Positions 1-64,000 of a stretch of DNA of 64,000 bases are shown here, one piece after another. The position numbers and the translations under genes are program-made. The notes under the pieces were generated by a model that ran no database searches, had not been told where the DNA came from, and was given only the letters and a program-made list of their open reading frames with translations. The stretch lies in UHGV virus genome UHGV-1558314. One strand, written 5' to 3'. Source of the DNA: a virus. Position 1 is the first letter of the stretch, and each line of letters opens with the position of its first letter.

Positions 1-1417
1 CATATTGTGTAGACGCTTTTTGACGTTCAACATCATTCTTGAAATTGTTTGTATTGAGCTTTGACATCACAGATGCAATGTCAGAGTCAAGCACCGACAT
101 TTCTTGCTGAACTGCTCGTTTTTGATTGTACAATGACAAAATTCGAGATTTGTCAGTGTTGTCAATCAAATGCGTGTTAAGCTGAATGACTTTGAATGCT
201 TCTGCAGACAATTGCAAACGATTTGGCTTAATTGCATATTGCGATGGCGCAAGCATATCAGTAGTCAATGCGGCAATATAAGTGCCAATTGATGCGTCGC
301 CATGTGACAACATATACGAGTTTGCATTGACAAGCTCATTTGTTGCAGTACGAATTGTAAGTGTTGCAGTGTCAATCAAAACTGCTGGGCTGTACTGAGC
401 TACTGTGTTATATGCATCATGCACAGGCGACAAGAACAACACGAATTTTTCAGAATGTCGAAGTGGTACTTCAATGACTTTTCGAACAATGGGCTCTACA
501 AAGACGAGGTCAGTGACTTCTACATTCAATGCATTCAAGCCTGCAGTACGCTGCAGTATACATGTTTGCGACAGTTTGTCAATCGAAACAATTTGCAGTA
601 ATACTGAACCAGTTGGGTCTGACAATGTGTCACCGACTTTCAATGTCAGTGAACCAGCAACTTTTGCGTCAATTGCATCATATACAATGCTGTCAAGTTT
701 GACAGCGATTGTGCCATTGTTCGCATTTTGCTTCTTGAGAATTTTGAAGCTGCCACTTGATGCTGCTCGTCGTGGTCGCAGATTAACTGTGAAGTCTTCA
801 AGAGTATAGTCATCATCAGTATGCCAGCCATGCGCATCAATTTCAGCAAGCAATGCAGCATGGCTCATTTCAATGCCTGTTTGTGTCACAATTTGCTGCA
901 ATGCAGCAAACATGACGTCTGAGCATATGTACTTTGTAACTTGACATTGTTTAAGATACGATGATGCTTGACCAGTCACATCAATTTGCACGTGCATACC
1001 AAGCGCTGTTGCGCGTTCAAGCATATCATTGCCAAGTGCGACAACATTGTTATCTTCTGCTATCGTGCCTTGCAAAGTTTTCAAAGTCTCAGGCTGATTC
1101 AACAAGCTCATATGCACCATTGTACGCATATTGTTGTTTGCATCTACAAGTTGTGCATACAACTGCTCGCCATTATTTAAGCCTATCAAGACTTTCATAT
1201 TTTGCTCAATGACAGTCATGCGACGTTGAATTGACGCAAAGCTTGGCACAGTAATGCTTGTTGTGTTGCCATCGTCATTTGTCAATGTTATTGTGACTGT
1301 ATCTTCTGATGATGACACTGCAGCTTGCAGCACATCAAGGTATTGCAGACTATTGTCATACAGTTGCTTAATGTCTGACAGCAATTGTTGCATTGCATTT
1401 GTTGAAACTTCTGACAT
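1..1417 (-). CDS. hypothetical protein, 3' end beyond window (at least 472 aa)
   Basis: Manual reverse translation: ATG at 1417-1415 opens a continuous frame (MSEVSTNAMQQLLSDIKQLYDN...) with no stop before position 1. Absent from ORF track because it has no stop in window. Antisense ORFs 405..809 etc. are low-complexity. Confidence 0.5.
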   Translation of the reverse strand, partial: MSEVSTNAMQQLLSDIKQLYDNSLQYLDVLQAAVSSSEDTVTITLTNDDGNTTSITVPSFASIQRRMTVIEQNMKVLIGLNNGEQLYAQLVDANNNMRTMVHMSLLNQPETLKTLQGTIAEDNNVVALGNDMLERATALGMHVQIDVTGQASSYLKQCQVTKYICSDVMFAALQQIVTQTGIEMSHAALLAEIDAHGWHTDDDYTLEDFTVNLRPRRAASSGSFKILKKQNANNGTIAVKLDSIVYDAIDAKVAGSLTLKVGDTLSDPTGSVLLQIVSIDKLSQTCILQRTAGLNALNVEVTDLVFVEPIVRKVIEVPLRHSEKFVLFLSPVHDAYNTVAQYSPAVLIDTATLTIRTATNELVNANSYMLSHGDASIGTYIAALTTDMLAPSQYAIKPNRLQLSAEAFKVIQLNTHLIDNTDKSRILSLYNQKRAVQQEMSVLDSDIASVMSKLNTNNFKNDVERQKASTQY

Positions 1418-1503
1418 ATGCTTAAAATGTGGTGTTTGAATATGTACAAACAAAAAGACTGCTGCAAATTATTGCAGCAGTCTTTGATAATTGCTTGTTT
1501 ATG

Positions 1504-2397
1504 CTATGTCAATGCAATAAAGACATCACCAGATTGCTCAGCCTCAAGCTCTTTTTCAACTGTCTGTTGCATTGTTTGACCTTTTGACGCAAGTCTATCA
1601 AAGTTAATGCGAACATTGCCGGGCAACTTGAAGTCATATGTGCCAATGATATCTGCAAGTTCTTGCATGCATTGACCAGTGCAGTATCTCAAGAAACGCC
1701 TGTCTTCATACAATGATTGCAGTGGCACTCTTACCCAACACATCAACACCAAATCAGACCCTTCATTGTCACCAAGAATGTTCAGCTTATGACTAAATCT
1801 GTTGAAGTTATACGTGATTGTTCGTTGCAGAATGCTTTCATACGTGCCAATTTCATACATTGTCACCCACAAGTCATCTGCAATTGATGCATTTTGAGAA
1901 CCTGCAGGCCCAGCGTAGTTAAATGACACACCATTTGCCTCACTGTAGAAATTGATTGAATTGCTAAGCAGTCGTTCAAGATAGAAATTTGCACGCCGCA
2001 TTGATAACTTATGCTGCGATTCAAGTAGCTGAACATCTGATACAGCCCAGATTTGTGGCGGCAATTTGACAATTTTGTTTGCGCCATCAGTCATGTCAAT
2101 ATCGCGAACAACAAACCAGCGCTCTTCAAGAGCAGACTCAGAATGTTCAAAGAACCATTCTGCACAAGTCTCAATGATTTGTGGCATACGAGTCTTCGGA
2201 ATTGCAAATGGCAATGCACAGCCTCGTGTGACTTCTTGTACAAGTCGCTCAATAAATCGCAAGTCTATGCTGTAGTCATATCGAGAATTGATATTTTCGA
2301 CTTCAGGCTTATTGCACGCAGTTGTTGTAGCACCTTCAACTTTCCAAGAAGTTGCACCATCATTAAATTCTGCTTGTGGTTTACGATTGACTTTCAT
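1504..2397 (-). CDS. hypothetical protein (297 aa), possibly virion-associated
   Basis: Long ORF in track, co-directional and tightly packed with neighbours; no recognised motif. Confidence 0.5.
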   Translation of the reverse strand: MKVNRKPQAEFNDGATSWKVEGATTTACNKPEVENINSRYDYSIDLRFIERLVQEVTRGCALPFAIPKTRMPQIIETCAEWFFEHSESALEERWFVVRDIDMTDGANKIVKLPPQIWAVSDVQLLESQHKLSMRRANFYLERLLSNSINFYSEANGVSFNYAGPAGSQNASIADDLWVTMYEIGTYESILQRTITYNFNRFSHKLNILGDNEGSDLVLMCWVRVPLQSLYEDRRFLRYCTGQCMQELADIIGTYDFKLPGNVRINFDRLASKGQTMQQTVEKELEAEQSGDVFIALT

Positions 2398-2846
2398 AGA
2401 GTTTGTCTTACAACAAGTTGAATGACCGGCATATTGTACACGTCCATTTTGAATATGTCTTCGCCTTCTGTCATTAGCAATGCATCAAGAACCGCATTGC
2501 CAATGGGTGAATTCATAAACATTGACGTGCTATTAAGTGCCAATTCAGCCAAATATGTAGAAATATCTACATTATCGCCAGGTCGCATTTCCTGACGTAT
2601 ATAATAAGGGTCGTTTGGATTATCCAAGTAATCATTCCAGCCAAAACCATCGGGCTGCTTAGTATAAGCAATATCAGTAAAACCAAGCTGTGCTCTTATC
2701 ATCTTATCATTGTCAAGTAACTTGTACCAAACTTGGCCATCAGCAGATACCATGTAATTTGATGGCACAGTTAAGTTGTACTTTGATTTTGCTTGTGCAG
2801 CAGTTAATACGCCGCTTTCAAATGTGAAGCCAGCTGTTGCATGCAT
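2394..2846 (-). CDS. hypothetical protein (150 aa)
   Basis: ORF track; 4-nt overlap with the downstream gene typical of phage operons. Confidence 0.5.
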   Translation of the reverse strand: MHATAGFTFESGVLTAAQAKSKYNLTVPSNYMVSADGQVWYKLLDNDKMIRAQLGFTDIAYTKQPDGFGWNDYLDNPNDPYYIRQEMRPGDNVDISTYLAELALNSTSMFMNSPIGNAVLDALLMTEGEDIFKMDVYNMPVIQLVVRQTL

Positions 2847-2915
2847 AGCATTTTGTGCTCTGTAATGTTATTGAGTTACACGTGACATATGAGTCTCAAT
2901 TTTATTGTGTTTGTT

Positions 2916-2985
2916 TATCTATCAACTTGTGATTATCTCTATCTATCAACTTATGATTGTCCATCTCTTATCAAAGTTGTGATGT
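2916..2985. repeat. imperfect direct repeats (about 23-28 bp period, unit TATCTATCAACTT[G/A]TGAT)
   Basis: tatctatcaacttgtgattatctc / tatctatcaacttatgattgtccatctc / ttatcaaagttgtgatgtcaacttatggtg read directly in the intergenic region upstream (minus sense) of gene 2394..2846. Confidence 0.5.
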
Positions 2986-2989
2986 CAAC

Positions 2990-3601
2990 TTATGGTGCAA
3001 CAATCGGTCCGCCACCAGGCAGACTTGAGCATGTTTGCATGTACGAGTACAACAAGTTGCCAATGTTCTGCATAATGTTTGCAAACATAAGTGCAATGCC
3101 TCGCAAATCTGCTTCGCCTTCAAATGTGTTGATAAATGCTTGCTGAGCGCATGCAAACATTACTGGCACAGTCGATGCACTTGTCATTGCTATCACAGGT
3201 CCACCAGGCGACAAGGGCAGCACCGGTGGTGATGCTGGCACAGTTAAGTTTGTTGGAATCCATGCTGCAACTGCTGCAGCATAGGGCTTAAAGCCATTGC
3301 CAAACTTTATTGCAATGTTCTTTGGGTCTGCTTCACCTTGAAAAGTTTCTATAAGTGCTTGTCTGCCTGCTTCAAATAGAGATTGCTCAAGTGTAGCAGT
3401 TGGACCTGCAGCTATTGGACCGCCGACAGGCAAACCTGTGCAAGTTGCAATGTAGCTTGCTACACCTGTAGCAAACAATTGACTGAATTTGTTGGCAAAC
3501 TTTGATGCAATTTGTGGTCTATCAAGCTCACCTTGAAAAGTTGCAGTGTATGCTTGATATGCAATTGGCTGCACAGCAGCTTGCAATGTAGCGCCTGACA
3601 T
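2990..3601 (-). CDS. hypothetical protein with three internal repeats of about 70 aa
   Basis: ORF 2990..3664 trimmed to internal Met (MSGATLQ...) so it does not overlap the upstream gene. Motif F-x-GE-x-D...IA-x-KFAN-x-F occurs three times (TFQGELDRPQIASKFANKF; TFQGEADPKNIAIKFGNGF; TFEGEADLRGIALMFANIM). Confidence 0.45.
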   Translation of the reverse strand: MSGATLQAAVQPIAYQAYTATFQGELDRPQIASKFANKFSQLFATGVASYIATCTGLPVGGPIAAGPTATLEQSLFEAGRQALIETFQGEADPKNIAIKFGNGFKPYAAAVAAWIPTNLTVPASPPVLPLSPGGPVIAMTSASTVPVMFACAQQAFINTFEGEADLRGIALMFANIMQNIGNLLYSYMQTCSSLPGGGPIVAP

Positions 3602-3602
3602 A

Positions 3603-3887
3603 TCAATCCAACAATTGAGCAGCAGCAACTGCGCCAAGTGCTGCAGATATGAATGATTGCGCAATGTATGATAAACTCCAGCAACGTTCTATTGCATAGA
3701 GTTTTGACAAGCCACATGCAATAATGTCAAGTGTTACTGAAAGTAACGTAACTACAAGCAAATGTGTTCGCAATGGCACTTCAATTGTGTCGTATGTCAT
3801 TAGTGTTGTTGCAAATGCAATGAATGCGATTATTACGCAGTGCAGCAGTGCAAACATCAAGCGTTCAATGAAATGTTGACTGTTCAT
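3603..3887 (-). CDS. small membrane protein (two predicted TM helices)
   Basis: ORF track; hydrophobic stretches LLHCVIIAFIAFATTLM and LLVVTLLSVTLDIIACGL. Confidence 0.45.
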   Translation of the reverse strand: MNSQHFIERLMFALLHCVIIAFIAFATTLMTYDTIEVPLRTHLLVVTLLSVTLDIIACGLSKLYAIERCWSLSYIAQSFISAALGAVAAAQLLD

Positions 3888-3889
3888 AT

Positions 3890-4768
3890 TTAGTCTTGGC
3901 CTTTATCAATTGTTGCGATTTTTGATAGTGTCTCAGGCAAAAAGTTTGAGTCTTTCTTATGTGTACTGTTTGATGGCTGCTGCACTTTTGTAGGATATGT
4001 TCCAAACACAGGTGCGAGTGGACTTGTGTATGGATTGCCTTGAGCTGTTGTCTGGAGCTGCTTCATGACTTCTGCAAGATTGTCAACAACTTCTTTCACA
4101 TAGTCAAGAACATTTTGATGCGCAGTTTTGTTGTCATCTCCAACTACACAAGGCTGTTCTGATTTATCTGTGCTGCCAAAGCTCAAATGACCATCAGCAG
4201 TCATATGAATGACTCCATTTTTGTCAGCATCAGTAGTCATATGAATTGACTTGTCCTTGCGCAAATTGATGTCTGTGCCATTGTAGTGAATATGCCAGCC
4301 TTGTTCAGGTGTCCACCAAATGCCAAACTTGCCCTCTGTGCCATATCGTTCAGCATCATCATAGACAACAATCTTTGCTTTGGCGTTTTCATCACCAATG
4401 ACATCTTTTGCGATATCTGAACGAGAATCAAGATGCATCCAAGTCATATTGTAAACACCTCGACTCAAATCAAGCATAACCCAGTCACCCACAATTGGCG
4501 CATCATACATGTTCATCATGCTGCTATCTGCATAGCACCATGGCAGCTTGTCTGTAGCAATTTCATTGTCAGCAAATCGAGTAAAGCCATCAATTTGACA
4601 GCGTATACGACATTGTAACATGTCATCATCAACATCAACAACTTCACCAATGAGCTTAACTGGCATACCCTCTGTCAAAGACCCAATTGATGATGCAGTT
4701 ATTGATGCATTGTATGCTGATATCTTTTCAAACAGCTCTTCTTGAGTAACAAGCAACATATCAGACAT
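3890..4768 (-). CDS. putative baseplate spike/hub protein (gpV/gp5-like OB-fold motif)
   Basis: ORF track; YDAPIVGDWVMLDLSRGVYN resembles the P-x-VGD-x-V...G motif of gpV/gp5 N-terminal domains. Remembered motif, not searched. Confidence 0.35.
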   Translation of the reverse strand: MSDMLLVTQEELFEKISAYNASITASSIGSLTEGMPVKLIGEVVDVDDDMLQCRIRCQIDGFTRFADNEIATDKLPWCYADSSMMNMYDAPIVGDWVMLDLSRGVYNMTWMHLDSRSDIAKDVIGDENAKAKIVVYDDAERYGTEGKFGIWWTPEQGWHIHYNGTDINLRKDKSIHMTTDADKNGVIHMTADGHLSFGSTDKSEQPCVVGDDNKTAHQNVLDYVKEVVDNLAEVMKQLQTTAQGNPYTSPLAPVFGTYPTKVQQPSNSTHKKDSNFLPETLSKIATIDKGQD

Positions 4769-6198
4769 TACATTGAATCTTCATACACATTGATACGACC
4801 AAGCTTTGGTAGTTTGCTTTGGTCTGGTTCATACACAGGATTTGCAAGTGCTTTCTGTGATAAGTTGTCATCATACTTTGTTACTGCAGACCCTTTGAGC
4901 AATTGCTTTGCTCTTGAATATGCAAACTGTGGATTTGTCAATGCTGCAATTTCAACAGAATTCAAGCCATAAACATTGCCAACAGTCTTGCCAACAAGTA
5001 TTCGACTTGCTTGCATATTGATTTCAGCCAACGCATTTGCTGCAGTAGACAAAGCAAACTCTTTTGCATATTCAAGCGCTTCTTTAGCCGCTTTATTGAC
5101 TGCGTCTTTGAGCAATTGTTTGACTGATTGACCTTTCATTGTCGACACAACTTGCTGTGTAATCTTGCCGTATTTGCTGTCTTTTGCAAGCTTGACAAAT
5201 TGCTGGCCGTACGTCTCTTTCTTTTTCTCAACTGTTTCTGATGTATCAGTGTCACTAAGAATTTTTTGAGACTGCACTACAAGGCCCTTATGGCTATCTT
5301 TCATTGCTGCAAATGCAGATGAAATTGACAATGTGCCATATGACACTTTGATGTTGTTTGTCGCCATTGTAGGCTCAGCAGTGTTGTCTATGTCTTGTAC
5401 AAAATTTGCGCCAGAATCGGGCATAAATGCACATTGCCCAAAATTGAAGAGCACATACTGACCAGCATTGATTACGACTGCAATGTCATCAGGTCTTGCC
5501 ATTTGAGTTGATGATGACACGCCTTCTATGCGTGCTTGCTGAATTGCTTTGATGTCTTCACCGTAGTTTGCAACTTCTGTTCTCGTATCACCAAAACTGT
5601 GCTCTGACATACCAAGCATTTGCTCAACTTCATTGTCAAGTTTTAATGACTTGTCATCTGCAAGTTCTTCTTGGAATATGCGAACTTCTGTTACATACAC
5701 AAACATATTGAAGCGTTGCAAGTTCAGTGGTAGCACATAGACCATGCGGTCGTAGTCATATAACACTTGCTTGAGCAGTGTGTTAATTGTCGCAAATCGC
5801 CAGTCAACGCTTTCTGTCACAGTAAGCCCAATGGTTTTGTCATTCAAAATGACTTCTTTCATTGTTCGCTTATATGCGTCAGCAAGTCCTTGAATGCCTG
5901 TAAAGCAATGAAACGCAGAGTCCTGAATTGCTTGCAGCATCTTTATGACAATTTCAAGCTGTGCATATCGTGTATCATCACCAATTCGCTTCAAATACGC
6001 CAATGCGCTGTTCTTAAACTTAGCATCTGCAAGTAAACCCATTTCAGAGTCAAAGTTAAAGAACACTCTGAATGTCAAATATGTTGGGTCTTGATATGCA
6101 TTGCACAACACACCATTTATGACCTCTGGGTCAAGTGACATGAACTGGTATACACCATTGAACATGTCTATGCGTGAAGTTGCGTGATTTGATGGCAT
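4768..6198 (-). CDS. hypothetical protein (476 aa), likely virion-associated
   Basis: Long ORF in track; no recognised motif. Confidence 0.5.
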   Translation of the reverse strand: MPSNHATSRIDMFNGVYQFMSLDPEVINGVLCNAYQDPTYLTFRVFFNFDSEMGLLADAKFKNSALAYLKRIGDDTRYAQLEIVIKMLQAIQDSAFHCFTGIQGLADAYKRTMKEVILNDKTIGLTVTESVDWRFATINTLLKQVLYDYDRMVYVLPLNLQRFNMFVYVTEVRIFQEELADDKSLKLDNEVEQMLGMSEHSFGDTRTEVANYGEDIKAIQQARIEGVSSSTQMARPDDIAVVINAGQYVLFNFGQCAFMPDSGANFVQDIDNTAEPTMATNNIKVSYGTLSISSAFAAMKDSHKGLVVQSQKILSDTDTSETVEKKKETYGQQFVKLAKDSKYGKITQQVVSTMKGQSVKQLLKDAVNKAAKEALEYAKEFALSTAANALAEINMQASRILVGKTVGNVYGLNSVEIAALTNPQFAYSRAKQLLKGSAVTKYDDNLSQKALANPVYEPDQSKLPKLGRINVYEDSM

Positions 6199-6304
6199 AT
6201 TGTGTATAGTTTGCTTTCTTAATTTTTGGATATATACACATGCTCAAACTGCACAAAAAACTTCGCATCAATAACTTGATGCGAAGTGTACTCAATGTAA
6301 TATG

Positions 6305-7966
6305 CTAACGACCGTAGCTGTATGCATTTGCTTTATCAGCATTTGCTTTACGTGCATTGTTTCGTTGAGTTTGACTACGAATTGCTTTCTTATTGCCAGA
6401 TGCTGCAAGTGCATCATTGTACTGCTTAACTGCTGCATTGAGCTCGTTCACAAATTGCTGTGTATTGCATTGTTCAAGCAACAGCATGTCAGATGTCAAT
6501 TGCGCTGACTCAGTATTATCATTGAGCTGCTCCAAATCACGACAATTGTAATATGTGGTGACGTCATCATCTGTAATGCTGACACAAGTTGATGCAAATG
6601 CCACTGTAGGCTTAGCAATGTTGCATTCATATTCATAGTATTTGACGTCTTGATAGTCATATCCACCACTCAAGCGCTTAACTTTGACATTATTGCGAAC
6701 TTGTTCTACTTTCTGAATGTTTGCTATCTGTGCAAGCTGTGCATACTTAGACGCATCAATGGTTGCAACTCCAAGTGATTCAGATGCTTTAATGTCTTCA
6801 AGCAATTCATAAATTGCTGCAGCAATGTTTGATTTGATGCCTACATAATTTGCTGTTAGCTGCTGAGGCGTACGAGCTTGTTCAACAATCTTTACATTTT
6901 GACGAAGCTTAGCAAAGTTGTCAGTGCTTGTTAGCAATGCATTGTAGAGCAAAGTGTCATTTGCAGGCTCACCACCGTATTTGGCGCATAATGCATCGTT
7001 GGGCTTGCCAAACACGTCTTCAATACGATTTGCGTAGATACCAGTTGGAATTCGTGCAGCACTTCTGTTTGTCACATAGATTTCATTACCAGATTCATCG
7101 CAAATTGCTAAGTAACTGTTGTCTTCTGTGTATACTCTGCAAGTTTTGCCTTTGATATTTTTGAGCTTATATTTGCGATTGTTACTGTCAAACCATACGC
7201 TGTCGCTTTTAATGACATTGCCATCAGTGTCATAATTTGCAAACCACTGAAAAGTTTTAGAATTGAAACTCTTAGACTGCACTGCATCATTAGGTTCCCA
7301 AGTTGCATTTGGCAGCTGACGAGCATGCGTAGTCAATTCATATCGTCCATCGTCAGCATTCCATGTTTTTGTAATGATATGCGCCTTTGTTTTGTCTGTC
7401 CATACAGTGCAAGTGCCATCAGATGTTCGCTCAGAATACATTTCGCCAATAGGACTGATTTCCCAAAAGATGTCACCAGTTTTGCCAGCAGTCTGTATAA
7501 ACTTGCGATTGTCTTCACCAGTGATTCTATCGATGCGACCAACAAGTTCATATTTGCTTACAGTGTATTCATAGCCATTGTCGTCATATGCAATAGTGTG
7601 TTTGAGTCTGCACTGATATTTGCCATTGTCGGTATACAACTCCTGATAAACTTCACGGCCTTTGCTGTCATATGACCACTTGCCTAACAGTTGACCAAGT
7701 GAATTGTATTCAAGCCAAGTGCCTGACTGCTTGCCATCATTGTCCCAAGTTCGAATCATAGCAAGTTGAGCGTTATCGAACCACTGTTCGTCTTTAATGA
7801 CGACGCCTGCAGCATTCGTAGTAGTTCTACTACGCAAGCATTTGTCTACAAGACTTCCGTCTTTAAGTGTTTGCCAATGCGTCGTCGTGACTTTTTGTGC
7901 GTCTGCGTTTACATGCATAAGCACACTTGCCGCTAATACAAGCAGCAACATTTTTAGTGTTTTCAT
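6305..7966 (-). CDS. secreted repeat protein with N-terminal signal peptide and MORN-like repeats
   Basis: N-terminus MKTLKMLLLVLAASVLMHVNADAQ has basic n-region, hydrophobic core and A-x-A-like site. Body has W/Y-x-Y-x-x-x-G repeats (TWLEYNSLGQLLGKWSYDSKGREVYQELYTDNGKY). Confidence 0.55.
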   Translation of the reverse strand: MKTLKMLLLVLAASVLMHVNADAQKVTTTHWQTLKDGSLVDKCLRSRTTTNAAGVVIKDEQWFDNAQLAMIRTWDNDGKQSGTWLEYNSLGQLLGKWSYDSKGREVYQELYTDNGKYQCRLKHTIAYDDNGYEYTVSKYELVGRIDRITGEDNRKFIQTAGKTGDIFWEISPIGEMYSERTSDGTCTVWTDKTKAHIITKTWNADDGRYELTTHARQLPNATWEPNDAVQSKSFNSKTFQWFANYDTDGNVIKSDSVWFDSNNRKYKLKNIKGKTCRVYTEDNSYLAICDESGNEIYVTNRSAARIPTGIYANRIEDVFGKPNDALCAKYGGEPANDTLLYNALLTSTDNFAKLRQNVKIVEQARTPQQLTANYVGIKSNIAAAIYELLEDIKASESLGVATIDASKYAQLAQIANIQKVEQVRNNVKVKRLSGGYDYQDVKYYEYECNIAKPTVAFASTCVSITDDDVTTYYNCRDLEQLNDNTESAQLTSDMLLLEQCNTQQFVNELNAAVKQYNDALAASGNKKAIRSQTQRNNARKANADKANAYSYGR

Positions 7967-8273
7967 TGTTTGTTGTTATTTGAGATGGTTTTGGGCAAGC
8001 TGCAAAGAATGGATTGCATTTGTAGTTGTTCAGTCGCAAATCATCATACTGTGACTTGTCAATGTATTGCACTGTGACTTTGTTAAACGCTAGTTTGACG
8101 CCAAATCGAGCAGCGCATTGGCCATATAACATATAACGATAATTGACGTTCTTACGAGATATGCTGCTGTCCTTATTAAAGGATATTTTTCGTGTGCTTA
8201 TGTATGCAAATGTAACATCGCCGTCAAGACATGTAAACTTGCGTGCATACACATATACTAGAACAGTTTTCAT
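7863..8273 (-). CDS. doubtful small ORF
   Basis: ORF 7863..8375 trimmed to internal Met; its 3' end overlaps the signal-peptide gene start by about 100 nt and it is Cys-rich. Confidence 0.2.
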   Translation of the reverse strand: MKTVLVYVYARKFTCLDGDVTFAYISTRKISFNKDSSISRKNVNYRYMLYGQCAARFGVKLAFNKVTVQYIDKSQYDDLRLNNYKCNPFFAACPKPSQITTNNENTKNVAACISGKCAYACKRRRTKSHDDALANT

Positions 8274-8277
8274 AGCA

Positions 8278-9543
8278 TTACCGATATTTGATGTGCCATG
8301 GCCGCATAAATGCGCATGCATTAATGCAGTTTGCATACACATATCGAAGCATTGCAATTGCATTGCTGACATCACTTACTGCAGCAGGCTCATAATTTGC
8401 ATGGCCGCCAATCTTAGCATTCAAAGCATCACGAGTAATTGGTGCAAGACTCCCATTTCTGAGTTCAGGCCATAACTGTGCTGCAAGTGATGCATTGTTT
8501 ACAATGGCTTGCTTATGAAATATTGCATTTTCTCGTGCGTTCTTTTTGCAATTTGACTGCCATATGCCATACACAAAGTATGGCTGATGCATAACCACAC
8601 AATTGCCAGACAGCTGCAAAATTGCATGCACAAAGTCGATTGCAGTGTCTGCATCAAGACCCTTTGTTTTGCAATCATTGTAATCGATATTGTACAACTT
8701 AAGCCACTCTGCATCGAACATCTCATATGGGTCATTGATGTAAATGTGCTTGAACCATAGCAATTCTGCATCAGAAGACATCACTGCAATGTCTACTTGT
8801 GCAATACGCTGCCAGTTGTCATCAAATATGCTGCTTGGGATGCTGTCATGCTTTACGCCACTGTAGCATGTCATTGCTGCAGTGCAATGCAGCATAGGCC
8901 AAACTTGAAGTCGCTTGCAGCATTCTGCAAAAACATCTGCGCATGCATTGACATCAGCAAGGGCGTCATGAGCAGATTCAAAGTCATGACCGAACAAACC
9001 TCGATATGCATCGACAAGTTTTGCAGACCCATTGCTCAAATGCTTTGCAAAGCCTTTGTACAGAAACTTTGTGTCAATGACGGGATATTGAGTCATGAAG
9101 TTTGCAGTTTTGCAACGCTGACATTCATAATCGAGAATCGTCAAGTCATATGGTGCGTTGTGTGCAATAAGATGCGTTACACCAAAACGCTCCAAGTCAA
9201 GTCTGAACTGGTCAAGCACTTTTTGCATTGGCTCTCCATGTTCATACAACTGCGCCATAGTATGACCATGCACAGCAAGAGCTTCTGCTGGCATATCATC
9301 AAAACTGCTGTTGAATCTGCCAAGTGGCATTACAAGCATGTTGTTTCGATGCAGTTCTATAATGTTGCCCGCATAGTCAAGTCTGAAGATTTTGTATGCA
9401 AGCTGAACTACAAATGACATCTCTTGCAAATCAATGACATCTTGCTTATGCCAGTAATCGACTGCTAACCCTGTTGACTCTACATCAAACGCTGCGCATA
9501 CAAGCTCTGTGATATGCTCTTTGCTTTTATTGATATGTTCCAT
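8278..9543 (-). CDS. DEDDh-type 3'-5' exonuclease (DnaQ/DexA-like) with C-terminal extension
   Basis: Exo motifs AFDVESTGL (D-x-E), LIAHNAPYDLTIL, SAHDALADVNAC (H-x4-D) in the N-terminal 200 aa. Confidence 0.65.
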   Translation of the reverse strand: MEHINKSKEHITELVCAAFDVESTGLAVDYWHKQDVIDLQEMSFVVQLAYKIFRLDYAGNIIELHRNNMLVMPLGRFNSSFDDMPAEALAVHGHTMAQLYEHGEPMQKVLDQFRLDLERFGVTHLIAHNAPYDLTILDYECQRCKTANFMTQYPVIDTKFLYKGFAKHLSNGSAKLVDAYRGLFGHDFESAHDALADVNACADVFAECCKRLQVWPMLHCTAAMTCYSGVKHDSIPSSIFDDNWQRIAQVDIAVMSSDAELLWFKHIYINDPYEMFDAEWLKLYNIDYNDCKTKGLDADTAIDFVHAILQLSGNCVVMHQPYFVYGIWQSNCKKNARENAIFHKQAIVNNASLAAQLWPELRNGSLAPITRDALNAKIGGHANYEPAAVSDVSNAIAMLRYVYANCINACAFMRPWHIKYR

Positions 9544-9545
9544 GC

Positions 9546-10178
9546 TTATAAGAATTTTTCTGCAATCAAGCCAGGTGTAAAATCAGGATGGAACTGCAGA
9601 GGCCCATTATCAATGACATTGATTTCGAGATGATTGCCATCGATGTCTATGACAGACGCTTTGTCAAAGCCTACAGGGCTATTGTAGATGTACGCATTGC
9701 CAGATTTGTCAATGACAATATCACCATGAACAAAGTATTCACGCTCAGTTACAGCAAAGCCTCCGCAAGTTGCAGTGTTGTCTGACTCTTGTTTGACATC
9801 GTAGTCAGCTTTCAATGCTTGTGCAAGCGTAATGACATCTTTGCTGTACTTTCTGCGGCCAATAGGCGTGTCAATCATATTGATGAGCGACGTAATTTTG
9901 TCTTGCGGCGACATGTTCATAGCAGCATATTGCAATGCTGACATACAATGTAGCAATTCGCATGTATCAGTTGTAATACGACAAATCTGACAAACGTCAC
10001 CAATTGCAATGTCATCAATGTTGTCGCATTTTATTGATGTCACCAATAACTTTACGTTGTCATGCATGCACGATACTACAATAGAACTGATGCTGTTATC
10101 ATAATAACGTTCAATTTTTGTCACGGTTGCAATGCGGTAATTGCTGCGCTCTATCATGCGATAATTTGTTTTATTCAT
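9546..10178 (-). CDS. hypothetical protein (start uncertain)
   Basis: ORF 9546..10277 trimmed to internal Met MNKTNYRMIERS to avoid overlap with the upstream small gene. Confidence 0.4.
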   Translation of the reverse strand: MNKTNYRMIERSNYRIATVTKIERYYDNSISSIVVSCMHDNVKLLVTSIKCDNIDDIAIGDVCQICRITTDTCELLHCMSALQYAAMNMSPQDKITSLINMIDTPIGRRKYSKDVITLAQALKADYDVKQESDNTATCGGFAVTEREYFVHGDIVIDKSGNAYIYNSPVGFDKASVIDIDGNHLEINVIDNGPLQFHPDFTPGLIAEKFL

Positions 10179-10392
10179 ATGTGTAAGTGTGAAGTTGTTC
10201 AAAAAGGTCTTCAATTGAGTTTGTTTCAAATGCAAACTCATCTTTTGATATGCAAGTGACCATATAAATGCCATCAATATTTACAATGCGGCAATCATGG
10301 CCATCTGGGCTGAACTTCTTGTCTTTGTACAGAATTTCAGCCATGATGAGTCGTTGGTTAAGCGTAAGTGGATTGCTATAGAATCGTTTCAT
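10171..10392 (-). CDS. hypothetical small protein (73 aa)
   Basis: ORF track; operon packing. Confidence 0.4.
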   Translation of the reverse strand: MKRFYSNPLTLNQRLIMAEILYKDKKFSPDGHDCRIVNIDGIYMVTCISKDEFAFETNSIEDLFEQLHTYTYE

Positions 10393-10396
10393 ATCA

Positions 10397-10618
10397 TTAA
10401 GCTTCTTTGAAATTCAAGCAATTATTGAACCAGAGTTCTTCTGCAATCGTAAGCTCCAGTTCAGAGCAGTTATTCTTAATGAAGTCAGTCGGGTCATAAT
10501 TGAAATACACATATTCACCTGAATAGTGAAAAGGCTGTTCCATAGCAATCAATGCGAACATTAAACTGTCGATGTCCCTTTTATTGCCATATGCTACGTA
10601 AACTTTAATCTGTTTCAT
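10397..10618 (-). CDS. hypothetical small protein (73 aa)
   Basis: ORF track; preceded by a conserved promoter motif and a 5' UTR (AACCTCTACAACA-ATG) shared with gene 43203..43514. Confidence 0.45.
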   Translation of the reverse strand: MKQIKVYVAYGNKRDIDSLMFALIAMEQPFHYSGEYVYFNYDPTDFIKNNCSELELTIAEELWFNNCLNFKEA

Positions 10619-10635
10619 TGTTGTAGAGGTTTTAT

Positions 10636-10664
10636 ATTATATATTGATATATTACAACATTTGT
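10636..10664 (-). promoter_or_regulatory. conserved phage promoter motif (ATGTTGTAATAT...TATAAT)
   Basis: Minus-sense AAATGTTGTAATATATCAATATATAATATAAAACCTCTACAACAATG; the -10 TATAAT lies about 20 nt before the ATG. Confidence 0.45.
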
Positions 10665-10710
10665 TGTCAATTTGCACAATTGTTGTTAACAAAATGCATT
10701 ACATTGACAA

Positions 10711-10744
10711 AAAAATAAAGGCTCAGTTTGTATAACTGAGCCTC
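10711..10744 (-). terminator. rho-independent terminator after thyA
   Basis: 10-bp stem AGGCTCAGTT/AACTGAGCCT with 5-nt loop, followed on the minus strand by TTTATTTTTTTG. Confidence 0.55.
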
Positions 10745-10763
10745 TTGAAATGACACGAACTTA

Positions 10764-11822
10764 TTACTGCTTCAAGCCTGTGAACAGTTCATACTTGAAT
10801 GCAGGCCCTGCTGTGTAAGCCTCAAAGTAGAAGTCACCAATATTGATGCTTGCAATAGCGTCATCGACAGCTTTCTTGTAGCCTACACGTTCAATTGTCT
10901 GCTTATCGCATTTACGCCAATATGTGCTGTGCATCATAAGCGTGGGTGATGCAGCATAGTCTACTGCAAGCTGTTGTTTTGCAGTGTCAATGTGATGTTC
11001 ATAGATGTGCACATCATTGCCAGTCCAAATGAACTCTCTTGCCGCACAGTTAGTCAATGTTGCAACAATATGTGTAAGCAATGCATATGATGCGATATTG
11101 ATGGGCACACCAAGACACATGTCACAACTACGCTGAGTAAGCGCACAGTCAAGCCACATGCTTGGTACTTGAGCAGAATCAAGGCATTCTGCAGAACAAT
11201 CATGCACAAGCATGCTATCATTAGCAATCTGAATTCGTTCTTCAAGAGTCATTGGCTGACAATTGAACTGAAACAGCATATGACATGGCGGCAATGCCAT
11301 CTGAGACATTTGTGCAGGATTCCATGCAGACACGACTTTGTAGCGGCCAGTTGGATTGATGACAATGTCTTTAATGCAAGTTGCAAGTTGGTCATATCCA
11401 CTGTCATTGAAGTTGCGCCACTGATACCCATAGATAGGTCCGCAATCACCATACTCAGGCTTGCTGAATTTTGTGTTATGCAGTTCTGTGCACCAAGTTT
11501 CAAAGTCGACATCTTCACCTGGATGCAGTTTACGCCAATGACGATATGCATCCTGATGCCAGAACTTTGTAATACCAAGCGTGTCAAGCGTTTTTACATT
11601 TGTATCACCTGACATAAACCACAGAAGTTCTCCAATGACACCCTTGACAAACATTCTCTTGGATGTCAACAGTGGAAAGCCTTTACGCAAATCAAATCGC
11701 ATTGATTCTACAAACAATGACTTTGTGCGAGGCATGTTTTCACGAGCAGGCTCCTTAAATCTGCCATGTTCAATAACATTGTTAAGTACTCTCAAGTACT
11801 CAGTGTCGTGTTTGATATTCAT
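10764..11822 (-). CDS. thyA: thymidylate synthase (ThyA family, with insertion)
   Basis: FPLLTSKR, VVSAWNPAQ, catalytic ALPPCHMLFQF, and LGVPINIASYALL with Asn at the base-specificity position (uracil-specific). Confidence 0.8.
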   Translation of the reverse strand: MNIKHDTEYLRVLNNVIEHGRFKEPARENMPRTKSLFVESMRFDLRKGFPLLTSKRMFVKGVIGELLWFMSGDTNVKTLDTLGITKFWHQDAYRHWRKLHPGEDVDFETWCTELHNTKFSKPEYGDCGPIYGYQWRNFNDSGYDQLATCIKDIVINPTGRYKVVSAWNPAQMSQMALPPCHMLFQFNCQPMTLEERIQIANDSMLVHDCSAECLDSAQVPSMWLDCALTQRSCDMCLGVPINIASYALLTHIVATLTNCAAREFIWTGNDVHIYEHHIDTAKQQLAVDYAASPTLMMHSTYWRKCDKQTIERVGYKKAVDDAIASINIGDFYFEAYTAGPAFKYELFTGLKQ

Positions 11823-12483
11823 GAATGGGATGTTTATGAGTGTCTAATGATATGTCTGAGAATTCATATGCATACTTTGATATTGCAACACCATTTGCAT
11901 CTTCAAATGCTTCTGTAAAGTTGCTATCAATCCATCGTTTGACAGACTTAACTCCGCCTAAATGACATGCTGCAAGCAATGACGCTTCGGTTATTGTAAA
12001 TGTGTTATCATTGTATGTCGCTTTACGCCCAATTGCGTCATAACAACCGTAGTGCTGCAGCAATTCTTGTTGACGTTCAAGTAGCATATGCTGCACCGCA
12101 ATCTGCTTTGTAGAATCTTTAGCAATTTCTTGCAGTGAACAAGTCAATCCTTTGTATCGTACCAAGTCATCATGAGCAATCTTTGTTAGCTGCCATCGAC
12201 CTGTTGCGCCAAATCGATTTGTGATATGCCAACGATTGCGAGATTCAAGATAGCCCAGCTTATCTAAGTATTCTGCAAAGCTGCAAGTTTCTGGTTCAGT
12301 GACGTCTAACAAGACGTGCACATTTGACAAATTTGCGACTGGCGCATATGTGACATGTTTTGTTGCAGTGCAATCACATAATGTCGGCCATGCAATGATA
12401 AAAGCAACACCAATTTTGATGAGCGATTCACATAATCTTATCATTTGTTTGAAATTAGTGAAGAGCACTTGCAGGCAGCTCAA
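11800..12483 (-). CDS. hypothetical protein (227 aa; start uncertain)
   Basis: ORF track; overlaps thyA start by 23 nt; no confident motif. Confidence 0.4.
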   Translation of the reverse strand: MSCLQVLFTNFKQMIRLCESLIKIGVAFIIAWPTLCDCTATKHVTYAPVANLSNVHVLLDVTEPETCSFAEYLDKLGYLESRNRWHITNRFGATGRWQLTKIAHDDLVRYKGLTCSLQEIAKDSTKQIAVQHMLLERQQELLQHYGCYDAIGRKATYNDNTFTITEASLLAACHLGGVKSVKRWIDSNFTEAFEDANGVAISKYAYEFSDISLDTHKHPIHEYQTRH

Positions 12484-12509
12484 TCTCCTGACAGTACACT
12501 GTCATGCAA

Positions 12510-14387
12510 TCAAAAGCCTGCAAAGAAATCAGCATCAGCAGCATCTTGCTGCGATGTTGACTCTTGTTCAATCACAAATCGACTGTGCAACTTTTGATTA
12601 TGTTTTATGTATGGCATAATGCGCCGGATTGATTCATCAATGACAAACGTTTCACACCAGTCATTTGCATGTCGAATGCCTCGACCAACTGACTGTACGA
12701 AGCTTTGATAGCACTTATTGCGATACCAGCTTTCGTGATTTGCAGCTTTTGTTTTGACTACGATATCACCAAGTGATTGCCAAGGTAATTTTGCAACAAT
12801 TTGACATCTACAACGATTGTCTGGTAAGTCAACGCCTTCAGTAATGCTAAAGCCTACAAGTACGTAGTTAGTGCCATCAGCAAGCATTGCAAGTTTGTTT
12901 TGTTTATCTTCAGCATTGACATATGTCAGCATTCTGCGTTTGTGCTTGCTGTTATTGATGATATAGTTTGCAATGTCTCGTGTTGATGTGTGTATGATAC
13001 AGTTGCAGTCATGCGTGTCAAGAATGCTGTCAATCTTCTCAACAAGTCGAGGCATATTTGCCGCTTTATTCTTGTAGCTCAATGACAACGCAGGCCTGCA
13101 CAGTACAATGGGGGATTTGCTAAAATCCCAATCAGGCTCCATGTAGAATGCTACATAGTTTTTGATGCCATTGAGTGCAGCAAATGTGTCGATGTCACCA
13201 ATTGTCGCTGACATCCACAATTGTGCGTGTGTAGCATCACTGTGATGCACCAGCGTATTTGCAAGAAGCTCATCATTGACACATTTGAATTGCAAGCTGT
13301 TTGTTGCAGCGTCAAGTACTACAAGCATGTCACCAGGTGATTGTTCAGTTGCATCAAGCATTGTAATGATTGAATATGACAACGTATCACAGCTGGCAAC
13401 AAAGCGAATGAACGCTTTCTCAAATTGACCAAGTATTTTACCAGAATCCTGAAGTTCACTTAGCTTGTCATATGCAGTATGCAAAAAGTCTACAAGTTCT
13501 GACAACTGCTGTGCAAGCACTCTTGCTTCTGCTCGCATTGTTGCAATGTCATATTGTGTTGTTGCAAGCTTAATGATTGCTTTGACTTGTGCAAACACAT
13601 TATTGCGAAGTTCTACATATTTATTCTGATTTTCAAGAGTCATGATACCTGCAATCAGTGACTCGGCCTTTGTGCAATTCTGAATGAATCGAGGACCAAT
13701 TGACGTGTAAAGAAAGCCTGACAAAATGTCATCAATCTTATGGCACTCATCGAATATTGTCAATTCACGAGGCCCAAATAAGTTTTTGACGCAATTGACT
13801 TGTATCAACCAGTATGCATAATTGAGCACAGTGCAATTTGCTGCTGCAGCCTTTTGACGAGTCTGCAAATATGCGCATTTAGGTCCGCATGGCAATGCAA
13901 GAGCTTTCTTTGATGACAGCCCGTCTTGCTGGCATTTGCCCATACTGAATGGCAGCCCATTGACATGACAAATGTAGTTGTCTCGACCTTTGAGCATTAC
14001 ACAACTTCTGAATGCTGAAGTAGTTGTATCTGCTTTAGCATTGTTGTCGTACAAATATTGCTGAATGAACTTGTCGTACTGGTCTTGCAGCAGTTTATCA
14101 GAAGTCAGTACATACGACTTAAAGAACGTTGCACAAAACATTGCAACCACAGATTTCCCCGTTCCAGTCGCGCCCTGCAACACAACATTTTGCCCATTTG
14201 CAATGCAACGAATGATGTCAATAATTAGTTGACGTTGAGTTGCGTCAAAACGTGCTTGGTCCCATTTGCATGTCTTTGATTGTGCAAGATATGCTGAGAA
14301 TTTGTCGATATGTGCTACAATGAGCTCATCAAGCTCTTGCTGAGACTGTTCTTCTGTCTTATGTTCTGTTGGTGTTAGTCTACCCAT
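12510..14387 (-). CDS. XPD/DinG-like (Rad3 family) SF2 DNA helicase with Fe-S Cys cluster
   Basis: Walker A VLQGATGTGKSVV, DECH box IFDECHKIDD, motif VI VQSVGRGIRHANDW, and four Cys between motifs I and II (ICH, KCQ, PCGPKC). Confidence 0.7.
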   Translation of the reverse strand: MGRLTPTEHKTEEQSQQELDELIVAHIDKFSAYLAQSKTCKWDQARFDATQRQLIIDIIRCIANGQNVVLQGATGTGKSVVAMFCATFFKSYVLTSDKLLQDQYDKFIQQYLYDNNAKADTTTSAFRSCVMLKGRDNYICHVNGLPFSMGKCQQDGLSSKKALALPCGPKCAYLQTRQKAAAANCTVLNYAYWLIQVNCVKNLFGPRELTIFDECHKIDDILSGFLYTSIGPRFIQNCTKAESLIAGIMTLENQNKYVELRNNVFAQVKAIIKLATTQYDIATMRAEARVLAQQLSELVDFLHTAYDKLSELQDSGKILGQFEKAFIRFVASCDTLSYSIITMLDATEQSPGDMLVVLDAATNSLQFKCVNDELLANTLVHHSDATHAQLWMSATIGDIDTFAALNGIKNYVAFYMEPDWDFSKSPIVLCRPALSLSYKNKAANMPRLVEKIDSILDTHDCNCIIHTSTRDIANYIINNSKHKRRMLTYVNAEDKQNKLAMLADGTNYVLVGFSITEGVDLPDNRCRCQIVAKLPWQSLGDIVVKTKAANHESWYRNKCYQSFVQSVGRGIRHANDWCETFVIDESIRRIMPYIKHNQKLHSRFVIEQESTSQQDAADADFFAGF

Positions 14388-14404
14388 TCTAAATGAGATT
14401 TAGA
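14388..14404 (-). promoter_or_regulatory. palindromic leader element TCTAAATGAGATTTAGA abutting the helicase start codon
   Basis: Perfect 7-bp inverted repeat with 3-nt spacer at positions -1 to -17 from the ATG; identical element at 21342-21358. Confidence 0.5.
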
Positions 14405-14626
14405 TTATGTTCGAATATATGAGAACATATATTATTTGTAAAGATATAATACTACAAACAGCACACATTTGCACTTTGACATAACTGATTGAGTATCAAT
14501 CAATTATGAGTTTATAAAAGTTTTTCAAAAGTAGGGTGTTGTTGTTTGAGTAGAGTGTTGTTAATGCTGTCAGCTGTCTTGTTAGCATTATCGATTGCTT
14601 GCAAACTATCAGCCGTCATAGAACAT

Positions 14627-14666
14627 CACAAAAGCAAGCAGACTACAATTGCAGTCTGCTTGCTTT
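14627..14666 (-). terminator. rho-independent terminator (13-bp stem) followed by TTTTGTG
   Basis: AAGCAAGCAGACT / AGTCTGCTTGCTT stem; near-identical palindrome at 30977-31004. Confidence 0.55.
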
Positions 14667-14687
14667 GACATATGTGTAGCATATAGC

Positions 14688-15044
14688 TTATTTGCACATA
14701 AACAATGCAGCAAACCAATTCACTGGCTTGTCAATAAGCTGCTTCCACATAGTCCAATTGTACATGCCATGTGCAAACATTGTAAGAGCAAACAGCAGCA
14801 TACACATTGATACAAGCCAATCAGCAAATGGCATATTGCCCCATCGAATGTACTCGAAAATGCCAACTTTAACAAGCTGAGCAAACAAAATGAGCATTAC
14901 AGCCATTGCAAGTCGCGTCCAGACTACATATTGCTGAGTCTTATCTACAAACTTTGCAATCAATGCTGGCACAAAGTACATAATGTATGCAAACAGCAGC
15001 AAGCAAAAGCCTGCATACAGCAGATTAGAAATAAAAGCTCCCAT
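14688..15044 (-). CDS. integral membrane protein (3-4 TM)
   Basis: ORF track; strongly hydrophobic segments (FCLLLFAYIMYFVPALIA, AMAVMLILFAQLV, LVSMCMLLFALTMF). Confidence 0.45.
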   Translation of the reverse strand: MGAFISNLLYAGFCLLLFAYIMYFVPALIAKFVDKTQQYVVWTRLAMAVMLILFAQLVKVGIFEYIRWGNMPFADWLVSMCMLLFALTMFAHGMYNWTMWKQLIDKPVNWFAALFMCK

Positions 15045-15047
15045 ATT

Positions 15048-15929
15048 CTATCGTTTGAATTTGATGAAGTGTTCAGCATCGAGGCCCTCAAATACATACG
15101 GGTCAAGAGTTTCCCAGAAGTTTGAGTATGTCGTTGTCTTTGCAATGCTTGTTTGCTTTGACAAGTTCATATTTGGGTAGCCAAGCATTGCATAGTGTCG
15201 CTCATATATGTGCATTGACGTCGCATTATGCACATATGCGCCAAGCTTAAGACCAAGTTCATTTGCGACAAGTTCTTGCAACAAAGTGAATGCAAACTGG
15301 TCGTTGCAAAAGCCCCAAATGACATCATTGCTTCGCATGTATGTTGTCAAGTACAGCTTATCACCACGAACATTGAAAACAAGATTCAATGTGCATGGCA
15401 TGTCTTTGCCAGTGTAGTTTGCATATTGCGGCTCATAAATGCTAATAACTGCTCGTCTTGTGCATTCATGATTTCGCAAACGTTCAATGACATCTGCAAT
15501 CTGCTTGTGCCAAATTGCGCCATACTGTGAATTGACATTGACACCATCGTCGCTGAATTGCTTCCAACGAGGCAAATAACGTTCAATGCATTCAACTGCA
15601 GGATTGGCTGTCATGTACCACGCAAATTCTGCAGCAGCATTGAGCTTTTTCCATGGTCGTACGTCAATCTTGATTTGCCGCTGTGAAGGGTCCTGAATAA
15701 CTACAGACACATTCAGCAATTCTTTTGTTCGAGTCACTGTTTGTGCATTGTTGCCCTTTGATTCTACAAACTCACCTCTACAATGAAGTTCATACAAAAT
15801 TGAGCGAAATGCTTCTGTTGCAGTGTTTTCAATGATTGTCGTCTGTTGATAACATAAATTTGACGACAATGCTTCAGCATCATTGTACTTTATGCTGTCA
15901 TTGTCATAAGGTGAATTTTTTGTGTGCAT
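15048..15929 (-). CDS. deoxycytidylate 5-hydroxymethylase (T4 gp42-like, ThyA fold)
   Basis: Catalytic Cys in DMPCTLNLVF; YMRSNDVIWGFCNDQFAF closely resembles gp42 NMRSNDVVFGFRNDYAW, with Asp at the position equivalent to ThyA Asn177 / gp42 Asp179. Confidence 0.7.
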   Translation of the reverse strand: MHTKNSPYDNDSIKYNDAEALSSNLCYQQTTIIENTATEAFRSILYELHCRGEFVESKGNNAQTVTRTKELLNVSVVIQDPSQRQIKIDVRPWKKLNAAAEFAWYMTANPAVECIERYLPRWKQFSDDGVNVNSQYGAIWHKQIADVIERLRNHECTRRAVISIYEPQYANYTGKDMPCTLNLVFNVRGDKLYLTTYMRSNDVIWGFCNDQFAFTLLQELVANELGLKLGAYVHNATSMHIYERHYAMLGYPNMNLSKQTSIAKTTTYSNFWETLDPYVFEGLDAEHFIKFKR

Positions 15930-15953
15930 ATTTTGGGATGTTTGTTTTTGTTA

Positions 15954-17048
15954 TCATACAACGACGGTATCTCGTTTGCAATCTGTTCTGTCGAATATCG
16001 AGCAACAATATGATGCAGATTGCTCTTTGATTGCAATAGCTTCGTCATTGTCAAGTGATGAAATACCATCTATGTATGCTTTTGTATTGCCAGCGATGTC
16101 ATCATTTGTTAGCAATGCTGCACGACGTTCAGTACCAAAGAAGCCAAAGCACAATTGACGCTGCAATGCTTCACGAGAAATCTTGTCATCAAACTCGGAT
16201 TTCATGTGTTGCATAAATTCGACAATATCATCAATGTCGCATTGAGTAAAGTCAATGTACAATTTATGCATGTACTTGAATCGTTTGTAGTCTGTTGCAA
16301 GAATTTCTGGGTGCACAATGAACAACGTCTTTTTGCTGTCTATTGGATTTGCAATGACTGACGCTTGAACATAATCAACAAGCACGCCAGATTCACGAAG
16401 TTGCTCAACTGTTTTGCCAAATATATGCCCAAACGTGTCATCAAACCACTTCAAGTATACTTCGTTGTCTTCATCTTTTGATGCGCCAACAATGTAAATC
16501 TCATTGACTCCAAGCGCTTTAAGACGAGTGTCAGATAGCATCGTGTTCAATTGATGCTGCACATACAGCATTGGGCTGCTATGCAAAACTGTTTTGACAA
16601 TCTCACAAGCAATGTCCATATATGCATAGTCAAGCTTTGCAGATTTTGACACATACACTGCACGTTGCTGCAATGGCTCAATTGCTGAGCATGTGGTCAC
16701 AAAGTTGCCAACACATTCTGCTACTGCAATGTCATGCAAGTCATCTGCAATGTACACAATACTTGACAAGTCATCAAATGTTTGAACAAGTTGCTGAAGC
16801 TTTGTTTTGTAATTGCAGAGCATCAATGACTTGATGTTGCAATTGCCAAGCATTGTCTTGATGAGTCGTTGACCTGCTTCAGTGCTGTCACCAGAAATGA
16901 CATGCACATCGCAGTCAAACCAGTTCAACATGTCGATTGCATGCCGAACGCCATATTGCATTTGTTTTGCGAACTTGCCAGATTCATTGAACAGCATTTC
17001 ACCTGACATAATGCCGTCAAAGTCACATACGATTTGAAGTCTGTCCAT
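15954..17048 (-). CDS. HAD-superfamily phosphatase domain protein with uncharacterised C-terminal domain
   Basis: N-terminal IVCDFDGIM matches the HAD motif I (D-x-D-G). Confidence 0.5.
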   Translation of the reverse strand: MDRLQIVCDFDGIMSGEMLFNESGKFAKQMQYGVRHAIDMLNWFDCDVHVISGDSTEAGQRLIKTMLGNCNIKSLMLCNYKTKLQQLVQTFDDLSSIVYIADDLHDIAVAECVGNFVTTCSAIEPLQQRAVYVSKSAKLDYAYMDIACEIVKTVLHSSPMLYVQHQLNTMLSDTRLKALGVNEIYIVGASKDEDNEVYLKWFDDTFGHIFGKTVEQLRESGVLVDYVQASVIANPIDSKKTLFIVHPEILATDYKRFKYMHKLYIDFTQCDIDDIVEFMQHMKSEFDDKISREALQRQLCFGFFGTERRAALLTNDDIAGNTKAYIDGISSLDNDEAIAIKEQSASYCCSIFDRTDCKRDTVVV

Positions 17049-17052
17049 GTTG

Positions 17053-17358
17053 CTACAATTTTGAAGTTAAGTCAATTCGAATTTTGTCTGCGTTGCTTTG
17101 GTCAACAAATCTGTCATCAAAGAAACATTCAACTACGACAAGCTTCTTTGAATTCACAAATTCGATTAGCGATTTTTGCATTGCATCAAGTTGCTTCATG
17201 CATTTACAAAAGCTGCTGTATGACATGATTTGCTTTGGTAACATATCAAATGCGTCTGCAATTCGCTGATGAGCAATCTTTTTTGATGTTGCAATAATGA
17301 CATCTGCTTTGTTGTCATTTGCATGATTGCCAAATATCGCAATATGGTAAACTTTCAT
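17053..17358 (-). CDS. hypothetical small protein
   Basis: ORF 17053..17385 trimmed to internal Met MKVYHIAIFG. Confidence 0.35.
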   Translation of the reverse strand: MKVYHIAIFGNHANDNKADVIIATSKKIAHQRIADAFDMLPKQIMSYSSFCKCMKQLDAMQKSLIEFVNSKKLVVVECFFDDRFVDQSNADKIRIDLTSKL

Positions 17359-17412
17359 TGTATGAGTGATTTTGCTGTTATACATTTATGTTATATATGC
17401 ACATTGTGCCAG

Positions 17413-20400
17413 TTAACAAATTGATGACGTGCCATCAGTATTTGCTACAACTGTCAATGCACTATCAAACTCATCTTGTTGCAATACATGGTCAACTATG
17501 AGTGTTTTGCGAATTGCAGAAAGCTTGGTAAGCAACTGCATCAACACTTGCTGATAATTGATATTGTTGACATCATGCTCAGCGCCAACAATCTGCCCAT
17601 TGCTAAGCTTGCCACTGATTTCGTCAATGAGCAAGATGTTGCCCACTTTGTTTAAGCGTTGAGTCAAAATGAGATGCACGATTGCAAGACCTGCGAAAGT
17701 TCCTTCCATGCCAGACATTTGACTTACACTTCGAATTGACTTCGAGCCCATCAAGTCAATCATCTTCAACACATTGTTGTCATTGATGTCAAAGAACACT
17801 CGGTAGTTCAATGAATCCAGCAAATCATTGAGCTGTGCATTCAGTGATGTTGCAATTGCTGCAAAGACATATGAAACTAAGCCTCGTTTGCTTGTGCACT
17901 GCTTATATGCATTGTACACCAAGTTTGCAATGTTCCACTTTTTCGAAGCTTGCAAATCTTTCTTGAGAGCTTCAATTCGCACATTGTTTGCTGATAAGTC
18001 TGCTTGCATTGTTGCAATTTCTGCATTGATGCTTAGCAGTTTTGAGTTCGCTTCAGTTTCATGCTGCTTAGCATCATCAATGTCGACTTGCAATGCAGCA
18101 TTTGTTGTAATATGCTGCTGAGTTTGCTGTGCATGTTCAAGTGCAAATGCTGCAGCAGTCTTATCAATCTCAAGTTGTTTAAGCGCAGACTCATATGTCG
18201 CTTTCTTATCATACTCTGCTTGAGCAATTTCAAGTTCAGCATTTATTGCAGCCAGTTCTGATTCTACTGTAGATTTTGATTGCAATACATCTTGCTTTGC
18301 TTGTTCAGCTTTACGTTTGATGTCTGCAAGTTGATTTGTGATATCTGCAATTTGCATTTTGACTGCTTCGACTTCAAGCAATGTTGCTGCAGTAGCCATT
18401 GGTTGTGCAATGAATGCATCTAAGTCTCTTTGCGCATTGACTACAGTTCTCTGCAAATCATTGAGCTTTTCTGCATGCATGTCATATGCTGCTTTGTGTG
18501 CTGGATTCAGTGCAGCAATTATTGCATTTGAATCTGTAACATCTATGATTGCTGCTTGCAGTTGCTCAATTTCATACTTCAAATTGCCAATTTTGACAAC
18601 ATTCTCATTGAATTGCTCTGTCTTTTGCGCACATTCTTGACGCAACTTAGCAAGCTCAGTTGACAACCACAGCTTGTATGCTTGTCCTGTGCCAGATGTC
18701 AAGTCATTTGTACATACAGGGCATTTGTCGTTTTCAAGTTGCTTTTGCTTGTCTATAACATTGTCGATGTTTGTTTTTGCAGCAGATATTTCTGTTCTAA
18801 GTGCATTTTGAACAGTGTTGATGTCTTCAATTTGCTTTTGCAAAGCATCTATTTTTGCCCGAGTGTTTGCATTGTACGACTTGCCAAGATTTATCAGCAC
18901 AGAATCAATGTGCTGCTTTGCTGCATCATATGCAAGCTTTGATTCATCAAGCTTTGTTCTGTACAATGACTCTGCATGCGCAACTTCTTTCTGCACTTTT
19001 GCAGATAGCTCATTCTGTTTTGTAAGCAGCTCAGCATATGTATTGTGCAGCTGTGAGCCAGATGCTATGACATTTGTGTATGCTGTATTAGCTTCATTGT
19101 CAATATTAGTGAGTTGCTGCTCAATCTGTGCTTTTGCTGTTTGCAACTTAGACATATCTTGCAATGCAAGTGCAGCAATGTCAAGCTCAACTTTGTGAAT
19201 CTTTGCAATGATGCCATCGATATTTGCTGTTGCATCTTCTATAGTTAAGATGTCTGCAGGAATTTGATGTAGTTTCTTTGAGAGCTCTTCTACTTTTGCA
19301 CGAGCTTTTGTAAGCTTCGCGGACCACTCTTTTTGATTATCTTGTCGTAACTGCAAAGAGTAATTGAGTTCATTGCAAGTTGTATTGAGAGACTCAAGTT
19401 CTGCTTTTATTGCAACATCAGTCAATGCGGGCTTACTAAGGCCATCAAACAATGCAGCCTTTGCAGCATCATTAGAATTGCCAAGCTGTACAAATGTATT
19501 GATGCCAAGAGTATCAAGTAGCCAGTCATTCAATGAATTTGAGTCCATTGCAATGATTTGGTCAAGTAGTGTCTGATTGATACAAACATATCGCGACAAT
19601 TCCCAGATAGAGCCAAAGATTGCATATAGCGTGTCTTTGATTTCATGCTGCGGCACTACGTAGTCATCTGACAATCTTACAAGCTGAACAGTCTCATTGA
19701 CTGCTGACACGTTATCTCGCCATGAGCCATCTGCATTTATTCGAGAACCTCGTTTGAATTTGCGTTCAAGTGTTCGAATCAATTTGTAGTGAACATTTTG
19801 ACCTGCTACTACATGCACAAAGACACAAGAAGCTTCAAGCTTATCATATGACTCATTGTCAATCAATTTGTCATTGAAGTATGTCAAAGCGTTCTGCTTT
19901 GTTGCTGCAGAAGACTGTTCAGCGTCAATAAAGCCAGTCAGCAGCCATTTGATAAGTCTGAAGATTGTAGTCTTGCCATTGCCATTGTTGCCTCTAACTT
20001 GTGTAAGCTGTGCAAGATTGTCAAAGCTGACATCAACATCTTTCAATGCCATGAACTGATTTGCTTTAACATTTTGAATGACATATTTTGCAACTTCAGT
20101 GTCAAAAGACAATTTATCAATTTGTTCATCAATCAATGACTTGAACATGTCAACAAACTGCTGAGCATCTTCAGTAGCAACTATGGCATTGCGTTCAATG
20201 TATGCATTGACCCAGTCAAGTGCAGCGTCTTTAAGCCATTCAGCAGTTTGAACCTTTTGCAGCAAATTGTCGCCATTTGCGTCTACAGCATTGATTGAAT
20301 CAATGACAGCAGAATCATACAGAATGTCAATTGCAGCAACAACATATGAACTTACAAGATTCTGTGCAATGCGCTCAACAATACCAGACAGTTCGGGCTT

Positions 20401-21339
20401 TGTGACCTTTGACTTGATTTTGATTTTATTGATGCGGCCAGGGTTGATGAGTGCAATCTTGTCTGTTTTGACATCATTATCAATTGTGATTGTATGATAA
20501 TGCACAAGCTGCTCAAGTGGATGCCACTCTACCACAATTCGCTTGTTGTCAATATCGATGTCAAGCAAGTTGTAGCCATGTTCTGCAGTACCATGCTGTA
20601 TTGCAGTGTCATTCAACAAATAGTCGCCTTCACCAAAATCTCTGACAATTGGCGAGCCGCAATATGTTAATGTCTTATCACCAGCAACCCATATTGCATG
20701 CTTATGAATGTCACCCATTGCAACAAAGTTGCTATTAAATTGCATTGCATCTATACGACTGTCATTGTCACCACGAACAATACAATCATCAAAGTTGACA
20801 CAATTCTTTACAGGGTCATGGAACAGCTCAATGACACACATTGATGACAATGCTGCAATCTGCGATTCATCAAGTGATGCCCAAGGCGAATATGTGCCAC
20901 CAGACCACTTCTCATTTTGAGCCCATACTGCAGCAGCAAAACCAGGTGCAAGCAGTTCAACTCTTGAACTGTTGATATACTTGATTCGCTTGTCATCAAT
21001 TGCAGTTACAAGCTTGTCAATGCTATCTGTCCACTGCATTTGTGAACCATCACCAGCATCAAATGTGTTATCACGTTGCTTCAAATCATGATTGCCAGCA
21101 GTAATGACAATTTGAAGCTTGTCATTGACTTCAAGCATGCCTTTGAGCAGCTTAACAAACAGCGACTCTTCAAGTGAATTGCTATTCCAATGCTCAAACA
21201 CGTCGCCGACAATGAATACAAACTCAACTGACTTTGCTTTGTCAATTAGTTGTTTGTTGATGTGCTCATATTCTACGAAACGTCGTAAATGACCTTGTCG
21301 AACATTATATTGAATGTCTGCTATGTGAAGTGCTTTCAT
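17413..21339 (-). CDS. fused Mre11/SbcD nuclease - Rad50/SbcC ATPase (1308 aa)
   Basis: N-terminal phosphoesterase motifs VFIVGDVFEHW, VITAGNHDL, GDIHKH; Walker A GNNGNGKTTIFRLIKWLL; coiled-coil with zinc hook DKCPVCTNDL; signature SGMEGTFAGLAIV; Walker B LLIDEISGKLS. One uninterrupted ORF. Confidence 0.75.
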   Translation of the reverse strand: MKALHIADIQYNVRQGHLRRFVEYEHINKQLIDKAKSVEFVFIVGDVFEHWNSNSLEESLFVKLLKGMLEVNDKLQIVITAGNHDLKQRDNTFDAGDGSQMQWTDSIDKLVTAIDDKRIKYINSSRVELLAPGFAAAVWAQNEKWSGGTYSPWASLDESQIAALSSMCVIELFHDPVKNCVNFDDCIVRGDNDSRIDAMQFNSNFVAMGDIHKHAIWVAGDKTLTYCGSPIVRDFGEGDYLLNDTAIQHGTAEHGYNLLDIDIDNKRIVVEWHPLEQLVHYHTITIDNDVKTDKIALINPGRINKIKIKSKVTKPELSGIVERIAQNLVSSYVVAAIDILYDSAVIDSINAVDANGDNLLQKVQTAEWLKDAALDWVNAYIERNAIVATEDAQQFVDMFKSLIDEQIDKLSFDTEVAKYVIQNVKANQFMALKDVDVSFDNLAQLTQVRGNNGNGKTTIFRLIKWLLTGFIDAEQSSAATKQNALTYFNDKLIDNESYDKLEASCVFVHVVAGQNVHYKLIRTLERKFKRGSRINADGSWRDNVSAVNETVQLVRLSDDYVVPQHEIKDTLYAIFGSIWELSRYVCINQTLLDQIIAMDSNSLNDWLLDTLGINTFVQLGNSNDAAKAALFDGLSKPALTDVAIKAELESLNTTCNELNYSLQLRQDNQKEWSAKLTKARAKVEELSKKLHQIPADILTIEDATANIDGIIAKIHKVELDIAALALQDMSKLQTAKAQIEQQLTNIDNEANTAYTNVIASGSQLHNTYAELLTKQNELSAKVQKEVAHAESLYRTKLDESKLAYDAAKQHIDSVLINLGKSYNANTRAKIDALQKQIEDINTVQNALRTEISAAKTNIDNVIDKQKQLENDKCPVCTNDLTSGTGQAYKLWLSTELAKLRQECAQKTEQFNENVVKIGNLKYEIEQLQAAIIDVTDSNAIIAALNPAHKAAYDMHAEKLNDLQRTVVNAQRDLDAFIAQPMATAATLLEVEAVKMQIADITNQLADIKRKAEQAKQDVLQSKSTVESELAAINAELEIAQAEYDKKATYESALKQLEIDKTAAAFALEHAQQTQQHITTNAALQVDIDDAKQHETEANSKLLSINAEIATMQADLSANNVRIEALKKDLQASKKWNIANLVYNAYKQCTSKRGLVSYVFAAIATSLNAQLNDLLDSLNYRVFFDINDNNVLKMIDLMGSKSIRSVSQMSGMEGTFAGLAIVHLILTQRLNKVGNILLIDEISGKLSNGQIVGAEHDVNNINYQQVLMQLLTKLSAIRKTLIVDHVLQQDEFDSALTVVANTDGTSSIC

Positions 21340-21341
21340 AT

Positions 21342-21358
21342 TCTAAATGAGATTTAGA
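21342..21358 (-). promoter_or_regulatory. palindromic leader element TCTAAATGAGATTTAGA just upstream of the Mre11-Rad50 start codon
   Basis: Same 17-bp palindrome as at 14388-14404, at -3 to -19 from the ATG. Confidence 0.5.
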
Positions 21359-21386
21359 TTATATGTTGATATTGTACAACATGCAA
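21358..21386 (-). promoter_or_regulatory. sigma-70-like promoter TTGCAT-N17-TATAAT with conserved TTGTACAA core
   Basis: Minus-sense TTGCATGTTGTACAATATCAACATATAAT, about 18 nt upstream of the ATG at 21339. Confidence 0.55.
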
Positions 21387-21418
21387 AATGCACTTGCATT
21401 TTGATACAACGTATGTCA

Positions 21419-21766
21419 TTATTTTGCAAGCATTTTGCTGATTGCATCTATCACAGTTTCACTGAGCAAGTAGTAGACAACGCTTATCAGCAATGATATC
21501 AGTACTGCAGCTGTGATAAATTGCAACGCATTCACAATTGCACGCACAAATGTTATCTGTGTGTTGTATGCAAGCACTATGCAGCATAGCACAATAATGA
21601 CACACCAGACTACAATTGCATATGCAGGCATCAATGAATTTGTCCATATGCAGTACAATACAGTAGTTAGCATCAAAAATGCTATTGCTCTGATGACTGA
21701 CACAATGATGTCTATGTAGAGCTTCATTACACGTAAATGAACTCTTGGCTTATGCGGTTTCATCAT
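21419..21766 (-). CDS. small membrane protein
   Basis: ORF 21419..21829 trimmed to internal Met; hydrophobic segments IIVSVIRAIAFLMLTTVLYCIW, AIVVWCVIIVLCCIVLAY, AAVLISLLISVVYYLL. Confidence 0.4.
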   Translation of the reverse strand: MMKPHKPRVHLRVMKLYIDIIVSVIRAIAFLMLTTVLYCIWTNSLMPAYAIVVWCVIIVLCCIVLAYNTQITFVRAIVNALQFITAAVLISLLISVVYYLLSETVIDAISKMLAK

Positions 21767-23001
21767 GACTTTATGTACAATTCTGCAAGTTGTCTGGTGT
21801 ACAATCGTGGATTGTGATATGCTTTCCAATATGCAGTAGACTTTATTGCAGCAAGAATCTCATCATAATGTTTGACTGCTTTTGCTACAACTTCATCAAG
21901 TACATGCAAATCTTCTACACTAACAAGCAGCCATTTTTCTACAATGTCAATGAATTCTTGATTGCAATTAAAGCCATATTTGTAGTTGCAAGTGTCAAGT
22001 ACAAGTGGGATGCAGTCATTTGTCAGTGCTTCAAAAAATCTACGAAGACTGAAACAATTCTCATCATATGATGGAATGCTTAATGTAAACTTGGCAGTCT
22101 TGATGAGTTGCAAATACTCTTCGTATGGAATCAGAGGACCATTGTGCTTCCACTGATTGTTATGTCGTCTTGTTGTGTACTTGAACAAAAACTTTGAACT
22201 GTCAAGCTCACAAAGATGGTCCATGCGTAAAATGTAGTTATAGCGGTCTCTTCTATCAGGCCAACTGTCAGTCATTGCAAACACAAAGTCTCTTTGCTTG
22301 TCACATTTTGCTGACATACCTCTATGCTGACACATGCAGTACCAATATTGCTGCGATGGACTGAACTCGAACTTTGAGTGATGCTCACTGCCATCTTTGC
22401 ATTGTTGAACGTAAATATTGTCAGGCACAAAGTGAAAGTAGAAATGTCGAATTTGCAAGCCGTCAATGTAGTCAAGCTTATGCTGCAATGGGTCCTCACA
22501 GAAATTGTAACACTGAATGCGTTTTGCTGCAGCATACTCAGCAACTATGAATGTGCACACCCATTGCAATGCGATGTCTTCACTCTTCAAAAAGTCAACA
22601 AGTGGCTCATTTGGATGCGCTTTGCATTCATTGAACATTTTGTACCACTTGCATTGCTCCATGTCATACTTGGAGACTGTATTGCCATTAAAAAATGACA
22701 CAGTATCAATTTTGAATGCCTCAAGTTGTTTATGCACAATGTCGATTGCTTGTGCATATGTGACAGTCTCATCAGACATTATTTGTGCAAACTTGATTGG
22801 ATGCGCATGCAAATTTGCAATTGTGTCTGCTGACATTTTGCGCTGTGTATGATAATCGACATACAAAAACTGACACTTGTCTGTAAGCAATTCAAGCATT
22901 GCTACAGATTTCCATCGAATTGCTTGAAAGAAATTGAAGTGCGCAGTTTGAAAAATGAGATGCGTAGGCTTGTCAGAATGAGTCAAAGTTTGCATGGACA
23001 A
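21763..23001 (-). CDS. putative DNA glycosyltransferase, GT-B-like (paralog A1)
   Basis: Paralogous to 26026..27582 (shared EDPLQHKL[D/N]YID, SPSQQYWY, IPSYDENCFSLRRFFEALTNDCIPLV). The C-terminal S-L-R-x-F-x-E...P-L-V patch resembles the catalytic region of phage beta-glucosyltransferase. Family assignment is from memory. Confidence 0.45.
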   Translation of the reverse strand: MSMQTLTHSDKPTHLIFQTAHFNFFQAIRWKSVAMLELLTDKCQFLYVDYHTQRKMSADTIANLHAHPIKFAQIMSDETVTYAQAIDIVHKQLEAFKIDTVSFFNGNTVSKYDMEQCKWYKMFNECKAHPNEPLVDFLKSEDIALQWVCTFIVAEYAAAKRIQCYNFCEDPLQHKLDYIDGLQIRHFYFHFVPDNIYVQQCKDGSEHHSKFEFSPSQQYWYCMCQHRGMSAKCDKQRDFVFAMTDSWPDRRDRYNYILRMDHLCELDSSKFLFKYTTRRHNNQWKHNGPLIPYEEYLQLIKTAKFTLSIPSYDENCFSLRRFFEALTNDCIPLVLDTCNYKYGFNCNQEFIDIVEKWLLVSVEDLHVLDEVVAKAVKHYDEILAAIKSTAYWKAYHNPRLYTRQLAELYIKS

Positions 23002-24158
23002 ATGTCGCAGTTATGTTGATGTTTGTGTTTATTTATGAAGTCATATGTCACTGCAAAAAAGTGCTTTGCAATGTCATATCGAGTTTTCAAATATGCTGCT
23101 TGTCGTTCACAAAATGCTGCATAAATATCTGGGTGTTGTTTGAATGCTGCAATGCGTTGCTGTACTTGTTCTGCAGAATGCACATATGACACTTTGCTCA
23201 AATATACATCATCTGCAAATAATCGTTTGTCTTTGTCAACTGCGCAATCAACAAAAGTTGCAATTCGTGCAACAATTGCTTCACCGACACGATTTGGTAT
23301 TAGCCCATATTGCTCATATTGCTGTTCGCCGATAGCAATGTGTGCTGCTGCATATGACATTGCATATGGCACACTATAAAATGGCACACTAAAATCAAAT
23401 GAACAATTTGACTGCAGCAATTGTGTTTGTGCATCAGACAATCTACTTGTCAAGTTGCCTGTATATTTGTGCTCACCAAGAAAACTTGAGCGACAGCCTG
23501 AATCTACATAGTATCGAATGACTTTGTTTATGCGACTGTCAGATAGCATATGCCAATCTCTTGTAGCATATATCAAGTCTACTGTTTTTGCGCCAATATG
23601 ACGAGGCTCTATCGCAACATTGCTGTATGTTGGCAGCATAAACAATGGCAGCCATTTGACATTGTTGAACACTGAATGCTCATTTGACAAATTCATGCAC
23701 TGGCTAAGTTCAAGTACTGGCTCATCATACACGCCATGTAGCTCAACTCTGCCTGCATGCACAAAGTTGACACGCTTAAATGGAAATCGCATATCAGTGC
23801 AAACTGTCATTCTTGCTGCAATAGACATTCGCCACATAGCATGCAGCTTAACAACTGCTTCTGCTTGAGGTCGAGGCAACATATTTAGCAAATCAATCCA
23901 GCCGCCCCACAAAATCCAAACATCATTTGAACAGATGTTGAATTGCAAACTCAATATGTCTTCTACTGTTGTAGCAATAATGTCATGCCCATTGATGCTT
24001 GCAAGGTGTTTTCGTTGATTTGCAATAATAATGACTTGACTGAATGGAGACTCTGGAAATGACACAAGCGCTTTTGCAAACAACACGGGTTCTTGCGACA
24101 CCAAGTTGTTTGAGTATGGGTCGATTATGCAATCAAGCTTGTGTATGAAGAGTCTCAT
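22983..24158 (-). CDS. hypothetical DNA-modification-associated protein (paralog B1)
   Basis: Paralogous to 27579..28745 (similar N-termini MRLFIHKLD / MSKLFILKFD; shared L[L/I]PNR[W/V]-x-E-x-[V/I] near C-terminus). Sits immediately upstream of A1, as B2 does of A2. Confidence 0.4.
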   Translation of the reverse strand: MRLFIHKLDCIIDPYSNNLVSQEPVLFAKALVSFPESPFSQVIIIANQRKHLASINGHDIIATTVEDILSLQFNICSNDVWILWGGWIDLLNMLPRPQAEAVVKLHAMWRMSIAARMTVCTDMRFPFKRVNFVHAGRVELHGVYDEPVLELSQCMNLSNEHSVFNNVKWLPLFMLPTYSNVAIEPRHIGAKTVDLIYATRDWHMLSDSRINKVIRYYVDSGCRSSFLGEHKYTGNLTSRLSDAQTQLLQSNCSFDFSVPFYSVPYAMSYAAAHIAIGEQQYEQYGLIPNRVGEAIVARIATFVDCAVDKDKRLFADDVYLSKVSYVHSAEQVQQRIAAFKQHPDIYAAFCERQAAYLKTRYDIAKHFFAVTYDFINKHKHQHNCDICPCKL

Positions 24159-24889
24159 TTTGCAGATGATTCAAAAAATTTGTAGACATCGCAGTTAGCA
24201 ATGTGGTCATTCCAAGCATCTTCAGAGTCTGCAACAAAGCCACAATGACAGCGTTTTGGCTGCCAAACTGGTTCAACTACTGCAGGCATTGCTTCTTCAA
24301 TAGTGTTTGCAGGTTCATTATCTGCTGGCAATACTTCAACGTCTTCAACTTGTGCTGCATCTTGTTGTGCACGCTGCTCAATGACATTGCCCTCAAAGTC
24401 AAACTGAATGCCAGCTTGTTCTGCTTTTGTACGATTATTACGAGCTACGAACAAATACGCAAAGATGAATTCGACAAGCGCTATGGCAAGTGACTTCAGT
24501 GCATTGACAAGAAGCATGATGCCTGTTGATAAATGGCCGTCAAAGCTCAAAAACACGAACACACATGTAAAGCATGACATAAACACTGCAATCAGTGGAA
24601 TGTTCTTGTATTTTGGCAACAAATCAGAGTTGACTGATGTAAGCAACACAACGAATTGATAACCTATTGCAAGCCAATAGTCGCCAAACACTGCATAGAT
24701 ATGCGTAGTGATGCCAATAAGAAATGTGATAGTCACAATCATAATGAGCAACACACTTGTCAGAAAGTCTGCAATAGAATTGCTGAGCTTGTCATACCAG
24801 TGTTTGTTGACAATTGACGTGTTGGCTACGCGCACTTTACTAAGTGCATCTATGCCGCTTTTGATATTTGATTGTGCTTTCATACACAT
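24155..24889 (-). CDS. membrane protein with C-terminal Cys/His cluster
   Basis: Four hydrophobic segments; C-terminal RCHCGFV...HIANCDVY could bind zinc. Confidence 0.45.
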   Translation of the reverse strand: MCMKAQSNIKSGIDALSKVRVANTSIVNKHWYDKLSNSIADFLTSVLLIMIVTITFLIGITTHIYAVFGDYWLAIGYQFVVLLTSVNSDLLPKYKNIPLIAVFMSCFTCVFVFLSFDGHLSTGIMLLVNALKSLAIALVEFIFAYLFVARNNRTKAEQAGIQFDFEGNVIEQRAQQDAAQVEDVEVLPADNEPANTIEEAMPAVVEPVWQPKRCHCGFVADSEDAWNDHIANCDVYKFFESSAK

Positions 24890-25030
24890 ATAACGTTATA
24901 TCATATCTACACACAAAGCAAATGCTACTGCAAGTGCAGCCATAATTGCATATACGACTATCGATGCAGTATAATCTGATTCAGGATTCCACTTATCAGG
25001 TGTGTTAAGCTTGTGATACTTGTCTCGTCT

Positions 25031-25082
25031 CATCTTGAGTCAAAAAATGATGGCTGCTGCTACATTTTGTGAAATCATGTGC
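25031..25082 (-). promoter_or_regulatory. hairpin plus U-tract (possible attenuator or terminator) between promoter and gene 24155..24889
   Basis: 12-bp inverted repeat GATGGCTGCTGC / GCAGCAGCCATC with 20-nt loop, followed on the minus strand by TTTTTT. Confidence 0.4.
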
Positions 25083-25124
25083 AGCAGCCATCTGGCAGGT
25101 TTCTTGCTTTGTAAAGCTTGGATA

Positions 25125-25153
25125 GAGGATGGATTTTATATGTTGATATTGTA
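25125..25153 (-). promoter_or_regulatory. sigma-70-like promoter TTGCAT-N17-TATAAA (second copy of conserved motif)
   Basis: Minus-sense TTGCATGTTGTACAATATCAACATATAAA; spacer identical to the copy at 21358-21386. Confidence 0.5.
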
Positions 25154-25195
25154 CAACATGCAAAATGTATTTGCATTTTGATACAACATATATTG

Positions 25196-25411
25196 TCATT
25201 TTGCACAGTCTGATGCAATTAAATCTTTGTCAAAGCATTCATCTATAATGTCTTCAATAAGATACGCTTCGACATTGTTAAGCTTCAAGATATCTACGAG
25301 TTTTGCTTTGATATCGCAAGCTAATGCAGATTCGACTGTATGCAATATGACTGATGATACGACATGCTTGTCTGTCATCATTTGTAATTGCTGTGGTGTT
25401 ACTCTACTCAT
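25196..25411 (-). CDS. hypothetical small protein (71 aa)
   Basis: ORF track; 4-nt overlap with the upstream kinase gene. Confidence 0.35.
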   Translation of the reverse strand: MSRVTPQQLQMMTDKHVVSSVILHTVESALACDIKAKLVDILKLNNVEAYLIEDIIDECFDKDLIASDCAK

Positions 25412-25980
25412 GCGCCAAGTTCAGCTAAGCATTTCAACACATTGTCTTGCAGACTTGCATTGTTGTCAATTTCGACAATATGCAATGGTGAGTTCTTTCG
25501 CCACTCATCATATGCAGCAATCATTTCATTGCGTTTGCTGACATCAATGTTGACATCACCGCAAAAATTATCGACAAAATCTGGCACAACATCACGCTTG
25601 CATAAGAACACTACGTGCGGCAATGTTGCAAGCTTCTTTTCATATGCTTCAAAGAATGCTTGATGCTTATCAGTGTGCAGCTCTTTGTAAAGCGTTGTGT
25701 TGAAGATTTGATGCGTGATGAATGAACGGTCACACAAAAACGTTGCTTTGCCAAAGCCTTGAGAGTCATTTCCAATGAACTCTAAGAAGAAGCGCCAATC
25801 ATAAAAGAACGCTTCATTGAGGTCCCAAGGTTCGGGCATTGGGTCATCACCTGACTCATGCTGCTGCCACCAAGAACGAGATGTTCGTTTGCAATTGATA
25901 AACCATGGGCGCCACTTCATCAATTCATTGATGAGTGTTGTTTTGCCTGAAGCTTCTACACCTTCAAATATCGCTATCAT
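25408..25980 (-). CDS. P-loop deoxynucleoside monophosphate kinase (thymidylate kinase-like)
   Basis: N-terminal IAIFEGVEASGKTTLI (Tmk-type P-loop) and CDRSFITHQ (DR[Y/S]-like motif). Confidence 0.6.
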   Translation of the reverse strand: MIAIFEGVEASGKTTLINELMKWRPWFINCKRTSRSWWQQHESGDDPMPEPWDLNEAFFYDWRFFLEFIGNDSQGFGKATFLCDRSFITHQIFNTTLYKELHTDKHQAFFEAYEKKLATLPHVVFLCKRDVVPDFVDNFCGDVNIDVSKRNEMIAAYDEWRKNSPLHIVEIDNNASLQDNVLKCLAELGA

Positions 25981-26025
25981 TGTGTATTATGTTTGATTTT
26001 TGATTACAGTACAACGTAGTTATGC

Positions 26026-27582
26026 TCATTGCACTTCTACGAATGGCTCTTTCAACACAAAGCTGTCACCATTGCAACATGCGGCTGAGCCATCGTCTGC
26101 ATCAAGTGCGCATGACATATCAGACTTGCAGAACTTGCAATATGAACATGACCATGCATGACTCATAAAGTTGTTTGCTTCACAAATTACACAGCGCTCA
26201 TGTGAAAGTGTATTGTCGCAATTGTCACAAGACTTCTTGATTGGCACATCTTTATTGATATATGCAAGATGCAATGCAATATCATACACAAAGTCACCCG
26301 TATATTGCTGAATGAAATCAGTGTGCCACAACTCTTTTAACAATTGTGTATGTCTATATGGCTGAACAATGTCTTCAAGATGCTGCAAGTCATCATCGCT
26401 AACCATGAGCTTCTTAATGACAAACTGTTTGAACTGCGGCCATCTGTCAAACATATAGAGTTTGCATGAGTTGTGCACAAGTGGAACACAGCCAAGCACA
26501 ATGCTTTCACAGAATCTACGCAAACTAAAACAGTTTGCATCATATGACGGCACAATCAATGTGAATCTGCTATGCTTGATGAGTTCAAGGTATGTGTCAT
26601 ATGGCAGTAGCTTGTCTGACAATGGCTGCTGTTGCTTGTCCCTGCTGAAAAATCTGAACACAATGCCTTTATCAATTGCATCTTGATTGTGCAGATGCAT
26701 GAGTTTGTTGATGAGTTCTGTGCGTTCAGTTTTGTCTCGCCAAGTATTCGTCAATGCAAATGCAAAATTCAGTCGCTTGTCATCAAACGTCGCTTCAATG
26801 TCATCCCAAGTTTTGTCATGCAAATACCAGTATTGCTGTGATGGGCACCATCCATAATATGCAATAGCGTCTTGTTCTGCTGTAACGTCATACACATATG
26901 CAGAATTGTATTCAAGGCCAAGCCCTTTGACATTGTTGCAGTCATGAAAGTACCAATGCTGCACTTTGAATATCTTTGATGCACTGAATGCGCTTTCATA
27001 TGGCCCTGAATAGCGATAGTCAATGTAATTGAGCTTGTGCTGCAATGGGTCTTCGACAAAGTTGTTTATGACTGTGCCTTGTTGTTTGCCATTAGTCTTG
27101 CGAGCATTCAATGCAATATTGTACTGCATAATGACTGACAGCATCTCATACACTACATACATGAGTGCTTTGTAGACTGAGCCTGCTGCGTCAATTAGCG
27201 GCAAATCACGTTTGACTGATGCAGTACCAAATGTCTTGCAATATGCAGAAAATGTATCAAGTTCTGCCTGTTGAAATGAATTGCATGCGCCATTGAATAT
27301 GTTGAATGTTGCAATGTAGCTCATATTACAAGATGTCATTGACATATCAAGACGCTTCATAATGTCAGCAATGCGACATTGAGCAAAATCTGACACATCA
27401 ACATATTTGACATGATGACCTGATGCAGTCAAGCCAACTGCGACTTCTTTCATTTGTGGCACAAAGCCTACTACAATGAACAAGTCATCTTTGTTTGCTC
27501 GTTCAAACATTGCTGCACTTTTCCAAGTCAATGAATTGAAAAAGTCTATGTAGCCAGTCTGTGTGATGATATGTGTTCTCAT
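26026..27582 (-). CDS. putative DNA glycosyltransferase, GT-B-like (paralog A2) with Cys-rich C-terminal tail
   Basis: Paralog of 21763..23001 (VEDPLQHKLNYID, CPSQQYWY, VPSYDANCFSLRRFCESIVLGCVPLV). Extra C-terminal Cys cluster (CDNCDN...CVICE...CSYCKFCK). Confidence 0.45.
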   Translation of the reverse strand: MRTHIITQTGYIDFFNSLTWKSAAMFERANKDDLFIVVGFVPQMKEVAVGLTASGHHVKYVDVSDFAQCRIADIMKRLDMSMTSCNMSYIATFNIFNGACNSFQQAELDTFSAYCKTFGTASVKRDLPLIDAAGSVYKALMYVVYEMLSVIMQYNIALNARKTNGKQQGTVINNFVEDPLQHKLNYIDYRYSGPYESAFSASKIFKVQHWYFHDCNNVKGLGLEYNSAYVYDVTAEQDAIAYYGWCPSQQYWYLHDKTWDDIEATFDDKRLNFAFALTNTWRDKTERTELINKLMHLHNQDAIDKGIVFRFFSRDKQQQPLSDKLLPYDTYLELIKHSRFTLIVPSYDANCFSLRRFCESIVLGCVPLVHNSCKLYMFDRWPQFKQFVIKKLMVSDDDLQHLEDIVQPYRHTQLLKELWHTDFIQQYTGDFVYDIALHLAYINKDVPIKKSCDNCDNTLSHERCVICEANNFMSHAWSCSYCKFCKSDMSCALDADDGSAACCNGDSFVLKEPFVEVQ

Positions 27583-28745
27583 GATTTGAATGTTTGTTCA
27601 AGAATTGTGTAACACTGCACAATCATTACTGCAAGAGCTTTTTGCTGTGCTTGTTTGCAATCATCAAAATTTGTGGGCGCAGTGCGTACGCGTGTTTTGC
27701 TATTAAGTGTCGCAAATGTCGCGTAGTCATCGAAGCCTATAATGTCAGCAAATAGGGCAATTGGCTTATAATCTACAAGTATGTTGCAGCAATTTGCAAG
27801 TACGCCTTCAACCCATCGATTTGGCAGCAAGTCTGCTTGCACATACAATGAATCACCAACTACAAGATTGTATGCCGACTGTGACATTACACGCGGCATT
27901 GCATCGTATGTGACTTTGTATTTAAGTGTAAAGTTTGGTGCTGCTGATTTAATCGCAGACAAAATTGTGTCATCAAGATATGATGTTATGAGACACGTGT
28001 CGCACATATGTATGACAAATTGTTCAATCACACTTCTACGATACTCGTCAAGATATGTGAAACCTGCACAACTTGCACAGCATGCATATTGCTGCTTTAT
28101 GTCAGCAAAGCTACGCACATGAGCTTCAATTGCATTTTGCATCGTTACTTGTAGTTTAAGCAATCTTGGCTCTTTAATGTATTGAAGCTTCAATGCATTG
28201 ACTGCTGCAATGATTTGCAATGGGGCAAACACACATTGAGACTCATCAAGCCAAGCGTATTTGAGATTTTTGTGCTGGCATAGATGCGTAATGTTGTCTT
28301 TTTGTGATTCTAAGTACTCTTTGTAATTGTGCAATCGCTTTGTCAATGTGCATTCTTTATCAAAGTCGAATCGCAAATCAGTTGTTAGTGTAAATTTGCG
28401 AGCGTTTGACAAACACCATGTTTTGAATGCATTCCACAGAACATCTTGCTGAAATTCTGAGCAATGTTCAAGAGCAGCCTTTGAACCTTGCCAGAATATT
28501 GCGCAATCATCTGATTTTGCGCACTTCAGCATATCTTGCCATGCATGTATGTTATTGATAATATGCACATTATCATACACAAGCTCATCAAGTATTGCAT
28601 GCTTGTTCTCAGGGTCGCCAAACACATATACAGCATCAAACATTGTCTGCACAAAACCTGCAAATGCAATAGGTTCTGTATGCTTAAGATGCTGTACGTC
28701 TGAACGCACGCATGTGTCAAATTTCAAAATGAATAGTTTGCTCAT
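27579..28745 (-). CDS. hypothetical DNA-modification-associated protein (paralog B2)
   Basis: Paralog of 22983..24158; same position relative to its A partner. Confidence 0.4.
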   Translation of the reverse strand: MSKLFILKFDTCVRSDVQHLKHTEPIAFAGFVQTMFDAVYVFGDPENKHAILDELVYDNVHIINNIHAWQDMLKCAKSDDCAIFWQGSKAALEHCSEFQQDVLWNAFKTWCLSNARKFTLTTDLRFDFDKECTLTKRLHNYKEYLESQKDNITHLCQHKNLKYAWLDESQCVFAPLQIIAAVNALKLQYIKEPRLLKLQVTMQNAIEAHVRSFADIKQQYACCASCAGFTYLDEYRRSVIEQFVIHMCDTCLITSYLDDTILSAIKSAAPNFTLKYKVTYDAMPRVMSQSAYNLVVGDSLYVQADLLPNRWVEGVLANCCNILVDYKPIALFADIIGFDDYATFATLNSKTRVRTAPTNFDDCKQAQQKALAVMIVQCYTILEQTFKS

Positions 28746-29442
28746 ATACTTTGCAATTATCTATTACATGTTGATATTGTACTTCATCTATGATGTGATT
28801 TGCAATGACACCATATGAGGCGTCATACATTGGCATCTTCTCATATGACAATGCTGCGTCAAGATTGCATATCACATAATTGCAATGCACAATGTCATCT
28901 ACATTGTCACTAACTGCTACGATATTGACACACTTTGCAAGAAATGCATCATCAAAGTCTACTTGATTGCATGCAACCTCATAATCTGCTGCGCTTCTTG
29001 GGTACCAATATAACTCAATGCCAGCACTACTAAGTAGTCGCAAGCCATCTATGTGATGATACAAGTCAACAAAATGCACTTGCTTAACGCCTGCTTGCAA
29101 AATAAGCTTTGCGCAATCAATGCATGGACTGTATGTTACATACAGCACTGCGTCATTTGCGGTCGCATTGCCATATTTGCACAGCTTCATCAATGCGTTT
29201 GATTCTGCATGCAAAACTTCTTTGTTGGTTTTGATACCTGCCGATGTTGCATGCTCACAACAATTTGACATGCCAGTTGGCATGCCATTGTAGCCATCTG
29301 AAATTATGCAACCATTTTTTACAAGCAATGCGCCAACTTTTGCTCGCTGAGCATATGAATTTAATGACCAAAGCTCAGCCATTTTAAGATATATGAGATT
29401 TCGTTGAAACTGCTTTGTTTCAGACCAAGTTAGCCATTTCAT
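28717..29442 (-). CDS. dCMP deaminase (zinc-dependent cytidine/deoxycytidylate deaminase family)
   Basis: Zinc-ligand motifs LHAESNAL (H-A-E) and YSPCIDCAKL (P-C-x-x-C). Confidence 0.8.
   Translation of the reverse strand: MKWLTWSETKQFQRNLIYLKMAELWSLNSYAQRAKVGALLVKNGCIISDGYNGMPTGMSNCCEHATSAGIKTNKEVLHAESNALMKLCKYGNATANDAVLYVTYSPCIDCAKLILQAGVKQVHFVDLYHHIDGLRLLSSAGIELYWYPRSAADYEVACNQVDFDDAFLAKCVNIVAVSDNVDDIVHCNYVICNLDAALSYEKMPMYDASYGVIANHIIDEVQYQHVIDNCKVYEQTIHFEI
28763..28791 (-). promoter_or_regulatory. partial copy of conserved promoter motif inside the 3' end of the dCMP deaminase gene
   Basis: Minus-sense GAAGTACAATATCAACATGTAAT, about 18 nt upstream of the B2 start codon at 28745. Confidence 0.35.
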
Positions 29443-29446
29443 ATGC

Positions 29447-30829
29447 TTACAGTGAGTTTATAATTTTGATAAAGTCTGTTACAATGTTTGTATGCAACTC
29501 AATGAGATAGTTGTCTTGTAATGTCATAAGCTCATCAAGTTCATCTACACTTAATGACTTGAAGACTTCTGCACAATGCTTGGCATTTTTGATGTGTGCG
29601 ACTTTATGATACTTGATAAAGTCAGGACACACACAATTATTCACGTACATACAAGGCAAGCCTGCAAGCATTGATTCAGTTGCTCTGAATGTAATTGCGT
29701 TGCATTGTTTCATATTCTCTTCACACACAATGTATGCAAAGTCGAACTGCGACAAGTATGTTAACATGTCAAAATACTTGATTGTGCCATTATAGACATG
29801 TGGCATATCAATGTCGATATTGCCGACAACATGAGTTTCGATGTCTGCGCAGCCAAGCAAATCAATGACTTCTTGTTTGCGTTCAGCGCACATGTCATTC
29901 CAAGCAACCATCGGCATTGCAGTAGTCAACTTGCCTGATTGCAATTTTGCTAAACGTTTTTCGTTATGTGATGCATACAATGGAATGCCTTCAAGTCTTG
30001 CATGCTGAATTGTGTTGACATTGATTTCTGTCAGCATTGACAACGCATTATGCATGTTCTGTGCTTGTGTGACAACTGTCATCTTTTTGCAGCGCAATCT
30101 AAAGTTTGCAATGTGTGGCACGAGTCGTAAATCATACCACAGCCATACAATGTCACCCTTCCATGACTCAATAAGCTGCTTGTGCTGTTTGTAGATGACT
30201 GACTGACTCATCAAGTCATTCATTGCTGAGCATACAATGTACAACACACCATATTTGTCAATTGAGTGCTGCACATAGTCAACTGAGCAGCATAGCACAT
30301 CTTTGTCGAAAAGTTTTGGGTCATGCACTTCTGCATCATCTACAATAAGATGTGCCTTGTATTGATGCTGCTTTGTTGCATCAATGATGCGAGCAATTGC
30401 AAAGCATTCTCTACTTTGAATGTCTGTCTTATCTTGTCGTGGTTGGTCTTGTGTTCGTACAGGATATGCAGGCTTAAGTATTACAGGCACAAAATGTGTT
30501 TTTGCAGAATATGGTGCATCTACTGCAGCAAACTCCGCGTTGCATCGTTGTGAATGCAGATGTCGTGCATATGATTGCAACAATTCATGAATCATTGCAA
30601 TGTACTCTTTCAATTCAAACAGCTCGTGTACAGTTGCGTTTGTTATGTCGACTACGACAGTTTGTCGCACAATTGGATACACACAAATAACGTAATCATT
30701 ATATGATAGTGGAATGCCTATAAATGCTGAGCATCTGTTTCGAAGCCATGCAATGCAATCAGCGTCAAACACAATTTCATATTGCTGCTGCAAAGCATTT
30801 AATTGCGCTATAATCAAATCATTGTGCAT
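29447..30829 (-). CDS. putative glycosyltransferase-like protein (family C)
   Basis: C-terminal ITFRATESMLAGLPCMYV resembles the GT-B acceptor/donor motif (R-x-x-E...G-x-P). Confidence 0.4.
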   Translation of the reverse strand: MHNDLIIAQLNALQQQYEIVFDADCIAWLRNRCSAFIGIPLSYNDYVICVYPIVRQTVVVDITNATVHELFELKEYIAMIHELLQSYARHLHSQRCNAEFAAVDAPYSAKTHFVPVILKPAYPVRTQDQPRQDKTDIQSRECFAIARIIDATKQHQYKAHLIVDDAEVHDPKLFDKDVLCCSVDYVQHSIDKYGVLYIVCSAMNDLMSQSVIYKQHKQLIESWKGDIVWLWYDLRLVPHIANFRLRCKKMTVVTQAQNMHNALSMLTEINVNTIQHARLEGIPLYASHNEKRLAKLQSGKLTTAMPMVAWNDMCAERKQEVIDLLGCADIETHVVGNIDIDMPHVYNGTIKYFDMLTYLSQFDFAYIVCEENMKQCNAITFRATESMLAGLPCMYVNNCVCPDFIKYHKVAHIKNAKHCAEVFKSLSVDELDELMTLQDNYLIELHTNIVTDFIKIINSL

Positions 30830-30845
30830 ATTCGTATTGTTTTAT

Positions 30846-30874
30846 CATATATGAATATATTGTACAACATGTAT
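30846..30874 (-). promoter_or_regulatory. conserved promoter motif (ATACAT-N17-TATATG variant)
   Basis: Minus-sense ATACATGTTGTACAATATATTCATATATG, 16 nt upstream of the ATG at 30829. Confidence 0.45.
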
Positions 30875-30970
30875 TGAGCTTTTGCACAACATATGTTGTT
30901 AAAATATCATCATTGTACAACATAAAGCGCATATTTGCACGTTGTGTTGCTAAAAATATTGTTATTGTAC

Positions 30971-31004
30971 ACAAAACAAGCAGACTGCAATTGCAGTCTG
31001 CTTG
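30971..31004 (-). terminator. rho-independent terminator (perfect 28-bp palindrome) followed by TTTTGT
   Basis: CAAGCAGACTGCAATTGCAGTCTGCTTG; stem near-identical to the hairpin at 14632-14666. Confidence 0.55.
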
Positions 31005-31051
31005 CACTTGTTATTAACCCTTAAAATCAATGACACTATGTCAATGTCATT

Positions 31052-31597
31052 TTAGTTTGCGTCCGCTTCCTGCGATTCAGCTTCAGCAGACTTTTCAGCA
31101 AGTTCTGCTTGCTTGCGTTTGTCAATTTCCTGCAAGCAAGTATCAAGTGCAGTAGCATTTTCACGATACTGCTCGTCGAACTTCTGTACTTCTGCTGCAG
31201 GTGCCTCAAGCAGATTGTTGAGCGAATCCAGTGCTGCAGCAACCTGAGCACCCTTGAACTTCGTTGTAGATACTGCACGAACAATGTACTTGAACTCGAA
31301 GATGCCCATGGTGCTTCGTCCTTTTGCAGCGTCAGTAGCCCATGCAGCAAATGCGACAACATCACGCATAAGTCGCATATCAAACTCAAGCTGCGGCAAA
31401 ACAAGTTCGCACACATTACGTGCAACAGACTTGAGCAATTCGCCATCAGTCGTGACAATCATCTGCATTGACTGCGATTTGTCTTCGAGTTCTTTTCGAG
31501 CTTCACTGAGCAACTTTTCAAGTGCTTTCAGCTGCTCCATTGTCATGTCTTTGAGTTCAGTTGCAGGCTTTGCTGCAACAGCATTTTTCTTTGCCAT
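31052..31597 (-). CDS. hypothetical protein (181 aa), predicted helical with acidic C-terminus
   Basis: ORF track; charged, Ala/Lys/Glu-rich sequence. Confidence 0.45.
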   Translation of the reverse strand: MAKKNAVAAKPATELKDMTMEQLKALEKLLSEARKELEDKSQSMQMIVTTDGELLKSVARNVCELVLPQLEFDMRLMRDVVAFAAWATDAAKGRSTMGIFEFKYIVRAVSTTKFKGAQVAAALDSLNNLLEAPAAEVQKFDEQYRENATALDTCLQEIDKRKQAELAEKSAEAESQEADAN

Positions 31598-31610
31598 ATG
31601 AATAAATGTG

Positions 31611-32171
31611 TTATGAGATGATTTTGATGATTGCTAATGCTAATGTTGCTAAGCACAATGCGCTTAACAGAATCTTCCATATTGTGGCAGAATATCTTAA
31701 CAATCGTAAGGGCTGTTCTTCTGCATATGCAAGATATTCGAGTTCAGCAACATTTGACATCACTGTTCTAATGATGCCATTGCCAGTGTAGTTATGTCGA
31801 AGTGTTACGACATCAAGCAGATTGTTTTGCACAAGTTGATTGAAGACAGGTTCCATGCGTTCATGCATGATGTGCTCAACAATTGCGACTGAGTCAAGTG
31901 CTTCAAATTCTGTGCCCTGTATTGTTGCAATGACTTCAGCAGGGAGCTGCGTATGCACAATGAGACATCGTTGTTCATTGAACAATGCAAATCCACTGTT
32001 CTTCAAAAATGTCAAAAAGTACTCATGCTCAGGGTCATTAAGATAGTCAAGCAGATATTGATGCCACTTGTTAGCTTCTGCATCAAGCTTGTTTAGACGT
32101 CGAATGACACCAAATGGCCATAGAGCCAATTTGGTATTGTGGAGGACGGTTTTATATTTCATATGCATCAA
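31611..32171 (-). CDS. hypothetical protein with C-terminal membrane anchor
   Basis: ORF track; C-terminal ILLSALCLATLALAIIKII. Confidence 0.45.
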   Translation of the reverse strand: MMHMKYKTVLHNTKLALWPFGVIRRLNKLDAEANKWHQYLLDYLNDPEHEYFLTFLKNSGFALFNEQRCLIVHTQLPAEVIATIQGTEFEALDSVAIVEHIMHERMEPVFNQLVQNNLLDVVTLRHNYTGNGIIRTVMSNVAELEYLAYAEEQPLRLLRYSATIWKILLSALCLATLALAIIKIIS

Positions 32172-33166
32172 TGTTCAAGATGACATGCACCATTCTGACA
32201 GCCCGCATTGCCATCTGACATGCTTGCAAGATTTGCATTGCTGTCACCACCAGCAGCTTGACCAATATTACCAGATGAGCCAACAATGCTTATGAGTCTG
32301 CTGTCAGACATTGCAGAGCCTGCATTAGCCGAACCTGATTTGCTTGGCAATGATATTCTGGCTTCATCATAGTTGCCACCAAAAGTGATGTTCAAGTCAA
32401 GTGTAGAATCATCACCATCAATATCAATGTTGTGCTCGTAGTCTGTGATGATGTCATCGCCAGCCCATATATTATCGCCAGAATTAATTGCAGGATATTG
32501 CAAGTGTAATGTCAATGGAAGCTTGATGACTGCATCAATGTCTTCTTTGCCATGCGCAATTGTATGCTGAGCATCCATAGAAGACACATCGAATTCATAT
32601 GACGCGCCATGCATAGTGCCCGCCCAGACAAAACCATACATGTTCAACTGATACAGCTTGCTAAGCAGATACTCGTAAGTCTCAAGCGCAGTTAGCCAAT
32701 CTGTTGAAAACACTTGAACATTGATTGCAAAATCTACTGGTATTCGTCTCATTGTGCTATACAATGCAGCAGGCACGCTGTCAATTGTAGCAATCAAACG
32801 AATCTGTGTATCTTGCATGCCAAGCGCTTGTTTGTTGATTCGAGGCGACTCTACTTCAACAACGCATCGCGGCACAGTTTGAACAAAGTTCTTCGCGTCA
32901 ACAAATGCATTTTCAAGTGAATTTGTTGGTGTATTGCCAACTGGGCTTGAGCCTTTACCAACAAGTTCACCTGACCAATATCGTTGGTCGCCAGTGCTCA
33001 GCATGTATGTAGGCATATTCAGACGAGCATACAAATCAGACAGCAGGCCAATAAATGCATTACGAAAGAAGTGCTGAAATGTCACGTCTTTTGCATTGAC
33101 TTGCTGTTTGATTGCAGCTTGAGCTGATTTCAGCTCAGCCGAGCCTCTGTTCAGTGAATCTTTCAT
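32168..33166 (-). CDS. hypothetical protein (332 aa)
   Basis: ORF track; Gly/Ser-rich C-terminal tail. Confidence 0.45.
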   Translation of the reverse strand: MKDSLNRGSAELKSAQAAIKQQVNAKDVTFQHFFRNAFIGLLSDLYARLNMPTYMLSTGDQRYWSGELVGKGSSPVGNTPTNSLENAFVDAKNFVQTVPRCVVEVESPRINKQALGMQDTQIRLIATIDSVPAALYSTMRRIPVDFAINVQVFSTDWLTALETYEYLLSKLYQLNMYGFVWAGTMHGASYEFDVSSMDAQHTIAHGKEDIDAVIKLPLTLHLQYPAINSGDNIWAGDDIITDYEHNIDIDGDDSTLDLNITFGGNYDEARISLPSKSGSANAGSAMSDSRLISIVGSSGNIGQAAGGDSNANLASMSDGNAGCQNGACHLEH

Positions 33167-33597
33167 TGGTCAAGCATATCATTAGCAGCTTTTTGCTGCA
33201 TAACGAGTTTTAGCAAAGCGTCATTGCCCTGTGATTCAAGCATGTTTTTAGCTATGATGAGCTTGTTTGTGTATGACAACTGGTCCCAACAAAGCTTTGT
33301 GTCAAGCTCATAGTATGTGTTGATTGCATCAAACACATCGATAAGCTGCAAAGCGTTTTTTGTTAACGCAGCGCATTTTGCAATGCACTCATTGTACTTT
33401 GTAGGTTCAATGAACTTATATTTGCGAAGTCTTATTCTAATGTACCTGTGATACGAAGACTTTTGCAAAAACTGTTCTATTGTAGATGTTGCTAATGCTA
33501 CTACAGTGTCGTCATTGATTGAAAGCTTGTCGTATTTGATTTCAAACCGCTCAAGTTCCGTAGATAGCCATTCATTGTCAAATATCGACTTACCCAT
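33163..33597 (-). CDS. hypothetical protein (144 aa)
   Basis: ORF track; operon packing. Confidence 0.45.
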   Translation of the reverse strand: MGKSIFDNEWLSTELERFEIKYDKLSINDDTVVALATSTIEQFLQKSSYHRYIRIRLRKYKFIEPTKYNECIAKCAALTKNALQLIDVFDAINTYYELDTKLCWDQLSYTNKLIIAKNMLESQGNDALLKLVMQQKAANDMLDQ

Positions 33598-33621
33598 AGT
33601 GTATGAACTGCTTGTAGCGTG

Positions 33622-33939
33622 TTATTGCATATTGTCGACAATCAGTTGTTCAAGTGCAATAGCTGACAATGCACCAGTTGCACGACCAGCTTCAATGCAA
33701 TCACGAAAGACAATTGTCGTTGGTACTGAACGAACATTATGAGTGCTATCAAGCTCATCGCACTCTTCAACATTCACTTCAGCAAATGTCACCTTGCCAT
33801 TGAATTTCTTTTCAGTTGACTCGAAAATTGGTGCATAGCCTTGACAAGGCACGCACCATGGCGCACTGAACTTCACTACAACGAGTTGATTGTTTGCAAG
33901 TGCTCGAGCCATTTCGGCTTTATGTTTGAGTTGCAACAT
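33622..33939 (-). CDS. thioredoxin
   Basis: Active-site APWCVPCQ (W-C-x-P-C) in a 105-aa protein of thioredoxin size. Confidence 0.75.
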   Translation of the reverse strand: MLQLKHKAEMARALANNQLVVVKFSAPWCVPCQGYAPIFESTEKKFNGKVTFAEVNVEECDELDSTHNVRSVPTTIVFRDCIEAGRATGALSAIALEQLIVDNMQ

Positions 33940-33981
33940 ATCTTTTTATGTTTGTTTGTTGACAATATATGTATATTTGCA

Positions 33982-34437
33982 TTACTCATCATCTTCTACA
34001 GCAAGAACAGCTTCAAGCAATCTTGCGGTGCCTTTGCTAATGTTCTTGTCTTTGACGTTGGTGAGCTTTTTAAGGTCATACTGCATGATGCGCTCAAGCT
34101 TCTTTGCAGACTTGACTATGTCAACATCTTCAGCACGCATTGCTTTTGCAATTTGTGCAGCAAAGATGCACTTGTAGATATCAAGTTCTACGAAATCTGC
34201 TGCTTTGATGTCCTGTTCTTTGTACAGCTCAGTCAATGCTAAGCCAAACTGATTTGACGCTCTGTCAAAATCAACTTTTGTTGCGGGCTGTTGTGTTGCA
34301 TTTGCTACAGCTTGAATTCGCTTTGTGACAAGCAAATAAGTGTCAAACACACCTTTGAGGTCTCGCTGCTCAACTATAGGCCGCAGCATTTCTTTGATTT
34401 CAGTAGAATTGAACGGTTGCATATTGTTTATTAGCAT
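33982..34437 (-). CDS. hypothetical protein (151 aa)
   Basis: ORF track. Confidence 0.45.
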   Translation of the reverse strand: MLINNMQPFNSTEIKEMLRPIVEQRDLKGVFDTYLLVTKRIQAVANATQQPATKVDFDRASNQFGLALTELYKEQDIKAADFVELDIYKCIFAAQIAKAMRAEDVDIVKSAKKLERIMQYDLKKLTNVKDKNISKGTARLLEAVLAVEDDE

Positions 34438-34455
34438 TTATATTGATAATGTACA

Positions 34456-36051
34456 TCAAAGTTTGAATTTTTGCACTTTTGCATCTACTGGCATCTTTTC
34501 AGCGTCATAGATTCGTTTTCGAGCAGCAAAGTGTTGCATGTCATAATTGCAGTAGCAGTAGCCTTTGCGAAGCTTGACAAGCATATCACTGTGAATTGTA
34601 AGCTTATGTGCAATATCAATAATGATTGCTTTCTGCTTAAGTGGATGCTTACGCAACAGTCGCCCAATTGACTGCAATGTTACGTTGTCAGATTTGCCAA
34701 TCATCAAGAATGCAGCATAAAACCAAGCATGCACAGATACGCCTGTAGATAATGTGCCAGTTGTTGCAATCATGATGTGTCTATCAGGCTCTGCTTCCAT
34801 CATTGCAAGCATGTCTTTGCGTTCATGCAAGGGTACATCACCTCTAATGATGTGAACAACCTTGTCAACACCAGACTGCTGTATGAATGTTTGACATGCA
34901 TCATAGATGTTCTGCACATGGTCTCGTCGTTTGCAAAGCACAAGAGCATTTTTGTCAAGCGAACAAATGATTTTTGCAATGAGCTTGTTAGCATCGACGT
35001 AGTTCATGCAATGATGTTGTTCTGCTGGAAGCAGTCTTGCAGTGTTATCAAACACTTCAGGATGCTCTTCAAGATACTGCACAAATGACGCATCATATTC
35101 TGCTGAATGCTCAATGACTACTCGTTTAATTTCAAAGTCAGACACGATGTTCTTTTCGAGTGCTTGAGCTACACCAAATGTACCCAATATTGGCCCAATG
35201 TAAGATTCAATTGTCAAACGAGCTGCAGTGTGCTCAAGTGGCAATGAACCAGAAACTCCAAGACGATAATGAGCTTTTGTGCAATGACTGAAGATTTCAC
35301 GAATTGATGCTGCAGGTGCACCATGAGCTTCATCAGTTACAATGAAGTCGAACTGTTCGAAAAAATCTGCTGGCATATTAACAAGACTTTGATATGTGCC
35401 GACAACCATATCTGCATCTTGCATCTTGTACTCATTGCGAACGCCTGAATGGATTTTGTAGAGCTTGTAGTTCTTGTTTGCTAAATCTGACTCATTTTGT
35501 TGATAGCTGACAACAATATCGTCAAATGCTTGTGACACGAGATGCACCGAGGGCACAATCATAAGTGTTTTGCCATTGATTCTCTTGCTATCTTTTAAGA
35601 AGCGACTAATTACATAAACAAGAGCTGTTTTGCCATAAGAAGTCGCAAGGCGTAAACAGCATTTCTTGAATTTGCAAGCAGTCAAAATAAACTTGAGCTG
35701 GTCGTCACGCATGTCAAATGGCATGTCAAGACATTCTGCCCATTGCTCAAGTTCTTCAAGCGACACAATGCGGTCAAAGTTGTCAATGAGGCCCTCAATC
35801 TTGACTTCGTATGGAATTGGCTTACGCAATTGTAAGTCCCAAATACGCTTCCATAAGCCAAATGGTAGGTATATGCCATTAAACACATAGCAAATTTGCC
35901 CATTCCAATCTGTTTTGCGCCCTTTGCGCTTATTGACTGCTGCTGCAACAAAGTTTGGCACTTCTGCAGTAGCTTCAGCGTATAATTGCTTGGCTTCCAA
36001 ATCATTTGCTTCGACAATCTGAAGCAAATCACCTATGACTTTGAGTCTCAT
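34456..36051 (-). CDS. SF2 DEAH-box DNA helicase (UvsW-like)
   Basis: Walker A LATSYGKTALVYVI, DEAH box FIVTDEAHGAPAA, motif VI LQSIGRLLRKHP. Confidence 0.65.
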   Translation of the reverse strand: MRLKVIGDLLQIVEANDLEAKQLYAEATAEVPNFVAAAVNKRKGRKTDWNGQICYVFNGIYLPFGLWKRIWDLQLRKPIPYEVKIEGLIDNFDRIVSLEELEQWAECLDMPFDMRDDQLKFILTACKFKKCCLRLATSYGKTALVYVISRFLKDSKRINGKTLMIVPSVHLVSQAFDDIVVSYQQNESDLANKNYKLYKIHSGVRNEYKMQDADMVVGTYQSLVNMPADFFEQFDFIVTDEAHGAPAASIREIFSHCTKAHYRLGVSGSLPLEHTAARLTIESYIGPILGTFGVAQALEKNIVSDFEIKRVVIEHSAEYDASFVQYLEEHPEVFDNTARLLPAEQHHCMNYVDANKLIAKIICSLDKNALVLCKRRDHVQNIYDACQTFIQQSGVDKVVHIIRGDVPLHERKDMLAMMEAEPDRHIMIATTGTLSTGVSVHAWFYAAFLMIGKSDNVTLQSIGRLLRKHPLKQKAIIIDIAHKLTIHSDMLVKLRKGYCYCNYDMQHFAARKRIYDAEKMPVDAKVQKFKL

Positions 36052-36065
36052 GACATGACTTGTTA

Positions 36066-36105
36066 AATGAAAAGAGGCTCAGACAAACAATGTCTGTCTG
36101 AGCCT
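36066..36105 (-). terminator. rho-independent terminator after the SSB gene
   Basis: 12-bp stem GAGGCTCAGACA / TGTCTGAGCCTC, followed on the minus strand by TTTTCATTT. Confidence 0.55.
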
Positions 36106-36131
36106 CGAGCATCTTTGATGCGCTTGTACTG

Positions 36132-37265
36132 CTACTTGAGCCCATTGATGAATGCTTCAGTTTCAGCATCCATCGTTGCTGCTGCAGGTGCTGCTGCTGG
36201 AGCTGCTGCAGGTGCAGGCTCTGCTGCAGGTGCTGAAGCTGCTGCAAACGGGTCAATAGCTGTCTGAGCTGCTGGTGCAGTAGCAGGCGCAGCTGCCGGA
36301 GCTGCTGCAGGTGCAGGCTGAGTAGTCTGTGCCTGCTGAGCTGCTGACGAATTGATGACAATGTCAGGCCAGATATCCGACACATCCTTGTAGTTAGCAA
36401 GGCGCATCTTAACCTGACGCTTGATGTCATCAGAAGCTTCGTGGTAGCCCCACTCCTTTTCGACATTCGGGTACTCCTTGAGCATGTCGACAATCTGCTG
36501 CATGATTTGCTGCTTGTATGCAGGGTCAGTGTCATACTTCGCCTGGTCAACAAGGCTGCCATCTGCAAGCAGCATCGACGATACGTTGGGCGAAATCGTC
36601 GAAGTCTCGTAGTCACGCATTTCAACGCCATTGACGTCTTTAAGCGTAATCTTCAAGAGAATGTCGTGGCCCTTAACAGGATGGAACATGTCCATAGGCT
36701 GAGCGCCCATTTGGATGTCTTCGTCGGTCGGCTTCATTGAGCTCAGCATTCTTTTATACAATGCAGCAGGGAGTCGATATGGGAGTACTTTCCCAACGTT
36801 CTCAGGGTGCACTGAATCAGCTTTGATTTGCACGAGGCAAGTGTACTGACTCTGCATACTGAACTCTCGCTTTGCAAGCGCTTCCTGCTGAGCATCCTTG
36901 GTATTGATGAGTTCCCAGTAGAACGCCGAAATGGGGCACCAACCGTAGGGTTTCATCAAATTTTCCGGATTTTCAGGATGCGGATTAGGCGAGCTCGGCG
37001 AATTGTAGCGGAAGCCCTGATTATGGCCAGTTGCAAACCAGTAATAACGAACGATTGAAATCGGTACTGCTGGGTCTGCTAAATTCGGCAATACGCGAAT
37101 AACTGCACGATAAACTTTGTCCTTTGGCGAATCCTGCGGCTTAGGATTGAAGAACTCAGGTCCTGCAGAACGTTCCGGCTTAGCAAAGCTTGCTACATTG
37201 TCCGGCTGGACATCAAAGATTGACAGCGGCTGATTACCGGTCTGTCCATTTTCAATTTGTGACAT
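36132..37265 (-). CDS. single-stranded DNA-binding protein (T4 gp32-like) with Ala/Pro-rich linker
   Basis: RAVIRVLPN and HPENVGKVLPYRL resemble gp32 core segments (AVIRFLPS; APENEGKVFKYRF), recalled from memory. Codon usage is visibly G/C-richer than neighbours. Confidence 0.55.
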   Translation of the reverse strand: MSQIENGQTGNQPLSIFDVQPDNVASFAKPERSAGPEFFNPKPQDSPKDKVYRAVIRVLPNLADPAVPISIVRYYWFATGHNQGFRYNSPSSPNPHPENPENLMKPYGWCPISAFYWELINTKDAQQEALAKREFSMQSQYTCLVQIKADSVHPENVGKVLPYRLPAALYKRMLSSMKPTDEDIQMGAQPMDMFHPVKGHDILLKITLKDVNGVEMRDYETSTISPNVSSMLLADGSLVDQAKYDTDPAYKQQIMQQIVDMLKEYPNVEKEWGYHEASDDIKRQVKMRLANYKDVSDIWPDIVINSSAAQQAQTTQPAPAAAPAAAPATAPAAQTAIDPFAAASAPAAEPAPAAAPAAAPAAATMDAETEAFINGLK

Positions 37266-37337
37266 CGCAATAAATTTTTAGAAAGTTTAACAAAAAGTTT
37301 GAAATGAACTCTTCAGAAAATCTTCAGAAGTTTATTT

Positions 37338-37398
37338 GTTATTTGTATATGTATTGTGCAACATGCATATTCATATTGTATATGAATATGATACAACA
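37338..37398 (-). promoter_or_regulatory. two tandem copies of the conserved promoter motif upstream of the SSB gene
   Basis: Minus-sense TTCGCATGTTGTATCATATTCATATACAAT and ATATGCATGTTGCACAATACATATACAAAT. Confidence 0.45.
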
Positions 37399-37416
37399 TG
37401 CGAATATCATTTGCAC

Positions 37417-38553
37417 TTATCTTGCATGACCGCAATCGTACACTGCAACATAACCAGCATCAATCATAGTCTGTTCATCTTGACCACAGTCTTCAATGTG
37501 CTCTTTTGTCTTCAAATGACACCAGTGCTTACGAATTGTTGACTTGTCATCTGACAGTTGCGGATTGAGCACAAAATCAGTTGAGTCTACTTGTTCACCT
37601 GCAAGATGCTTTCTAATGGCGTCAATGACTTCGTTGTCATCCATCCATTCGAATATTGTAATGCAAGTGTAGCCATGTTTGAGAGCAAGTTGAGCTTTGT
37701 CGAAGTGGTAGAATTTGCCAACTGGCTTATTGTGTTTTGTGCGCCCAGTTAAATATGCAAAGCCATATGTTGCATTGTGTGACCAAAGAGGATTAACTTC
37801 AATCAAAAGTTTGCAGTGTTCATTACAATAATCAAGGTCATATGACCATCGTCCAAGATTGACATTATCAAGCCCGCAATCAATACCAAGTTCTTGCAGC
37901 AATTTGTCATGCCACCAATGGTTTGTTTGCGATTTTATATGACCTTGAGCATTACGGCATTTAGTAGTCATACAAAACCATGGCACACCATGTCGTTCCA
38001 TATTGACTTCTTGAACGCGTTCAAGATTGCCGCTCTTATTGCCATAACGTTGCTGTTTTGTTTGCAATGCAGCATCAATATTGCCCCATGCATTGCCATA
38101 TCGTTTTACAACAGTTTGTCTACGTTTTTCAACATCACAGCACTTATTGCCATATTTACGCAATTTAGTGTCAAATGCTTTTTGTGTATTGCCTACGCCA
38201 CGTTTGACCCATTTGCGCTCTTTGCCTTGTTGACATCGTTCTTGGTTACCCCATGTGCTGCCATATCGTTCTAAATTTGTTTGTCTACGTTTTTCAACAT
38301 TGCCTGCTTTGCATCCATATCGTGCTAAATTTGTTTGTTGTTGTTTAGCTACGCAATCTTTGTTACGTGCAGGAAATTCAACGCCTAATGAACGTAGACA
38401 GCCAATTCTACGATTATAATTACGTTTAATATTGCCGTGTGATGTTTTACAAGGCCCATATCTTACAAACTCAGTTGTTCTCAACAACTCATCTCGCTCT
38501 TGCTCAAGCTCTGCAATGCGCTTCTCAAGAGCTTCACCAGTTAGTGGCGTCAT
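37417..38553 (-). CDS. basic tandem-repeat protein with C-terminal restriction-endonuclease-like domain (putative homing-type nuclease)
   Basis: Five to six tandem repeats of about 22 aa with consensus [K/Q]-x-QTN-L-x-RYG-x-x-x-GN; C-terminal DLDYCNEHCKLLIEVNPLWSHN resembles the D...l-IEV-[D/N]-G...H patch of Vsr/DUF559-type nucleases. Tentative. Confidence 0.4.
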   Translation of the reverse strand: MTPLTGEALEKRIAELEQERDELLRTTEFVRYGPCKTSHGNIKRNYNRRIGCLRSLGVEFPARNKDCVAKQQQTNLARYGCKAGNVEKRRQTNLERYGSTWGNQERCQQGKERKWVKRGVGNTQKAFDTKLRKYGNKCCDVEKRRQTVVKRYGNAWGNIDAALQTKQQRYGNKSGNLERVQEVNMERHGVPWFCMTTKCRNAQGHIKSQTNHWWHDKLLQELGIDCGLDNVNLGRWSYDLDYCNEHCKLLIEVNPLWSHNATYGFAYLTGRTKHNKPVGKFYHFDKAQLALKHGYTCITIFEWMDDNEVIDAIRKHLAGEQVDSTDFVLNPQLSDDKSTIRKHWCHLKTKEHIEDCGQDEQTMIDAGYVAVYDCGHAR

Positions 38554-39305
38554 TTCACTTCAGGTTTTGCTTGCTTGGCCAACTCAGCTTCAGCATTGAA
38601 CTCTTTGCCCTCAGCTTTCATTGTTTCAGCATAAGTCTTTTCATCAGTGTAACGTTCTACGTCATCACCAAGCAGTTTTGCAACTTCATCATCTGCTTCA
38701 AACAATGGCTGTGGATTGTCATCATTGTCATCTTTGAGTTGCTCAAATGTGCTGTTATGCTTTTCTGCAATTTTGATGAGGTCAACGATTGAACGAGTTA
38801 CGAGTTCACCATTGATGCCTGACTGTTGTTCAGATTGACCAGAGCCTTGTTGCAATTCTGCTTGAGTTGCTCGAACATTATTATTGAGTGATGCAAGTAC
38901 ATTGGGAAGAGTTCGACAATATGATATATACTGCTGAACCAACGACATTGCATCATTCTGCAGTTTGATGAGAAATGCAAACTCACCCATGCCTCCGCCT
39001 TGTGCATCAATGCGCTCGAATACTGAATCAAGTGCATGCATTGCATAGAACACTTGTTTGCAAAGTAAATTGATGTTTGTCTTCTCCATCTCGATTGATG
39101 CATCGATAAACGGTGACTTAACATCTGCTGCTATGCACAATTTGCGAACTTCGTCAACATATTTTGAACACTTGTCAAGTGTCTTGTCAAGTTTGCTTCG
39201 GTCAAACTGCTTGTAAACTTCTAATGCATCGCTTACTTCTGCAGCATCCAATATTGCATTTGCTGCAGCCAATTCTGATTCTCTGCTCATCTCAAAATGG
39301 TCCAA
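38550..39305 (-). CDS. hypothetical protein (251 aa)
   Basis: ORF track. Confidence 0.45.
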   Translation of the reverse strand: MDHFEMSRESELAAANAILDAAEVSDALEVYKQFDRSKLDKTLDKCSKYVDEVRKLCIAADVKSPFIDASIEMEKTNINLLCKQVFYAMHALDSVFERIDAQGGGMGEFAFLIKLQNDAMSLVQQYISYCRTLPNVLASLNNNVRATQAELQQGSGQSEQQSGINGELVTRSIVDLIKIAEKHNSTFEQLKDDNDDNPQPLFEADDEVAKLLGDDVERYTDEKTYAETMKAEGKEFNAEAELAKQAKPEVK

Positions 39306-39901
39306 GCTTCAATGATTGCTGAAAAATCTTCAAAGGGCATTGTAGTGTAGCCGGAATCACCCCAAGATATACCCCAGCTATTCTTGATGATGAATGAGTC
39401 TTTTGTATAGCCGACAATTGACACTGCATGACCACCAAAATTGCCATCGCCTTTCCAAAAATGCTCAGCATCAATGTCTTTTACGAGCATACCAACAAAG
39501 ACAGGCCCATTTGCTACAACAGCAGATTTGATTTCATCAATTGTGTAGCAACGTCTGTATGCAGTTATTGGCAATTGCTCTGAGCCCTTTGACATTTTGA
39601 TTGGCTGTGCTTTGAGTAGCTTAAAGACGTCACGTGGAATCATGCCCTCTTGAGGCTTATTTGAACGACGCTCATACAATGCTTTGATGTCAAGCTTGCC
39701 TTGCATAGACAGCACAGAAGACCACCAGTCAATCATTGTTGCTGCTGTGTAAGCTGCACACATTGATGTACTGCCTTGGTCTTCTACTTGAAGCTGAGCA
39801 AGCTTATATGCAAGTGGCAAGTCGGTTTTTGCGTCAAAGCGCAAGTCTCTGTCATCTTGTGGTGACTGGATGTAGCCCAGTCCATATGTCATCTGTTTCA
39901 T
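39287..39901 (-). CDS. papain-like (C1 family) cysteine peptidase
   Basis: Catalytic motifs in order: QGSTSMCAAYTAA (Gln...Cys), GGHAVSIVGY (His), KNSWGISWGDSGY (Asn-Ser-Trp). Confidence 0.6.
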   Translation of the reverse strand: MKQMTYGLGYIQSPQDDRDLRFDAKTDLPLAYKLAQLQVEDQGSTSMCAAYTAATMIDWWSSVLSMQGKLDIKALYERRSNKPQEGMIPRDVFKLLKAQPIKMSKGSEQLPITAYRRCYTIDEIKSAVVANGPVFVGMLVKDIDAEHFWKGDGNFGGHAVSIVGYTKDSFIIKNSWGISWGDSGYTTMPFEDFSAIIEAWTILR

Positions 39902-39916
39902 ATCAGATAGTGTATA

Positions 39917-40213
39917 TCATTGTTCATGCCAGTGTCCTGTCAAGTCAAACATTGCTTCACGTTGTGCCTTTGTGCATTTTGCAATGTCGTCAATAATCCA
40001 ACGCGGAGTGCTTCCCCAGTTGCAATATCGAATATAGCCTAATTGCTCAAGTTCTGCAACTGGGTCATACGCAAGACTAATTGGCATATTGTATGCATCA
40101 AACAGTTCTGGTTTGAGCTTTTGCAACAATATGTCAGCAGTTTTGTTATGTTCAGCAAAGCCACAGTAGGTGACTTGACCTGATGAGCTTAACCAGCAAG
40201 ATTGCATTGTCAT
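39917..40213 (-). CDS. hypothetical protein (98 aa)
   Basis: ORF track. Confidence 0.4.
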   Translation of the reverse strand: MTMQSCWLSSSGQVTYCGFAEHNKTADILLQKLKPELFDAYNMPISLAYDPVAELEQLGYIRYCNWGSTPRWIIDDIAKCTKAQREAMFDLTGHWHEQ

Positions 40214-40572
40214 TCATTTGGTTGAGGCTCAATTCGCATCACTACACGCACAGAATCTCTATAAGGATAAACTGACGCAACAATCAAATACCAACGTTTG
40301 TCGTCGACTTCGCCATTTGACTTGATGTATGGCGCAGAAGTAGTAATGTATCGAGCATGTTTGAATGTCGTATCTACTCTTGCAGCAAGACAGGTAGAAT
40401 CAGTCGTTTGAGCATGCCACACATCAATTTCTGGTAAATACGTGTTATGAGCATTGCATACACTATCAACAAATTCTCGTGGTTGCAAAGTGACAGTTGA
40501 CACATATATTGGCTTAACTGCAGCGCATGCAATGCATGCAATTGCAATGAACAACAATGTAAATCGTTTCAT
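40210..40572 (-). CDS. small secreted or lipoprotein-like protein
   Basis: N-terminus MKRFTLLFIAIACIACAA is a signal peptide with Cys near the predicted cleavage region. Confidence 0.45.
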   Translation of the reverse strand: MKRFTLLFIAIACIACAAVKPIYVSTVTLQPREFVDSVCNAHNTYLPEIDVWHAQTTDSTCLAARVDTTFKHARYITTSAPYIKSNGEVDDKRWYLIVASVYPYRDSVRVVMRIEPQPNE

Positions 40573-40576
40573 ATTC

Positions 40577-40846
40577 TTAGACGTTTTGTAGTTCTACAAT
40601 ATCATATCGCTTATGCAATTCAGACCAGTCACGAACGTAGCCTGTCATAAAGACATGCAACATGTATGGCTTGCTGTCAACATACTTGACTGCACCTGCA
40701 GCATCTTTGATTTGCTTGGCAGTTAGCCAAACTTCTGCGTTGTTACTTGTGTATACGCAATGATACACAGGCTCTGACAATTCAGTCACTGTGATTTTCT
40801 TGCCATTGCGCAATATGCATCGTACTTGTTTGCCCATTGCTTGCAA
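40577..40846 (-). CDS. small hypothetical protein (paralog of 41180..41476)
   Basis: Shared segments VTELSEPVYHCVY / ITELAQPVFPCFVY and GYVRDWSEL / GYVRGWTEL. Confidence 0.4.
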   Translation of the reverse strand: MQAMGKQVRCILRNGKKITVTELSEPVYHCVYTSNNAEVWLTAKQIKDAAGAVKYVDSKPYMLHVFMTGYVRDWSELHKRYDIVELQNV

Positions 40847-40886
40847 TTTATGATATTGTTAAGATATCTACAAAAAGCAATGCACT

Positions 40887-41183
40887 CTACAAAAAGCAAT
40901 GCACCATAAAACCCAAGAACATAATTATTGCAGGCTGCATGATGCAATACATAAAGAACTGTGCAGCAATCGGCAATTCATTGAACTTGTTGACTGTGTC
41001 ATGATTCTTGAACAATGCCAGTACAAATGATATCCCAATTGCATGCTTAAGCGATAACGCAGTCAATGCGGGCCACACAGGCATCACAAACCACTCCCAG
41101 AAGTTCATAATAATGCAGCCATTCAGAATATAGCCTAACAGCATGAACATAATGCATGCAACAGTTGTCAGAAAGTTTTTCAT
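40887..41183 (-). CDS. small membrane protein (3 TM; holin-like candidate)
   Basis: ORF track; three hydrophobic segments in a 98-aa protein. Confidence 0.4.
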   Translation of the reverse strand: MKNFLTTVACIMFMLLGYILNGCIIMNFWEWFVMPVWPALTALSLKHAIGISFVLALFKNHDTVNKFNELPIAAQFFMYCIMQPAIIMFLGFMVHCFL

Positions 41184-41476
41184 ATACGCTCAAGTTTTAT
41201 GATGTCAGTTCTTAATGATTTGTATACAGCAAATAATTCAGTCCAGCCTCGTACATAACCAACGCCAATTACATGCAATGCATGTGCATCTGGTTTTGTA
41301 TGGCAATGTCTTGCATGAGGCTGCTGTTCAAGTTCTGCTTGTGTAAGATAGACCTTTGATGTGTCATCATACACAAAACATGGAAATACTGGCTGTGCAA
41401 GTTCTGTTATGTCAATGTCTTGACCATTAGATAGCTTTGCAAGATATAATGTATTGGATTGCATATTAGCTTGCAT
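41180..41476 (-). CDS. small hypothetical protein (paralog of 40577..40846)
   Basis: See 40577..40846. Confidence 0.4.
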   Translation of the reverse strand: MQANMQSNTLYLAKLSNGQDIDITELAQPVFPCFVYDDTSKVYLTQAELEQQPHARHCHTKPDAHALHVIGVGYVRGWTELFAVYKSLRTDIIKLERI

Positions 41477-41477
41477 A

Positions 41478-42401
41478 TTACATTGAGATGTTAAGAATTC
41501 GCTTGACTACAGAATCGATATCATTGTTTGCAGCATTGCACAGTTCCATGCGAACATTAGAATCAATGAACAAGTTATGAAACGTTGACGCAGCTTGAAC
41601 AAGATGACACCAGATTGCTCGTCTACACATTGCAAGTTCTCTGTCAGCTTTGCTGCATTGCATGAGATACGAGTTTGCTCTATCACTGTAATATGACTGA
41701 GCATACTTGCATTGACGTTCAGCGTCATTTACAATGTACATGTATGGAGTCTTGACGTCAAAGTAAATTTTGCAATACAATGACTTGTCATCAATTGCAA
41801 AGTCATCAATATTGACAGTCAAATCTGTCATTGCATACGTCAAACCTCTGTCATGCAAATATGCAAACATTGCAGTATAGCATTGATGCAATGTAGCAAT
41901 CAATTCACATTTGTCAGTTGACTGAACAACTTTGTATGCTGCTTTGATTGCCTTTGCATATATGAGCTGCAAACACAGCTCTTTGCGACGCAATGCTTTG
42001 CGTTCAAATTGTCGCTCATATTTGATGTGCTTACGTATGCGTTTGCGTTCTGTAAGCAATTTCGACAAGTCAATACGAATGTATTTTGATACATTTGTAA
42101 CAGCGGTGTCAATACTGTGCCACTGTTCAATGTCGTCAATGTCAAGTTCATGCGCAAGTGAATGTGACACTCTGCCGTACATGTATAAGACTTTGCAGTT
42201 GTCATCGCATAATGCATACATACACCATGATGACAGTTCAATGTCATGCTCAAATGTGGCAAAATCAACTTCTACTGCAATATTTGCGTTTGTGCATATG
42301 CATTTTTGAATGTCAATGTCACTTAAGTACCACTTGAAAAATGAATCGACTTCTGCAGAATGTTGACTTATGATGCGCTTGAACAGCTTGTTCGATTTCA
42401 T
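41478..42401 (-). CDS. hypothetical protein (307 aa)
   Basis: ORF track. Confidence 0.45.
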   Translation of the reverse strand: MKSNKLFKRIISQHSAEVDSFFKWYLSDIDIQKCICTNANIAVEVDFATFEHDIELSSWCMYALCDDNCKVLYMYGRVSHSLAHELDIDDIEQWHSIDTAVTNVSKYIRIDLSKLLTERKRIRKHIKYERQFERKALRRKELCLQLIYAKAIKAAYKVVQSTDKCELIATLHQCYTAMFAYLHDRGLTYAMTDLTVNIDDFAIDDKSLYCKIYFDVKTPYMYIVNDAERQCKYAQSYYSDRANSYLMQCSKADRELAMCRRAIWCHLVQAASTFHNLFIDSNVRMELCNAANNDIDSVVKRILNISM

Positions 42402-42688
42402 GCTCGTATAAGTTTGATGACACAGTGCCTACAAGTAGCAAAAGTACTCAATATTGTTTCTACTTTGACACTGTACTGCACATCAATGACACGATATGTG
42501 CCACACAATGCAGACATTTCTTGACGACGTTCTGCAGGTACATTGACACTGTCTGTCAAATTGATGATTGCACCAATCTGCATAGATGACATGACTGCAA
42601 ATTGTTCTGGACCTACTTCTGCTTTGCGATATGCGACTTGTTTGTTGTTTTCGCAAATACTGAATGCTACTGTATAATCTGGTGTCAT
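42398..42688 (-). CDS. hypothetical protein (96 aa)
   Basis: ORF track; 4-nt overlap. Confidence 0.4.
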   Translation of the reverse strand: MTPDYTVAFSICENNKQVAYRKAEVGPEQFAVMSSMQIGAIINLTDSVNVPAERRQEMSALCGTYRVIDVQYSVKVETILSTFATCRHCVIKLIRA

Positions 42689-42700
42689 GATAGTCGCGTT

Positions 42701-43180
42701 TTATTCATTATCGTCATCATATCCCATGCAATCTTCAAGACTTGCAAAGTCATCATCAAAGTCATCGAATTCAGGCTCTTTATTGCACCATTTGTAAGGT
42801 GGATTGTTGAGCAATTCAAGCTCTATTGCATTTGACTGTGCAGAAATCGGAACATATTCGAATGCTTCGACTGACATATCAAATTTGATGCAATGCAGCC
42901 ACGGAAACATATCAGTGTCCTCATGCACAATGGGCTGACGAACGTAGTCTTTCATTGCAATGAACTTGCTGCTGTTGTCCCAGTCTTCAATAGGAATTTC
43001 AAACTGTGATATGGTCGTATGACAATCGTCAAAGAAATTGCAGGATACGCCTACAATAACGTGCGTGTCTGTACGTTGACGTTCTATTGCAAGAAAGTCG
43101 TGTTTCTTGGAAAGATGAACTTCTCCATGCTTCTCTAAAAAGATTTTAAGAAGCTCTTTGTTAATGTCATTGATATTCAT
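42701..43180 (-). CDS. hypothetical acidic protein (159 aa)
   Basis: ORF track; acidic C-terminus. Confidence 0.4.
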   Translation of the reverse strand: MNINDINKELLKIFLEKHGEVHLSKKHDFLAIERQRTDTHVIVGVSCNFFDDCHTTISQFEIPIEDWDNSSKFIAMKDYVRQPIVHEDTDMFPWLHCIKFDMSVEAFEYVPISAQSNAIELELLNNPPYKWCNKEPEFDDFDDDFASLEDCMGYDDDNE

Positions 43181-43202
43181 TGCTGTAGAGATTTTATGAT
43201 GT

Positions 43203-43514
43203 TTAATACTGAGTTTTTGCAGATATAGCTACTTTAATTGCTGCTTTAATTTGTTCGATTGCATCTTGTGAGAACAATTCTGGCACTGCTAAATAGTGAT
43301 ACCATGATGTTGGCGCTGCCTGCATATCAGTTCGTTTAATTGCGAACCGAAGTTCTTTTGGTGAACCAAGGCAACCCATATATTGGCAGCTTATTAGCTT
43401 AACTTGCACATTGTTAATGCTGCTATGAATAGCAAGATGAGACAGATTTATTCTGTCATAGAATTTTAGATGCTTGAGTTGTTTTTCAATTGCTTTGAAT
43501 GCGTTTGTATTCAT
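43203..43514 (-). CDS. hypothetical protein (103 aa)
   Basis: ORF track; promoter/5' UTR (AAACCTCTACAACA-ATG) near-identical to that of gene 10397..10618. Confidence 0.4.
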   Translation of the reverse strand: MNTNAFKAIEKQLKHLKFYDRINLSHLAIHSSINNVQVKLISCQYMGCLGSPKELRFAIKRTDMQAAPTSWYHYLAVPELFSQDAIEQIKAAIKVAISAKTQY

Positions 43515-43587
43515 TGTTGTAGAGGTTTGTATACTATATTGATATATGATAATTGTACTACAAATTTATCAAATTTGCACTGATTTA

Positions 43588-43696
43588 ATATATAATATGT
43601 CAATAAATTTCACATATAAAGTCTTTTCGCTTATGAAAACTACTCAACTCTGGTTTGAACGCCAGCAGTCAATCGCGGGGGGGCTCTTCGTGACAC
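43588..43696. repeat. left arm of a near-perfect inverted repeat of about 109 bp
   Basis: tatataatatgtcaataaatttcacatataaagtcttttcgcttatgaaaactactcaactctggtttgaacgccagcagtcaatcgcgggggggctcttcgtgacac; its reverse complement occurs at 46611-46721 with one small indel. Confidence 0.85.
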
Positions 43697-43749
43697 AGGC
43701 ATGCGCATATACGTGCGTGACAATGCTGATAACATTGTTAATGGGCTAA
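43633..43749 (+). other. short leader ORF (MKTTQLWFERQQSIAGG...) containing a G7 tract, in the +1 frame relative to downstream gene 43701..44333
   Basis: ATG at 43633; G7 at 43677-43683. The gene A frame is open from 43659 through the G tract, so a -1 shift or one extra G fuses leader and gene. Confidence 0.5.
43677..43683 (+). repeat. homopolymeric G7 tract (candidate slippage site)
   Basis: cgcgggggggctc read directly. Confidence 0.9.
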
Positions 43750-44333
43750 CTTGCTATTTGCACTGTATTGAAACAGGTCGAACACTTCAAAGAGACTTGC
43801 ACACAAGCAATAATGGTGATGGCGTCACATTTTACATAACTGGTGATGACTATAAGCAATTAGTCGGCTCAACAAAAGACGCACAATTTTATCTTATTGA
43901 CACGCCTGATGCTGCAGATATGTCTTGGTCATCTGCAGCATTTACACTTAGATATGGCGCAGATATAGTTAACAACACACTAAATGTCAATATTGAAGCG
44001 TTCAAATCATGCGAAGTAACAATAACTAACAGTGGCAATACATGCAGTTGCACCGCAATGCTTGAATCTGCATTGCCAGTGGCAATTAAACTGTCAACAA
44101 TTTGCAATACATCAGTAGCATCTAATGTCGATGTGTCAGTTAACATAGCTGCAAATAGCTTGACTGCTAATTTTAGAGTTGGCAATAGCTTATCTGCAAA
44201 ATTGACGCATGTCGGCATATGGTCTATTGCTAATGCTTCTTATGTTTCACCAATATATGAGGGTGCTATAATTGTGAAAACACTGAACGACATATTTCAC
44301 GTGTTCATAACAGATAAGACAACACTTGGCTAA
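43701..44333 (+). CDS. cassette gene A (210 aa), candidate variable fibre or receptor-binding protein
   Basis: ORF track; first plus-strand gene after the strand switch; starts 5 nt after the IR. Confidence 0.5.
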   Translation: MRIYVRDNADNIVNGLTCYLHCIETGRTLQRDLHTSNNGDGVTFYITGDDYKQLVGSTKDAQFYLIDTPDAADMSWSSAAFTLRYGADIVNNTLNVNIEAFKSCEVTITNSGNTCSCTAMLESALPVAIKLSTICNTSVASNVDVSVNIAANSLTANFRVGNSLSAKLTHVGIWSIANASYVSPIYEGAIIVKTLNDIFHVFITDKTTLG

Positions 44334-44368
44334 GTGTACATATCTTACAACATTCAAACATATAGCAT

Positions 44369-44425
44369 ATGAAAACTCCACAATTTTGGTTTGAGCGTCA
44401 ACAAGGGCTAGCGGGGGGGCTCTAA
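44369..44425 (+). other. leader ORF copy B (MKTPQFWFERQQGLAGGL, 18 aa) with G7 tract
   Basis: Diverged at nucleotide level from the IR copy but conserved as peptide. Stop immediately after the G tract, while the gene B frame opens immediately before it. Confidence 0.5.
44413..44419 (+). repeat. homopolymeric G7 tract
   Basis: gcgggggggctc read directly. Confidence 0.9.
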
Positions 44426-44462
44426 ATTAGTCTACCTGCAACTTGTTATTGGCGACGCTTCG

Positions 44463-44891
44463 TTGTACAACTTTGGCACTACTGAAACAATGGCGATACA
44501 AGGTACAATATCGCTTGACAATGTCACAGTTAACATACCAACGTCAGGCTTTCCTATCAAAATGATGGAATGCCGCGGTGGTGAAACTCATGCAATTGGT
44601 GCGTTAATGATGCCAAAAGCTTATGACTACTCAAACTTTGCTGCAAAAATTGGTTTTGGCTGCTATGCAGCAGATGGTCGTGGCACTGGCAACGTTTACA
44701 ACATCAATGTGTATGCCAACATTAACAACACAAGCCCTGGTGGTAATCCCATACTGTTAACTTCTATGGCATGGCAATATCCATTAGGCGTTGGTGATAA
44801 GCTTACATTGCCAATGTCAAATCCATCTGTCAAAGTTAACAATGGAGATATCGTGTCAATCATACTTAAGAATGCAAGGAAAGTCAGCTAA
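44463..44891 (+). CDS. cassette gene B (142 aa; start uncertain)
   Basis: ORF track uses a TTG start; in-frame ATG at 44490. The frame is open upstream to the G7 tract (RGGSKLVYLQLVIGDASLYNFGTTET...). Confidence 0.45.
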   Translation: MYNFGTTETMAIQGTISLDNVTVNIPTSGFPIKMMECRGGETHAIGALMMPKAYDYSNFAAKIGFGCYAADGRGTGNVYNINVYANINNTSPGGNPILLTSMAWQYPLGVGDKLTLPMSNPSVKVNNGDIVSIILKNARKVS

Positions 44892-44975
44892 CTGACAGAT
44901 GCATCACATATAAGCAATGCTCCACTGAGAAATCTCAGTGGAGCATTTTTTGTGCTGTTTGGCAATTTTAGACAT

Positions 44976-45386
44976 CTATATGCTATAGTATGCCCTATTG
45001 ACAAGCAACACATAGTCACCACACAGTAATGCAGCGTACGACATCATGCAATCATCTTGCGGCGCACTGACATCTGCATATCCTTTTGCGTACATAACCA
45101 TGTTGTTGTGCACAAAGTCAACTTTAGCATTTGCATAAATTGCATCAGTGCCACGGTCAACTATAAATGATTCACCGCGTTCAAGCGCATTTGCATTAAT
45201 TGTCACGGTAGATGTACCAGCATTAATGCTGTACAATGTATTTGGCACAGCATTAATGCTGGTACTTGATACCGTCATAAACTTAGCAGCAAATATGCTA
45301 TCAACCAAATCACCAAATTGTGCTGAGGTGGGTTTATCTCCGGTTTCAAAATACGTTTTGAGTACCGAACGTGTTTGAACTGCCAT
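44976..45386 (-). CDS. tail-fibre-like protein (cassette gene D, 136 aa)
   Basis: N-terminal LKTYFETGDKPTSAQFGDLVDSIF resembles a motif I recall from phage tail fibre/collar proteins. Not searched. Confidence 0.45.
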   Translation of the reverse strand: MAVQTRSVLKTYFETGDKPTSAQFGDLVDSIFAAKFMTVSSTSINAVPNTLYSINAGTSTVTINANALERGESFIVDRGTDAIYANAKVDFVHNNMVMYAKGYADVSAPQDDCMMSYAALLCGDYVLLVNRAYYSI

Positions 45387-45404
45387 ATGTTTCGATGTTT
45401 TAAG

Positions 45405-45587
45405 TTATGCAATGTGACATGAAAGCAACACTGCAAACTTTTCATCGAATGCAATGTCACCTACGTTATAACAAGAGATTGAGCCAGATATGTGACCCCC
45501 CCAATTCAATTTGAATGTCATAAAGCTTATGAGTTTGTAAATGTTTGTTTTGTTTATATATTTTGACTGCCCATATGTACATATCAA
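45405..45587 (-). other. small upstream ORF (60 aa) containing a G7 tract, in frame with and 6 codons upstream of gene D
   Basis: ORF track; ...FKLNWGGHISG... spans the G7 tract. Confidence 0.3.
45496..45502 (-). repeat. homopolymeric G7 tract (C7 on plus strand)
   Basis: gtgaccccccccaatt read directly. Confidence 0.9.
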
Positions 45588-45658
45588 AACAACATCTTAG
45601 TTGTTTTGCATCTTGCATCAAAACAACATCTTAGTTGTTTTGCATCTTGCATCAAAAC
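45583..45658. repeat. tandem direct repeat (34-bp unit, 2.2 copies), each unit containing a 9-bp-stem hairpin
   Basis: atcaaaacaacatcttagttgttttgcatcttgc repeated; CAAAACAAC / GTTGTTTTG inverted repeat inside each unit. Confidence 0.8.
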
Positions 45659-45895
45659 TCATAGGCATTGCATTCAAAGATGAAGATTTTACAGCAGACA
45701 TTGCACTTGATAACGCGTCATTTTATGATGGCCAAACTGCATGGCTAACTGGAAAGCTTCTGGCAGCATTGTGTTAAGTATAAAACAGTTACATTGAAAG
45801 CTAACACAACAGTAAACATCGCCATTTAATGCACATCAAAAACTCCACTGAACAATTAAGTTCAGTGGAGTTTTTGATGTGTAGTGTGCAAAATA

Positions 45896-46549
45896 CTACA
45901 ACATATTCCAGTTTGTTATGTCATACATGTTGAAGCTGAACGCTGATGTGATGTATCCAAGAGTAGTCAAGATGTCCACACCAACTACAGGGTCATTTGC
46001 AATAAGCAAAATACAGTTAGTGACAGACGTATCGACCATATTGTCTGCTTGAAAATCATTGTGCATCAACCAGTCAGCAAAGCAGATGTCATAGTACACA
46101 GGATTGCCTGCAAATACTTTATCATTTCCAAATGCTTCTGATGGGTGCGACAATGTAGATGCAAGCAGTTGAATGTCTTCATCTGTGCAAGACGATTTAA
46201 TGTCATCAAGCACAATTGCTACACGCTGCTCATTTGTCTCTGAATCACCTCTATGAATTTCATGAATCCAAGGCAAGCATGCAAGTGCATCACCACATGT
46301 CAAATTGACATTATCAAGTGTCTCGCCTTGACCTGCGTAGCAATATAAAGTGGAGCCAGTGCCATAACGTAGACAGTCATTTATGCTGACATTATCAAGA
46401 TACACTGAACAAATTGACAATGCACCTGCACCAAGCCTGTTTGCAGGAATTGTCAACTTATATGTTGGCACGCCATTTGACTGCACTGTAATAGGCGAGC
46501 CCGCTAATAATTCACCAGTGTCAGCATCATAGCATTCGACTTCTTGCAT
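45896..46549 (-). CDS. cassette gene C (217 aa), candidate variable fibre or receptor-binding protein
   Basis: ORF track; its frame is open upstream through the IR G7 tract (TPAVNRGGALRDTIISGTINKADGSLLEAAYAT-MQEVECYD...). Confidence 0.5.
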   Translation of the reverse strand: MQEVECYDADTGELLAGSPITVQSNGVPTYKLTIPANRLGAGALSICSVYLDNVSINDCLRYGTGSTLYCYAGQGETLDNVNLTCGDALACLPWIHEIHRGDSETNEQRVAIVLDDIKSSCTDEDIQLLASTLSHPSEAFGNDKVFAGNPVYYDICFADWLMHNDFQADNMVDTSVTNCILLIANDPVVGVDILTTLGYITSAFSFNMYDITNWNML

Positions 46550-46610
46550 AGTCGCATATGCAGCTTCAAGTAGTGAACCATCTGCTTTGTTGATAGTGCC
46601 GCTGATAATA

Positions 46611-46721
46611 GTGTCACGAAGAGCCCCCCCGCGATTGACTGCTGGCGTTCAAACCAGAGTTGAGTAGTTTTCATAAGCGAAAAGACTTTTTGTATGTGAA
46701 ATTTATTGACATATTATATAT
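46611..46721. repeat. right arm of the inverted repeat (reverse complement of 43588-43696)
   Basis: Direct comparison of both arms; includes the leader ORF start (ATG at 46674, minus) and a G7 tract. Confidence 0.85.
46624..46630 (-). repeat. homopolymeric G7 tract (C7 on plus strand)
   Basis: gagcccccccgcg read directly. Confidence 0.9.
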
Positions 46722-46734
46722 CAGGCAGCAATAT

Positions 46735-46775
46735 GCACAAAAAAGAAGAGCATCGGTTAAAAACCGATGCTCTTT
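46735..46775 (-). terminator. rho-independent terminator after BACON-like gene
   Basis: Stem GAAGAGCATCGGTT / AACCGATGCTCTTT, followed on the minus strand by TTTTTTGTG. Confidence 0.55.
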
Positions 46776-46822
46776 CAAGTTCTGCTGTGAACTGTTCAAT
46801 AGTGTAATCTTGTTGTACTCGA

Positions 46823-47437
46823 TTACGATACAGTCCACGGGCAGTTTGCGGTAACCGTAACCGTAACGGCAGGAGTACCGGCCTGAGGAATCGTGATTTC
46901 CTGCTTGTCGAGTACCAGCGTCGGGTCACCAGCAGCCTGAACGATTGCAATCTGAGCAGTCTGGGCACCGTTGGCAGTTACCAAAATCGATGTCGTGCGC
47001 TCGTTAATCGTCAAGTTGGCAGGAATGTCAAGCTCAATGCTGAAAGCAAACTCGGCGTTGGCACCAGGGTCACCAGTGATTGCTACGCCATTGTTGGTTT
47101 CTACACCAGCAACTGCGTACTTTTTAGGCAGTTCGATAACAAACTCGCCGCCCTCAACGATGCTGAACGTCAGCTTCGATGAGTTAGATACACCGGTTAC
47201 GGTAAGAGTACCGCCAGCTTTAGGAGCTGACATCTCTGAGCCGTTGTCAAATGACACGAACTCAGCCTTTGCAGTCTGCTGTACATTGTACGTTGAAGGC
47301 GCTGCAATACCAGCACCCTGAACGGTTACAACACCAGTACGTGCAATACGACCAGTGTGGGCGTCAGCAGAGTTGGAAATTGAACCATTACCCGAACCAG
47401 ATGTCGGGCTAAGTTTCAACCATGCGGGTTTAGCCAT
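46823..47437 (-). CDS. BACON/Ig-like domain protein (204 aa)
   Basis: N-terminus MAKPAWLKLSPTSGSGNGSISNSADAHTGRIARTGVVTV fits the BACON pattern (W-L...SP-x-SG-x-G...R-x-G-x-VTV) and ends ...VTVTANCPWTVS. Codon usage is G/C-richer than its neighbours. Confidence 0.5.
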   Translation of the reverse strand: MAKPAWLKLSPTSGSGNGSISNSADAHTGRIARTGVVTVQGAGIAAPSTYNVQQTAKAEFVSFDNGSEMSAPKAGGTLTVTGVSNSSKLTFSIVEGGEFVIELPKKYAVAGVETNNGVAITGDPGANAEFAFSIELDIPANLTINERTTSILVTANGAQTAQIAIVQAAGDPTLVLDKQEITIPQAGTPAVTVTVTANCPWTVS

Positions 47438-47495
47438 TGTTCAAAATTGTTATTAAGTGAGTGTATATGTTTAACACAAATTCGATGATTGCTCA

Positions 47496-48095
47496 TCAAA
47501 GAATTTTCCAAGAAGCGTTTGATGTCAAATTCATTGTGATTGTCGTGCCATCATCATCAACTGTCACAGATTCTGTACTCAGCACAAGAGTTGCTGCAGC
47601 AGCTGCTTGAGTAATGCTAACATTCAATGATTTGCCACCAGGAGTTGTCACTGTCAATACAAATGATTTCTGTTCAATTGTCAAATTTTGCGGTATTGTA
47701 GCTTCAATTGACCATGCAAACTTTGCAATATATCCAGGGTCATTTGCAATTGCTGTGTCATTTGTTGCAGCGACGCCATTTGCTGTGTACGCAGTCGGAA
47801 TGCTAAGATTCGGATTTGTAGTTGCAAACTTAAGTTTTGCTGCGTTAGACTCACCAGAAACAACAATTTTTGTGGTTGCCGCAGAAACATTGTATGATGT
47901 TGTGCCAGATACAAATTCTGCAAGAGCAGCTTGGTTGATTGTTGCTTGCTTTGTAACTGTTGGTGTGGTCTTCGTTTGCACAGTCGCAATTGTGCTACGA
48001 ATGCCTCTGCCGGTATGAGCTCCTGCAGTAAATGCCAGGATATCATTACCCTCACCAGACATTGGTGAACACTGTGCCCATATAGCTTTTGCCAT
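47496..48095 (-). CDS. BACON/Ig-like domain protein (199 aa), paralog
   Basis: N-terminus MAKAIWAQCSPMSGEGNDILAFTAGAHTGRGIRSTIATV parallels 46823..47437 and 48167..52495. Confidence 0.5.
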   Translation of the reverse strand: MAKAIWAQCSPMSGEGNDILAFTAGAHTGRGIRSTIATVQTKTTPTVTKQATINQAALAEFVSGTTSYNVSAATTKIVVSGESNAAKLKFATTNPNLSIPTAYTANGVAATNDTAIANDPGYIAKFAWSIEATIPQNLTIEQKSFVLTVTTPGGKSLNVSITQAAAAATLVLSTESVTVDDDGTTITMNLTSNASWKIL

Positions 48096-48166
48096 TGTTA
48101 CTGTGCAATTTTTAATTGTTTGACATGATATTTATATGCATTGCTTAAGCAATGTTGAATTGACAT

Positions 48167-51100
48167 TTATCGAACAAGGAATGATGTACCAACAACCATA
48201 TTCGGGATTGCCAAGCCATTGCCAGACTGGCTTACTGCAACTGTGCCACTTGTGTAGCCTGACAATGCAGCAGTAATTGTTGCCGACCTGCTGTTATCTG
48301 AACCCCAGTTGTTTGCAGCTGACAATGTCGAACCGCTGATTGTGAATGCACCATTGTTCGATGAGTACGTTGGAGTAACCGCAGCATCTGATGTTGTAGA
48401 CTGACCTGTCGTGTACTTTGTGACAGTTCGACCTGTCGTAGACAATGTTGCAGTGCCACCAGCAGCCCCAAAGCTTGTAACAGTTGAGCTGACAATCAGA
48501 GTCTTCGTAGTCGAAGTCACACTGTTGGCTTCCTGTGTAGCAGTGATTGCTTTTGAGCCAGTTTGACCATTCAACGCAACCGTCATATTGACTGTAGCGG
48601 TTCTTGCAGAACCAGCAGTTGTGCCACGATTTGCAGCAGTCAATGAACCGGTTGTACTACTGTTAAGCGTAAAGCCAGTAGTTGTAGCCATACTGTATGA
48701 AATTGTACCGCCAGATGTAATAGTAGTTTTTGAACCACTTGTGTACGTTGCTGTCTGCGAGTATGCTGGCGTGCCTGTTGGAGTCTTTGTTGCACCTGCT
48801 GCAGCAAATGTTGCATATGATGTTGCTGTAGTAACTGTGACTGCGCTGTATGATACACTGTTAGCTGCTTGATAAACATCAAGAGCTTTTGTAGCAGTCT
48901 TAGACCCTTCACCAGTAGCAGTTGCAGTCAAAGTGCCAATCTTTGTACGAGCTTTGACTGTAGTGCCAAGCGATGATGCGCTGACTTTTGTGCTATACGC
49001 AATGCTAACTGAACCTGGCCTTGTGCTGCCAGACGTATATGTAATTGTCTGTGATGCACTGATGCCAGACATTGATGCAACTTCACCGCCACCAGCAGGA
49101 ATATCTGACACAGTTCCACCAGAAATTGTAACCGCGCCATATGTCGTAATTGCATTTGCAGCTTGGTACACATCGACTGCTTTTGTTCCAGATTTGCCAT
49201 TGACTGTTACTGTAACAGTAGATGTTGTAATCTTTGTGCGGGCTTTAGCAGTAGTGCCAAGTGAACTACCAGACACTGCGCCAGTAGACGTTGTTACACC
49301 AGTGCCAGACCATGATTTGCTGCCACCAGACGTAACTGTCTGTGTTGAGCCACTTGACCACATAACTGATTGACTGAATGACACTGAAGGCGTAACTGAG
49401 CCACCCTTTGCAGGAACATCGCTATAAGTCATCGAAACTGTGGGCGTACCATATGTAGCAGCATTAGCATTTTGAGATGCAGTAGCAGTCTTTGTTCCAC
49501 TGATGGCTTTTGTGCCTGCAGCATTGTATGACGCAGTAGGCGTCCATGTAGCTGTTACAGTCTTTGTGACTGTCAGCGATGTAGTTGCGCCACTTGCAGT
49601 AGTGCCTTTTGATGATGCGGTTATAGCACCAGTAGATGTATTGAGTGCAGTGAACAATCCTGATGCGCCTGGCCAACTATATGATGTTGTAGTTGACAAT
49701 GAACCATACGTAGATGCTGGCGCAGTAGTTGAAGTACTGCCACTACTAAAATGGTATGTTACTGTGTTTGCACCATTTGACGGTGTAGATGTTCCGCCAC
49801 CTGCAGCAATTGCAGGATATGACATCGAACCAACTGCAATATTGAGTGCAGTCACATAGTTGCCTGCCTGATAAATCGTGGCAGACTTGCTGGCAGATTT
49901 GCCATTCATTGTGACTTTAACAGTCAGTGTGCCTGCAGTAGTCTGGTTAGATATTGCGGTGTCTTTTGATTGCGCAGTGACTGTTGACGTATACTCAATT
50001 GTTCCGCCGCTTGTCAGTGTTTCTGTCGTCTTTTCACCAGTAGCATATGTCGTAGTTTTGACCTGCGAGTAAGTTACTGTGCCAGATTTTACAGAACCTC
50101 CGCTTGCTGCAATGATAGTTGCAGACGGCGTCAAGTTAACTGTGATATCGCTATATGTAACTGTGCCAGCAGATTGAGCTGCTTGATAAACATCTGCAGC
50201 TTTTGATGCAGACTTGCCATTGAGTGCTACTGTGACAGTCAATGTGCCAATCTTTGTTCGTGGCTTAACTGTTGTGCCAAGTGATGATGCAGTGATACCT
50301 GCTGCTGGACTGTATGAAATTGTTGCACCAGTAGTGATGTTCTGTGTTGAAGTTGATGTGTATGTTGCAGTCTGCGAATATGACACATTGCCGCTCTTAA
50401 TTGTACCACCAGTTACAGGAATATCTGCTACAGTGAAGCTTGAAATTGTAACTGCGCCATATGACACAGTGTTTGCAACTTGCTTGACTGTGCAAGAACC
50501 AGTTTTTGTAACACCGCCCTCAGTATATGAGCCAGAAATTGTAATGCTGCGTTCTGCGCCTACGACTGTTGTGCGATTTGCTGCAGTTACTGTAGCAGTC
50601 GACAATGTAAAGCCAGTTGCTGAACCGCTAAGTGTTGCAGATACTGCAGCAGATGACGTTGAGCCTGATGCATATGTGTATGACGCTGTTGAAGTGATTG
50701 TAGTTGAACCGCCACCAGCTGCCAATGTTGCAGCGCCAGGTGTCAATGTCAAGCCATTCAGCGTCTTTGAGTTTGCAGTTTGTGTTGCAGTAGCAGTTTT
50801 TGTAGCAGACTTGCCATTGATTGCTACCGTAACTGTGACAGCATTTGAAGCATCAGTAGAGCCTACATATGATGTGCCCATTGACGTTACAGTCAATGCG
50901 CCACTTGTCGTATTCAATGTCCAGCGTGACTTAGCAGTCATTGCATAAGACAATGTAGCGCCACTTGTCAATGTGCCACCTGAGCCAGCTACGCCATTCC
51001 AAGTCCAAACTTGTGAATATGAAACAGTTGGGTTTGATGTACCACCAGCAGGAGCAATGTTAGCATATGAGAATGTTCCAATGACAGGCGTTGCATAGAC

Positions 51101-52495
51101 TTTAGCACCTGCAGCTTGGTTGAACGTAATATCTTTTGATGCAGACTTACCATTTGCAGTGACTGTCAAGGTGACAACAAACCCATTACGTGCAACAGTA
51201 GAATTGTTGTTTGTCACTGTGACATTCAAGCCAGACAAGCTGTAGCCTGTTGCAGCAGTTTTGACGGCAGCAGTCCATATGCCGCCTGACGTGTTACTAT
51301 CAGTTGAGCCGCTGCTGTATGTCATTGACTGCGTAAATGTTGCAGATGCATTAGCTGCAACAGTTTGACCTGCTACTGCAAGAGCAACTGGTGTTGTCTT
51401 TGTAATGACTGGTGTGCCGTATGTAATGCTGTTGGCTGCTTGTGTAATTGATACAGTAGCAGTTGCATTGCCATATGACGCTGTGCCGCTAAATGACCGA
51501 GCATCACCGACAGTCTTACCACGATTTGCAGATGTTACAGAATTTGCAGATATTGTAAAGCCTGTTGCAGTGCCTGTAATTGTTGGCTTGACATTTGTTT
51601 CAGTAGATGTAACAACACCGTTCCATGTCACAGTGTACGTACCAGTGATGGTTGATGTTCCACCTGCTGCAGTATGACTTGTTGAATATGTGTTCAAAGC
51701 AAGTTTGTACACAACTGAACCTGCAGCTTGTGAGCATTTAACGGTCTTCGATAATTCATGACCACTTACAGTCAGTGTTGGTGTAACTGCTGCAGTTGAC
51801 GTGTTGTTCGGTGTATTGACAGTGATTGTTGCAGGACCTGTGCCAGATGCTTTTGAGACTGACCAACCTGCAGGTACGCCCGAAATTGTCCATGCAAAGT
51901 CAGGATTACAAGAAATTGCGAATGTCTTCGATTCACCCTTTGCAACAAATGACAAAGTTTCTGGTGATACTGCCAATGTTGCACTTGCACCAGCTTGATT
52001 TACTGTAAATGTTGCAGACTTGCCACCAGGCGTTGACAATGTGAAAGTGAATGCCTTTGCAGCGATTGCAGTATGTGCAGCAATCTGCACTCGTACAATG
52101 ACTTCAAATTCTGCATTGACACCAGGGTCATTGTCAAAATTTGTATTAAGCGCATAATCTTTGCTTGCAACAGTTACGCCAAGCACTGTGCCACTTGCAG
52201 TACCGCCAGTACTGCCAAGCACAAGTTTTTGTGCATTTGTGACACATTTCAATGTTGCAATAGTGCCACCATTTGACGCAATGTTTGTAGATGCAACTGT
52301 AGCTCGTATAGTTTCACCAGGAGACTCTTGCAATACTGCACAGTTTTCAGTTACTACTGGTGAACCTGTAGTTGTTTGCGCAGTAAAGCTGCCAGACCTG
52401 TTATTTCGACCAGTATGCACAGATGCTTTGACAGACAACTGTGAGTTGCCTGTGCCAACATCAGGTGTAACTGTCAACCAAGTAGGCTTTGCCAT
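48167..52495 (-). CDS. giant Ser/Thr/Gly-rich fibre or adhesin-like protein (1442 aa) with N-terminal BACON-like domain and about eight tandem Ig-like repeats
   Basis: N-terminus MAKPTWLTVTPDVGTGNSQLSVKASVHTGRNNRSGSF; repeated T[L/V]TV-x-x-NGKS-x-[ST]K...YQAAN modules of about 100 aa. Plus-strand ORFs here are antisense artefacts. Confidence 0.65.
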   Translation of the reverse strand: MAKPTWLTVTPDVGTGNSQLSVKASVHTGRNNRSGSFTAQTTTGSPVVTENCAVLQESPGETIRATVASTNIASNGGTIATLKCVTNAQKLVLGSTGGTASGTVLGVTVASKDYALNTNFDNDPGVNAEFEVIVRVQIAAHTAIAAKAFTFTLSTPGGKSATFTVNQAGASATLAVSPETLSFVAKGESKTFAISCNPDFAWTISGVPAGWSVSKASGTGPATITVNTPNNTSTAAVTPTLTVSGHELSKTVKCSQAAGSVVYKLALNTYSTSHTAAGGTSTITGTYTVTWNGVVTSTETNVKPTITGTATGFTISANSVTSANRGKTVGDARSFSGTASYGNATATVSITQAANSITYGTPVITKTTPVALAVAGQTVAANASATFTQSMTYSSGSTDSNTSGGIWTAAVKTAATGYSLSGLNVTVTNNNSTVARNGFVVTLTVTANGKSASKDITFNQAAGAKVYATPVIGTFSYANIAPAGGTSNPTVSYSQVWTWNGVAGSGGTLTSGATLSYAMTAKSRWTLNTTSGALTVTSMGTSYVGSTDASNAVTVTVAINGKSATKTATATQTANSKTLNGLTLTPGAATLAAGGGSTTITSTASYTYASGSTSSAAVSATLSGSATGFTLSTATVTAANRTTVVGAERSITISGSYTEGGVTKTGSCTVKQVANTVSYGAVTISSFTVADIPVTGGTIKSGNVSYSQTATYTSTSTQNITTGATISYSPAAGITASSLGTTVKPRTKIGTLTVTVALNGKSASKAADVYQAAQSAGTVTYSDITVNLTPSATIIAASGGSVKSGTVTYSQVKTTTYATGEKTTETLTSGGTIEYTSTVTAQSKDTAISNQTTAGTLTVKVTMNGKSASKSATIYQAGNYVTALNIAVGSMSYPAIAAGGGTSTPSNGANTVTYHFSSGSTSTTAPASTYGSLSTTTSYSWPGASGLFTALNTSTGAITASSKGTTASGATTSLTVTKTVTATWTPTASYNAAGTKAISGTKTATASQNANAATYGTPTVSMTYSDVPAKGGSVTPSVSFSQSVMWSSGSTQTVTSGGSKSWSGTGVTTSTGAVSGSSLGTTAKARTKITTSTVTVTVNGKSGTKAVDVYQAANAITTYGAVTISGGTVSDIPAGGGEVASMSGISASQTITYTSGSTRPGSVSIAYSTKVSASSLGTTVKARTKIGTLTATATGEGSKTATKALDVYQAANSVSYSAVTVTTATSYATFAAAGATKTPTGTPAYSQTATYTSGSKTTITSGGTISYSMATTTGFTLNSSTTGSLTAANRGTTAGSARTATVNMTVALNGQTGSKAITATQEANSVTSTTKTLIVSSTVTSFGAAGGTATLSTTGRTVTKYTTGQSTTSDAAVTPTYSSNNGAFTISGSTLSAANNWGSDNSRSATITAALSGYTSGTVAVSQSGNGLAIPNMVVGTSFLVR

Positions 52496-52550
52496 TTTAT
52501 GTCGTTTTGTTATTTTCTGTGATATTTACACACACAATGTAACTTGCATT

Positions 52551-54479
52551 TTATCGAACATGCCAAAGAGTGTTCGACTTCACATTGACAGAGCTCTTAA
52601 AGTTATTATGACTACATAGCCAAACATGCGACTTATCAAGTTCTGCATAGGCATCTGACTTTAAGAATGCTTCAGAAGATTTGCTTGTCTGTTGCTTTGT
52701 CATTGATGCATCGCCTACAAGCATTGCAGTAGAGCCTTTGTACACTTGTTGCGCGTCATCTGCAATCAATGTAGCTTCAAACGGCTGTTGCTGCATAAGC
52801 AATGCAAGCGTAGACCTACATGCATCTTTGTCTACTCGTATATGTGTGATTTTGCCAGCAAAGCCATACAGCTGAACAATGTCTGAGTCATTTGACCAGT
52901 CATGCAAAATTGATGTAGACTTAACAACTTCTGTCAAGATTTGCATGTCATTGACTATGGTCGATGTTGACAAACTCAGTACAAGTTCAACGTCACCATT
53001 GTTAAGATTGCGTTGTCTAATGACTACGCCGTTCCAGCTCTTGCAAATCTTATCATCTACGCTTGCTAAGCTTTCGCCAGTTTTGACATCAAGCACATGT
53101 AACAAGCCAGATGACACTGCAAGCATCAATCTGCCAAGTCGCATCAGTTGCCATGATGCTGCTTGAGCTTTTGCATTGTCTTCAAGCATAAACAAGCAAC
53201 ATGCAGACCAATCTGACGTATCAAGTGATTTGACATACTCAACTGCAATGTCATTGCCAACTGCATTCATATCATAATATGCAGCAGACACTGGCACATA
53301 TTTGAACGACAGCGGTGATTCATTTACACTGACTGCTTTATGAATGAATCTACGATTAGTTTCGTACATGCTCAAGTCGACATGCATGTCATTAACAAAC
53401 ATATTGAGAGCAATGTCTTCGACTTGTTCAGTTGCAACTTTGTCTGCATCAAAAGTATCGAATGTTTTTGTGAGCTCGTCCAAATTAAGTATCTCTTTCA
53501 CATCATCAGCAACTTGCATCTTAGACTCGTCACGATATTCAGGTCGATGCTCATATGACTTCAATGTTAGCTCATAATATGGCGTTGATAACATAATGCC
53601 ATTTGGATGCTGCACAGATGCGACTTCAAGCATTCGATTTGCTATTGGCACGTAGCAATAGTCAAATTGCTGCGGCTGCTTGCCAATGCCAAATACTCGT
53701 TCATATTCTGCTTTTGGCACATGAGCTGTTATGCATTGTTCAAAATCAATGTCAAATGCGTCATATGTGACTTTGTTCGTGCTAAATTCATTGTCAACGA
53801 CCATCAACTTCAGCCACTTAACTGCGCCAGTATGAATCAAATCATATGCACGCAATGATGCAACACGATGTTCATCTGACACTTCATGACTAAACCAGAT
53901 AACAACATGACCAAGCTGACGATTCACAGCATTTACAATGTTGTCTTGCAATGCTATAGCATCTTGCATGTGCGTGTATGGATTGTACAGATGATTGTCT
54001 GATTCAATGACAATTGATGCTTGTTTTGCTGGTGCAAAAATCTCGTCAGCATATGTGACATTGTCAACAGACTCTTCATTGACTTTGATGTCTTCAAGCA
54101 CGTATGAGTCATGACGAACATTTGCTGCATCTGTCCATTGCTTGCGCCATGCAATATCAACAATCATAATGAACTTGACATACACTGGTTCGTCCGCAGT
54201 TGCATATGCAAGTACAAACTCATTCAAATGCGTTGCAGCATCATACACAGACCCAGGCTCAGACCACGTCTTGCCTACATCTACAGACCATTTGAACTGC
54301 ACATTGAGCATTGCATGACATTGCTCAGCATTGTCGACAAGCTCAATGTTATTCAATGAGCCTTTGATATCTGCAGCAAATTCAAGATACAGCGTAGAAT
54401 CTTGTCTTACGATGATGCAATCGTCATCAGCCCTTTGTGACACTGACTGCTTTGTTGATTCGTTTGATGACTTTGCCAT
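52551..54479 (-). CDS. hypothetical virion structural protein (642 aa)
   Basis: Long ORF directly upstream of the fibre genes; no confident motif. Confidence 0.45.
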   Translation of the reverse strand: MAKSSNESTKQSVSQRADDDCIIVRQDSTLYLEFAADIKGSLNNIELVDNAEQCHAMLNVQFKWSVDVGKTWSEPGSVYDAATHLNEFVLAYATADEPVYVKFIMIVDIAWRKQWTDAANVRHDSYVLEDIKVNEESVDNVTYADEIFAPAKQASIVIESDNHLYNPYTHMQDAIALQDNIVNAVNRQLGHVVIWFSHEVSDEHRVASLRAYDLIHTGAVKWLKLMVVDNEFSTNKVTYDAFDIDFEQCITAHVPKAEYERVFGIGKQPQQFDYCYVPIANRMLEVASVQHPNGIMLSTPYYELTLKSYEHRPEYRDESKMQVADDVKEILNLDELTKTFDTFDADKVATEQVEDIALNMFVNDMHVDLSMYETNRRFIHKAVSVNESPLSFKYVPVSAAYYDMNAVGNDIAVEYVKSLDTSDWSACCLFMLEDNAKAQAASWQLMRLGRLMLAVSSGLLHVLDVKTGESLASVDDKICKSWNGVVIRQRNLNNGDVELVLSLSTSTIVNDMQILTEVVKSTSILHDWSNDSDIVQLYGFAGKITHIRVDKDACRSTLALLMQQQPFEATLIADDAQQVYKGSTAMLVGDASMTKQQTSKSSEAFLKSDAYAELDKSHVWLCSHNNFKSSVNVKSNTLWHVR

Positions 54480-55977
54480 TTCGAGGATTTATGATTGCAA
54501 GTTCAATATCATAGTCGCCGATATGACGAAAATGATGTCTAAAAAGATATTTGTCAGATGTAGCTTCAATGACTCCACCAGATATTGCATTGCGATATGT
54601 GCATGTCCATTTGATGTCATGTGGAGCATAAGCATATGACAGCTCATCTGGGAAGCAGCACACTTGACTACCAACTGTCACAGTTGCGCCATTGTCAATC
54701 TTGCAAAACCTTGTATCATTTGGTCTACGTTGCACTGCATAGTGATGTTGACATTCAAACATATCTGATTTGATTGACAAAGTTTGCCAAGGTGATTCAA
54801 TGAGATATCGAGGCTTTTGAGACTCTTCACTTACAAGTTTACAATGTAACCCAAGATTTTCAAGCTCTTCAACAAGTTGAGTGTTTGCAATGTGTAGGGT
54901 GTAGTGTTTGTCATTTGTGTGTATTTCCACATCATGCTCAGTAGCATCAACGACATCTGCAATGATTGTCGCAGGCCAATTGCCAGTCAGCTCAAAGTCA
55001 TCAAATGAGAAATGCAAATCTGTTTTGACATGCAATTGTGCTCTGCTCATAGGCTCTTTGCTGTACGCATACAATGCCCATTGCATTGAATTGTCAAGCA
55101 TCTGAATTTCTTGCACAGACCATGTAAACTTCACAAATTGTGAATCTGCTTGCAATTCACAGTAGTCATTGATTTGCTTGAGCAAGTCTTTAACATCTGT
55201 GTATGCAATGTTGACTTCATCTGCGTCAACTTGAACGCCATCGACATCGACAAACTCAGACATCGACATTGCAAACGTGCCAGCACCTTCAATATCAATT
55301 TGCATGTTCAGATATGTTGAGCCGTACTGCAACAATCGCATGCAATCAGAATCAATAAGTTTGATGTCATTCAAATGGTCAAGCCATAGAACATTTGATT
55401 GCGCCTTGTCAAGATTGTAGAGCCATTTTATGATTGAGCCGTCTTTTTTGACATTTTCTGGGTCAAATACGTTAGGGTCTGGGTAGCTCATGAAATCTGG
55501 CACACCCAATGCTTTGCGTGTGCTATAGAACAATGTAGCATTGTTCATGCCTGCAATGTCAATAGACTCATCAGGCTCTTGAAGCTTTGCAGCAATTTGA
55601 GACAATGAATTGCCAGCATATGACTGCTCAAGTGAATGTAGTTTGCAGTCTGCAATAGCAATGACGAAGTTTGCTTGCAATTCTACGATGTTCAGTGTGC
55701 GTTTGAACACTTGCACTTGACCATAGCAATCTTTGAGAGTCAACACAAGTTCATATGCACCTGCAGTTGTTATGCCAAGCTTAAGATGCTGTTGAACATC
55801 AAGATACGTTCTGTCAAACACAAGCTTGCCAGATTCATCATAGATTTCATATGTAGCTTCTCTACAATTTTGTATGAGCGCAGATAAGTCTGCGTCTTTT
55901 GATGACCATGCTGCAATTGAAATGTCTATAATTGCTACATTGTCTCTGTAAAAAAGCCCTATAGGTTGCGGATTCAT
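54427..55977 (-). CDS. hypothetical virion structural protein (516 aa)
   Basis: ORF track. Confidence 0.45.
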   Translation of the reverse strand: MNPQPIGLFYRDNVAIIDISIAAWSSKDADLSALIQNCREATYEIYDESGKLVFDRTYLDVQQHLKLGITTAGAYELVLTLKDCYGQVQVFKRTLNIVELQANFVIAIADCKLHSLEQSYAGNSLSQIAAKLQEPDESIDIAGMNNATLFYSTRKALGVPDFMSYPDPNVFDPENVKKDGSIIKWLYNLDKAQSNVLWLDHLNDIKLIDSDCMRLLQYGSTYLNMQIDIEGAGTFAMSMSEFVDVDGVQVDADEVNIAYTDVKDLLKQINDYCELQADSQFVKFTWSVQEIQMLDNSMQWALYAYSKEPMSRAQLHVKTDLHFSFDDFELTGNWPATIIADVVDATEHDVEIHTNDKHYTLHIANTQLVEELENLGLHCKLVSEESQKPRYLIESPWQTLSIKSDMFECQHHYAVQRRPNDTRFCKIDNGATVTVGSQVCCFPDELSYAYAPHDIKWTCTYRNAISGGVIEATSDKYLFRHHFRHIGDYDIELAIINPRNGKVIKRINKAVSVTKG

Positions 55978-55988
55978 TATATTGCAGT

Positions 55989-56438
55989 CTATTGATGATT
56001 GTTGTTATCGCACTTATTGAGCAACTGGTCATAATACGTTTGCTCTGTCTTACGCTGCTGTTCTATCAAAATGATGATTTGTTCCATCTGAATTTCAAAC
56101 GCGGCGTTTTTGCGAACAAGTGCCTTATGTTGCTCAGCAGTCAATGATGCGTCAAGAATATCCAACATATCTGCATAATATGCAGCAATAATTTTGTTGT
56201 ATTGCTGCATTGCAGTTTGCAATGACTCAAATGACTGGTCAGATAATGTTGACAAAATCTGAACATGCATTTTGTCTGTCAAGCCAATTTTTGCTTGCAG
56301 CAAATCACGTTCTGCTGAATGCTTTCTGTCAATGTTGATGATAAACATCATCAAAATCATCAATACAAAAGCTATAACAGTCTTGTAGTTCTTGTCATCA
56401 ATGAATCGCAGCAAAAATATGTCTAAAAACTTTTCCAT
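55989..56438 (-). CDS. hypothetical protein with N-terminal TM segment (149 aa)
   Basis: ORF track; VIAFVLMILMMFIINI hydrophobic segment. Confidence 0.4.
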   Translation of the reverse strand: MEKFLDIFLLRFIDDKNYKTVIAFVLMILMMFIINIDRKHSAERDLLQAKIGLTDKMHVQILSTLSDQSFESLQTAMQQYNKIIAAYYADMLDILDASLTAEQHKALVRKNAAFEIQMEQIIILIEQQRKTEQTYYDQLLNKCDNNNHQ

Positions 56439-56440
56439 TG

Positions 56441-57790
56441 TTACTCTGCGATTTCCCAGATTCGTGTTCGTTTATTTGCTATGCTTCGTACAACAGCATC
56501 ATCACCTATGTGAACATCCAATGCTCGATTTGACGTCAATGTGATGTTCTTTGTGCCACCAGGCTGCTCAAATGACAAGTTAGCTTTGTCAAGTTCAAGC
56601 AATGGGGCCAAGTCCATGCTTTGGTCAATAAGCCAATCAAAGTACTCAGCGTCAATTTGTGTCGTGTCAATGTCTGCTTCAGTTACTACAAAAATGTCAT
56701 TAAGCTTGTTTGGTCTAACAGTGTCACCAATTGGCTCAAATGCAGTGCTTGACAGAAGCATTGTATGTGGACGAATGTAAATGATGTCTTCATCTACAAA
56801 TGCATTCATATCTTTGACGACAATTTGTGCTGCAGGAGTGTATGGCTTTGACGTCACAATTTCTGCATTGTCTGAGCCATACAAATACCGAGCCATGTAG
56901 GATGCAAAAACATCAATGCTGACATCTGCAAAATGAATGTGCTCTGGCAAAAAGACATCTTCAAGAATCATGACAAGATACTGCAGCTTCAGCAACAAAT
57001 CTTGATTGTCTGCCATGTTCTTGACAAATTCAGGCATGCCACAATTCAGATATTTGCCAGACGCTTCATTGTATTCATAGGTCAATTGCAGCAAATTTGT
57101 GCGTTTGTACATGCCTGCGTATGGCGAAATGTCATCTTGCAATGACAATAATGTTCTGTTGTTGCCATCAAGTGATTTGAGCACTTCATAGATGCGAACA
57201 GCTTCACTGTAGCCAAGCCAGTCTAATGCAGCATGCAACCCATTGTATGTACCAAGCTTACTGTCAATGTCATCTCGTCGTATGAGCCACTCTCTTGCTT
57301 TGCTATTCTGCAATATGAAGTCAACGACATCTTGTCGAATGTCATTCAGCATCAATGCTTTGTTGTAGTACTCAAGATAGTCATGACCCATATTAGACAT
57401 CATGACAAGCAAGCGTTCATCTGCGTCAACGACTGTAGCAGTCACATTGACATGCAATGCAATGCCATCAACGACAACTTCAATTGCACAAACATTATTG
57501 CCAACATCAACAGCGTTGAATATGATGTTTGCAATCATATCATTGTTGACAAGATGTCGAGTAGTCTTATCTACAAGCAGCAATTCATTGTTCTCGTCAA
57601 CTGCAAAGAAACTCAATGCAGATGATAGCAATCTGACTGTGCATTCAACATTGTCTGAAAACAATGATGCAATGTTATATGTGCCCTTTGACACATTGCC
57701 AAGCTCTATGTTAGCGCCGTCATAGATGCGCTTGCCGAATCTGTCAAAAATGTTTATTGCAGCCATGTTACAGTTTCTTATCGATGTCAA
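56441..57790 (-). CDS. hypothetical virion structural protein (449 aa)
   Basis: ORF track. Confidence 0.45.
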   Translation of the reverse strand: MTSIRNCNMAAINIFDRFGKRIYDGANIELGNVSKGTYNIASLFSDNVECTVRLLSSALSFFAVDENNELLLVDKTTRHLVNNDMIANIIFNAVDVGNNVCAIEVVVDGIALHVNVTATVVDADERLLVMMSNMGHDYLEYYNKALMLNDIRQDVVDFILQNSKAREWLIRRDDIDSKLGTYNGLHAALDWLGYSEAVRIYEVLKSLDGNNRTLLSLQDDISPYAGMYKRTNLLQLTYEYNEASGKYLNCGMPEFVKNMADNQDLLLKLQYLVMILEDVFLPEHIHFADVSIDVFASYMARYLYGSDNAEIVTSKPYTPAAQIVVKDMNAFVDEDIIYIRPHTMLLSSTAFEPIGDTVRPNKLNDIFVVTEADIDTTQIDAEYFDWLIDQSMDLAPLLELDKANLSFEQPGGTKNITLTSNRALDVHIGDDAVVRSIANKRTRIWEIAE

Positions 57791-58010
57791 AGTATGACGT
57801 AAAGCGATTCACAAATTCAACAAACAAAATCGACAATGCATCACACATGCCAATGAGAGTTGACACGCCAAAATACGCTGCAACTCTTGTGCTCTTATTG
57901 AACACTACTCTACTATATACGCCACTCTGCCATGATGGCTTTGCGGTGACAAGCATTGATTGCTTGATTTTGTCTCTTGTTGTGAAATTCGATTGCATAT
58001 TTGTGAATCA

Positions 58011-59621
58011 TCAACATTCTACATACGAGCCATCAGTGTTTTCAACAAGCACTTTGATGCTCAAGCCCACATCTGTGCCTTGCTGACTTCTTATCAATGG
58101 CACAATGTTTTTTGATTGTGGTGCAATGTTGCCCATATTGTCAATGTGCTCGTCATTGCCAATAAACTGTACATCCACTGATTTGATGACATCAAGCTCT
58201 TCAAGTTTTGCAATTGCAGCAGAACGACTAACGAATGTCGATGCATTTGACCATGAGTCTTCTACAAATGTTTTTGCAGCATCAAGCAATTGCTGCTTGA
58301 CGTCTTCTATATTTTGCAGTACTGCGGTCTTTTTGACAAGAATGAGCATCTGATAAAATTCAAGTTGCACAGTGTCAAATTGTACATCAGTTAGCAGCAC
58401 ATAGTCACCAGTGTTTTCAATAGCATTGTTCAGATATTGTCTATCTATAGAGTCAATCGTAAATTCTGCTATTGGCAATGACCAGTAGTCATACACTATT
58501 GAGCCTGCTTTGACATACTTGTCTGCAATGTTGGGCACCAGTACAACATGAATTGTCTGAGTCTCTGTATTTGACCAGACATCAAGTATCTTATACTGGC
58601 CAAAACGTGACATGAATGCTCTGATTGAATCTGCTGAGTGCAACACAAGTGCCCTGTTAATTGAGCCTGCATGTGAACGTATCGATTCGATGTCTTCACC
58701 ATTGTAACCACCTACAATGTCTGTCAACTGTTCAATGACTAATACACCCTTTGGGCTTACAGCAGTAGTGTTTGCATCATACATGCCATTGACCCATTCA
58801 AATGTTGCATCATTGTCAATCAAAATGTTTCCTGCATAGCCCTCACATGCAGTGTATTCTACATTGACGACTGCATTTTGTGCAGGAATTTGACCAGCAG
58901 TACCATTGCCAAACACAATCTGTAGTTTGCCATCATATGACCAGCGTTCAATGTACCCCTTGCTGTATCGGTCCATTTCATCAAACCCTGCATAGCAAGT
59001 CCACAGCTCATTGCCAACTGTGACAGTCAATGAATCCTCAGACACAATCAAGTTGCGCTCTTCGATAGTGAATGTTGTCATTGACTCACCATCAGAAATA
59101 TATTGCTGAGACTTGCGTTCACCTTGTCTAACTGCGAATTCATATCGTACACCCGTCAACTCATTGTTGATGTTGAGTTGCGCAAAGTCTTGATGCATGT
59201 CGATGTAGTACATCAGCGAGTTCTCTTTGCATTTAATTGCAGCATATCGCTTAATGAACACAGTCGGGCCAAGCTCTTTAACTGCGTCATATGAAAAACT
59301 TAATGCAATTTTGCCTGATGCTGCAATGCCACCAACACATTTGTAGCATGCAAGCTGCGCAAGACCTCGTACAGATGCAGTTTGTTCTGCAGTAAGCAAG
59401 TTGTTTTCTTTTGTGCCTACTACAATTTGCGTAAAGATGAGTGACGCAAGTTCTCTGAAACTCTGAACAAGAATTCCAAAAATTGTATATTTGCCATACT
59501 GCTTCTTTGTAGAGTTCAGCAAATTCTGCAGCCAAGTATCTATAGACTGTGACACGCCTGAATATGACATTTGCATTTTCTGCATCCATGTCATATTGTC
59601 ACGAGTGTTATTTGTGCGCAT
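58011..59621 (-). CDS. hypothetical virion structural protein (about 536 aa; start reassigned)
   Basis: ORF 58011..59723 begins by translating the tandem DNA repeats (MCAYSKRLILICAHSKR...), so the start is moved to an internal Met (MRTNNTRDNMTWMQKM...). Confidence 0.4.
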   Translation of the reverse strand: MRTNNTRDNMTWMQKMQMSYSGVSQSIDTWLQNLLNSTKKQYGKYTIFGILVQSFRELASLIFTQIVVGTKENNLLTAEQTASVRGLAQLACYKCVGGIAASGKIALSFSYDAVKELGPTVFIKRYAAIKCKENSLMYYIDMHQDFAQLNINNELTGVRYEFAVRQGERKSQQYISDGESMTTFTIEERNLIVSEDSLTVTVGNELWTCYAGFDEMDRYSKGYIERWSYDGKLQIVFGNGTAGQIPAQNAVVNVEYTACEGYAGNILIDNDATFEWVNGMYDANTTAVSPKGVLVIEQLTDIVGGYNGEDIESIRSHAGSINRALVLHSADSIRAFMSRFGQYKILDVWSNTETQTIHVVLVPNIADKYVKAGSIVYDYWSLPIAEFTIDSIDRQYLNNAIENTGDYVLLTDVQFDTVQLEFYQMLILVKKTAVLQNIEDVKQQLLDAAKTFVEDSWSNASTFVSRSAAIAKLEELDVIKSVDVQFIGNDEHIDNMGNIAPQSKNIVPLIRSQQGTDVGLSIKVLVENTDGSYVEC

Positions 59622-59648
59622 ATCAGTTAATTTGTTTGTATATGTATT

Positions 59649-59722
59649 CGAATGTGCACACATGAGAATAGGTCTCTTCGAATGTGCACATATGAGAATA
59701 AGTCTCTTCGAATATGCGCACA
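59649..59722. repeat. tandem direct repeat (30-bp unit, about 2.5 copies) with TGTGCACA palindromes
   Basis: cgaatgtgcacacatgagaataggtctctt / cgaatgtgcacatatgagaataagtctctt / cgaatatgcgcaca; related atttgtgcgcatatc at 59611-59625. Confidence 0.8.
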
Positions 59723-59752
59723 AAAAGAAGAGCTTGCATATGCAAGCTCTTC
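59719..59752 (-). terminator. rho-independent terminator (26-bp perfect palindrome) followed by TTTTTGTG
   Basis: GAAGAGCTTGCATATGCAAGCTCTTC, downstream of gene 59795..60178. Confidence 0.55.
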
Positions 59753-59794
59753 CATCGCCAAAACCTATCTAATTATGGAAACACCTCTGAAAGG

Positions 59795-60178
59795 TCAAAT
59801 TATGAATCGTTTTGTGATTGGCCTGAAGTCTTCTGGCAAATCATAACGTTTTGTGATTGTTACATCGCAAACAAGCAAATCGTTCATTTGTGTAGCAGAT
59901 TTTGTAATGAAACAGTTGACAGACCATTCAAACAAATGCTGCGTAACGCTATAGTTTTTGAGTGCAGTAATGATATGTGATTGAATTGTTGCTGTCGAAA
60001 TGCTTCTGTGATAAAGCGCAGCATCAATCTTCTCGACATCAAACATAATGTCAATTTCATTCAAAAAGACACGCAATGAATCTGTTGTTTGCAATTCATC
60101 ATCTTCTTGAGTTTCTACAAAGTCAATACCTTGTAGCTCTTGTGACATTTGTGATGTATCGAAACGATTATCTGACAT
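59795..60178 (-). CDS. hypothetical protein (127 aa)
   Basis: ORF track. Confidence 0.4.
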   Translation of the reverse strand: MSDNRFDTSQMSQELQGIDFVETQEDDELQTTDSLRVFLNEIDIMFDVEKIDAALYHRSISTATIQSHIITALKNYSVTQHLFEWSVNCFITKSATQMNDLLVCDVTITKRYDLPEDFRPITKRFII

Positions 60179-60184
60179 GATATG

Positions 60185-61495
60185 CTATGCTGTTTGTTGA
60201 ACATTGACAGTCACAAGCACCTGTTTACCAGGCTCCTGCGATTTCATTTGACGTGACACTTCAATGAATGCATCAAGCAATTGCGCAGGTGAAACAGTCA
60301 TGCCTTGCTCCATAAGCTGCTTACGCAATGCTGCGATTTGCTGACTTGCATTTTGGTCATTGCCAATTGACAACATTAGTGAATCAAGTCGACGTCCAAG
60401 TTCTGCAACTTTAAGTTGAATTGACTGCAATTGCGATGCTGAATCTGCAAGTTGACTGATAGCTTGCATGTACAAATCAAGCGACACGCCATCAATGTTC
60501 GACACTTCAATTGGTGCAAGGCCGACATTGCATGAGCTTACTCGAGTGCAAATGCGAAATGCGATTGCATTTGCAGAGCCATCATCAGACATTGCTTTCT
60601 TAACAAAGCGTTGCATGCTATAGCCTCTGCCACCTGATTCTTCATATCGATTGACAAAGAACAATGAGTGCAAGCATCGTGTTTTGATAGATGGATTTGA
60701 CTGCAGCCAAACATCACAATACAATGCAATGCAATTGAATTCAATGTCTTCATTGAATGTTTCATAATCTGAGAACTGCAGCTTCAATCTGTCAACTGCA
60801 CGGCTCAAACTGTATCGACTTGCAGGTTCTACGACATCTGCATTGTCATAGATTGCTTTTGTGAATGTCGTGTCGCCATCTTCAAGACCTTGCGCGTTTT
60901 CTTGAAATGTTTCTGGCACATAGCCAACTTCAATGTCTGGATATGTTGCAGCAGTCCACTTTGCATTGCATCGCTTTGCATTTGCAGGTATGTACAGATA
61001 CTGTTCTGTGTATGACATGCCGTTAAGCTCAACTACACCAAAATCTATCGCATTGCCAATGTATGTAACAAGCGGCTGCCAATCTGAACGTTGCACGAAT
61101 GCTGCGCCATCTGCAGTAGACTCAAGTTCAAGAGCAGAAGCCTTTTGAAACATCTTCCACAACGCAGATTCTGTGAATGTTTCATTGGCAGACTCCAGCA
61201 ATGACGTTGCAAGCAATGAGCAGTTGTCGAGGTAGTTTTGACACAATGCTGGCACAAGAGCATTGGCGTCTTCGACCATCGTAGTGTCATTGAACTCTGA
61301 TGGATGCACAAAGAACTTTTGCCCATTGTGCTCAGCGTCATTGTACCAATCTGGAATGTTCAAACAAGCAAACACAGATGGTGACACGACAATGTCGTGA
61401 TTTAATGTCGCATTTGTCAGTAGCGTATTTGTGTCAGTGAACACAAGTACAGTGCCTTGTGTTAACTTTAACGGGTCGAAAACGGAAACTCTCAT
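60185..61495 (-). CDS. hypothetical virion structural protein (436 aa)
   Basis: ORF track. Confidence 0.45.
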   Translation of the reverse strand: MRVSVFDPLKLTQGTVLVFTDTNTLLTNATLNHDIVVSPSVFACLNIPDWYNDAEHNGQKFFVHPSEFNDTTMVEDANALVPALCQNYLDNCSLLATSLLESANETFTESALWKMFQKASALELESTADGAAFVQRSDWQPLVTYIGNAIDFGVVELNGMSYTEQYLYIPANAKRCNAKWTAATYPDIEVGYVPETFQENAQGLEDGDTTFTKAIYDNADVVEPASRYSLSRAVDRLKLQFSDYETFNEDIEFNCIALYCDVWLQSNPSIKTRCLHSLFFVNRYEESGGRGYSMQRFVKKAMSDDGSANAIAFRICTRVSSCNVGLAPIEVSNIDGVSLDLYMQAISQLADSASQLQSIQLKVAELGRRLDSLMLSIGNDQNASQQIAALRKQLMEQGMTVSPAQLLDAFIEVSRQMKSQEPGKQVLVTVNVQQTA

Positions 61496-61497
61496 TG

Positions 61498-61932
61498 TTA
61501 TAAAATTGTCAATCGATGCTCTGCATCAGTTTGCTCACTGTTAAATGTCACTGTCACTGAGTGCTCAGTGTCATTGAAACTTGCAATGCATTCATGCTCA
61601 ATGCCTGCAATTCGCAAATGCACATCAGCAAAAGTCTTGTCAATTGTTGATTTGATGACATACACATATTGCGGTGCTTGTGATTCAAGTCGAGTAACAG
61701 TCACATACTGATTGTCTACTTGCTCTTCACTATTTACAAGCTCAGTCAATGTTGGCTTTACTACACTGACATGTGCAAACTGCAATGCTTTAAGTACTGC
61801 TTTGCTTCTTGAATCTACTTGTTGCTGATTTGACACCAGCAGTTTGATTGCAGAGTATGGTGTCTCTACATTAGCATCAATAGTATTGAGTGCAATAGGC
61901 TTTACAGTAGCCAAAAATTCTGCAAGTGTCAT
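61498..61932 (-). CDS. hypothetical protein (144 aa)
   Basis: ORF track. Confidence 0.4.
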   Translation of the reverse strand: MTLAEFLATVKPIALNTIDANVETPYSAIKLLVSNQQQVDSRSKAVLKALQFAHVSVVKPTLTELVNSEEQVDNQYVTVTRLESQAPQYVYVIKSTIDKTFADVHLRIAGIEHECIASFNDTEHSVTVTFNSEQTDAEHRLTIL

Positions 61933-61933
61933 A

Positions 61934-62464
61934 TTATGAAAGCTGAGCCGTAGTGTACCAAGTTAAGTCAGATTCATTGTACGTCAATGCAATTGTAAGA
62001 GCTTGACCAAGTTGCTGTGACAATTGCTTACATGAATCAATGAATGCTTGCATATCTGCATATGACTTTGTGTAGAACATGCCCCATTCTGTTGTATTGA
62101 CTGCGACATTATGAACATCTGCAAGATGACAGACTTCTACAGATGATACATTAAAGTCTGAGCCATCTTCATCAACATGATGCACATTGTTTGCGCACCA
62201 ATACTGATACAAACGAGCTTTGTCTGATGCAGTCATGTCAAACTGCATGCGTTGAGCAATTGATTCATCGACATTATCAATGAATTGCTTTGCTGACTTT
62301 GATTCAAGCATCGCATGATGCAGTGTATGATTTGCATGCCAGTCTGGAGTGCCGATTGCTACGCTAAGCTGATTTTCAAACACAAATTGTTGTGCTTGAG
62401 CTTCTTCGTAGCATTGTGTCCATGTCTTTGTCATGTTGTTTATCTTAAGTTTGTATATGTACAA
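61934..62464 (-). CDS. hypothetical protein (176 aa)
   Basis: ORF track. Confidence 0.4.
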   Translation of the reverse strand: MYIYKLKINNMTKTWTQCYEEAQAQQFVFENQLSVAIGTPDWHANHTLHHAMLESKSAKQFIDNVDESIAQRMQFDMTASDKARLYQYWCANNVHHVDEDGSDFNVSSVEVCHLADVHNVAVNTTEWGMFYTKSYADMQAFIDSCKQLSQQLGQALTIALTYNESDLTWYTTAQLS

Positions 62465-62490
62465 ATAATGTTGATGTTGTATTGAAGCAT

Positions 62491-62533
62491 CGCAAAATAA
62501 GGCCAGACTACTCGGTTGAGCTTGCCTGGCCTT
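62491..62533 (-). terminator. putative terminator after sigma factor gene
   Basis: 8-bp stem AAGGCCAG / CTGGCCTT with long loop, followed on the minus strand by TTATTTTG. Confidence 0.35.
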
Positions 62534-62551
62534 TCAAATGCATTTTGCTTA

Positions 62552-63448
62552 TTACAGTGTTCCGCAAAGCAATTCACGTAAATCCATGCCGGCTTGTGTA
62601 CTGTACTGAGCAATAAGATTACGTTCTGAATCAGACATACTCCAATAAATCTTATGCAGAGCTCTACGAATAATAGTATGAATGCCAGATGTGCTACAAT
62701 TGAACTTCTTTGCAAGTTCTGCATGAGTTAACAAATCAGCATCGCCAAGGCCATACACATGTGTGAGTACAAGCTTTTCATTTTGAGTGAGTTGTTCAAA
62801 TGCTCTTTGCAGAATCTTTGTGATACGTTTGTGAGCATCTTCGATTTCAAGAACTTCTTGGCCTGTTTTGAAGTCTGACCTCAAATCATTCTGAACTGGT
62901 GACCATGCGTCACCATCTTTGTCAAGTGTAGTGTCATCCTTGCTGATGAATTGCTTGCCTTCAAGAGCTCTTTCATATGCTCCACGAATACCAGTAGATA
63001 ATTGTTGACTTGTCAGATTGAGTTCGTCAAGCACATATTTCTTAATCCAAGGATATGCATATGTGCTAAACTTTGCTTCACGAACTCCTGCAGGCAATAC
63101 GCCTTCTACGTAATTCTTGGCTGCTATTGACAATCCAAGATTGCCTGCTTGAATGACGTCATCAAATGGAACCGAGCGTTTGCCAGATGCGAACCATAAG
63201 CTTCGTGCAACTGATATGACCAATCTTAAACAAGATTTGATAAGAGCTTCACGATTTTCTTGAGTCTTCTTGAATCGAGTAACATCACAATATCGCTTTG
63301 CAGTAGCCAGCGATTTGACTTCTTCAGGAGTAAGCTCATTCTCCATCCTCATTTGCTTGAGCTCTTCCTTTGTGTATAGACGTTCTCTTGTGATTCTACC
63401 TACGTCCTTTACGTAGCCTTGATTGATTTGTGAATTTGAACCTGCCAT
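62552..63448 (-). CDS. sigma-70-family RNA polymerase sigma factor (regions 2 and 4)
   Basis: Region 2: DDVIQAGNLGLSIAAKNY and FSTYAYPWIKKYV; region 4 HTH: LTQNEKLVLTHVYGLGDADLLTHAELAKKFNCSTSGIHTIIRRALHKI. Confidence 0.7.
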   Translation of the reverse strand: MAGSNSQINQGYVKDVGRITRERLYTKEELKQMRMENELTPEEVKSLATAKRYCDVTRFKKTQENREALIKSCLRLVISVARSLWFASGKRSVPFDDVIQAGNLGLSIAAKNYVEGVLPAGVREAKFSTYAYPWIKKYVLDELNLTSQQLSTGIRGAYERALEGKQFISKDDTTLDKDGDAWSPVQNDLRSDFKTGQEVLEIEDAHKRITKILQRAFEQLTQNEKLVLTHVYGLGDADLLTHAELAKKFNCSTSGIHTIIRRALHKIYWSMSDSERNLIAQYSTQAGMDLRELLCGTL

Positions 63449-63581
63449 GGTTGTGTAACTTATTTAGTTTTAATTTGTTATATAAATTTAATCATTTTTT
63501 GTCACATATGAAAATGTTTTGCACATTATTGTCACATAAAGTGTAAAAAAGTTATGAACATTTTGTTAACACATGTAGACA

Positions 63582-64000
63582 TCAAACCATTTCATTCAAC
63601 TTGTCGACGTTCTTTTTAGCGTCTGCACTTTGTACAAATGCATAGACATTATCATAGACTTTGCTAATTGCTGCATCTGTGTAATCATAGAAGCTGTGTC
63701 GAGTTCTTGAAGTTCTGCCACCTTTGATGCCAAGTGATGCTTTGTCAGAATCTGATGGTTTCCAATATGTTCGTCCAAACCCCGTAGATAGAATCATACT
63801 TTCCACGCCAGACCTATCTCGTGGCATAGCATGTTTCAAATGGCAAGTTACAATGAAGTCAGTTGGAAAGTCATCATAGCCAAGCTCACTTGATGCAGGT
63901 TGAATGTCAGTCTTCGTTAAGATAAGATTGCCAATGCTTGCTATGGGTCGAAGTGGGTTTCCTAATAGCAAGTGCCATTCGCCGATGGCGTCGCCCTTCA
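63582..64000 (-). CDS. hypothetical protein, 5' end beyond window; weak calcineurin-like phosphoesterase resemblance
   Basis: Frame is open to the window edge (…KGDAIGEWHLLLGNPLRP…); the listed ORF start at 63971 is a TTG. GD-x-x-G...LLLGN loosely recalls the GD...GNH[DE] metallophosphatase motif. Confidence 0.35.
   Translation of the reverse strand, partial: KGDAIGEWHLLLGNPLRPIASIGNLILTKTDIQPASSELGYDDFPTDFIVTCHLKHAMPRDRSGVESMILSTGFGRTYWKPSDSDKASLGIKGGRTSRTRHSFYDYTDAAISKVYDNVYAFVQSADAKKNVDKLNEMV

What the first reader, a model, noticed from the sequence alone, without database searches (positions are those of the whole stretch)
14627..14666. Two near-identical palindromic hairpins 16 kb apart within a family of hairpin plus TTTTGTG terminators
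The stems at 14632-14666 (AAGCAAGCAGACT...AGTCTGCTTGCTT) and 30977-31004 (CAAGCAGACTGCAATTGCAGTCTGCTTG) share the core GCAAGCAGACT...AGTCTGCTTGC. The terminators at 10711-10744, 36066-36105, 46735-46775 and 59719-59752 have different stems but the same trailing TTTT(T)GTG. Duplication of one stem suggests a mobile or protein-recognised element rather than independently evolved terminators.
Basis: seen in the sequence. Interest (0 to 1): 0.4.

Follow-up and report, generated by a model that had tools for sequence, protein, structure and literature searches.

The report
Copied transcription terminator hairpin in phage
Two almost identical 30-36 base hairpins, 16 kb apart in an uncultured T4-like phage genome, look like ordinary transcription stop signals where one is a copy of the other; nothing suggests a mobile element or a protein docking site.

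Summary
The two hairpins are real: 14631-14666 (H1) and 30977-31004 (H2). All flanking genes lie on the minus strand. Read on that strand, the two share 35 of 37 bases: GCAAGCAGACTGCAATTG[T/C]AGTCTGCTTG[C/-]TTTTGTG. Each starts 22-47 nt after a stop codon, folds at -26 to -28 kcal/mol, carries its T-run on the transcribed strand only, and lies upstream of a repeated sigma-70-like promoter motif. I read them as Rho-independent terminators in terminator-promoter intergenic modules.

The identity is far beyond chance, so one is a copy of the other. Both copies occur in several independent assemblies of about 95% identical strains. A relative with 63-73% identical proteins has an unrelated stem at the H1 site and a similar stem at the H2 site, which suggests copying from H2 to H1.

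The element is not a host repeat, and the 174 kb relative holds only two copies. Strain variants change the sequence but keep the pairing, which argues for structure rather than sequence recognition.

It partly reflects a promoter box that abuts the T-run.

Closest known: the PeSL promoter/stem-loop cassettes of T4-type phages. Transcript ends were not measured.

The parts
14631..14666 (-). Hairpin H1. The stem has 15-16 pairs, including one G.U next to the AAUU loop. It starts 22 nt after the stop codon of ORF 14688-15044.
   Evidence: fold -28 kcal/mol, z -5.7; identical in L001/L003, L011 and L016, centre inverted in L006
14627..14633 (-). T-run plus GTG tail of H1 (TTTTGTG on the minus strand). 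Its first Ts can pair with the AAA at the stem base.
30977..31004 (-). Hairpin H2. The stem has 12 Watson-Crick pairs plus a terminal G.U (30976/31005), with an AAUU loop. It starts 47 nt after the stop codon of ORF 31052-31597.
   Evidence: fold -26.4 kcal/mol, z -5.3; identical in L002 and L015; A-T to G-C compensatory change in L014
30970..30976 (-). T-run plus GTG tail of H2 (TTTTGTG). It reads TTTTATG in the IMG/VR relative.
14688..15044 (-). Upstream gene ended by H1: a 118-aa predicted protein of unknown function.
   Evidence: 68% identical orthologue in relative B; no PHROG family
31052..31597 (-). Upstream gene ended by H2: a 181-aa protein of unknown function.
   Evidence: 64% identical orthologue in relative B; not similar to the 118-aa protein
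14446..14474 (-). Promoter-like motif GTGCAAAT-N11-GTAGTATTAT ahead of the helicase gene 12510-14387. It lies about 158 nt downstream of H1.
30912..30940 (-). Promoter-like motif GTGCAAAT-N11-GTTGTACAAT, 37 nt downstream of H2.
30859..30887 (-). Second tandem promoter-like motif, GTGCAAAA-N11-GTTGTACAAT, ahead of gene 29447-30829.
14512..14619 (-). Probable 35-aa micro-gene. It starts 11 nt after the H1 stem ends (4 nt after the TTTTGTG tail), with no promoter motif in between.
   Evidence: most strain differences fall at third codon positions, and L006 has an in-frame 15-nt deletion

Best explanation
H1 and H2 are Rho-independent (intrinsic) transcription terminators or attenuators for minus-strand transcripts. 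The genome belongs to an uncultured T4-like phage and encodes a gp32-like protein, an SbcC-like protein, helicases, thymidylate synthase and dCMP deaminase.

Each hairpin closes a transcription unit just after a stop codon. Each lies upstream of a conserved sigma-70-like promoter, GTGCAA-N17-TACAAT, that restarts transcription of the next gene.

Their near-identity comes from DNA copying within the phage genome, most likely from the H2 site to the H1 site. I infer the route to be recombination or replication template switching between regulatory intergenic cassettes. It is not convergent evolution, a transposable element or a shared binding protein.

The GTG after the T-run is best read as the first bases of the promoter's -35-like box, GTGCAwAT. 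That box abuts the T-run in relatives, and the GTG was carried along with the copy.

Shown here: anatomy, orientation, copy number, conservation, non-chance identity and promoter motif enrichment. Inferred: that transcripts end there, the direction of copying and its mechanism, and the origin of the GTG.
For: Terminator anatomy:
- Both hairpins are stable: -28 and -26.4 kcal/mol, z about -5.5.
- Both start 22-47 nt downstream of stop codons of minus-strand ORFs. Both carry TTTT directly 3' on the minus strand. H2 has no T-run on the other strand.
- Eight other hairpin plus T-run sites in the window have the same geometry with different stems.
- The motif TGCAAR-N15-17-GTANWAT occurs 8 times, always on the minus strand and intergenic, against 0.38 expected. 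Copies follow both H1 and H2 (family D1/D9).

Copying:
- The two copies are 35/37 identical, and a shared 15-nt arm word arose in 0 of 5000 shuffles.
- Similarity stops at the element edges, and the flanking proteins are unrelated.
- Both copies are present in independent assemblies of strains about 95% identical to the window: L001-L003, L006, L011, L014-L016.

Direction of copying (relative B, 63-73% protein identity):
- It has a terminator at each orthologous site.
- At the H1 site the stem is unrelated: CACCCTTGAC...GTCAAGGGTG.
- At the H2 site the stem is AAGAGACTAC...GTAGTCTCTT, followed by TTTTTGTGCATAT-N11-GTTGTACTAT.
- The interval between thymidylate synthase and the helicase, which holds H1, differs in gene content among four lineages.

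Structure rather than sequence:
- L014 carries AGACT/AGTCT changed to AGGCT/AGCCT.
- L006 carries the centre reverse-complemented.

Known precedents:
- PeSL promoter/stem-loop cassettes mediate such shuffling in T4-type phages (PMC2839356, PMC4122927).
- Template switching between inverted-repeat arms maintains hairpins and inverts their spacers (PMC8794818, PMC8604942).
Against: - No transcript data exist, so termination is unproven.
- The T-run is short (4 T, then GTG).
- A probable 35-aa gene starts 11 nt after the H1 stem with no recognisable promoter. H1 may therefore be a leaky attenuator or an RNA-stability or processing hairpin rather than a full stop.
- With only four distinct sequence variants, covariation is not statistically significant: one compensatory pair, with 219 of 500 shuffles scoring as high.
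- The stem similarity between the window and relative B at the H2 site is modest, so the direction of copying is tentative.
- The -35-box explanation of GTG fits relative B and terminator 46744-46776 well. Neither H1 nor H2 has a full box after its tail (H1 GTGATGTT; H2 GTGTACAAT), and neither do several other tails.
- I saw only 64 kb of this genome, plus pattern scans of the 174 kb relative. Diverged extra copies could exist.
Confidence: 0.75

Rival explanations
1. The palindrome is a sequence-specific binding site for a phage or host protein, on DNA or RNA. Examples would be a regulator, an antiterminator or a structure-specific nuclease that co-regulates the two transcription units. Under this reading the sequence, not only the fold, is kept identical.
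For: - Both copies are perfectly conserved across strains whose flanks vary. The 20 nt upstream of H1 are heavily substituted in L001 and L006.
- The palindrome is perfect, with a CAATTG centre.
- Each site keeps its private differences across strains.
Against: - Other terminators with unrelated stems are equally invariant among the strains (10716-10746 and 36074-36106).
- L014 changed both half-sites symmetrically, and L006 inverted the centre.
- The sites lie 37-158 nt upstream of the promoter motifs, not over them.
- Relative B has a different stem at the H1 site.
- Half-site words are not enriched elsewhere in the window.
Confidence: 0.08
2. The hairpin is a small mobile palindromic element, REP/MITE-like or otherwise self-propagating, that has inserted at two intergenic sites.
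For: - The same roughly 37-nt unit sits at two unrelated loci with sharp boundaries.
- Two more terminator pairs share arm words.
- The H1 site lies in a plastic interval.
Against: - The 174 kb relative holds only two copies.
- No multi-copy occurrence exists in any bacterial or archaeal species genome or metagenome contig scanned.
- I saw no target-site duplication and no terminal repeats other than the stem itself.
- Relative B already has terminators at both sites, so this is a replacement rather than an insertion.
Confidence: 0.04
3. The hairpins act mainly after transcription, as 3'-end stabilisers or RNase processing sites within polycistronic transcripts, rather than as terminators.
For: - The probable micro-gene starts 11 nt after the H1 stem with no promoter.
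- The T-run is short.
- From general knowledge of T4-type phages, not tested here: stem-loops are widely used in mRNA processing and stability.
Against: - The T-run is strand-specific and directly abuts the stem.
- A promoter follows every such hairpin. This is the classic terminator-promoter arrangement, and PeSL stem-loops of this kind were shown to terminate (PMC2839356).
Confidence: 0.1
4. The two stems are independently evolved terminators that happen to resemble each other.
For: The same 22-nt palindrome core occurs as singleton, terminator-like hairpins in unrelated genomes: Lactobacillus MAGs and Aurantibacter.
Against: The two are 35/37 identical, tail included, within one genome. A shared 15-nt arm word arose in 0 of 5000 shuffles.
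Confidence: 0.01

Closest known systems
PeSL (promoter-early stem-loop) regulatory cassettes of T4-type phages (Arbiol et al. 2010, PMC2839356; Comeau et al. 2014, PMC4122927)
   Same: - Both are small intergenic modules that combine a terminator/attenuator stem-loop with a strong sigma-70-like promoter.
- Both are repeated through the early and replication gene regions of a T4-like genome.
- Both are associated with gene-content plasticity, seen here in the interval between thymidylate synthase and the helicase that holds H1.
- Both are proposed to be exchanged by recombination.
   Different: - In PeSLs the stem-loop usually overlaps or sits inside the promoter and often has polyG/polyC arms. 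Here the hairpin lies 37-158 nt upstream of the promoter and has a classical T-run.
- In PeSLs the repeated, conserved part is mainly the promoter, in about 50 copies. Here the striking identity is in the hairpin, in two copies.
- I could not show recombination products or mini-circles.
- The H2 site shows no gene-content variation.
Canonical bacterial Rho-independent terminators
   Same: A stable stem of 12-16 pairs, a 4-nt loop, a 3' T-run on the transcribed strand, and a position just after a stop codon.
   Different: The T-run is short (4 T) and is followed by a recurrent GTG. Two copies are near-identical, which is unusual for terminators of unrelated genes.
Template-switch (quasipalindrome) mutation, which maintains hairpins and inverts inverted-repeat spacers (PMC8794818, PMC8604942)
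   Same: - Strain variants show exactly the expected footprints.
- Simultaneous changes on both arms occur in H2 of L014.
- Loops or centres are reverse-complemented in H1 of L006, in terminator 6258-6289 of L011/L012, and in hairpin 14480-14508 of L001.
   Different: Those studies concern changes within one hairpin. Copying a whole hairpin to a site 16 kb away is an extension that I infer and have not shown.
REP/BIME and other bacterial extragenic palindromic repeats
   Same: A short intergenic palindrome found at more than one locus, often downstream of genes.
   Different: REPs occur in tens to hundreds of copies, belong to the host chromosome and are linked to RAYT transposases. This element has two copies and matches no host genome.

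Membership tests
Rho-independent (intrinsic) terminator | Stable G+C-containing stem-loop with a short loop | tested here: met
   H1 folds at -28 kcal/mol with 15-16 pairs. H2 folds at -26.4 kcal/mol with 12-13 pairs. Both have a 4-nt loop, and 0 of 200 shuffles fold as well.
Rho-independent (intrinsic) terminator | U-rich tract immediately 3' of the stem on the transcribed strand | tested here: met
   The tails are TTTTGTGATGTT (H1) and TTTTGTGTACAAT (H2) on the minus strand. The run is short at 4 T, and H2 has none on the plus strand.
Rho-independent (intrinsic) terminator | Lies downstream of a gene in the same orientation, in an intergenic region | tested here: met
   H1 starts 22 nt and H2 47 nt after the stop codons of minus-strand ORFs 14688-15044 and 31052-31597.
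Rho-independent (intrinsic) terminator | Transcripts actually end in the U-tract | not testable with these tools
   No expression data are available. This needs Term-seq or in vitro transcription.
Rho-independent (intrinsic) terminator | Pairing is maintained through sequence change (covariation) | tested here: inconclusive
   There is one compensatory pair (A-U to G-C in L014) and three G.U changes. Only 4 distinct sequences exist, and 219 of 500 shuffles score as high.
PeSL cassette (T4-type phages) | A stem-loop combined with a sigma-70-like early promoter in one intergenic module | tested here: met
   Promoter-like motifs lie 37 nt (H2) and about 158 nt (H1) downstream of the hairpins. The arrangement is looser than in most described PeSL classes, where the two parts overlap.
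PeSL cassette (T4-type phages) | Many repeated copies of a conserved motif across the genome | tested here: inconclusive
   The promoter motif has 8 strict copies in 64 kb against 0.38 expected. The hairpin sequence itself has only two copies.
PeSL cassette (T4-type phages) | Sits at boundaries of insertions, deletions or replacements between related phages | tested here: inconclusive
   Met at the H1 site: between thymidylate synthase and the helicase there are 118+35 aa ORFs here, 118+75 aa in relative B, none in L017 and 148 aa in L018. Not met at the H2 site, which is syntenic in relative B.
PeSL cassette (T4-type phages) | The host genome is a T4-type phage | tested here: inconclusive
   T4-type replication and repair genes: gp32 (PF08804, 6.8e-16), an SbcC-like protein and helicases; distant relatives carry a T4 gp13 domain. 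The best helicase matches are only 29% identical, to jumbo phages, and no structural genes were examined.
PeSL cassette (T4-type phages) | Recombination between cassettes (mini-circles, shuffled modules) is demonstrated | not testable with these tools
   This needs PCR or long reads on phage DNA.
REP/MITE-like mobile palindromic element | Many dispersed copies in the genome and/or the host | tested here: not met
   The 174 kb relative has two copies. Genome and metagenome scans found only unrelated singletons.
REP/MITE-like mobile palindromic element | Target-site duplication or an associated transposase (RAYT) | not tested
   No duplication is visible at the element edges by eye. I did not screen the ORFs for transposases.
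Palindromic operator or protein-binding site | The sequence, not just the symmetry, is conserved among relatives | tested here: not met
   L014 has a symmetric double change and L006 an inverted centre. Relative B has an unrelated stem at the H1 site.
Palindromic operator or protein-binding site | Overlaps or adjoins the promoter it controls, and a cognate binding protein exists | tested here: not met
   The hairpins lie 37-158 nt upstream of the promoter motifs and directly after stop codons. Whether a binding protein exists cannot be tested here.

The most novel reading that the evidence does not exclude
The terminator hairpins of this phage lineage behave as a dynamic, paralogous DNA family. 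Whole hairpins would be copied between distant intergenic sites, and their loops flipped, by replication template switching or recombination at extruded palindromes. H1 and H2 might in addition be held identical because a phage factor recognises this particular stem to co-regulate the two replication-gene units. That would make terminators a substrate of concerted, structure-driven evolution in phages rather than independently drifting signals.
Probability: 0.1. Interest if true: 0.5.

Novelty: new member of a known kind. Interest (0 to 1): 0.25.

Why it matters
The finding helps to annotate transcription units in an uncharacterised group of large T4-like phages. It gives a terminator set and a clear promoter consensus, GTGCAAAT-N11-GTTGTACAAT.

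It also offers a small, clean example of regulatory hairpins being copied and remodelled at the DNA level: copying between sites, compensatory double changes and loop inversions among strains. This fits the PeSL idea that regulatory cassettes are points of genetic exchange in T4-type phages.

It reveals no new kind of element.

Tried and rejected
- **Host-derived or widespread repeat.** I scanned viral, metagenome and genome collections for the palindrome. Apart from close relatives of this phage, the scans found only unrelated singletons. Rejected.
- **Segmental duplication of gene plus terminator.** The upstream proteins are unrelated and similarity ends at the hairpin. Rejected.
- **Known RNA family.** Rfam gave no hit anywhere in the window at gathering thresholds.
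- **Half-site as a dispersed recognition word.** Two extra exact copies of GCAAGCAGACT lie inside genes at 17997 and 27830. Hairpin-derived 11- and 13-mers are not enriched against a 3rd-order Markov model (P = 0.19 and 0.13). Rejected as chance.
- **Strand direction from G.U wobbles.** Both H1/H2 differences are G.U on the minus-strand RNA and A.C on the plus strand, which I first took as directional evidence. L006 carries the opposite arrangement, so I dropped the argument.
- **TTTTGTG as a universal clade or host terminator signature.** Distant relatives have TTTTTATGTC and TATTTTGTATATG, and two window terminators lack GTG. Only partly true.
- **More strain variants.** Scans of viral contigs with conserved flank words returned only the one contig already known.
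- **Automated search for inverted segments between strains.** It was dominated by trivial 2-nt cases and missed two flips that I saw by eye, so it is not usable as a statistic.
- **Match to a cultured phage.** Megablast of 14000-22000 against 50,697 phage records found nothing.

Full report
**Context**

The window has 40.8% G+C, and nearly all long ORFs lie on the minus strand. Genes identified include:
- a DinG/Rad3-type helicase (12510-14387);
- a 1308-aa SbcC-like metallophosphoesterase (17413-21339);
- a second helicase (34456-36051);
- a gp32-like single-strand DNA-binding protein (36132-37265; PF08804, E = 6.8e-16).

Precomputed Pfam marks on the matching genes of close relatives add thymidylate synthase, dCMP deaminase, thioredoxin and an RNase T-like exonuclease.

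The helicase is only about 29% identical to those of the jumbo phages Chryseobacterium MA9V-1, Sphingomonas PAU and Tenacibaculum PTm1. Megablast against 50,697 phage records found nothing. This is the replication and nucleotide-metabolism region of an uncultured large T4-like phage.

**The observation**

Hairpins at 14631-14666 (H1) and 30977-31004 (H2) are present as described. Because the genes are on the minus strand, the hairpins must be read there:
- H1: AAAGCAAGCAGACTGCAATTGTAGTCTGCTTGCTTTTGTG
- H2: AGTGCAAGCAGACTGCAATTGCAGTCTGCTTGTTTTGTG

From GCAAGC through TTTTGTG they differ by one substitution next to the loop and by one C. That is 35 of 37 identical. Similarity ends within 2-3 nt on either side.

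The repeat finder groups them as one family at 94% identity (D18). In 5000 shuffles of the arms of the window's ten terminators, no pair ever shared a 15-nt word. The identity is therefore not chance, and it includes the tail.

TTTTGTG follows 6 of the 10 strong hairpin plus T-run sites: 6258-6289, H1, H2, 46744-46776, 59726-59753 and, on the plus strand, 44916-47.
- 10716-10746 ends in TTTATTTTTTTGTC;
- 36074-36106 ends in TCTTTTCATTTA.

**What the hairpins are**

- Both fold strongly as RNA on the minus strand: -28 and -26.4 kcal/mol, with z-scores of -5.7 and -5.3.
- H1 starts 22 nt after the stop codon of ORF 14688-15044. H2 starts 47 nt after that of ORF 31052-31597.
- Each has its T-run directly 3' on the transcribed strand. 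H2 has none on the other strand.
- Eight other sites in the window share this geometry with unrelated stems.
- Downstream of both hairpins lies a repeated promoter-like motif, GTGCAAAT-N11-GTTGTACAAT. This amounts to GTGCAA, a 17-nt spacer, then TACAAT.
- The pattern TGCAAR-N15-17-GTANWAT occurs 8 times, all on the minus strand and all intergenic, against 0.38 expected (families D1, D8, D9 and D15).
- H2 is followed after 37 nt by two tandem copies of the motif, ahead of gene 29447-30829. H1 is followed after about 158 nt by one copy, ahead of the helicase.

This is the standard terminator-then-promoter arrangement between transcription units. Rfam has no match anywhere in the window.

**Relatives**

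A 174,628-bp IMG/VR contig is 95-96% identical to the window. It contains the exact pattern at only two places, the orthologous ones. Other assemblies of strains about 95% identical to the window cover one site or the other (L006, L011, L014, L015, L016).

Both hairpins are invariant in most of these strains, although the 20 nt upstream of H1 are heavily substituted. Two variants are informative:
- In L014, H2 reads GCAAGCAGGCTGCAATTGCAGCCTGCTTG. This is a double change that turns an A-U pair into G-C.
- In L006, the centre of H1 is reverse-complemented, GACTACAATTGCAGTC instead of GACTGCAATTGTAGTC.

Both variants keep the stem and change the sequence. With only four distinct sequences, the formal covariation count is not significant.

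A more distant relative, 'B' (sample SRR14089581, loci L010 and L013), has 63-73% protein identity in the flanking genes. It carries a terminator at each orthologous site:
- At the H1 site the stem is unrelated: CACCCTTGAC-acattga-GTCAAGGGTG. It is followed by TTTTTTATGTGCAAAT-N11-GTTGTAATAT.
- At the H2 site the stem is AAGAGACTACTA-attt-AGTAGTCTCTT. This resembles H2 (AGACT.C ... G.AGTCT). It is followed by ATTTTTGTGCATAT-N11-GTTGTACTAT.

So the terminator function is conserved at both positions. The H2 stem looks old, and the H1 stem looks like a replacement in the window's lineage.

The interval between thymidylate synthase and the helicase, where H1 lies, also differs in gene content among lineages:
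- this phage: 118 aa plus a 35-aa micro-ORF;
- relative B: 118 aa plus 75 aa;
- L017: nothing;
- L018: 148 aa.

I infer copying from H2 to H1 during remodelling of this plastic spot. The evidence is suggestive, not conclusive.

**The GTG tail**

In relative B, the T-run of both terminators runs straight into the promoter's -35-like box: TTTT(A)TGTGCAAAT and TTTTTGTGCATAT. Terminator 46744-46776 in the window does the same (TTTTTTGTGCATAT-N11-ATATAATATG).

The H2 tail, GTG-TACAAT, looks like relative B's GTG-CATATGCA-TACAAT with 8 nt deleted. The recurring GTG(C) is therefore best explained as the start of an abutting or vestigial promoter box. On that reading, the H1 copy carried it along.

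This fits only some sites. More distant relatives have other tails. I hold this explanation at roughly even odds.

**Not a host repeat, mobile element or operator**

Scans of the metagenome and genome collections for GCAGACTNCAATTGNAGTCTGC found one more strain of this phage (L006) and five unrelated singletons:
- two metagenome contigs;
- two Lactobacillus MAGs;
- Aurantibacter aestuarii.

The three genome hits sit in A/T-run contexts typical of terminators. No genome carries many copies.

The proteins upstream of H1 and H2 are unrelated. Hairpin-derived words are not enriched elsewhere in the window. The hairpins do not overlap the promoter motifs.

**A wider pattern**

- Two other terminator pairs share 9-nt arm words: 10716-10746 with 36074-36106 (GAGGCTCAG), and 44916-44947 with 45830-45883 (CTCCACTGA). 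A third-best shared word of at least 9 nt occurred in 0 of 5000 shuffles. Hairpin copying therefore seems recurrent in this genome.
- Loops flip among close strains. Terminator 6258-6289 has loop GTTA here and TAAC in L011 and L012. The hairpin at 14480-14508 has TAC here and GTA in L001. The third case is H1 in L006.
- Loop or spacer inversion and simultaneous two-arm changes are the known footprints of template switching between inverted-repeat arms (PMC8604942, PMC8794818).
- The arms are shorter than the k-mers assemblers typically use, so I think an assembly artefact is unlikely. I could not check reads.

**Comparison with known systems**

The closest described system is the PeSL cassette of T4-type phages. 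A PeSL is a small intergenic unit that joins a strong sigma-70-like promoter to a terminating stem-loop. PeSLs are repeated about 50 times, concentrated in plastic regions, and implicated in modular shuffling by recombination (PMC2839356; PMC4122927).

The present modules work the same way. They differ in layout (the hairpin is upstream of the promoter and separate from it, with a T-run) and in what is repeated (the promoter many times, each hairpin sequence at most twice). I file H1 and H2 as intrinsic terminators in PeSL-like modules. They are a new member of a known kind, not a new kind of element.

**Caveats**

- There are no transcript data.
- The T-run is short.
- A probably real 35-aa gene begins 11 nt after the H1 stem without its own promoter. 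Most of its strain differences fall at third codon positions, and L006 has an in-frame 15-nt deletion. H1 may therefore be leaky.
- I examined only 64 kb of this genome directly.

Noticed in passing
window, minus strand: 10649-10676, 14446-14473, 21371-21398, 25148-25175, 28776-28804, 30859-30886, 30912-30939, 43552-43579 (looser copies near 26015, 34457, 37397): A conserved promoter-like motif, GTGCAAAT-N11-GTTGTACAAT(ATC), equivalent to GTGCAA-N17-TACAAT. Eight strict matches, all intergenic and all on the coding strand, against 0.38 expected. It is also present in relatives B and L018.
   Followed up: partly
window 6258-6289 vs L011:18101-18130 and L012; window 14480-14508 vs L001; window 14645-14652 vs L006: Hairpin loops or centres are exactly reverse-complemented between strains about 95% identical to the window: GTTA/TAAC, TAC/GTA and GCAATTGT/ACAATTGC. 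These loop-inversion polymorphisms are typical of template switching or arm recombination at palindromes.
   Followed up: partly
window 10716-10746 with 36074-36106; 44916-44947 with 45830-45883: Two further terminator pairs share 9-nt arm words (GAGGCTCAG and CTCCACTGA). A third-best shared word of at least 9 nt occurred in 0 of 5000 arm shuffles.
   Followed up: partly
window 14512-14619 (minus strand): A probable 35-aa micro-gene, MTADSLQAIDNANKTADSINNTLLKQQHPTFEKLL, lies between H1 and the helicase promoter. Strain differences fall mostly at third codon positions. L006 has an in-frame 15-nt deletion, and L001 a 1-nt deletion that alters the C-terminus.
   Followed up: partly
window 36074-36106 and L013:3410-3444: The terminator after the gp32-like gene keeps a 24-nt core, GCTCAGACAGACAT.GTTTGTCTGAGC. 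The relative's gp32 is only 73% identical, and a compensatory G-C to A-T change sits at the stem base. This is unusually deep conservation for a terminator.
   Followed up: no
window 59650-59722 (minus strand): Directly after terminator 59726-59753 there are about 2.5 tandem copies of a 30-nt unit, GTGC(G/A)CAT(A)TTCGAAGAGAC(T/C)TATTCTCAT(A/G)T. A related word, TTCTCATATATTCGAA, lies ahead of the helicase start (about 14405-14425). L011 lacks about 23 nt in that stretch.
   Followed up: no
window 45214-45265 and 45830-45883: Two very long palindromes, with stems of 20 and 23 pairs, lie in the strand-switch region 43.5-46.8 kb. The second has A5/T5 at its base and could terminate in both directions.
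   Followed up: no
window 48167-52495 (minus strand): A 1442-aa ORF contains internal repeats with spacings of about 300-1020 nt (families D2, D4, D6, D7). It also has a weak N-terminal BACON-domain hit, below Pfam's cut-off, which may hint at a Bacteroidota host.
   Followed up: no
L007:7019-7040, L009:6-27, L008:322-343: The same 22-nt palindrome core, GCAGACT.CAATTG.AGTCTGC, occurs once each in two Lactobacillus MAGs and in Aurantibacter aestuarii. There too it is flanked by A/T runs like a terminator. This looks like convergence, not homology.
   Followed up: partly
window 14388-14687 vs L010:9624-10000, L017:9896-10000, L018:9392-10000: The interval between thymidylate synthase and the helicase carries different small ORFs in each lineage: 118+35 aa, 118+75 aa, none, and 148 aa. 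It is a small hyperplastic spot bounded by terminator and promoter motifs.
   Followed up: partly

What the first reader, a model, noticed from the sequence alone, without database searches (positions are those of the whole stretch)
15048..15929. gp42-like hydroxymethylase with Asp at the specificity position predicts 5-hydroxymethylcytosine DNA
Besides a canonical ThyA (10764..11822, Asn at the specificity position) the phage encodes a second ThyA-fold enzyme whose active-site region YMRSNDVIWGFCNDQFAF carries Asp where ThyA has Asn177. That is the signature of dCMP hydroxymethylase. With the dCMP deaminase and Tmk-like kinase nearby, this predicts hmdCMP synthesis and a modified-cytosine genome.
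Basis: partly seen in the sequence, partly recalled or inferred. Interest (0 to 1): 0.6.

Follow-up and report, generated by a model that had tools for sequence, protein, structure and literature searches.

The report
Phage dCMP hydroxymethylase with DNA sugar-transferases
A roughly 175-kb uncultured phage encodes, besides a normal thymidylate synthase, a second enzyme of the same fold whose active site matches known cytosine hydroxymethylases, with relatives of the T4 DNA glucosyltransferase nearby, so its DNA very probably carries sugar-decorated 5-hydroxymethylcytosine: a known strategy in a new phage lineage.

Summary
ORF 15048..15929 (-) encodes a 293-aa thymidylate-synthase-fold protein (Pfam PF00303, E=3.7e-24) carrying YMRSNDVIWGFCNDQFAF, with Asp at the E. 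coli ThyA Asn177 position. The published residue code separates the cases. The target has Asp177 (cytosine), Asp at the Leu143 position (not a methylase), Asp169 retained (not a 5-hydroxylase), Thr147, and Ser167/Arg126 (deoxyribose). That is the T4 gp42 pattern, and all 120 homologues share it. It is not a gp42 orthologue: overall it is closer to MilA and to dUMP hydroxymethylases. Context supports hmC in DNA. There are two remote homologues of T4 beta-glucosyltransferase, each paired with a weak GT47-like protein, plus a Tmk-like kinase, a dCMP deaminase and a canonical ThyA. A 95%-identical strain also has a MazG-like candidate dCTPase and a dUTPase outside the window. A KdsC-like HAD phosphatase is a conserved neighbour of unknown role. 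Verdict: new member of a known kind, possibly with a novel glycan. Nothing is shown biochemically.

The parts
15048..15929 (-). Predicted dCMP 5-hydroxymethylase (thymidylate-synthase fold, 293 aa). Active-site residues (E. coli ThyA equivalent in brackets): Cys179 (Cys146), Asp176 (Leu143), Thr180 (His147), Met198 (Gln165), Arg199/Ser200 (Arg166/Ser167), Asp202 (Asp169), Asp210 (Asn177), His240/Tyr242 (His207/Tyr209).
15954..17048 (-). 364-aa protein immediately upstream. The N-terminal ~150 aa form a KdsC-like HAD phosphatase with catalytic DxD (D9, D11), K83 and DD102/103 intact. The C-terminal ~210 aa have no recognisable family. It is a conserved neighbour of the TS-like gene; its role is unknown (sugar-phosphate or nucleotide phosphatase).
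   Evidence: NCBIfam TIGR01670 E=1.9e-9, below cut-off. Adjacency conserved in L008 and L009. Homologue near the TS-like gene in phage MA9V-2. Rare family.
22983..24158 (-). Beta-GT-like protein 1 (391 aa), a remote homologue of T4 hmC-DNA beta-glucosyltransferase. The motif CTDMRFPF aligns with T4 FTDIRLPF (Asp100), and NRVGE aligns with T4 LRVWE (Arg269/Glu272).
   Evidence: PHROG 7922 E=1.4e-7. BLASTP to T4 b-gt E=5e-7. hhalign probability 95.2%, E=2.8e-8. Control against T4 alpha-GT gave probability 0.5%. No Pfam hit. AF2 model poor.
27579..28745 (-). Beta-GT-like protein 2 (388 aa), a paralogue of 22983..24158 that keeps the TTDLRFDF and LLPNRWVE motifs.
   Evidence: BLASTP 24% identity, E=1e-12. 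hhalign probability 97.7%. Direct comparison with T4 b-gt is weak.
21763..23001 (-). GT47/exostosin-like putative glycosyltransferase 1 (412 aa), overlapping the end of beta-GT-like 1. Candidate transferase for a second sugar.
   Evidence: Pfam PF03016 E=1.5e-4 and PF13524 E=1.8e-4, both below gathering score. Conserved next to the beta-GT-like gene in L008 and L009.
26026..27582 (-). GT47/exostosin-like putative glycosyltransferase 2 (518 aa, with a Cys-rich C-terminal tail), overlapping the end of beta-GT-like 2. Paralogue of 21763..23001.
   Evidence: Pfam PF03016 E=9.7e-6, below gathering score. Paralogy at 30% identity, E=7e-46. Alignment A5.
25408..25980 (-). Tmk-like P-loop nucleotide kinase (190 aa, Walker A GVEASGKT). 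Inferred hmdCMP kinase.
   Evidence: The kinase family assignment is weak in Pfam, but the protein is 35% identical to the annotated Tmk of phage MA9V-2.
28717..29442 (-). dCMP deaminase (241 aa). Supplies dUMP for ThyA and lowers the dCMP pool.
   Evidence: PF00383 E=5.5e-21.
10764..11822 (-). Canonical thymidylate synthase ThyA (352 aa, with two insertions) carrying Leu143, His147, Asp169 and Asn177.

Best explanation
The gene encodes a folate-dependent deoxycytidylate 5-hydroxymethylase, functionally equivalent to T4 gp42 but from a different branch of the thymidylate synthase superfamily. Inferred pathway: dCMP is hydroxymethylated to 5-hmdCMP. The dCMP may be replenished from dCTP by a MazG-like pyrophosphatase encoded outside the window. 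The Tmk-like kinase and host NDP kinase raise 5-hmdCMP to 5-hmdCTP, and the phage family-B polymerase incorporates it. The hydroxymethyl groups in DNA are then glycosylated by two beta-glucosyltransferase-like enzymes. The two paired GT47-like transferases possibly extend the sugar. In parallel, dCMP deaminase and the canonical ThyA make dTMP, as in T4. What is shown: the fold, the active-site residues, the paralogy and the conserved synteny. What is inferred: substrate, product, sugar identity, extent of cytosine replacement, and the role of the HAD phosphatase.
For: 1. TS fold and a complete catalytic set: Cys146, Glu58, Tyr94, Arg126/127, Arg166, Ser167, Asp169, His207 and Tyr209 equivalents.
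2. The published residue code (PMC13326640) reads as follows. Asn177->Asp means dCMP. Leu143->Asp/Glu means a non-methyl product. Asp169->Asn means 5-hydroxy-dCMP synthase. The target reads Asp / Asp / Asp(169 retained), identical to T4 gp42 and MilA. RB69 gp48 reads Glu/Asn/Asp, ThyAs read Leu/Asp/Asn, and dUMP hydroxymethylases read Asp/Asp/Asn.
3. Positions 147 and 165 co-vary with the base. They are Thr/Met in cytosine enzymes, Asn/Asn in dUMP hydroxymethylases and His/Gln in ThyA; the target has Thr/Met. Positions 177 and 147 were the top two positions associated with modified-cytosine metavirome DNA (PMC8670742).
4. Ser and Arg sit at the MilA Ala176/Lys133 positions, which indicates deoxyribose rather than ribose specificity.
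5. All 120 retrieved homologues keep the Asp/Asp/Asp pattern.
6. The best solved relatives by sequence and by fold are hydroxymethylases: MilA at E=1.5e-22 by sequence, and Foldseek E=1.7e-19 with TM 0.70.
7. There are two homologues of T4 beta-glucosyltransferase, an enzyme whose known acceptor is hmC in DNA. Each is paired with a GT47-like gene. This module stays linked to the TS-like gene in relatives at 73% and 51% identity.
8. The kinase, dCMP deaminase and ThyA are present in the window. A dUTPase and a MazG-like NTP pyrophosphatase lie next to the DNA polymerase genes in a 95%-identical strain.
9. A phage that keeps its own ThyA is unlikely to replace thymine.
Against: There is no biochemical or DNA-composition data for this phage or for any member of its clade. 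By overall similarity, the nearest characterised enzymes are dUMP hydroxymethylases (115 and 102 bits) and the ribonucleotide enzyme MilA (101 bits), not T4 gp42 (62 bits). The call therefore rests on a handful of active-site positions. The Leu143 rule is described in its source as a correlation. The Asp169Asn rule was derived mainly from Straboviridae plus nine tested outliers. No sequence of a natural dCMP methylase (XP12 type) was available here to test the code. The beta-GT link is remote: about 22% identity, no Pfam hit, and an AF2 model too poor to use. The GT47-like assignments are below Pfam thresholds. The MazG-like protein has unknown specificity, is unrelated by BLASTP to T4 gp56, and was seen in a related strain rather than in the exact source contig. 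GATC is totally avoided genome-wide, which suggests GATC sites remain vulnerable. However, the RB69 stretch examined, from a phage whose cytosines are fully hypermodified, also under-represents GATC (9 observed against 66 expected).
Confidence: 0.72

Rival explanations
1. It is a flavin- and O2-dependent 5-hydroxy-dCMP synthase (RB69 gp48 / HY126 AfhB type). The glycosyltransferases would then attach sugars by an ether bond to 5-hydroxycytosine.
For: This class also has Asp177 and an acidic residue at the Leu143 position. It also sits in clusters with a Tmk-like kinase, several glycosyltransferases and a HAD phosphatase, an arrangement that resembles this window. AfhB structures 9iqc and 9iqu are good fold matches (E about 5e-16).
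Against: The diagnostic Asp169->Asn change is absent. The target has Asp202, invariant in 79 aligned homologues. The target also keeps Trp80, Gly173 and Tyr209, which RB69 gp48 has changed to Val, Val and Phe. It scores no better against RB69 gp48 (63.5 bits) than against T4 gp42, and much worse than against hydroxymethylases.
Confidence: 0.07
2. It is a dCMP methyltransferase (Xanthomonas phage XP12 type) making 5-methyl-dCMP, so the genome would carry 5-methylcytosine.
For: Asn177->Asp alone converts ThyA into a dCMP methylase (Liu & Santi 1992 and Hardy & Nalivaika 1992, as cited in PMC8670742). No natural dCMP methylase sequence was compared here.
Against: The position equivalent to Leu143 is Asp, as in every hydroxymethylase examined, not a bulky hydrophobic residue (rule from PMC13326640). 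The closest characterised relatives are all hydroxymethylases. The beta-GT-like enzymes would lack a hydroxyl acceptor. No TET-like oxygenase was found among the scanned ORFs.
Confidence: 0.06
3. It is a dUMP hydroxymethylase (SPO1 / ViI / M6 type), and the phage replaces thymine with 5-hydroxymethyluracil derivatives.
For: Apart from uncharacterised phage homologues, the highest overall similarity is to annotated dUMP hydroxymethylases of ViI-like phages and of phage SP8 (115 and 102 bits).
Against: All three base-reading positions differ from that class: Asp177 versus Asn, Thr147 versus Asn, Met198 versus Asn. The phage keeps a canonical ThyA and a dCMP deaminase, which would make dTMP. No 5-hmU DNA kinase was seen among the scanned ORFs.
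Confidence: 0.05
4. It is a CMP (ribonucleotide) hydroxymethylase like MilA or BcmA, feeding a small-molecule or RNA-related pathway rather than DNA.
For: MilA is the best solved match by both sequence and fold.
Against: The two residues that give MilA its ribose preference (Ala176, Lys133) are Ser and Arg here, as in T4 gp42 and ThyA. The MilA A176S/K133R double mutant switches to dCMP (PMC5175136). The gene sits among phage replication and nucleotide-metabolism genes.
Confidence: 0.03

Closest known systems
T4 gp42 deoxycytidylate 5-hydroxymethyltransferase (EC 2.1.2.8; PDB 1B5E/1B49/6A9B)
   Same: Same fold and identical pattern at every diagnostic active-site position tested: Cys, Asp at the Leu143 position, Thr147, Met165, Arg166, Ser167, Asn168, Asp169, Gly173, Asp177, His207, Tyr209. 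Same pathway partners in the genome: ThyA, dCMP deaminase, nucleotide kinase and a beta-GT homologue.
   Different: Only about 27% identity over 186 aa (62 bits). It falls outside the T4/RB69 branch in the NJ tree. It is 47 aa longer, with N- and C-terminal extensions. The partner kinase is Tmk-like rather than gp1-like. The candidate dCTPase is a short MazG-like protein with no BLASTP similarity to gp56.
MilA CMP 5-hydroxymethylase of Streptomyces rimofaciens (PDB 5JNH/5B6D)
   Same: Best solved relative by sequence (E=1.5e-22) and by fold (TM 0.70). Shares Asp at both the Leu143 and Asn177 positions and retains Asp169.
   Different: MilA has Ala176/Lys133 (ribose preference) where the target has Ser/Arg (deoxyribose type). 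MilA serves antibiotic biosynthesis in a bacterium rather than phage DNA synthesis.
RB69 gp48 / DLP3 gp80 / HY126 AfhB 5-hydroxy-dCMP synthases and their arabinosylation clusters (PMC13326640)
   Same: A ThyA homologue with Asp177 and an acidic Leu143 position. Similar cluster logic: ThyA homologue, Tmk-like kinase, several glycosyltransferases and a HAD phosphatase.
   Different: The target keeps Asp169 where those enzymes have Asn, and also keeps Trp80, Gly173 and Tyr209. No arabinose-5-phosphate isomerase or nucleotidyltransferase-kinase homologue was found in the window. The glycosyltransferases here are beta-GT-like and GT47-like rather than GT4-like.
Uncharacterised Asp177 ThyA homologues of Bacteroidota phages (Chryseobacterium phage MA9V-2 gp146; Bacteroides phage BF486P2 gp32, annotated deoxycytidylate 5-hydroxymethyltransferase)
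   Same: Closest named relatives (44% and 37% identity) with the same residue code. MA9V-2 shares a four-gene neighbourhood: KdsC-like HAD, Tmk-like kinase, TS-like gene and DinG-like helicase.
   Different: Their function is annotation only. MA9V-2 gp146 carries a long C-terminal extension (447 aa). No homologue of the beta-GT-like or GT47-like proteins was found in the 16.6-kb stretches of those two genomes that were examined (L005, L006).

Membership tests
Thymidylate synthase superfamily (Pfam PF00303) | Profile match above the curated threshold, and a TS fold | tested here: met
   PF00303 scored 85.8 bits against a cut-off of 24.3. AF2 model pLDDT 90.1; Foldseek returned 396 PDB hits at E<=0.001, with TS-family entries filling the top 50 listed.
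Thymidylate synthase superfamily (Pfam PF00303) | Catalytic Cys146 nucleophile and phosphate/pyrimidine-binding residues (Arg126/127, Arg166, Ser167, Tyr94, Glu58, His207, Tyr209) | tested here: met
   All are present in the target and invariant or nearly so in the family alignment.
Canonical ThyA (dUMP methylase, EC 2.1.1.45) | Asn177, His147 and Leu143, and a score above the NCBIfam equivalog cut-offs | tested here: not met
   The target has Asp, Thr and Asp at these positions. Its best NCBIfam ThyA score is 79 bits against a cut-off of 174.6, and it is below the cut-off for all eight models.
dCMP 5-hydroxymethylase (T4 gp42 functional class) | Asp at the Asn177 position (cytosine N3/N4 recognition) | tested here: met
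   Asp210 is invariant in 79 homologues.
dCMP 5-hydroxymethylase (T4 gp42 functional class) | Acidic residue at the Leu143 position (water access; hydroxymethyl rather than methyl product) | tested here: met
   Asp176, three residues before the catalytic Cys, as in T4 Asp145 and in MilA. The rule comes from PMC13326640.
dCMP 5-hydroxymethylase (T4 gp42 functional class) | Asp169 retained (not the Asn that marks 5-hydroxy-dCMP synthases) | tested here: met
   Asp202 is invariant. The rule comes from PMC13326640.
dCMP 5-hydroxymethylase (T4 gp42 functional class) | 2'-deoxyribose specificity residues (Ser167 and Arg126 equivalents) | tested here: met
   Ser200 and Arg157. The rule comes from the MilA mutagenesis study PMC5175136.
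dCMP 5-hydroxymethylase (T4 gp42 functional class) | Orthology with T4 gp42 (same clade) | tested here: not met
   62 bits to gp42 against 101-115 bits to MilA and dUMP hydroxymethylases. In the NJ tree, T4 and RB69 fall outside the target's clade. This lowers the claim 'gp42 orthologue' but not the claim 'works like gp42'.
dCMP 5-hydroxymethylase (T4 gp42 functional class) | Conversion of dCMP and methylene-THF to 5-hmdCMP | not testable with these tools
   Needs an enzyme assay or the E. coli co-expression LC-MS assay.
5-hydroxy-dCMP synthase (RB69 gp48 / AfhB) | Asn at the Asp169 position | tested here: not met
   The target has Asp. RB69 gp48, fetched as a control, has Asn.
dUMP hydroxymethylase (SPO1 gp29 / ViI / M6 type) | Asn at position 177, with Asn147 and Asn165 | tested here: not met
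   The target has Asp, Thr and Met. All three reference enzymes have Asn, Asn and Asn.
T4 beta-glucosyltransferase family (for ORFs 22983..24158 and 27579..28745) | Detectable homology to T4 beta-GT | tested here: met
   PHROG 7922 E=1.4e-7. BLASTP E=5e-7. hhalign probability 95.2%, against 0.5% for the alpha-GT control. The paralogue links at probability 97.7%. No Pfam family was detected, even at E<=1.
T4 beta-glucosyltransferase family (for ORFs 22983..24158 and 27579..28745) | Catalytic base Asp100 and UDP-binding Arg269/Glu272 (residue roles recalled from the T4 BGT structural literature, not checked in a paper here) | tested here: met
   Asp122, Arg290 and Glu293 align to these positions and are invariant in six family members. 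The equivalent motifs are present in the 388-aa paralogue.
T4 beta-glucosyltransferase family (for ORFs 22983..24158 and 27579..28745) | GT-B fold; transfer of glucose from UDP-glucose to hmC in DNA | tested here: inconclusive
   The AF2 model has pLDDT 55.6 and is unusable. Activity and sugar identity are not testable here.

The most novel reading that the evidence does not exclude
The phage makes a not-yet-described glycan on 5-hydroxymethylcytosine. The duplicated two-gene module (beta-GT-like plus GT47-like, present twice) would build di- or oligosaccharides, or two alternative glycans, on hmC. The conserved KdsC-like HAD phosphatase, fused to an unknown domain, would supply an unusual activated sugar. 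This would be a Bacteroidota-phage counterpart of the arabinosyl-5hoC and gentiobiosyl-hmC systems.
Probability: 0.3. Interest if true: 0.55.

Novelty: new member of a known kind. Interest (0 to 1): 0.35.

Why it matters
If confirmed, it extends pre-replicative cytosine hydroxymethylation plus glycosylation from T-even coliphages to a distinct ~175-kb phage lineage. The host is probably in Bacteroidota; that rests on a BACON-domain protein and on the nearest relatives being Chryseobacterium, Bacteroides and Maribacter phages. It also provides a test of the three-residue product code for ThyA homologues (positions 143, 169, 177) on a clade far from the phages it was derived from. Practically, such DNA resists many restriction enzymes and some CRISPR nucleases, and it can be under-represented or mis-called in metagenomic sequencing. 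The four transferase genes could be a source of new DNA-glycosylating enzymes. As an enzyme-class prediction it is not surprising to a specialist.

Tried and rejected
- Megablast of 4 kb around the gene against 50,697 phage records found no match, so no named close relative exists there.
- The NCBIfam ThyA equivalogs all scored below their cut-offs.
- The AlphaFold2 model of the 391-aa beta-GT-like protein, built from only 6 sequences, had pLDDT 55.6 and was not fold-searched.
- By eye I suspected that the 460-aa ORF 29447..30829 was a third beta-GT-like protein. I rejected this: hhalign probability 0.2%, and BLASTP to T4 b-gt E=3.5.
- The GT47-like family profile gave nothing against PDB sequences or against T4 alpha-GT.
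- A PADLOC scan of nine neighbouring proteins gave nothing.
- tblastn of T4 gp56, alpha-GT, beta-GT and the RB69 arabinosylation proteins (gp45-55) against the window found no hit at E<0.01.
- For the HAD-like protein, an exhaustive profile search found only 37 representatives, with conservation limited to the HAD domain. Pfam on 34 of them named nothing for the C-terminal domain.
- The MazG-like candidate dCTPase showed no BLASTP similarity to T4 gp56 and only weak PDB hits.
- Literature searches for hmC in Bacteroidota phages, and for the MA9V phages, gave no data on DNA modification.
- A literature search for the catalytic residues of T4 beta-GT found nothing in the held library, so those residue roles are cited from memory.
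- No tRNA genes are present in the window.
- I could not obtain a natural dCMP methylase (XP12) sequence to test the Leu143 rule directly.
Full report
**1. The observation**

It contains the quoted peptide YMRSNDVIWGFCNDQFAF.

- It matches Pfam Thymidylat_synt (PF00303) at E=3.7e-24, 85.8 bits against a gathering score of 24.3.
- It matches phage TS-like PHROGs at up to E=6e-49.
- It stays far below the curated cut-offs of all eight NCBIfam thymidylate synthase equivalog models. It is therefore a divergent member of the superfamily, not a ThyA.
- An AlphaFold2 model built on 79 homologues is confident (pLDDT 90.1, pTM 0.88) and has the TS fold.
- A second, canonical ThyA is at 10764..11822 (E=4.3e-76).

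**2. Active-site reading**

I aligned the target with:
- the window's own ThyA;
- T4 gp42 (fetched);
- RB69 gp48;
- a MilA fragment (taken from the alignment);
- three dUMP hydroxymethylase lineages: Bacillus phage SP8, a ViI-like Salmonella phage, and the M6-like Pseudomonas phage MP1412;
- two Bacteroides phage proteins and one Chryseobacterium phage protein;
- 120 metagenomic homologues.

The Asn177 column is Asp in the target, T4 gp42, RB69 gp48, MilA and all 120 homologues. It is Asn in both ThyAs and in all three dUMP hydroxymethylases.

**3. Why Asp177 alone is no longer enough, and what else was tested**

A 2026 paper (PMC13326640) shows that the ThyA homologues of RB69, DLP3, RL38J1 and others also carry Asp177. 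Those enzymes are flavin-associated 5-hydroxy-dCMP synthases, not hydroxymethylases. The same paper gives a residue code:
- Asn177->Asp marks cytosine specificity.
- Leu143->Asp/Glu correlates with non-methyl products.
- Asp169->Asn marks the 5-hydroxylases. Nine diverse Asn169 enzymes were validated.

Because the alignment has an indel before the catalytic Cys, I read the Leu143 position as the residue three before the Cys. The results:

| Enzyme | Leu143 position | Position 169 | Position 177 |
|---|---|---|---|
| Target | Asp | Asp | Asp |
| T4 gp42 | Asp | Asp | Asp |
| MilA | Asp | Asp | Asp |
| RB69 gp48 | Glu | Asn | Asp |
| dUMP hydroxymethylases | Asp | Asp | Asn |
| ThyAs | Leu | Asp | Asn |

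Further points from the alignments:
- The target keeps Trp80, Gly173 and Tyr209, which RB69 gp48 has replaced.
- Positions 147 and 165 co-vary with the base. They are Thr/Met in cytosine enzymes, Asn/Asn in dUMP hydroxymethylases and His/Gln in ThyA; the target is Thr/Met.
- Independently, a metavirome association study found positions 177 and 147 to be the two positions most associated with modified-cytosine DNA (PMC8670742).
- MilA prefers CMP because of Ala176 and Lys133, and the A176S/K133R double mutant switches to dCMP (PMC5175136). The target has Ser and Arg at these positions.
- All 120 homologues share the Asp/Asp/Asp pattern. Asp176, Cys179, Thr180, Asp202 and Asp210 are invariant in the 79-sequence alignment.

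**4. Family placement**

The enzyme is not a gp42 orthologue.

- BLASTP scores are 160 bits to Chryseobacterium phage MA9V-2 gp146 and 136 bits to Bacteroides phage BF486P2 gp32. They are 115 and 102 bits to dUMP hydroxymethylases and 101 bits to MilA. They are only 63.5 bits to RB69 gp48 and 61.6 bits to T4 gp42.
- In an NJ tree, the target's clade sits beside the dUMP hydroxymethylase and MilA groups, with T4 and RB69 outside.
- MilA is the best solved match by sequence (E=1.5e-22) and by fold (E=1.7e-19, TM 0.70). HY126 AfhB (about 5e-16) and T4 dCH (6e-15) rank lower.

The enzyme thus belongs to a hydroxymethylase-rich part of the superfamily. Its substrate call rests on the base-reading residues.

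**5. Genomic context inside the window**

Nearly all genes are on the minus strand. The target is flanked as follows.

- Upstream is a 364-aa protein whose N-terminal ~150 residues are a KdsC-like HAD phosphatase. The catalytic DxD, Lys and DD motifs are intact. Its C-terminal domain matches nothing.
- Downstream are a 118-aa membrane protein, a DinG-like helicase and the ThyA.
- Further upstream, at 21.7-29.4 kb, is a compact block:
  - beta-GT-like 2 (27579..28745) overlapping GT47-like 2 (26026..27582);
  - a Tmk-like kinase (25408..25980);
  - a 244-aa membrane protein;
  - beta-GT-like 1 (22983..24158) overlapping GT47-like 1 (21763..23001).
  - The dCMP deaminase (28717..29442) sits at the head of the block.
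- The two beta-GT-like proteins are paralogues (E=1e-12), and so are the two GT47-like proteins (E=7e-46). The two-gene module has therefore been duplicated.

Evidence that the 391-aa protein family is related to T4 beta-glucosyltransferase:
- It hits the beta-glucosyltransferase PHROG at E=1.4e-7.
- It aligns with T4 b-gt by BLASTP at E=5e-7.
- It aligns by profile at probability 95.2%, E=2.8e-8, over 218 columns.
- T4 Asp100, Arg269 and Glu272 fall on invariant family residues. Their catalytic and UDP-binding roles are recalled from the T4 BGT literature, not checked in a paper here.
- The control against T4 alpha-GT is negative, at probability 0.5%.
- On the other side, Pfam sees no family and the AF2 model is unusable. 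The link is real but remote.

The GT47-like calls are below Pfam thresholds and should be treated as putative.

**6. Conservation of the context**

- Two metagenomic relatives have TS-like proteins 73% and 51% identical to the target. Both keep the order beta-GT-like, GT47-like, SbcCD fusion, small ORF, HAD-like, TS-like and helicase, and the 73% relative (L008) also keeps ThyA at the end.
- Chryseobacterium phage MA9V-2 shares four genes within about 8 kb: KdsC-like HAD, Tmk-like kinase, TS-like gene and helicase.
- Two IMG/VR relatives at about 42% identity keep a dCMP deaminase within 4 kb.

**7. Beyond the window**

The window is part of a ~175-kb genome. ENA contig k119_42272 (175,395 bp) is about 100% identical. 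IMG/VR UViG_3300045988_152288 (174,628 bp) is about 95% identical.

In the 95% strain, about 12 kb past the window start, the order is:
- a family-B DNA polymerase exonuclease-domain gene;
- a 116-aa ORF;
- a dUTPase (PF00692 E=7e-11);
- a 124-aa MazG-like NTP pyrophosphatase (PF03819 E=8e-9);
- a 275-aa ORF;
- the polymerase-domain gene.

The MazG-like protein is a plausible dCTPase. It is in the same broad fold class as T4 gp56 according to PMC13326640 Table 1. Its specificity is unknown, and it has no BLASTP similarity to gp56. About 90 kb of the genome could not be inspected.

**8. Mechanism proposed**

- Shown: the fold, the catalytic residues, the residue code, paralogy and synteny.
- Inferred:
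  - dCTP is hydrolysed to dCMP (MazG-like protein, uncertain).
  - dCMP is converted to 5-hmdCMP (target).
  - 5-hmdCMP is phosphorylated to the diphosphate (Tmk-like kinase) and the triphosphate (host NDK).
  - 5-hmdCTP is incorporated by the phage polymerase.
  - hmC in DNA is glycosylated by the beta-GT-like enzymes.
  - The sugar is possibly extended by the GT47-like enzymes.
  - dCMP deaminase and ThyA provide dTMP.
- The HAD phosphatase may serve sugar-donor synthesis, by analogy with AfhF / RB69 gp51, or it may act on nucleotides. This is unresolved.

**9. Rivals**

- 5-hydroxy-dCMP synthase: fails the Asn169 test.
- dCMP methylase: fails the Leu143 test, but no natural methylase sequence was available for comparison.
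- dUMP hydroxymethylase: fails at positions 177, 147 and 165, and is at odds with a resident ThyA.
- MilA-like CMP enzyme: fails the ribose determinants.

Together I give these about 0.2. About 0.07 remains for something unforeseen or an inactive pathway.

**10. A caveat noticed on the way**

- GATC is completely absent from the 64-kb window, against about 165 expected. It is essentially absent from the flanks and from the 95% strain.
- The 73% relative has normal GATC content. The avoidance is therefore recent and lineage-specific.
- This argues that GATC sites are, or were, vulnerable despite any cytosine modification.
- It does not contradict modification. The RB69 stretch examined, from a phage whose cytosines are fully hypermodified, shows 9 GATC against 66 expected, and the Bacteroides phage BF486P2 stretch shows 1 against 35.

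**11. Novelty and score**

Predicting hmC from an Asp177 ThyA homologue is established practice, and the pathway logic is that of T4. What is new is the lineage. It is an uncultured ~175-kb phage with almost no Pfam-recognisable genes. A BACON-domain protein and the nearest relatives suggest a Bacteroidota host. Also new are the duplicated beta-GT-like/GT47-like module and the conserved HAD partner, which could mean an undescribed glycan on hmC. I rate it a new member of a known kind, interest 0.35. The more novel reading (a new glycosyl-hmC hypermodification) gets probability about 0.3.

Noticed in passing
window 1..64000; also L010, L011, L012, L013, L016: The tetranucleotide GATC is completely absent from the window, against about 165 expected from a Markov model. 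It occurs 0-1 times per ~20 kb in the flanking loci and in the 95%-identical strain. CTAG (3 observed, 72 expected) and CATG (349 observed, 640 expected) are also depleted, and TTTAAA is absent (8.6 expected). The 73%-related contig L008 has normal GATC content (31 observed, 39 expected), so the avoidance is lineage-specific. No Dam-like methyltransferase was seen among the scanned ORFs.
   Followed up: partly
L016 10001..15092 (IMG/VR strain, ~12 kb beyond the window start); L010 18709..20894: The family-B DNA polymerase is split into a 501-aa exonuclease-domain gene and a 430-aa polymerase-domain gene. Four ORFs separate them, including a dUTPase and a MazG-like pyrophosphatase. In the ENA strain, a 399-aa DUF7487 gene directly follows the exonuclease gene instead. 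This suggests a strain-variable, possibly mobile DUF7487 element. Another DUF7487 copy lies in the window at 37417..38553.
   Followed up: partly
window 17413..21339 (-): A single 1308-aa protein combines an N-terminal Mre11/SbcD-like phosphoesterase region with a Rad50/SbcC-like ATPase (Walker A at residue 450). Precomputed Pfam for its L008 homologue lists Metallophos, AAA_23 and SMC_N. It appears to be a fusion of what T4 encodes as separate gp47 and gp46. It is conserved in L008 and L009 between the glycosyltransferase module and the HAD/TS-like pair.
   Followed up: no
window 10764..11822 (-): The canonical ThyA carries two insertions relative to E. coli ThyA: about 20 aa after the Trp80 region and about 35 aa after the strand that follows the catalytic Cys. 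It has Tyr in place of Arg127.
   Followed up: no
window 26026..27582 (-) C-terminus; 24155..24889 (-): The 518-aa GT47-like paralogue ends in a Cys-rich tail of about 70 aa (CDNCDN...CVICE...CSYCKFCKSDMSC...CCNGD) that its paralogue and homologues lack. A 244-aa predicted membrane protein with a Cys/His-containing C-terminus lies between the two glycosyltransferase modules and is conserved in L008 (63% identity).
   Followed up: no
window 46823..47437 (-), 39287..39901 (-), 33622..33939 (-), 36132..37265 (-), 62552..63448 (-): Other recognisable genes in a window otherwise almost devoid of Pfam matches are: a BACON-domain protein (a hint of a Bacteroidota host), a papain-family cysteine protease domain, a thioredoxin, a gp32-like ssDNA-binding protein, and a sigma-70-like factor (the last from precomputed Pfam in L012).
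   Followed up: no
L006 (Chryseobacterium phage MA9V-2, OR513085.1 109222..125860): A cultured 218-kb Chryseobacterium phage carries an Asp177/Asp143/Asp169 ThyA homologue (447 aa, annotated as thymidylate synthase). Next to it are a Tmk-like kinase, a KdsC-like HAD protein and a DinG-like helicase, homologous to the window's genes. It would be an accessible experimental model for testing cytosine modification in this clade. The papers on it that I found concern isolation, genomics and biocontrol; I read only their titles and abstract openings.
   Followed up: partly
L005 (Bacteroides phage BF486P2, OP172667.1): This 53-kb Bacteroides phage encodes two different Asp177 ThyA homologues 2 kb apart. 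gp27 has Leu instead of the catalytic-water Glu58 and Leu instead of Gly173; gp32 has the full hydroxymethylase pattern. A dUTPase lies between them. Both are annotated dCMP hydroxymethyltransferase. The role of the divergent copy is unclear.
   Followed up: no

What the first reader, a model, noticed from the sequence alone, without database searches (positions are those of the whole stretch)
15954..17048. HAD phosphatase fused to an unknown domain next to the hydroxymethylase
The HAD motif DFDGIM is followed by about 250 residues of unassigned sequence, directly downstream of the dCMP hydroxymethylase. A nucleotide phosphatase here could help exclude canonical dCTP from the pool (a role T4 fills with a dUTPase-family dCTPase) or process a modified nucleotide.
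Basis: inference. Interest (0 to 1): 0.4.

Follow-up and report, generated by a model that had tools for sequence, protein, structure and literature searches.

The report
KdsC-type sugar phosphatase beside dCMP hydroxymethylase
A gut-phage gene next to the enzyme that makes hydroxymethyl-cytosine encodes a phosphatase of the sugar-phosphate (KdsC) type joined to an orphan domain, and it most likely helps make the activated sugar used to decorate the phage DNA rather than removing dCTP.

Summary
The ORF is real: window 15954-17048, minus strand, 364 aa, conserved in five gut-metagenome phage lineages and under strong purifying selection. Residues 1-155 are a capless (C0) HAD phosphatase of the KdsC/YrbI kind with all four catalytic motifs invariant. 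Residues 156-364 are an orphan alpha/beta domain with no significant sequence or fold match. The gene lies 24 nt upstream of, not downstream of, a T4 gp42-like dCMP hydroxymethylase. Around it are a Tmk-like kinase, dCMP deaminase, a true ThyA and four glycosyltransferase-like genes.

The nearest relatives of the HAD domain sit in phage NDP-arabinose cassettes. In PAU it directly follows the AfhE-like kinase/nucleotidyltransferase. MA9V-2 has API and AfhE-like genes but no AfhF homolog. In one IMG/VR contig the HAD is fused to a DNA arabinosyltransferase between a 5-hydroxy-dCMP synthase and API/AfhE. A 95%-identical strain of this phage also encodes an AfhE-like enzyme.

Best reading (about 0.45): a sugar-(bis)phosphate phosphatase supplying the DNA-glycosylation donor, a non-orthologous replacement of AfhF. 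The dCTP-exclusion idea is not supported but not excluded. This is a new variant of a known kind, of moderate interest.

The parts
15954..17048 (-). Complete CDS of the two-domain protein (364 aa plus stop codon at 15954-15956)
   Evidence: ORF list. Full-length homologs exist at 98%, 59%, 37% and 38% identity in gut metagenome phage contigs. pN/pS is 0.04-0.10 against 95%-identical strains.
16584..17048 (-). N-terminal capless (C0) HAD phosphatase domain of KdsC/YrbI type, residues 1-155
17007..17024 (-). HAD motif I, DFDGIM (nucleophile D9 and acid/base D11)
   Evidence: Translation. D9, F10, D11, G12 are invariant in all homologs, including PAU gp216 and MA9V2_142.
16881..16901 (-). HAD motif II region, VISGDST (S52). 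An invariant Asp54 stands where KdsC enzymes have 'TGR'.
   Evidence: Alignments.
16800..16802 (-). HAD motif III lysine, K83
   Evidence: Invariant.
16731..16748 (-). HAD motif IV, ADDLHD (D102, D103, D106; Mg2+ ligands)
   Evidence: D103 and D106 are invariant in every alignment. D102 is invariant within the family and is Glu only in PAU gp216 (GEDLID).
15957..16583 (-). Orphan C-terminal alpha/beta domain, residues 156-364. It ends in a Cys-rich tail.
15048..15929 (-). Downstream partner gene: T4 gp42-like dCMP hydroxymethylase (293 aa), 24 nt after the HAD gene
   Evidence: PF00303 E 3.7e-24. C146, D at position N177, D169 kept, T147/M165/N168 as in T4 gp42. The adjacency is conserved in L001, L002/L003, L004/L005 and L018.
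17053..17385 (-). Small upstream gene (110 aa, no family), 4 nt before the HAD gene; probably the same transcript
   Evidence: A homolog occupies the same position in L001. No terminator-like site lies between 17413 and 15048 on the minus strand.
25408..25980 (-). Tmk-like nucleotide kinase of the same module (candidate hm-dCMP kinase)
   Evidence: 35% identity to MA9V2_145 'thymidylate kinase'. phrog_761 E 8.9e-6.
22983..24158 (-). T4 beta-glucosyltransferase-like DNA glycosyltransferase candidate (a paralog lies at 27579-28745)
   Evidence: phrog_7922 beta-glucosyltransferase E 1.4e-7. Paralogy.
21763..22995 (-). GT-B / GT47-like glycosyltransferase candidate (a paralog lies at 26026-27582)
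   Evidence: PF03016 E 1.5e-4 and PF13524 E 1.7e-4. Paralogy E 3e-43.
28717..29442 (-). dCMP deaminase
   Evidence: PF00383 E 5.5e-21.
10764..11822 (-). Bona fide thymidylate synthase (ThyA type) with an insertion
   Evidence: PF00303 E 4.3e-76. N177, L143 and H147 retained.

Best explanation
The gene encodes a Mg2+-dependent phosphomonoesterase whose catalytic domain derives from the KdsC/YrbI branch of the HAD superfamily, which consists of capless sugar-phosphate phosphatases. It is co-transcribed with the phage's dCMP hydroxymethylase as part of a cytosine hypermodification module. That module comprises hm-dCMP synthesis, a Tmk-like kinase, and several DNA glycosyltransferases.

Its most likely job lies on the sugar side of the pathway. 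An AfhE-like enzyme, encoded elsewhere in the same genome, phosphorylates a pentose 5-phosphate (D-arabinose-5-P, from a phage or host isomerase) at C1. This HAD then removes the terminal 5-phosphate to give sugar-1-phosphate. The nucleotidyltransferase half of AfhE converts that product to the NDP-sugar used by the DNA glycosyltransferases. In effect it would be a non-orthologous replacement of AfhF.

The chemistry fits. KdsC's natural substrate, KDO-8-P, carries exactly the arabinose-5-P-derived terminal phosphate. The Arg that follows 'TG' in KdsC enzymes is replaced here by an invariant Asp; from memory, unverified here, that Arg helps bind the KDO carboxylate.

The 209-residue C-terminal domain is an accessory domain of unknown role. 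It could act as a cap or specificity element, or as a docking module. A related phage has the DNA arabinosyltransferase fused in that position.

Shown: the domain identity, the intact catalytic motifs, the gene context, the contexts of the homologs, and an AfhE-like gene in a 95%-identical strain. Inferred: the substrate, the pathway step, and the role of the C-terminal domain.
For: HAD/KdsC assignment. Catalytic motifs invariant. Purifying selection on both domains.

Module context. gp42-like hydroxymethylase signature. Tmk-like kinase. beta-GT-like and GT47-like paralog pairs. Synteny is conserved in five lineages.

Homolog contexts.
- PAU gp216 (31% identity) overlaps the stop of gp215 by 1 nt. 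gp215 is NTP_transferase plus APH kinase, homologous to RB69 gp52:53/AfhE. An API (gp212) lies nearby.
- MA9V-2 has API (MA9V2_233) and an AfhE-like gene (MA9V2_235) but no RB69 gp51/AfhF homolog. Its HAD of this clade is MA9V2_142, and it has a separate MazG-like gene.
- L139 has the gene order TS homolog (RSQN, the D169N signature) -> HAD of this clade (36% identity) fused to an RB69 gp46:47-like arabinosyltransferase -> API -> AfhE-like.
- L137 has an AfhE-like gene followed directly by a stand-alone KdsC-like HAD.

Contig IMGVR_UViG_3300045988_152288 is 95.4% identical to the window over 21 kb. It encodes a 574-aa AfhE-like protein (L117; hmmsearch E 1.6e-105).

Published pathway: AfhE makes Ara-1,5-P2, the HAD phosphatase AfhF removes the 5-phosphate, and in DLP3 the AfhF gene (gp81) lies next to the TS homolog (gp80) (PMC13326640). 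HAD partners of AfhE come from at least three HAD subfamilies.
Against: - No API was found in the roughly 118 kb of the 175-kb genome that could be read. The AfhE-like gene lies tens of kb from this gene rather than beside it.
- The same genome has a second small HAD (151 aa, PNKP-like) two genes upstream of the AfhE-like gene. It hits an AfhF profile weakly (11 bits) and could perform the AfhF step instead.
- The TS homolog here is hydroxymethylase-type, not the 5-hydroxy-dCMP synthase type seen in the characterised arabinosylation systems.
- The GTs here are beta-GT/GT47-like and unrelated to RB69 gp46:47, so the sugar may not be arabinose.
- No enzyme of the KdsC family has been shown to act on arabinose 1,5-bisphosphate (my knowledge).
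- The structure models are of low confidence.
Confidence: 0.45

Rival explanations
1. This is the first reader's idea: a nucleotide phosphatase. The HAD domain would dephosphorylate dCMP, dCDP or dCTP (or another canonical or modified dNMP) to bias the pool toward hm-dCTP. The C-terminal alpha/beta domain would bind the nucleotide.
For: - Strict adjacency and probable co-transcription with the dCMP hydroxymethylase in five lineages.
- No dUTPase/MazG-type dCTPase was detected among the window proteins scanned or by tblastn with the MA9V MazG-like protein.
Against: - The domain belongs to the KdsC branch, all of whose named members act on sugar-acid phosphates.
- There is no similarity to NT5C or dCTPase families.
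- HAD phosphatases normally cleave phosphomonoesters, not dNTP anhydrides. A dCMP phosphatase would destroy the hydroxymethylase's own substrate (reasoning from T4 biochemistry).
- Homologs in PAU, L139 and L137 are embedded in sugar-activation cassettes, and MA9V-2 has a separate MazG-like gene.
- Adjacency of a sugar-bisphosphate HAD to the TS homolog is already known from DLP3, so adjacency does not discriminate.
- The C-terminal domain lacks a Walker A motif.
- About 57 kb of the genome is unread and could hold a dCTPase.
Confidence: 0.13
2. A genuine KDO-8-phosphate (or KDN-9-P) phosphatase. This would be an auxiliary metabolic gene that boosts or redirects host lipopolysaccharide or capsule sugar synthesis, as the GenBank annotation of MA9V2_142 implies.
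For: Best family hits are KdsC (TIGR01670, NF007019) and KDN-9-P phosphatase (NF058599). PDB hits are all KdsC. The hosts are probably Bacteroidota, which make KDO and KDN (BACON-domain protein; relatives infect Chryseobacterium).
Against: - Scores are far below the curated cut-offs: 37.7 against 106.95 bits, and 30.2 against 208.
- The Arg after 'TG' conserved in KdsC structures is an invariant Asp here, and a 4-residue insertion follows.
- No KdsA or KdsB was found nearby.
- The gene's conserved partners are DNA-modification genes, and in L139 the HAD is fused to a DNA arabinosyltransferase.
Confidence: 0.07
3. A phosphatase acting on a macromolecular substrate, for example DNA 3'-phosphate ends (as in the T4 PNKP HAD domain) or a phosphorylated DNA-base intermediate. 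The C-terminal domain would bind DNA or the neighbouring SbcCD nuclease.
Against: Sequence similarity is specifically to KdsC, not to PNKP. The homolog contexts point to sugar activation. No DNA-binding motif or basic patch is evident. No kinase partner is adjacent.
Confidence: 0.07
4. A sugar-phosphate phosphatase for a different, non-arabinose donor sugar needed by the beta-GT-like or GT47-like transferases. In this reading the 151-aa HAD near the AfhE-like gene performs the AfhF step.
For: The same phage species has a second HAD next to the AfhE-like gene. There are four GT-like genes of two families unrelated to the known arabinosyltransferases. The TS homolog is hydroxymethylase-type.
Against: The 151-aa HAD has no homolog beside any of the other 110 AfhE-like loci, whereas KdsC-type HADs recur there. 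No other sugar-pathway gene was identified in the regions read.
Confidence: 0.15

Closest known systems
KdsC / YrbI (3-deoxy-D-manno-octulosonate 8-phosphate phosphatase; TIGR01670; PDB 3ij5, 2r8e, 4um5) and BT1713 KDN-9-P phosphatase (3e81)
   Same: Capless C0 HAD core of about 150 residues. Motifs are DxDG-hydrophobic, S/T-G, K and (G/A)DDxxD. The profile match is significant and collinear over residues 6-142, and the fold matches.
   Different: Scores are far below the family cut-offs. 'TGR' is replaced by an invariant 'GD(S/Q)' with a 4-residue insertion after it. The protein carries an extra 209-residue domain instead of the short C-terminal tail. The genomic context is phage DNA modification rather than LPS synthesis.
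AfhF (phage HY126) = RB69 gp51 = DLP3 gp81, the HAD phosphatase of the UDP-arabinose pathway for arabinosyl-5-hydroxycytosine DNA (PMC13326640)
   Same: A small Mg2+-dependent HAD phosphatase encoded in a phage pyrimidine-hypermodification cluster, lying next to the thymidylate-synthase homolog in DLP3. Relatives of the present HAD occupy AfhF's position directly after AfhE (PAU, L137) or between the TS homolog and API/AfhE (L139).
   Different: There is no detectable sequence homology (tblastn gave nothing; AfhF profile E 0.22), so this is a different HAD subfamily. The protein here has two domains. The TS partner is hydroxymethylase-type, not the 5-hydroxylase type. The AfhE-like gene is distant in the genome.
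Sphingomonas phage PAU gp216, Chryseobacterium phage MA9V-2 MA9V2_142, and the L139 HAD-arabinosyltransferase fusion (IMGVR_UViG_3300018410_000011)
   Same: They belong to the same HAD clade (31-36% identity; shared DFDGI[FM]S and [ST]GD[SQ][ST] signatures). Each carries extra domain(s). All are in large phages with TS homologs.
   Different: The appended domains are unrelated to the one here (hhalign probability below 1%). In L139 the appended domain is an RB69 gp46:47-like glycosyltransferase.
   Same: Only the genomic logic is shared: a phosphohydrolase in a phage that replaces C with hm-C.
   Different: The fold and chemistry are unrelated. gp56 is an all-alpha NTP pyrophosphohydrolase that cleaves dCTP/dCDP to dCMP, whereas this is a HAD phosphomonoesterase. 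There is no sequence similarity.
Mammalian CMP-sialic acid synthetase C-terminal domain (PDB 3ewi)
   Different: The domain order and the partner domain differ. The CMAS HAD domain is reported to be catalytically inactive (my knowledge), whereas here all catalytic residues are intact.

Membership tests
HAD superfamily phosphatases | Motif I hhhDxDx(T/V) with two Asp residues | tested here: met
   IVCDFDGIM. D9 and D11 are invariant in all homologs. Ile/Val stands at the T/V position, as in KdsC 'DVDGV'.
HAD superfamily phosphatases | Motif II Ser/Thr, motif III Lys, motif IV acidic DD/DxxxD | tested here: met
   S52 (S/T in all members), K83, and D102-D103-x-x-D106 are conserved. PAU gp216 has E at position 102.
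HAD superfamily phosphatases | Rossmannoid HAD fold | tested here: met
HAD superfamily phosphatases | Mg2+-dependent phosphoryl transfer through an aspartyl-phosphate intermediate | not testable with these tools
   Needs an enzyme assay.
KdsC / YrbI (TIGR01670, NF007019) | Score at or above the curated family cut-off | tested here: not met
   37.7 bits against a cut-off of 106.95 (TIGR01670), and 30.2 against 208 (NF007019).
KdsC / YrbI (TIGR01670, NF007019) | Capless C0 architecture (no cap insertion between motifs I and II or between II and III) | tested here: met
   Collinear alignment of residues 6-142 to profile positions 4-140 of 154. Only a 4-residue insertion appears relative to the KdsC structures.
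KdsC / YrbI (TIGR01670, NF007019) | Conserved Arg after motif II ('TGR'). From memory, it helps bind the KDO carboxylate. | tested here: not met
   The family has an invariant Asp54 ('SGDST', 'TGDQS') where 3ij5 and 3i6b have 'TGR'. The functional role of the Arg is recalled, not verified here.
KdsC / YrbI (TIGR01670, NF007019) | Homotetramer in which the neighbouring subunit caps the active site; KDO-8-P specificity | not testable with these tools
   Needs structure determination and assay.
AfhF-type phosphatase (RB69 gp51 / DLP3 gp81) | Sequence homology to AfhF | tested here: not met
   tblastn of RB69p051 gave no hit in the window or related loci. An AfhF profile built from 33 sequences gave E 0.22.
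AfhF-type phosphatase (RB69 gp51 / DLP3 gp81) | Encoded with AfhE (kinase/nucleotidyltransferase) and arabinose-5-P isomerase | tested here: inconclusive
   An AfhE-like gene is present in the 95%-identical strain's genome but lies tens of kb away. No API was found in the roughly 118 kb read. The feature is fully met for clade relatives in PAU, L139 and L137, and genome-wide in MA9V-2.
AfhF-type phosphatase (RB69 gp51 / DLP3 gp81) | Dephosphorylates arabinose-1,5-bisphosphate to arabinose-1-phosphate | not testable with these tools
   Needs an assay.
dCTPase (T4 gp56 / MazG-like NTP pyrophosphohydrolase) | All-alpha dUTPase_2 / MazG fold and motifs | tested here: not met
   No Pfam, PHROG or NCBIfam hit of that kind. 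The fold is alpha/beta HAD.
5'(3')-deoxyribonucleotidase (NT5C, PF06941) | Profile match and C1-type cap | tested here: not met
   No Pfam hit at E <= 1. The best-matching HAD branch is KdsC.

The most novel reading that the evidence does not exclude
The protein would be the founding member of a new two-domain enzyme class in Bacteroidota-infecting gut jumbo-like phages. A KdsC-derived phosphatase is coupled to a previously unseen domain, perhaps a minimal sugar-nucleotide- or DNA-binding module replacing the fused glycosyltransferase of L139. It would channel an unusual activated sugar onto 5-hydroxymethylcytosine. That would give a pentosylated hm-C hypermodification not yet described, since known arabinosylation is on 5-hydroxycytosine.
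Probability: 0.15. Interest if true: 0.65.

Novelty: new variant of a known kind. Interest (0 to 1): 0.45.

Why it matters
Phage DNA hypermodification decides which restriction, CRISPR and glycosylase defences a phage can evade, and the donor-sugar pathways are only now being worked out.

This locus points to three things. First, the phosphatase step of the NDP-arabinose route has been filled independently by at least three HAD subfamilies: AfhF-type, beta-PGM-type fusions, and the KdsC type described here. Second, abundant uncultured gut phages of Bacteroidota may combine a T4-type hydroxymethylase with an AfhE-type sugar-activation enzyme. That predicts a glycosylated hm-C chemistry not seen in model phages. 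Third, the database label 'KDO 8-phosphate phosphatase' on these phage genes is probably a misannotation.

The protein is small, its partners are identified, and the prediction can be tested directly with recombinant enzymes and LC-MS of virion DNA, for example from the cultivable Chryseobacterium phages MA9V-1/2.

Tried and rejected
- Pfam, PHROGs and PADLOC on the protein gave nothing.
- A megablast of 10 kb around the gene against GenBank phages gave no match.
- I considered the C-terminal domain as a SIS-like phosphosugar binder, a degenerate P-loop/PhoH-like domain, a half GT-B, an NTP-transferase, or a nucleoside deoxyribosyltransferase-like domain. None is supported. There is no conserved Walker A and no invariant polar residue across lineages. 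hhalign probability is below 1% against the arabinosyltransferase, beta-GT-like, GT47-like and Tmk-like families and against other unknown window proteins.
- An apparent extension of the MA9V2_142 alignment into the C-terminal domain did not survive a profile test that left MA9V out (probability 0.6%).
- I looked for API, AfhE, AfhF and MazG in the window by Pfam, tblastn and custom HMMs. All were absent.
- Walking the IMG/VR contig in 10-kb steps found only replication and structural genes. The AfhE-like gene turned up only through a degenerate-motif scan.
- A more specific motif scan and the pattern-based related-loci run with AfhE found only PAU.
- A literature search for KdsC specificity determinants found nothing usable. 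The MA9V papers do not discuss these genes.
Full report
**The object.** Window 15954-17048 holds a 364-aa ORF on the minus strand. It starts 4 nt after a 110-aa ORF and ends 24 nt before a 293-aa thymidylate-synthase homolog at 15048-15929. No terminator-like site lies between them on that strand. The gene is therefore immediately upstream of the TS homolog in the direction of transcription, not downstream of it.

It is a real gene. Full-length homologs of 98%, 59%, 37% and 38% identity occur on phage contigs from human and animal gut metagenomes. Against 93-98%-identical strains, pN/pS is 0.01-0.02 for residues 1-155 and 0.07-0.13 for residues 156-364. The family is very rare. An exhaustive HMMER pass with the C-terminal domain over 1.8 billion cluster representatives returned only P0001 and P0003. 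Pattern-based scans of IMG/VR and the JGI metagenome contigs added only one further lineage, L018.

Motif II (S52), motif III (K83) and motif IV (ADDLHD) are present and invariant across the family. The domain is the capless C0 type. It differs from KdsC enzymes in having an invariant Asp in place of the Arg of 'TGR', followed by a 4-residue insertion.

It has no conserved P-loop and no invariant polar residue across lineages. It shows no profile similarity to the phage's glycosyltransferases or kinase, or to the extra domains of the PAU, MA9V and L139 relatives. It is constrained but evolves faster than the HAD domain. I regard it as an accessory domain of unknown role.

**The neighbourhood.**
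- The 293-aa TS homolog has the catalytic Cys, Asp at the E. coli N177 position (cytosine specificity, as in T4 gp42), and the 'MRSND' motif. It retains D169, so it lacks the D169N signature of 5-hydroxy-dCMP synthases described in PMC13326640. It is a gp42-type dCMP hydroxymethylase.
- A second TS homolog at 10764-11822 is a true ThyA.
- Within 15 kb lie a dCMP deaminase, a Tmk-like kinase, and a T4 beta-glucosyltransferase-like protein with a paralog.
- Also there are a GT47/GT-B-like protein with a paralog, and an SbcD-SbcC fusion.
- The gene order 244-aa protein, beta-GT-like, GT47-like, SbcCD, small ORF, HAD-X, hydroxymethylase, helicase is conserved in all five lineages.

The phage genome is about 175 kb. 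It shares gene order with Chryseobacterium phage MA9V-2. A BACON-domain protein also points to a Bacteroidota host.

**What the relatives say.** The only GenBank phage proteins related to the HAD domain are Sphingomonas phage PAU gp216 and MA9V-1/2 MA9V2_142, at 31-32% identity.

- *PAU.* gp216 overlaps by 1 nt the stop of gp215. gp215 is an NTP-transferase plus APH-kinase protein homologous to RB69 gp52:53, the AfhE enzyme. An arabinose-5-P isomerase, gp212, lies nearby.
- *MA9V-2.* It has an API (MA9V2_233) and an AfhE-like gene (MA9V2_235), and no homolog of the AfhF phosphatase. Its HAD of this clade is MA9V2_142. It also has a separate MazG-like gene that could serve as dCTPase.
- *IMG/VR scan.* A degenerate-motif scan for AfhE-like genes gave 111 confirmed loci. 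Of these, 32 carry an AfhF-type HAD, 17 a beta-PGM-type HAD (often fused to AfhE), and 3 a KdsC-type HAD.
- *L139.* The gene order is FMN reductase (divergent), then a TS homolog with the D169N signature, then a 551-aa protein, then API, then an AfhE-like gene. The first 150 residues of the 551-aa protein are 36% identical to our HAD. The remainder is homologous to the RB69 gp46:47 DNA arabinosyltransferase.
- *L137.* A stand-alone KdsC-like HAD directly follows an AfhE-like gene.

According to PMC13326640, AfhE phosphorylates arabinose-5-P to the 1,5-bisphosphate. The HAD phosphatase AfhF then removes the 5-phosphate, and AfhE makes UDP-arabinose. In DLP3 the AfhF gene lies next to the TS homolog.

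**This phage.** No API, AfhE or AfhF homolog is present in the window or in the parts of the genome I could walk. That covers roughly 118 of 175 kb. However, the motif scan had picked up locus L117 on IMGVR_UViG_3300045988_152288. That contig is 95.4% identical to the window over 21 kb. L117 encodes a 574-aa AfhE-like protein, at hmmsearch E 1.6e-105 and 30.6% identity to MA9V2_235. So the phage species very probably activates a pentose.

There is a complication. Two genes upstream of that AfhE-like gene lies a 151-aa PNKP-like HAD. It hits an AfhF profile weakly (11 bits) and has no counterpart in any other locus I hold. It is a rival candidate for the phosphatase step.

**Mechanism.** I conclude that the protein is an active HAD phosphomonoesterase derived from KdsC. 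Most likely (about 0.45) it serves the sugar side of cytosine hypermodification by removing the terminal phosphate of a sugar bisphosphate made by the AfhE-like enzyme. That would make it a non-orthologous replacement of AfhF.

This makes chemical sense. The phosphate that KdsC removes from KDO-8-P is the former 5-phosphate of arabinose-5-P (established KDO pathway). The loss of the 'TGR' arginine fits a substrate without a carboxylate; the role of that Arg is recalled from memory, not verified here.

The substrate, the pathway step and the function of the C-terminal domain are all inferences. Adjacency to the TS homolog does not discriminate, because DLP3's sugar phosphatase is also adjacent. 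The idea cannot be excluded without an assay or the unread 57 kb of the genome.

**Novelty.** HAD phosphatases in phage DNA-glycosylation clusters are known (AfhF). New here are three things I did not find described in the papers searched:
- recruitment of the KdsC branch to this role;
- its fusion to lineage-specific domains, an orphan one here and the arabinosyltransferase in L139;
- its pairing with a hydroxymethylase-type rather than a hydroxylase-type TS homolog.

I rate it a new variant of a known kind, of moderate interest.

Noticed in passing
L117 1708-3432 (-) = IMGVR_UViG_3300045988_152288, about 80.4-82.2 kb: A 95%-identical strain of this phage encodes a 574-aa AfhE-like bifunctional sugar kinase/nucleotidyltransferase, far from the hydroxymethylase module. 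This implies NDP-pentose synthesis in a phage whose TS homolog is the hydroxymethylase type.
   Followed up: partly
L117 4408-4863 (-): A 151-aa small HAD ('IICDIDGTIS', PNKP-phosphatase-like) lies two genes upstream of the AfhE-like gene. It hits an AfhF profile only weakly and has no homolog in any other locus held. It is a second candidate for the sugar-bisphosphate phosphatase step.
   Followed up: partly
L139 2864-4519 (+) = IMGVR_UViG_3300018410_000011: A 551-aa natural fusion of a KdsC-type HAD with an RB69 gp46:47-like DNA arabinosyltransferase. It is flanked by a D169N TS homolog (with a divergent NADPH-FMN reductase gene), an API and an AfhE-like gene, forming a compact arabinosyl-5-hydroxycytosine cassette.
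   Followed up: partly
111 AfhE-like loci among L024-L143 from the motif scan; proteins P0012, P0014: The phosphatase partner of AfhE-like enzymes comes from at least three HAD subfamilies. 32 loci have the AfhF type, 17 the beta-PGM type (often fused N-terminally to AfhE, mostly in giant-virus MAGs), and 3 the KdsC type.
   Followed up: partly
window 17413-21339 (-): A single 1308-aa polypeptide combines an N-terminal Mre11/SbcD-like metallophosphoesterase with an SbcC/Rad50-like AAA_23 coiled-coil ATPase. It is conserved at 1310-1401 aa in all related contigs.
   Followed up: no
window 21763-22995 / 26026-27582 and 22983-24158 / 27579-28745 (-): There are two paralogous pairs of glycosyltransferase-like genes (GT47/GT-B-like, and T4 beta-GT-like). 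In the stretches held, relatives L001, L002 and L018 show only one copy of each. This suggests a multi-sugar decoration that varies between strains.
   Followed up: partly
window 10764-11822 (-): The true ThyA carries an insertion of about 45 residues after the catalytic-Cys strand (PMTLEERIQIANDSMLVHDCSAECLDSAQVPSMW...). The insertion is shared by the L002 ortholog.
   Followed up: no
window 14688-15044 (-): A 118-aa hydrophobic (probably membrane) protein lies between the hydroxymethylase and the helicase. It is conserved at 68% identity in L001 and has no family hit.
   Followed up: no
L006 8739-9128 (MA9V2_142, residues 1-130): The MA9V-2 homolog has a Gly/His/Cys-rich N-terminal extension (CGNCGNSHCHHCH...) that looks like a metal-binding low-complexity segment. 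GenBank labels the whole protein KDO-8-P phosphatase, which is probably a misannotation.
   Followed up: no
window 46823-47437 (-), 39287-39901 (-), 62552-63448 (-): A BACON-domain protein (a hint of a Bacteroidota host), a papain-like C1 peptidase, and a sigma-70 family factor are encoded in the window.
   Followed up: no
L014 16974-18305 (PAU gp25): The 443-aa TS homolog of PAU keeps N177, L143 and H147 (dUMP type) even though PAU carries the API/AfhE/KdsC-type HAD cassette. The base glycosylated in PAU is therefore unclear.
   Followed up: no
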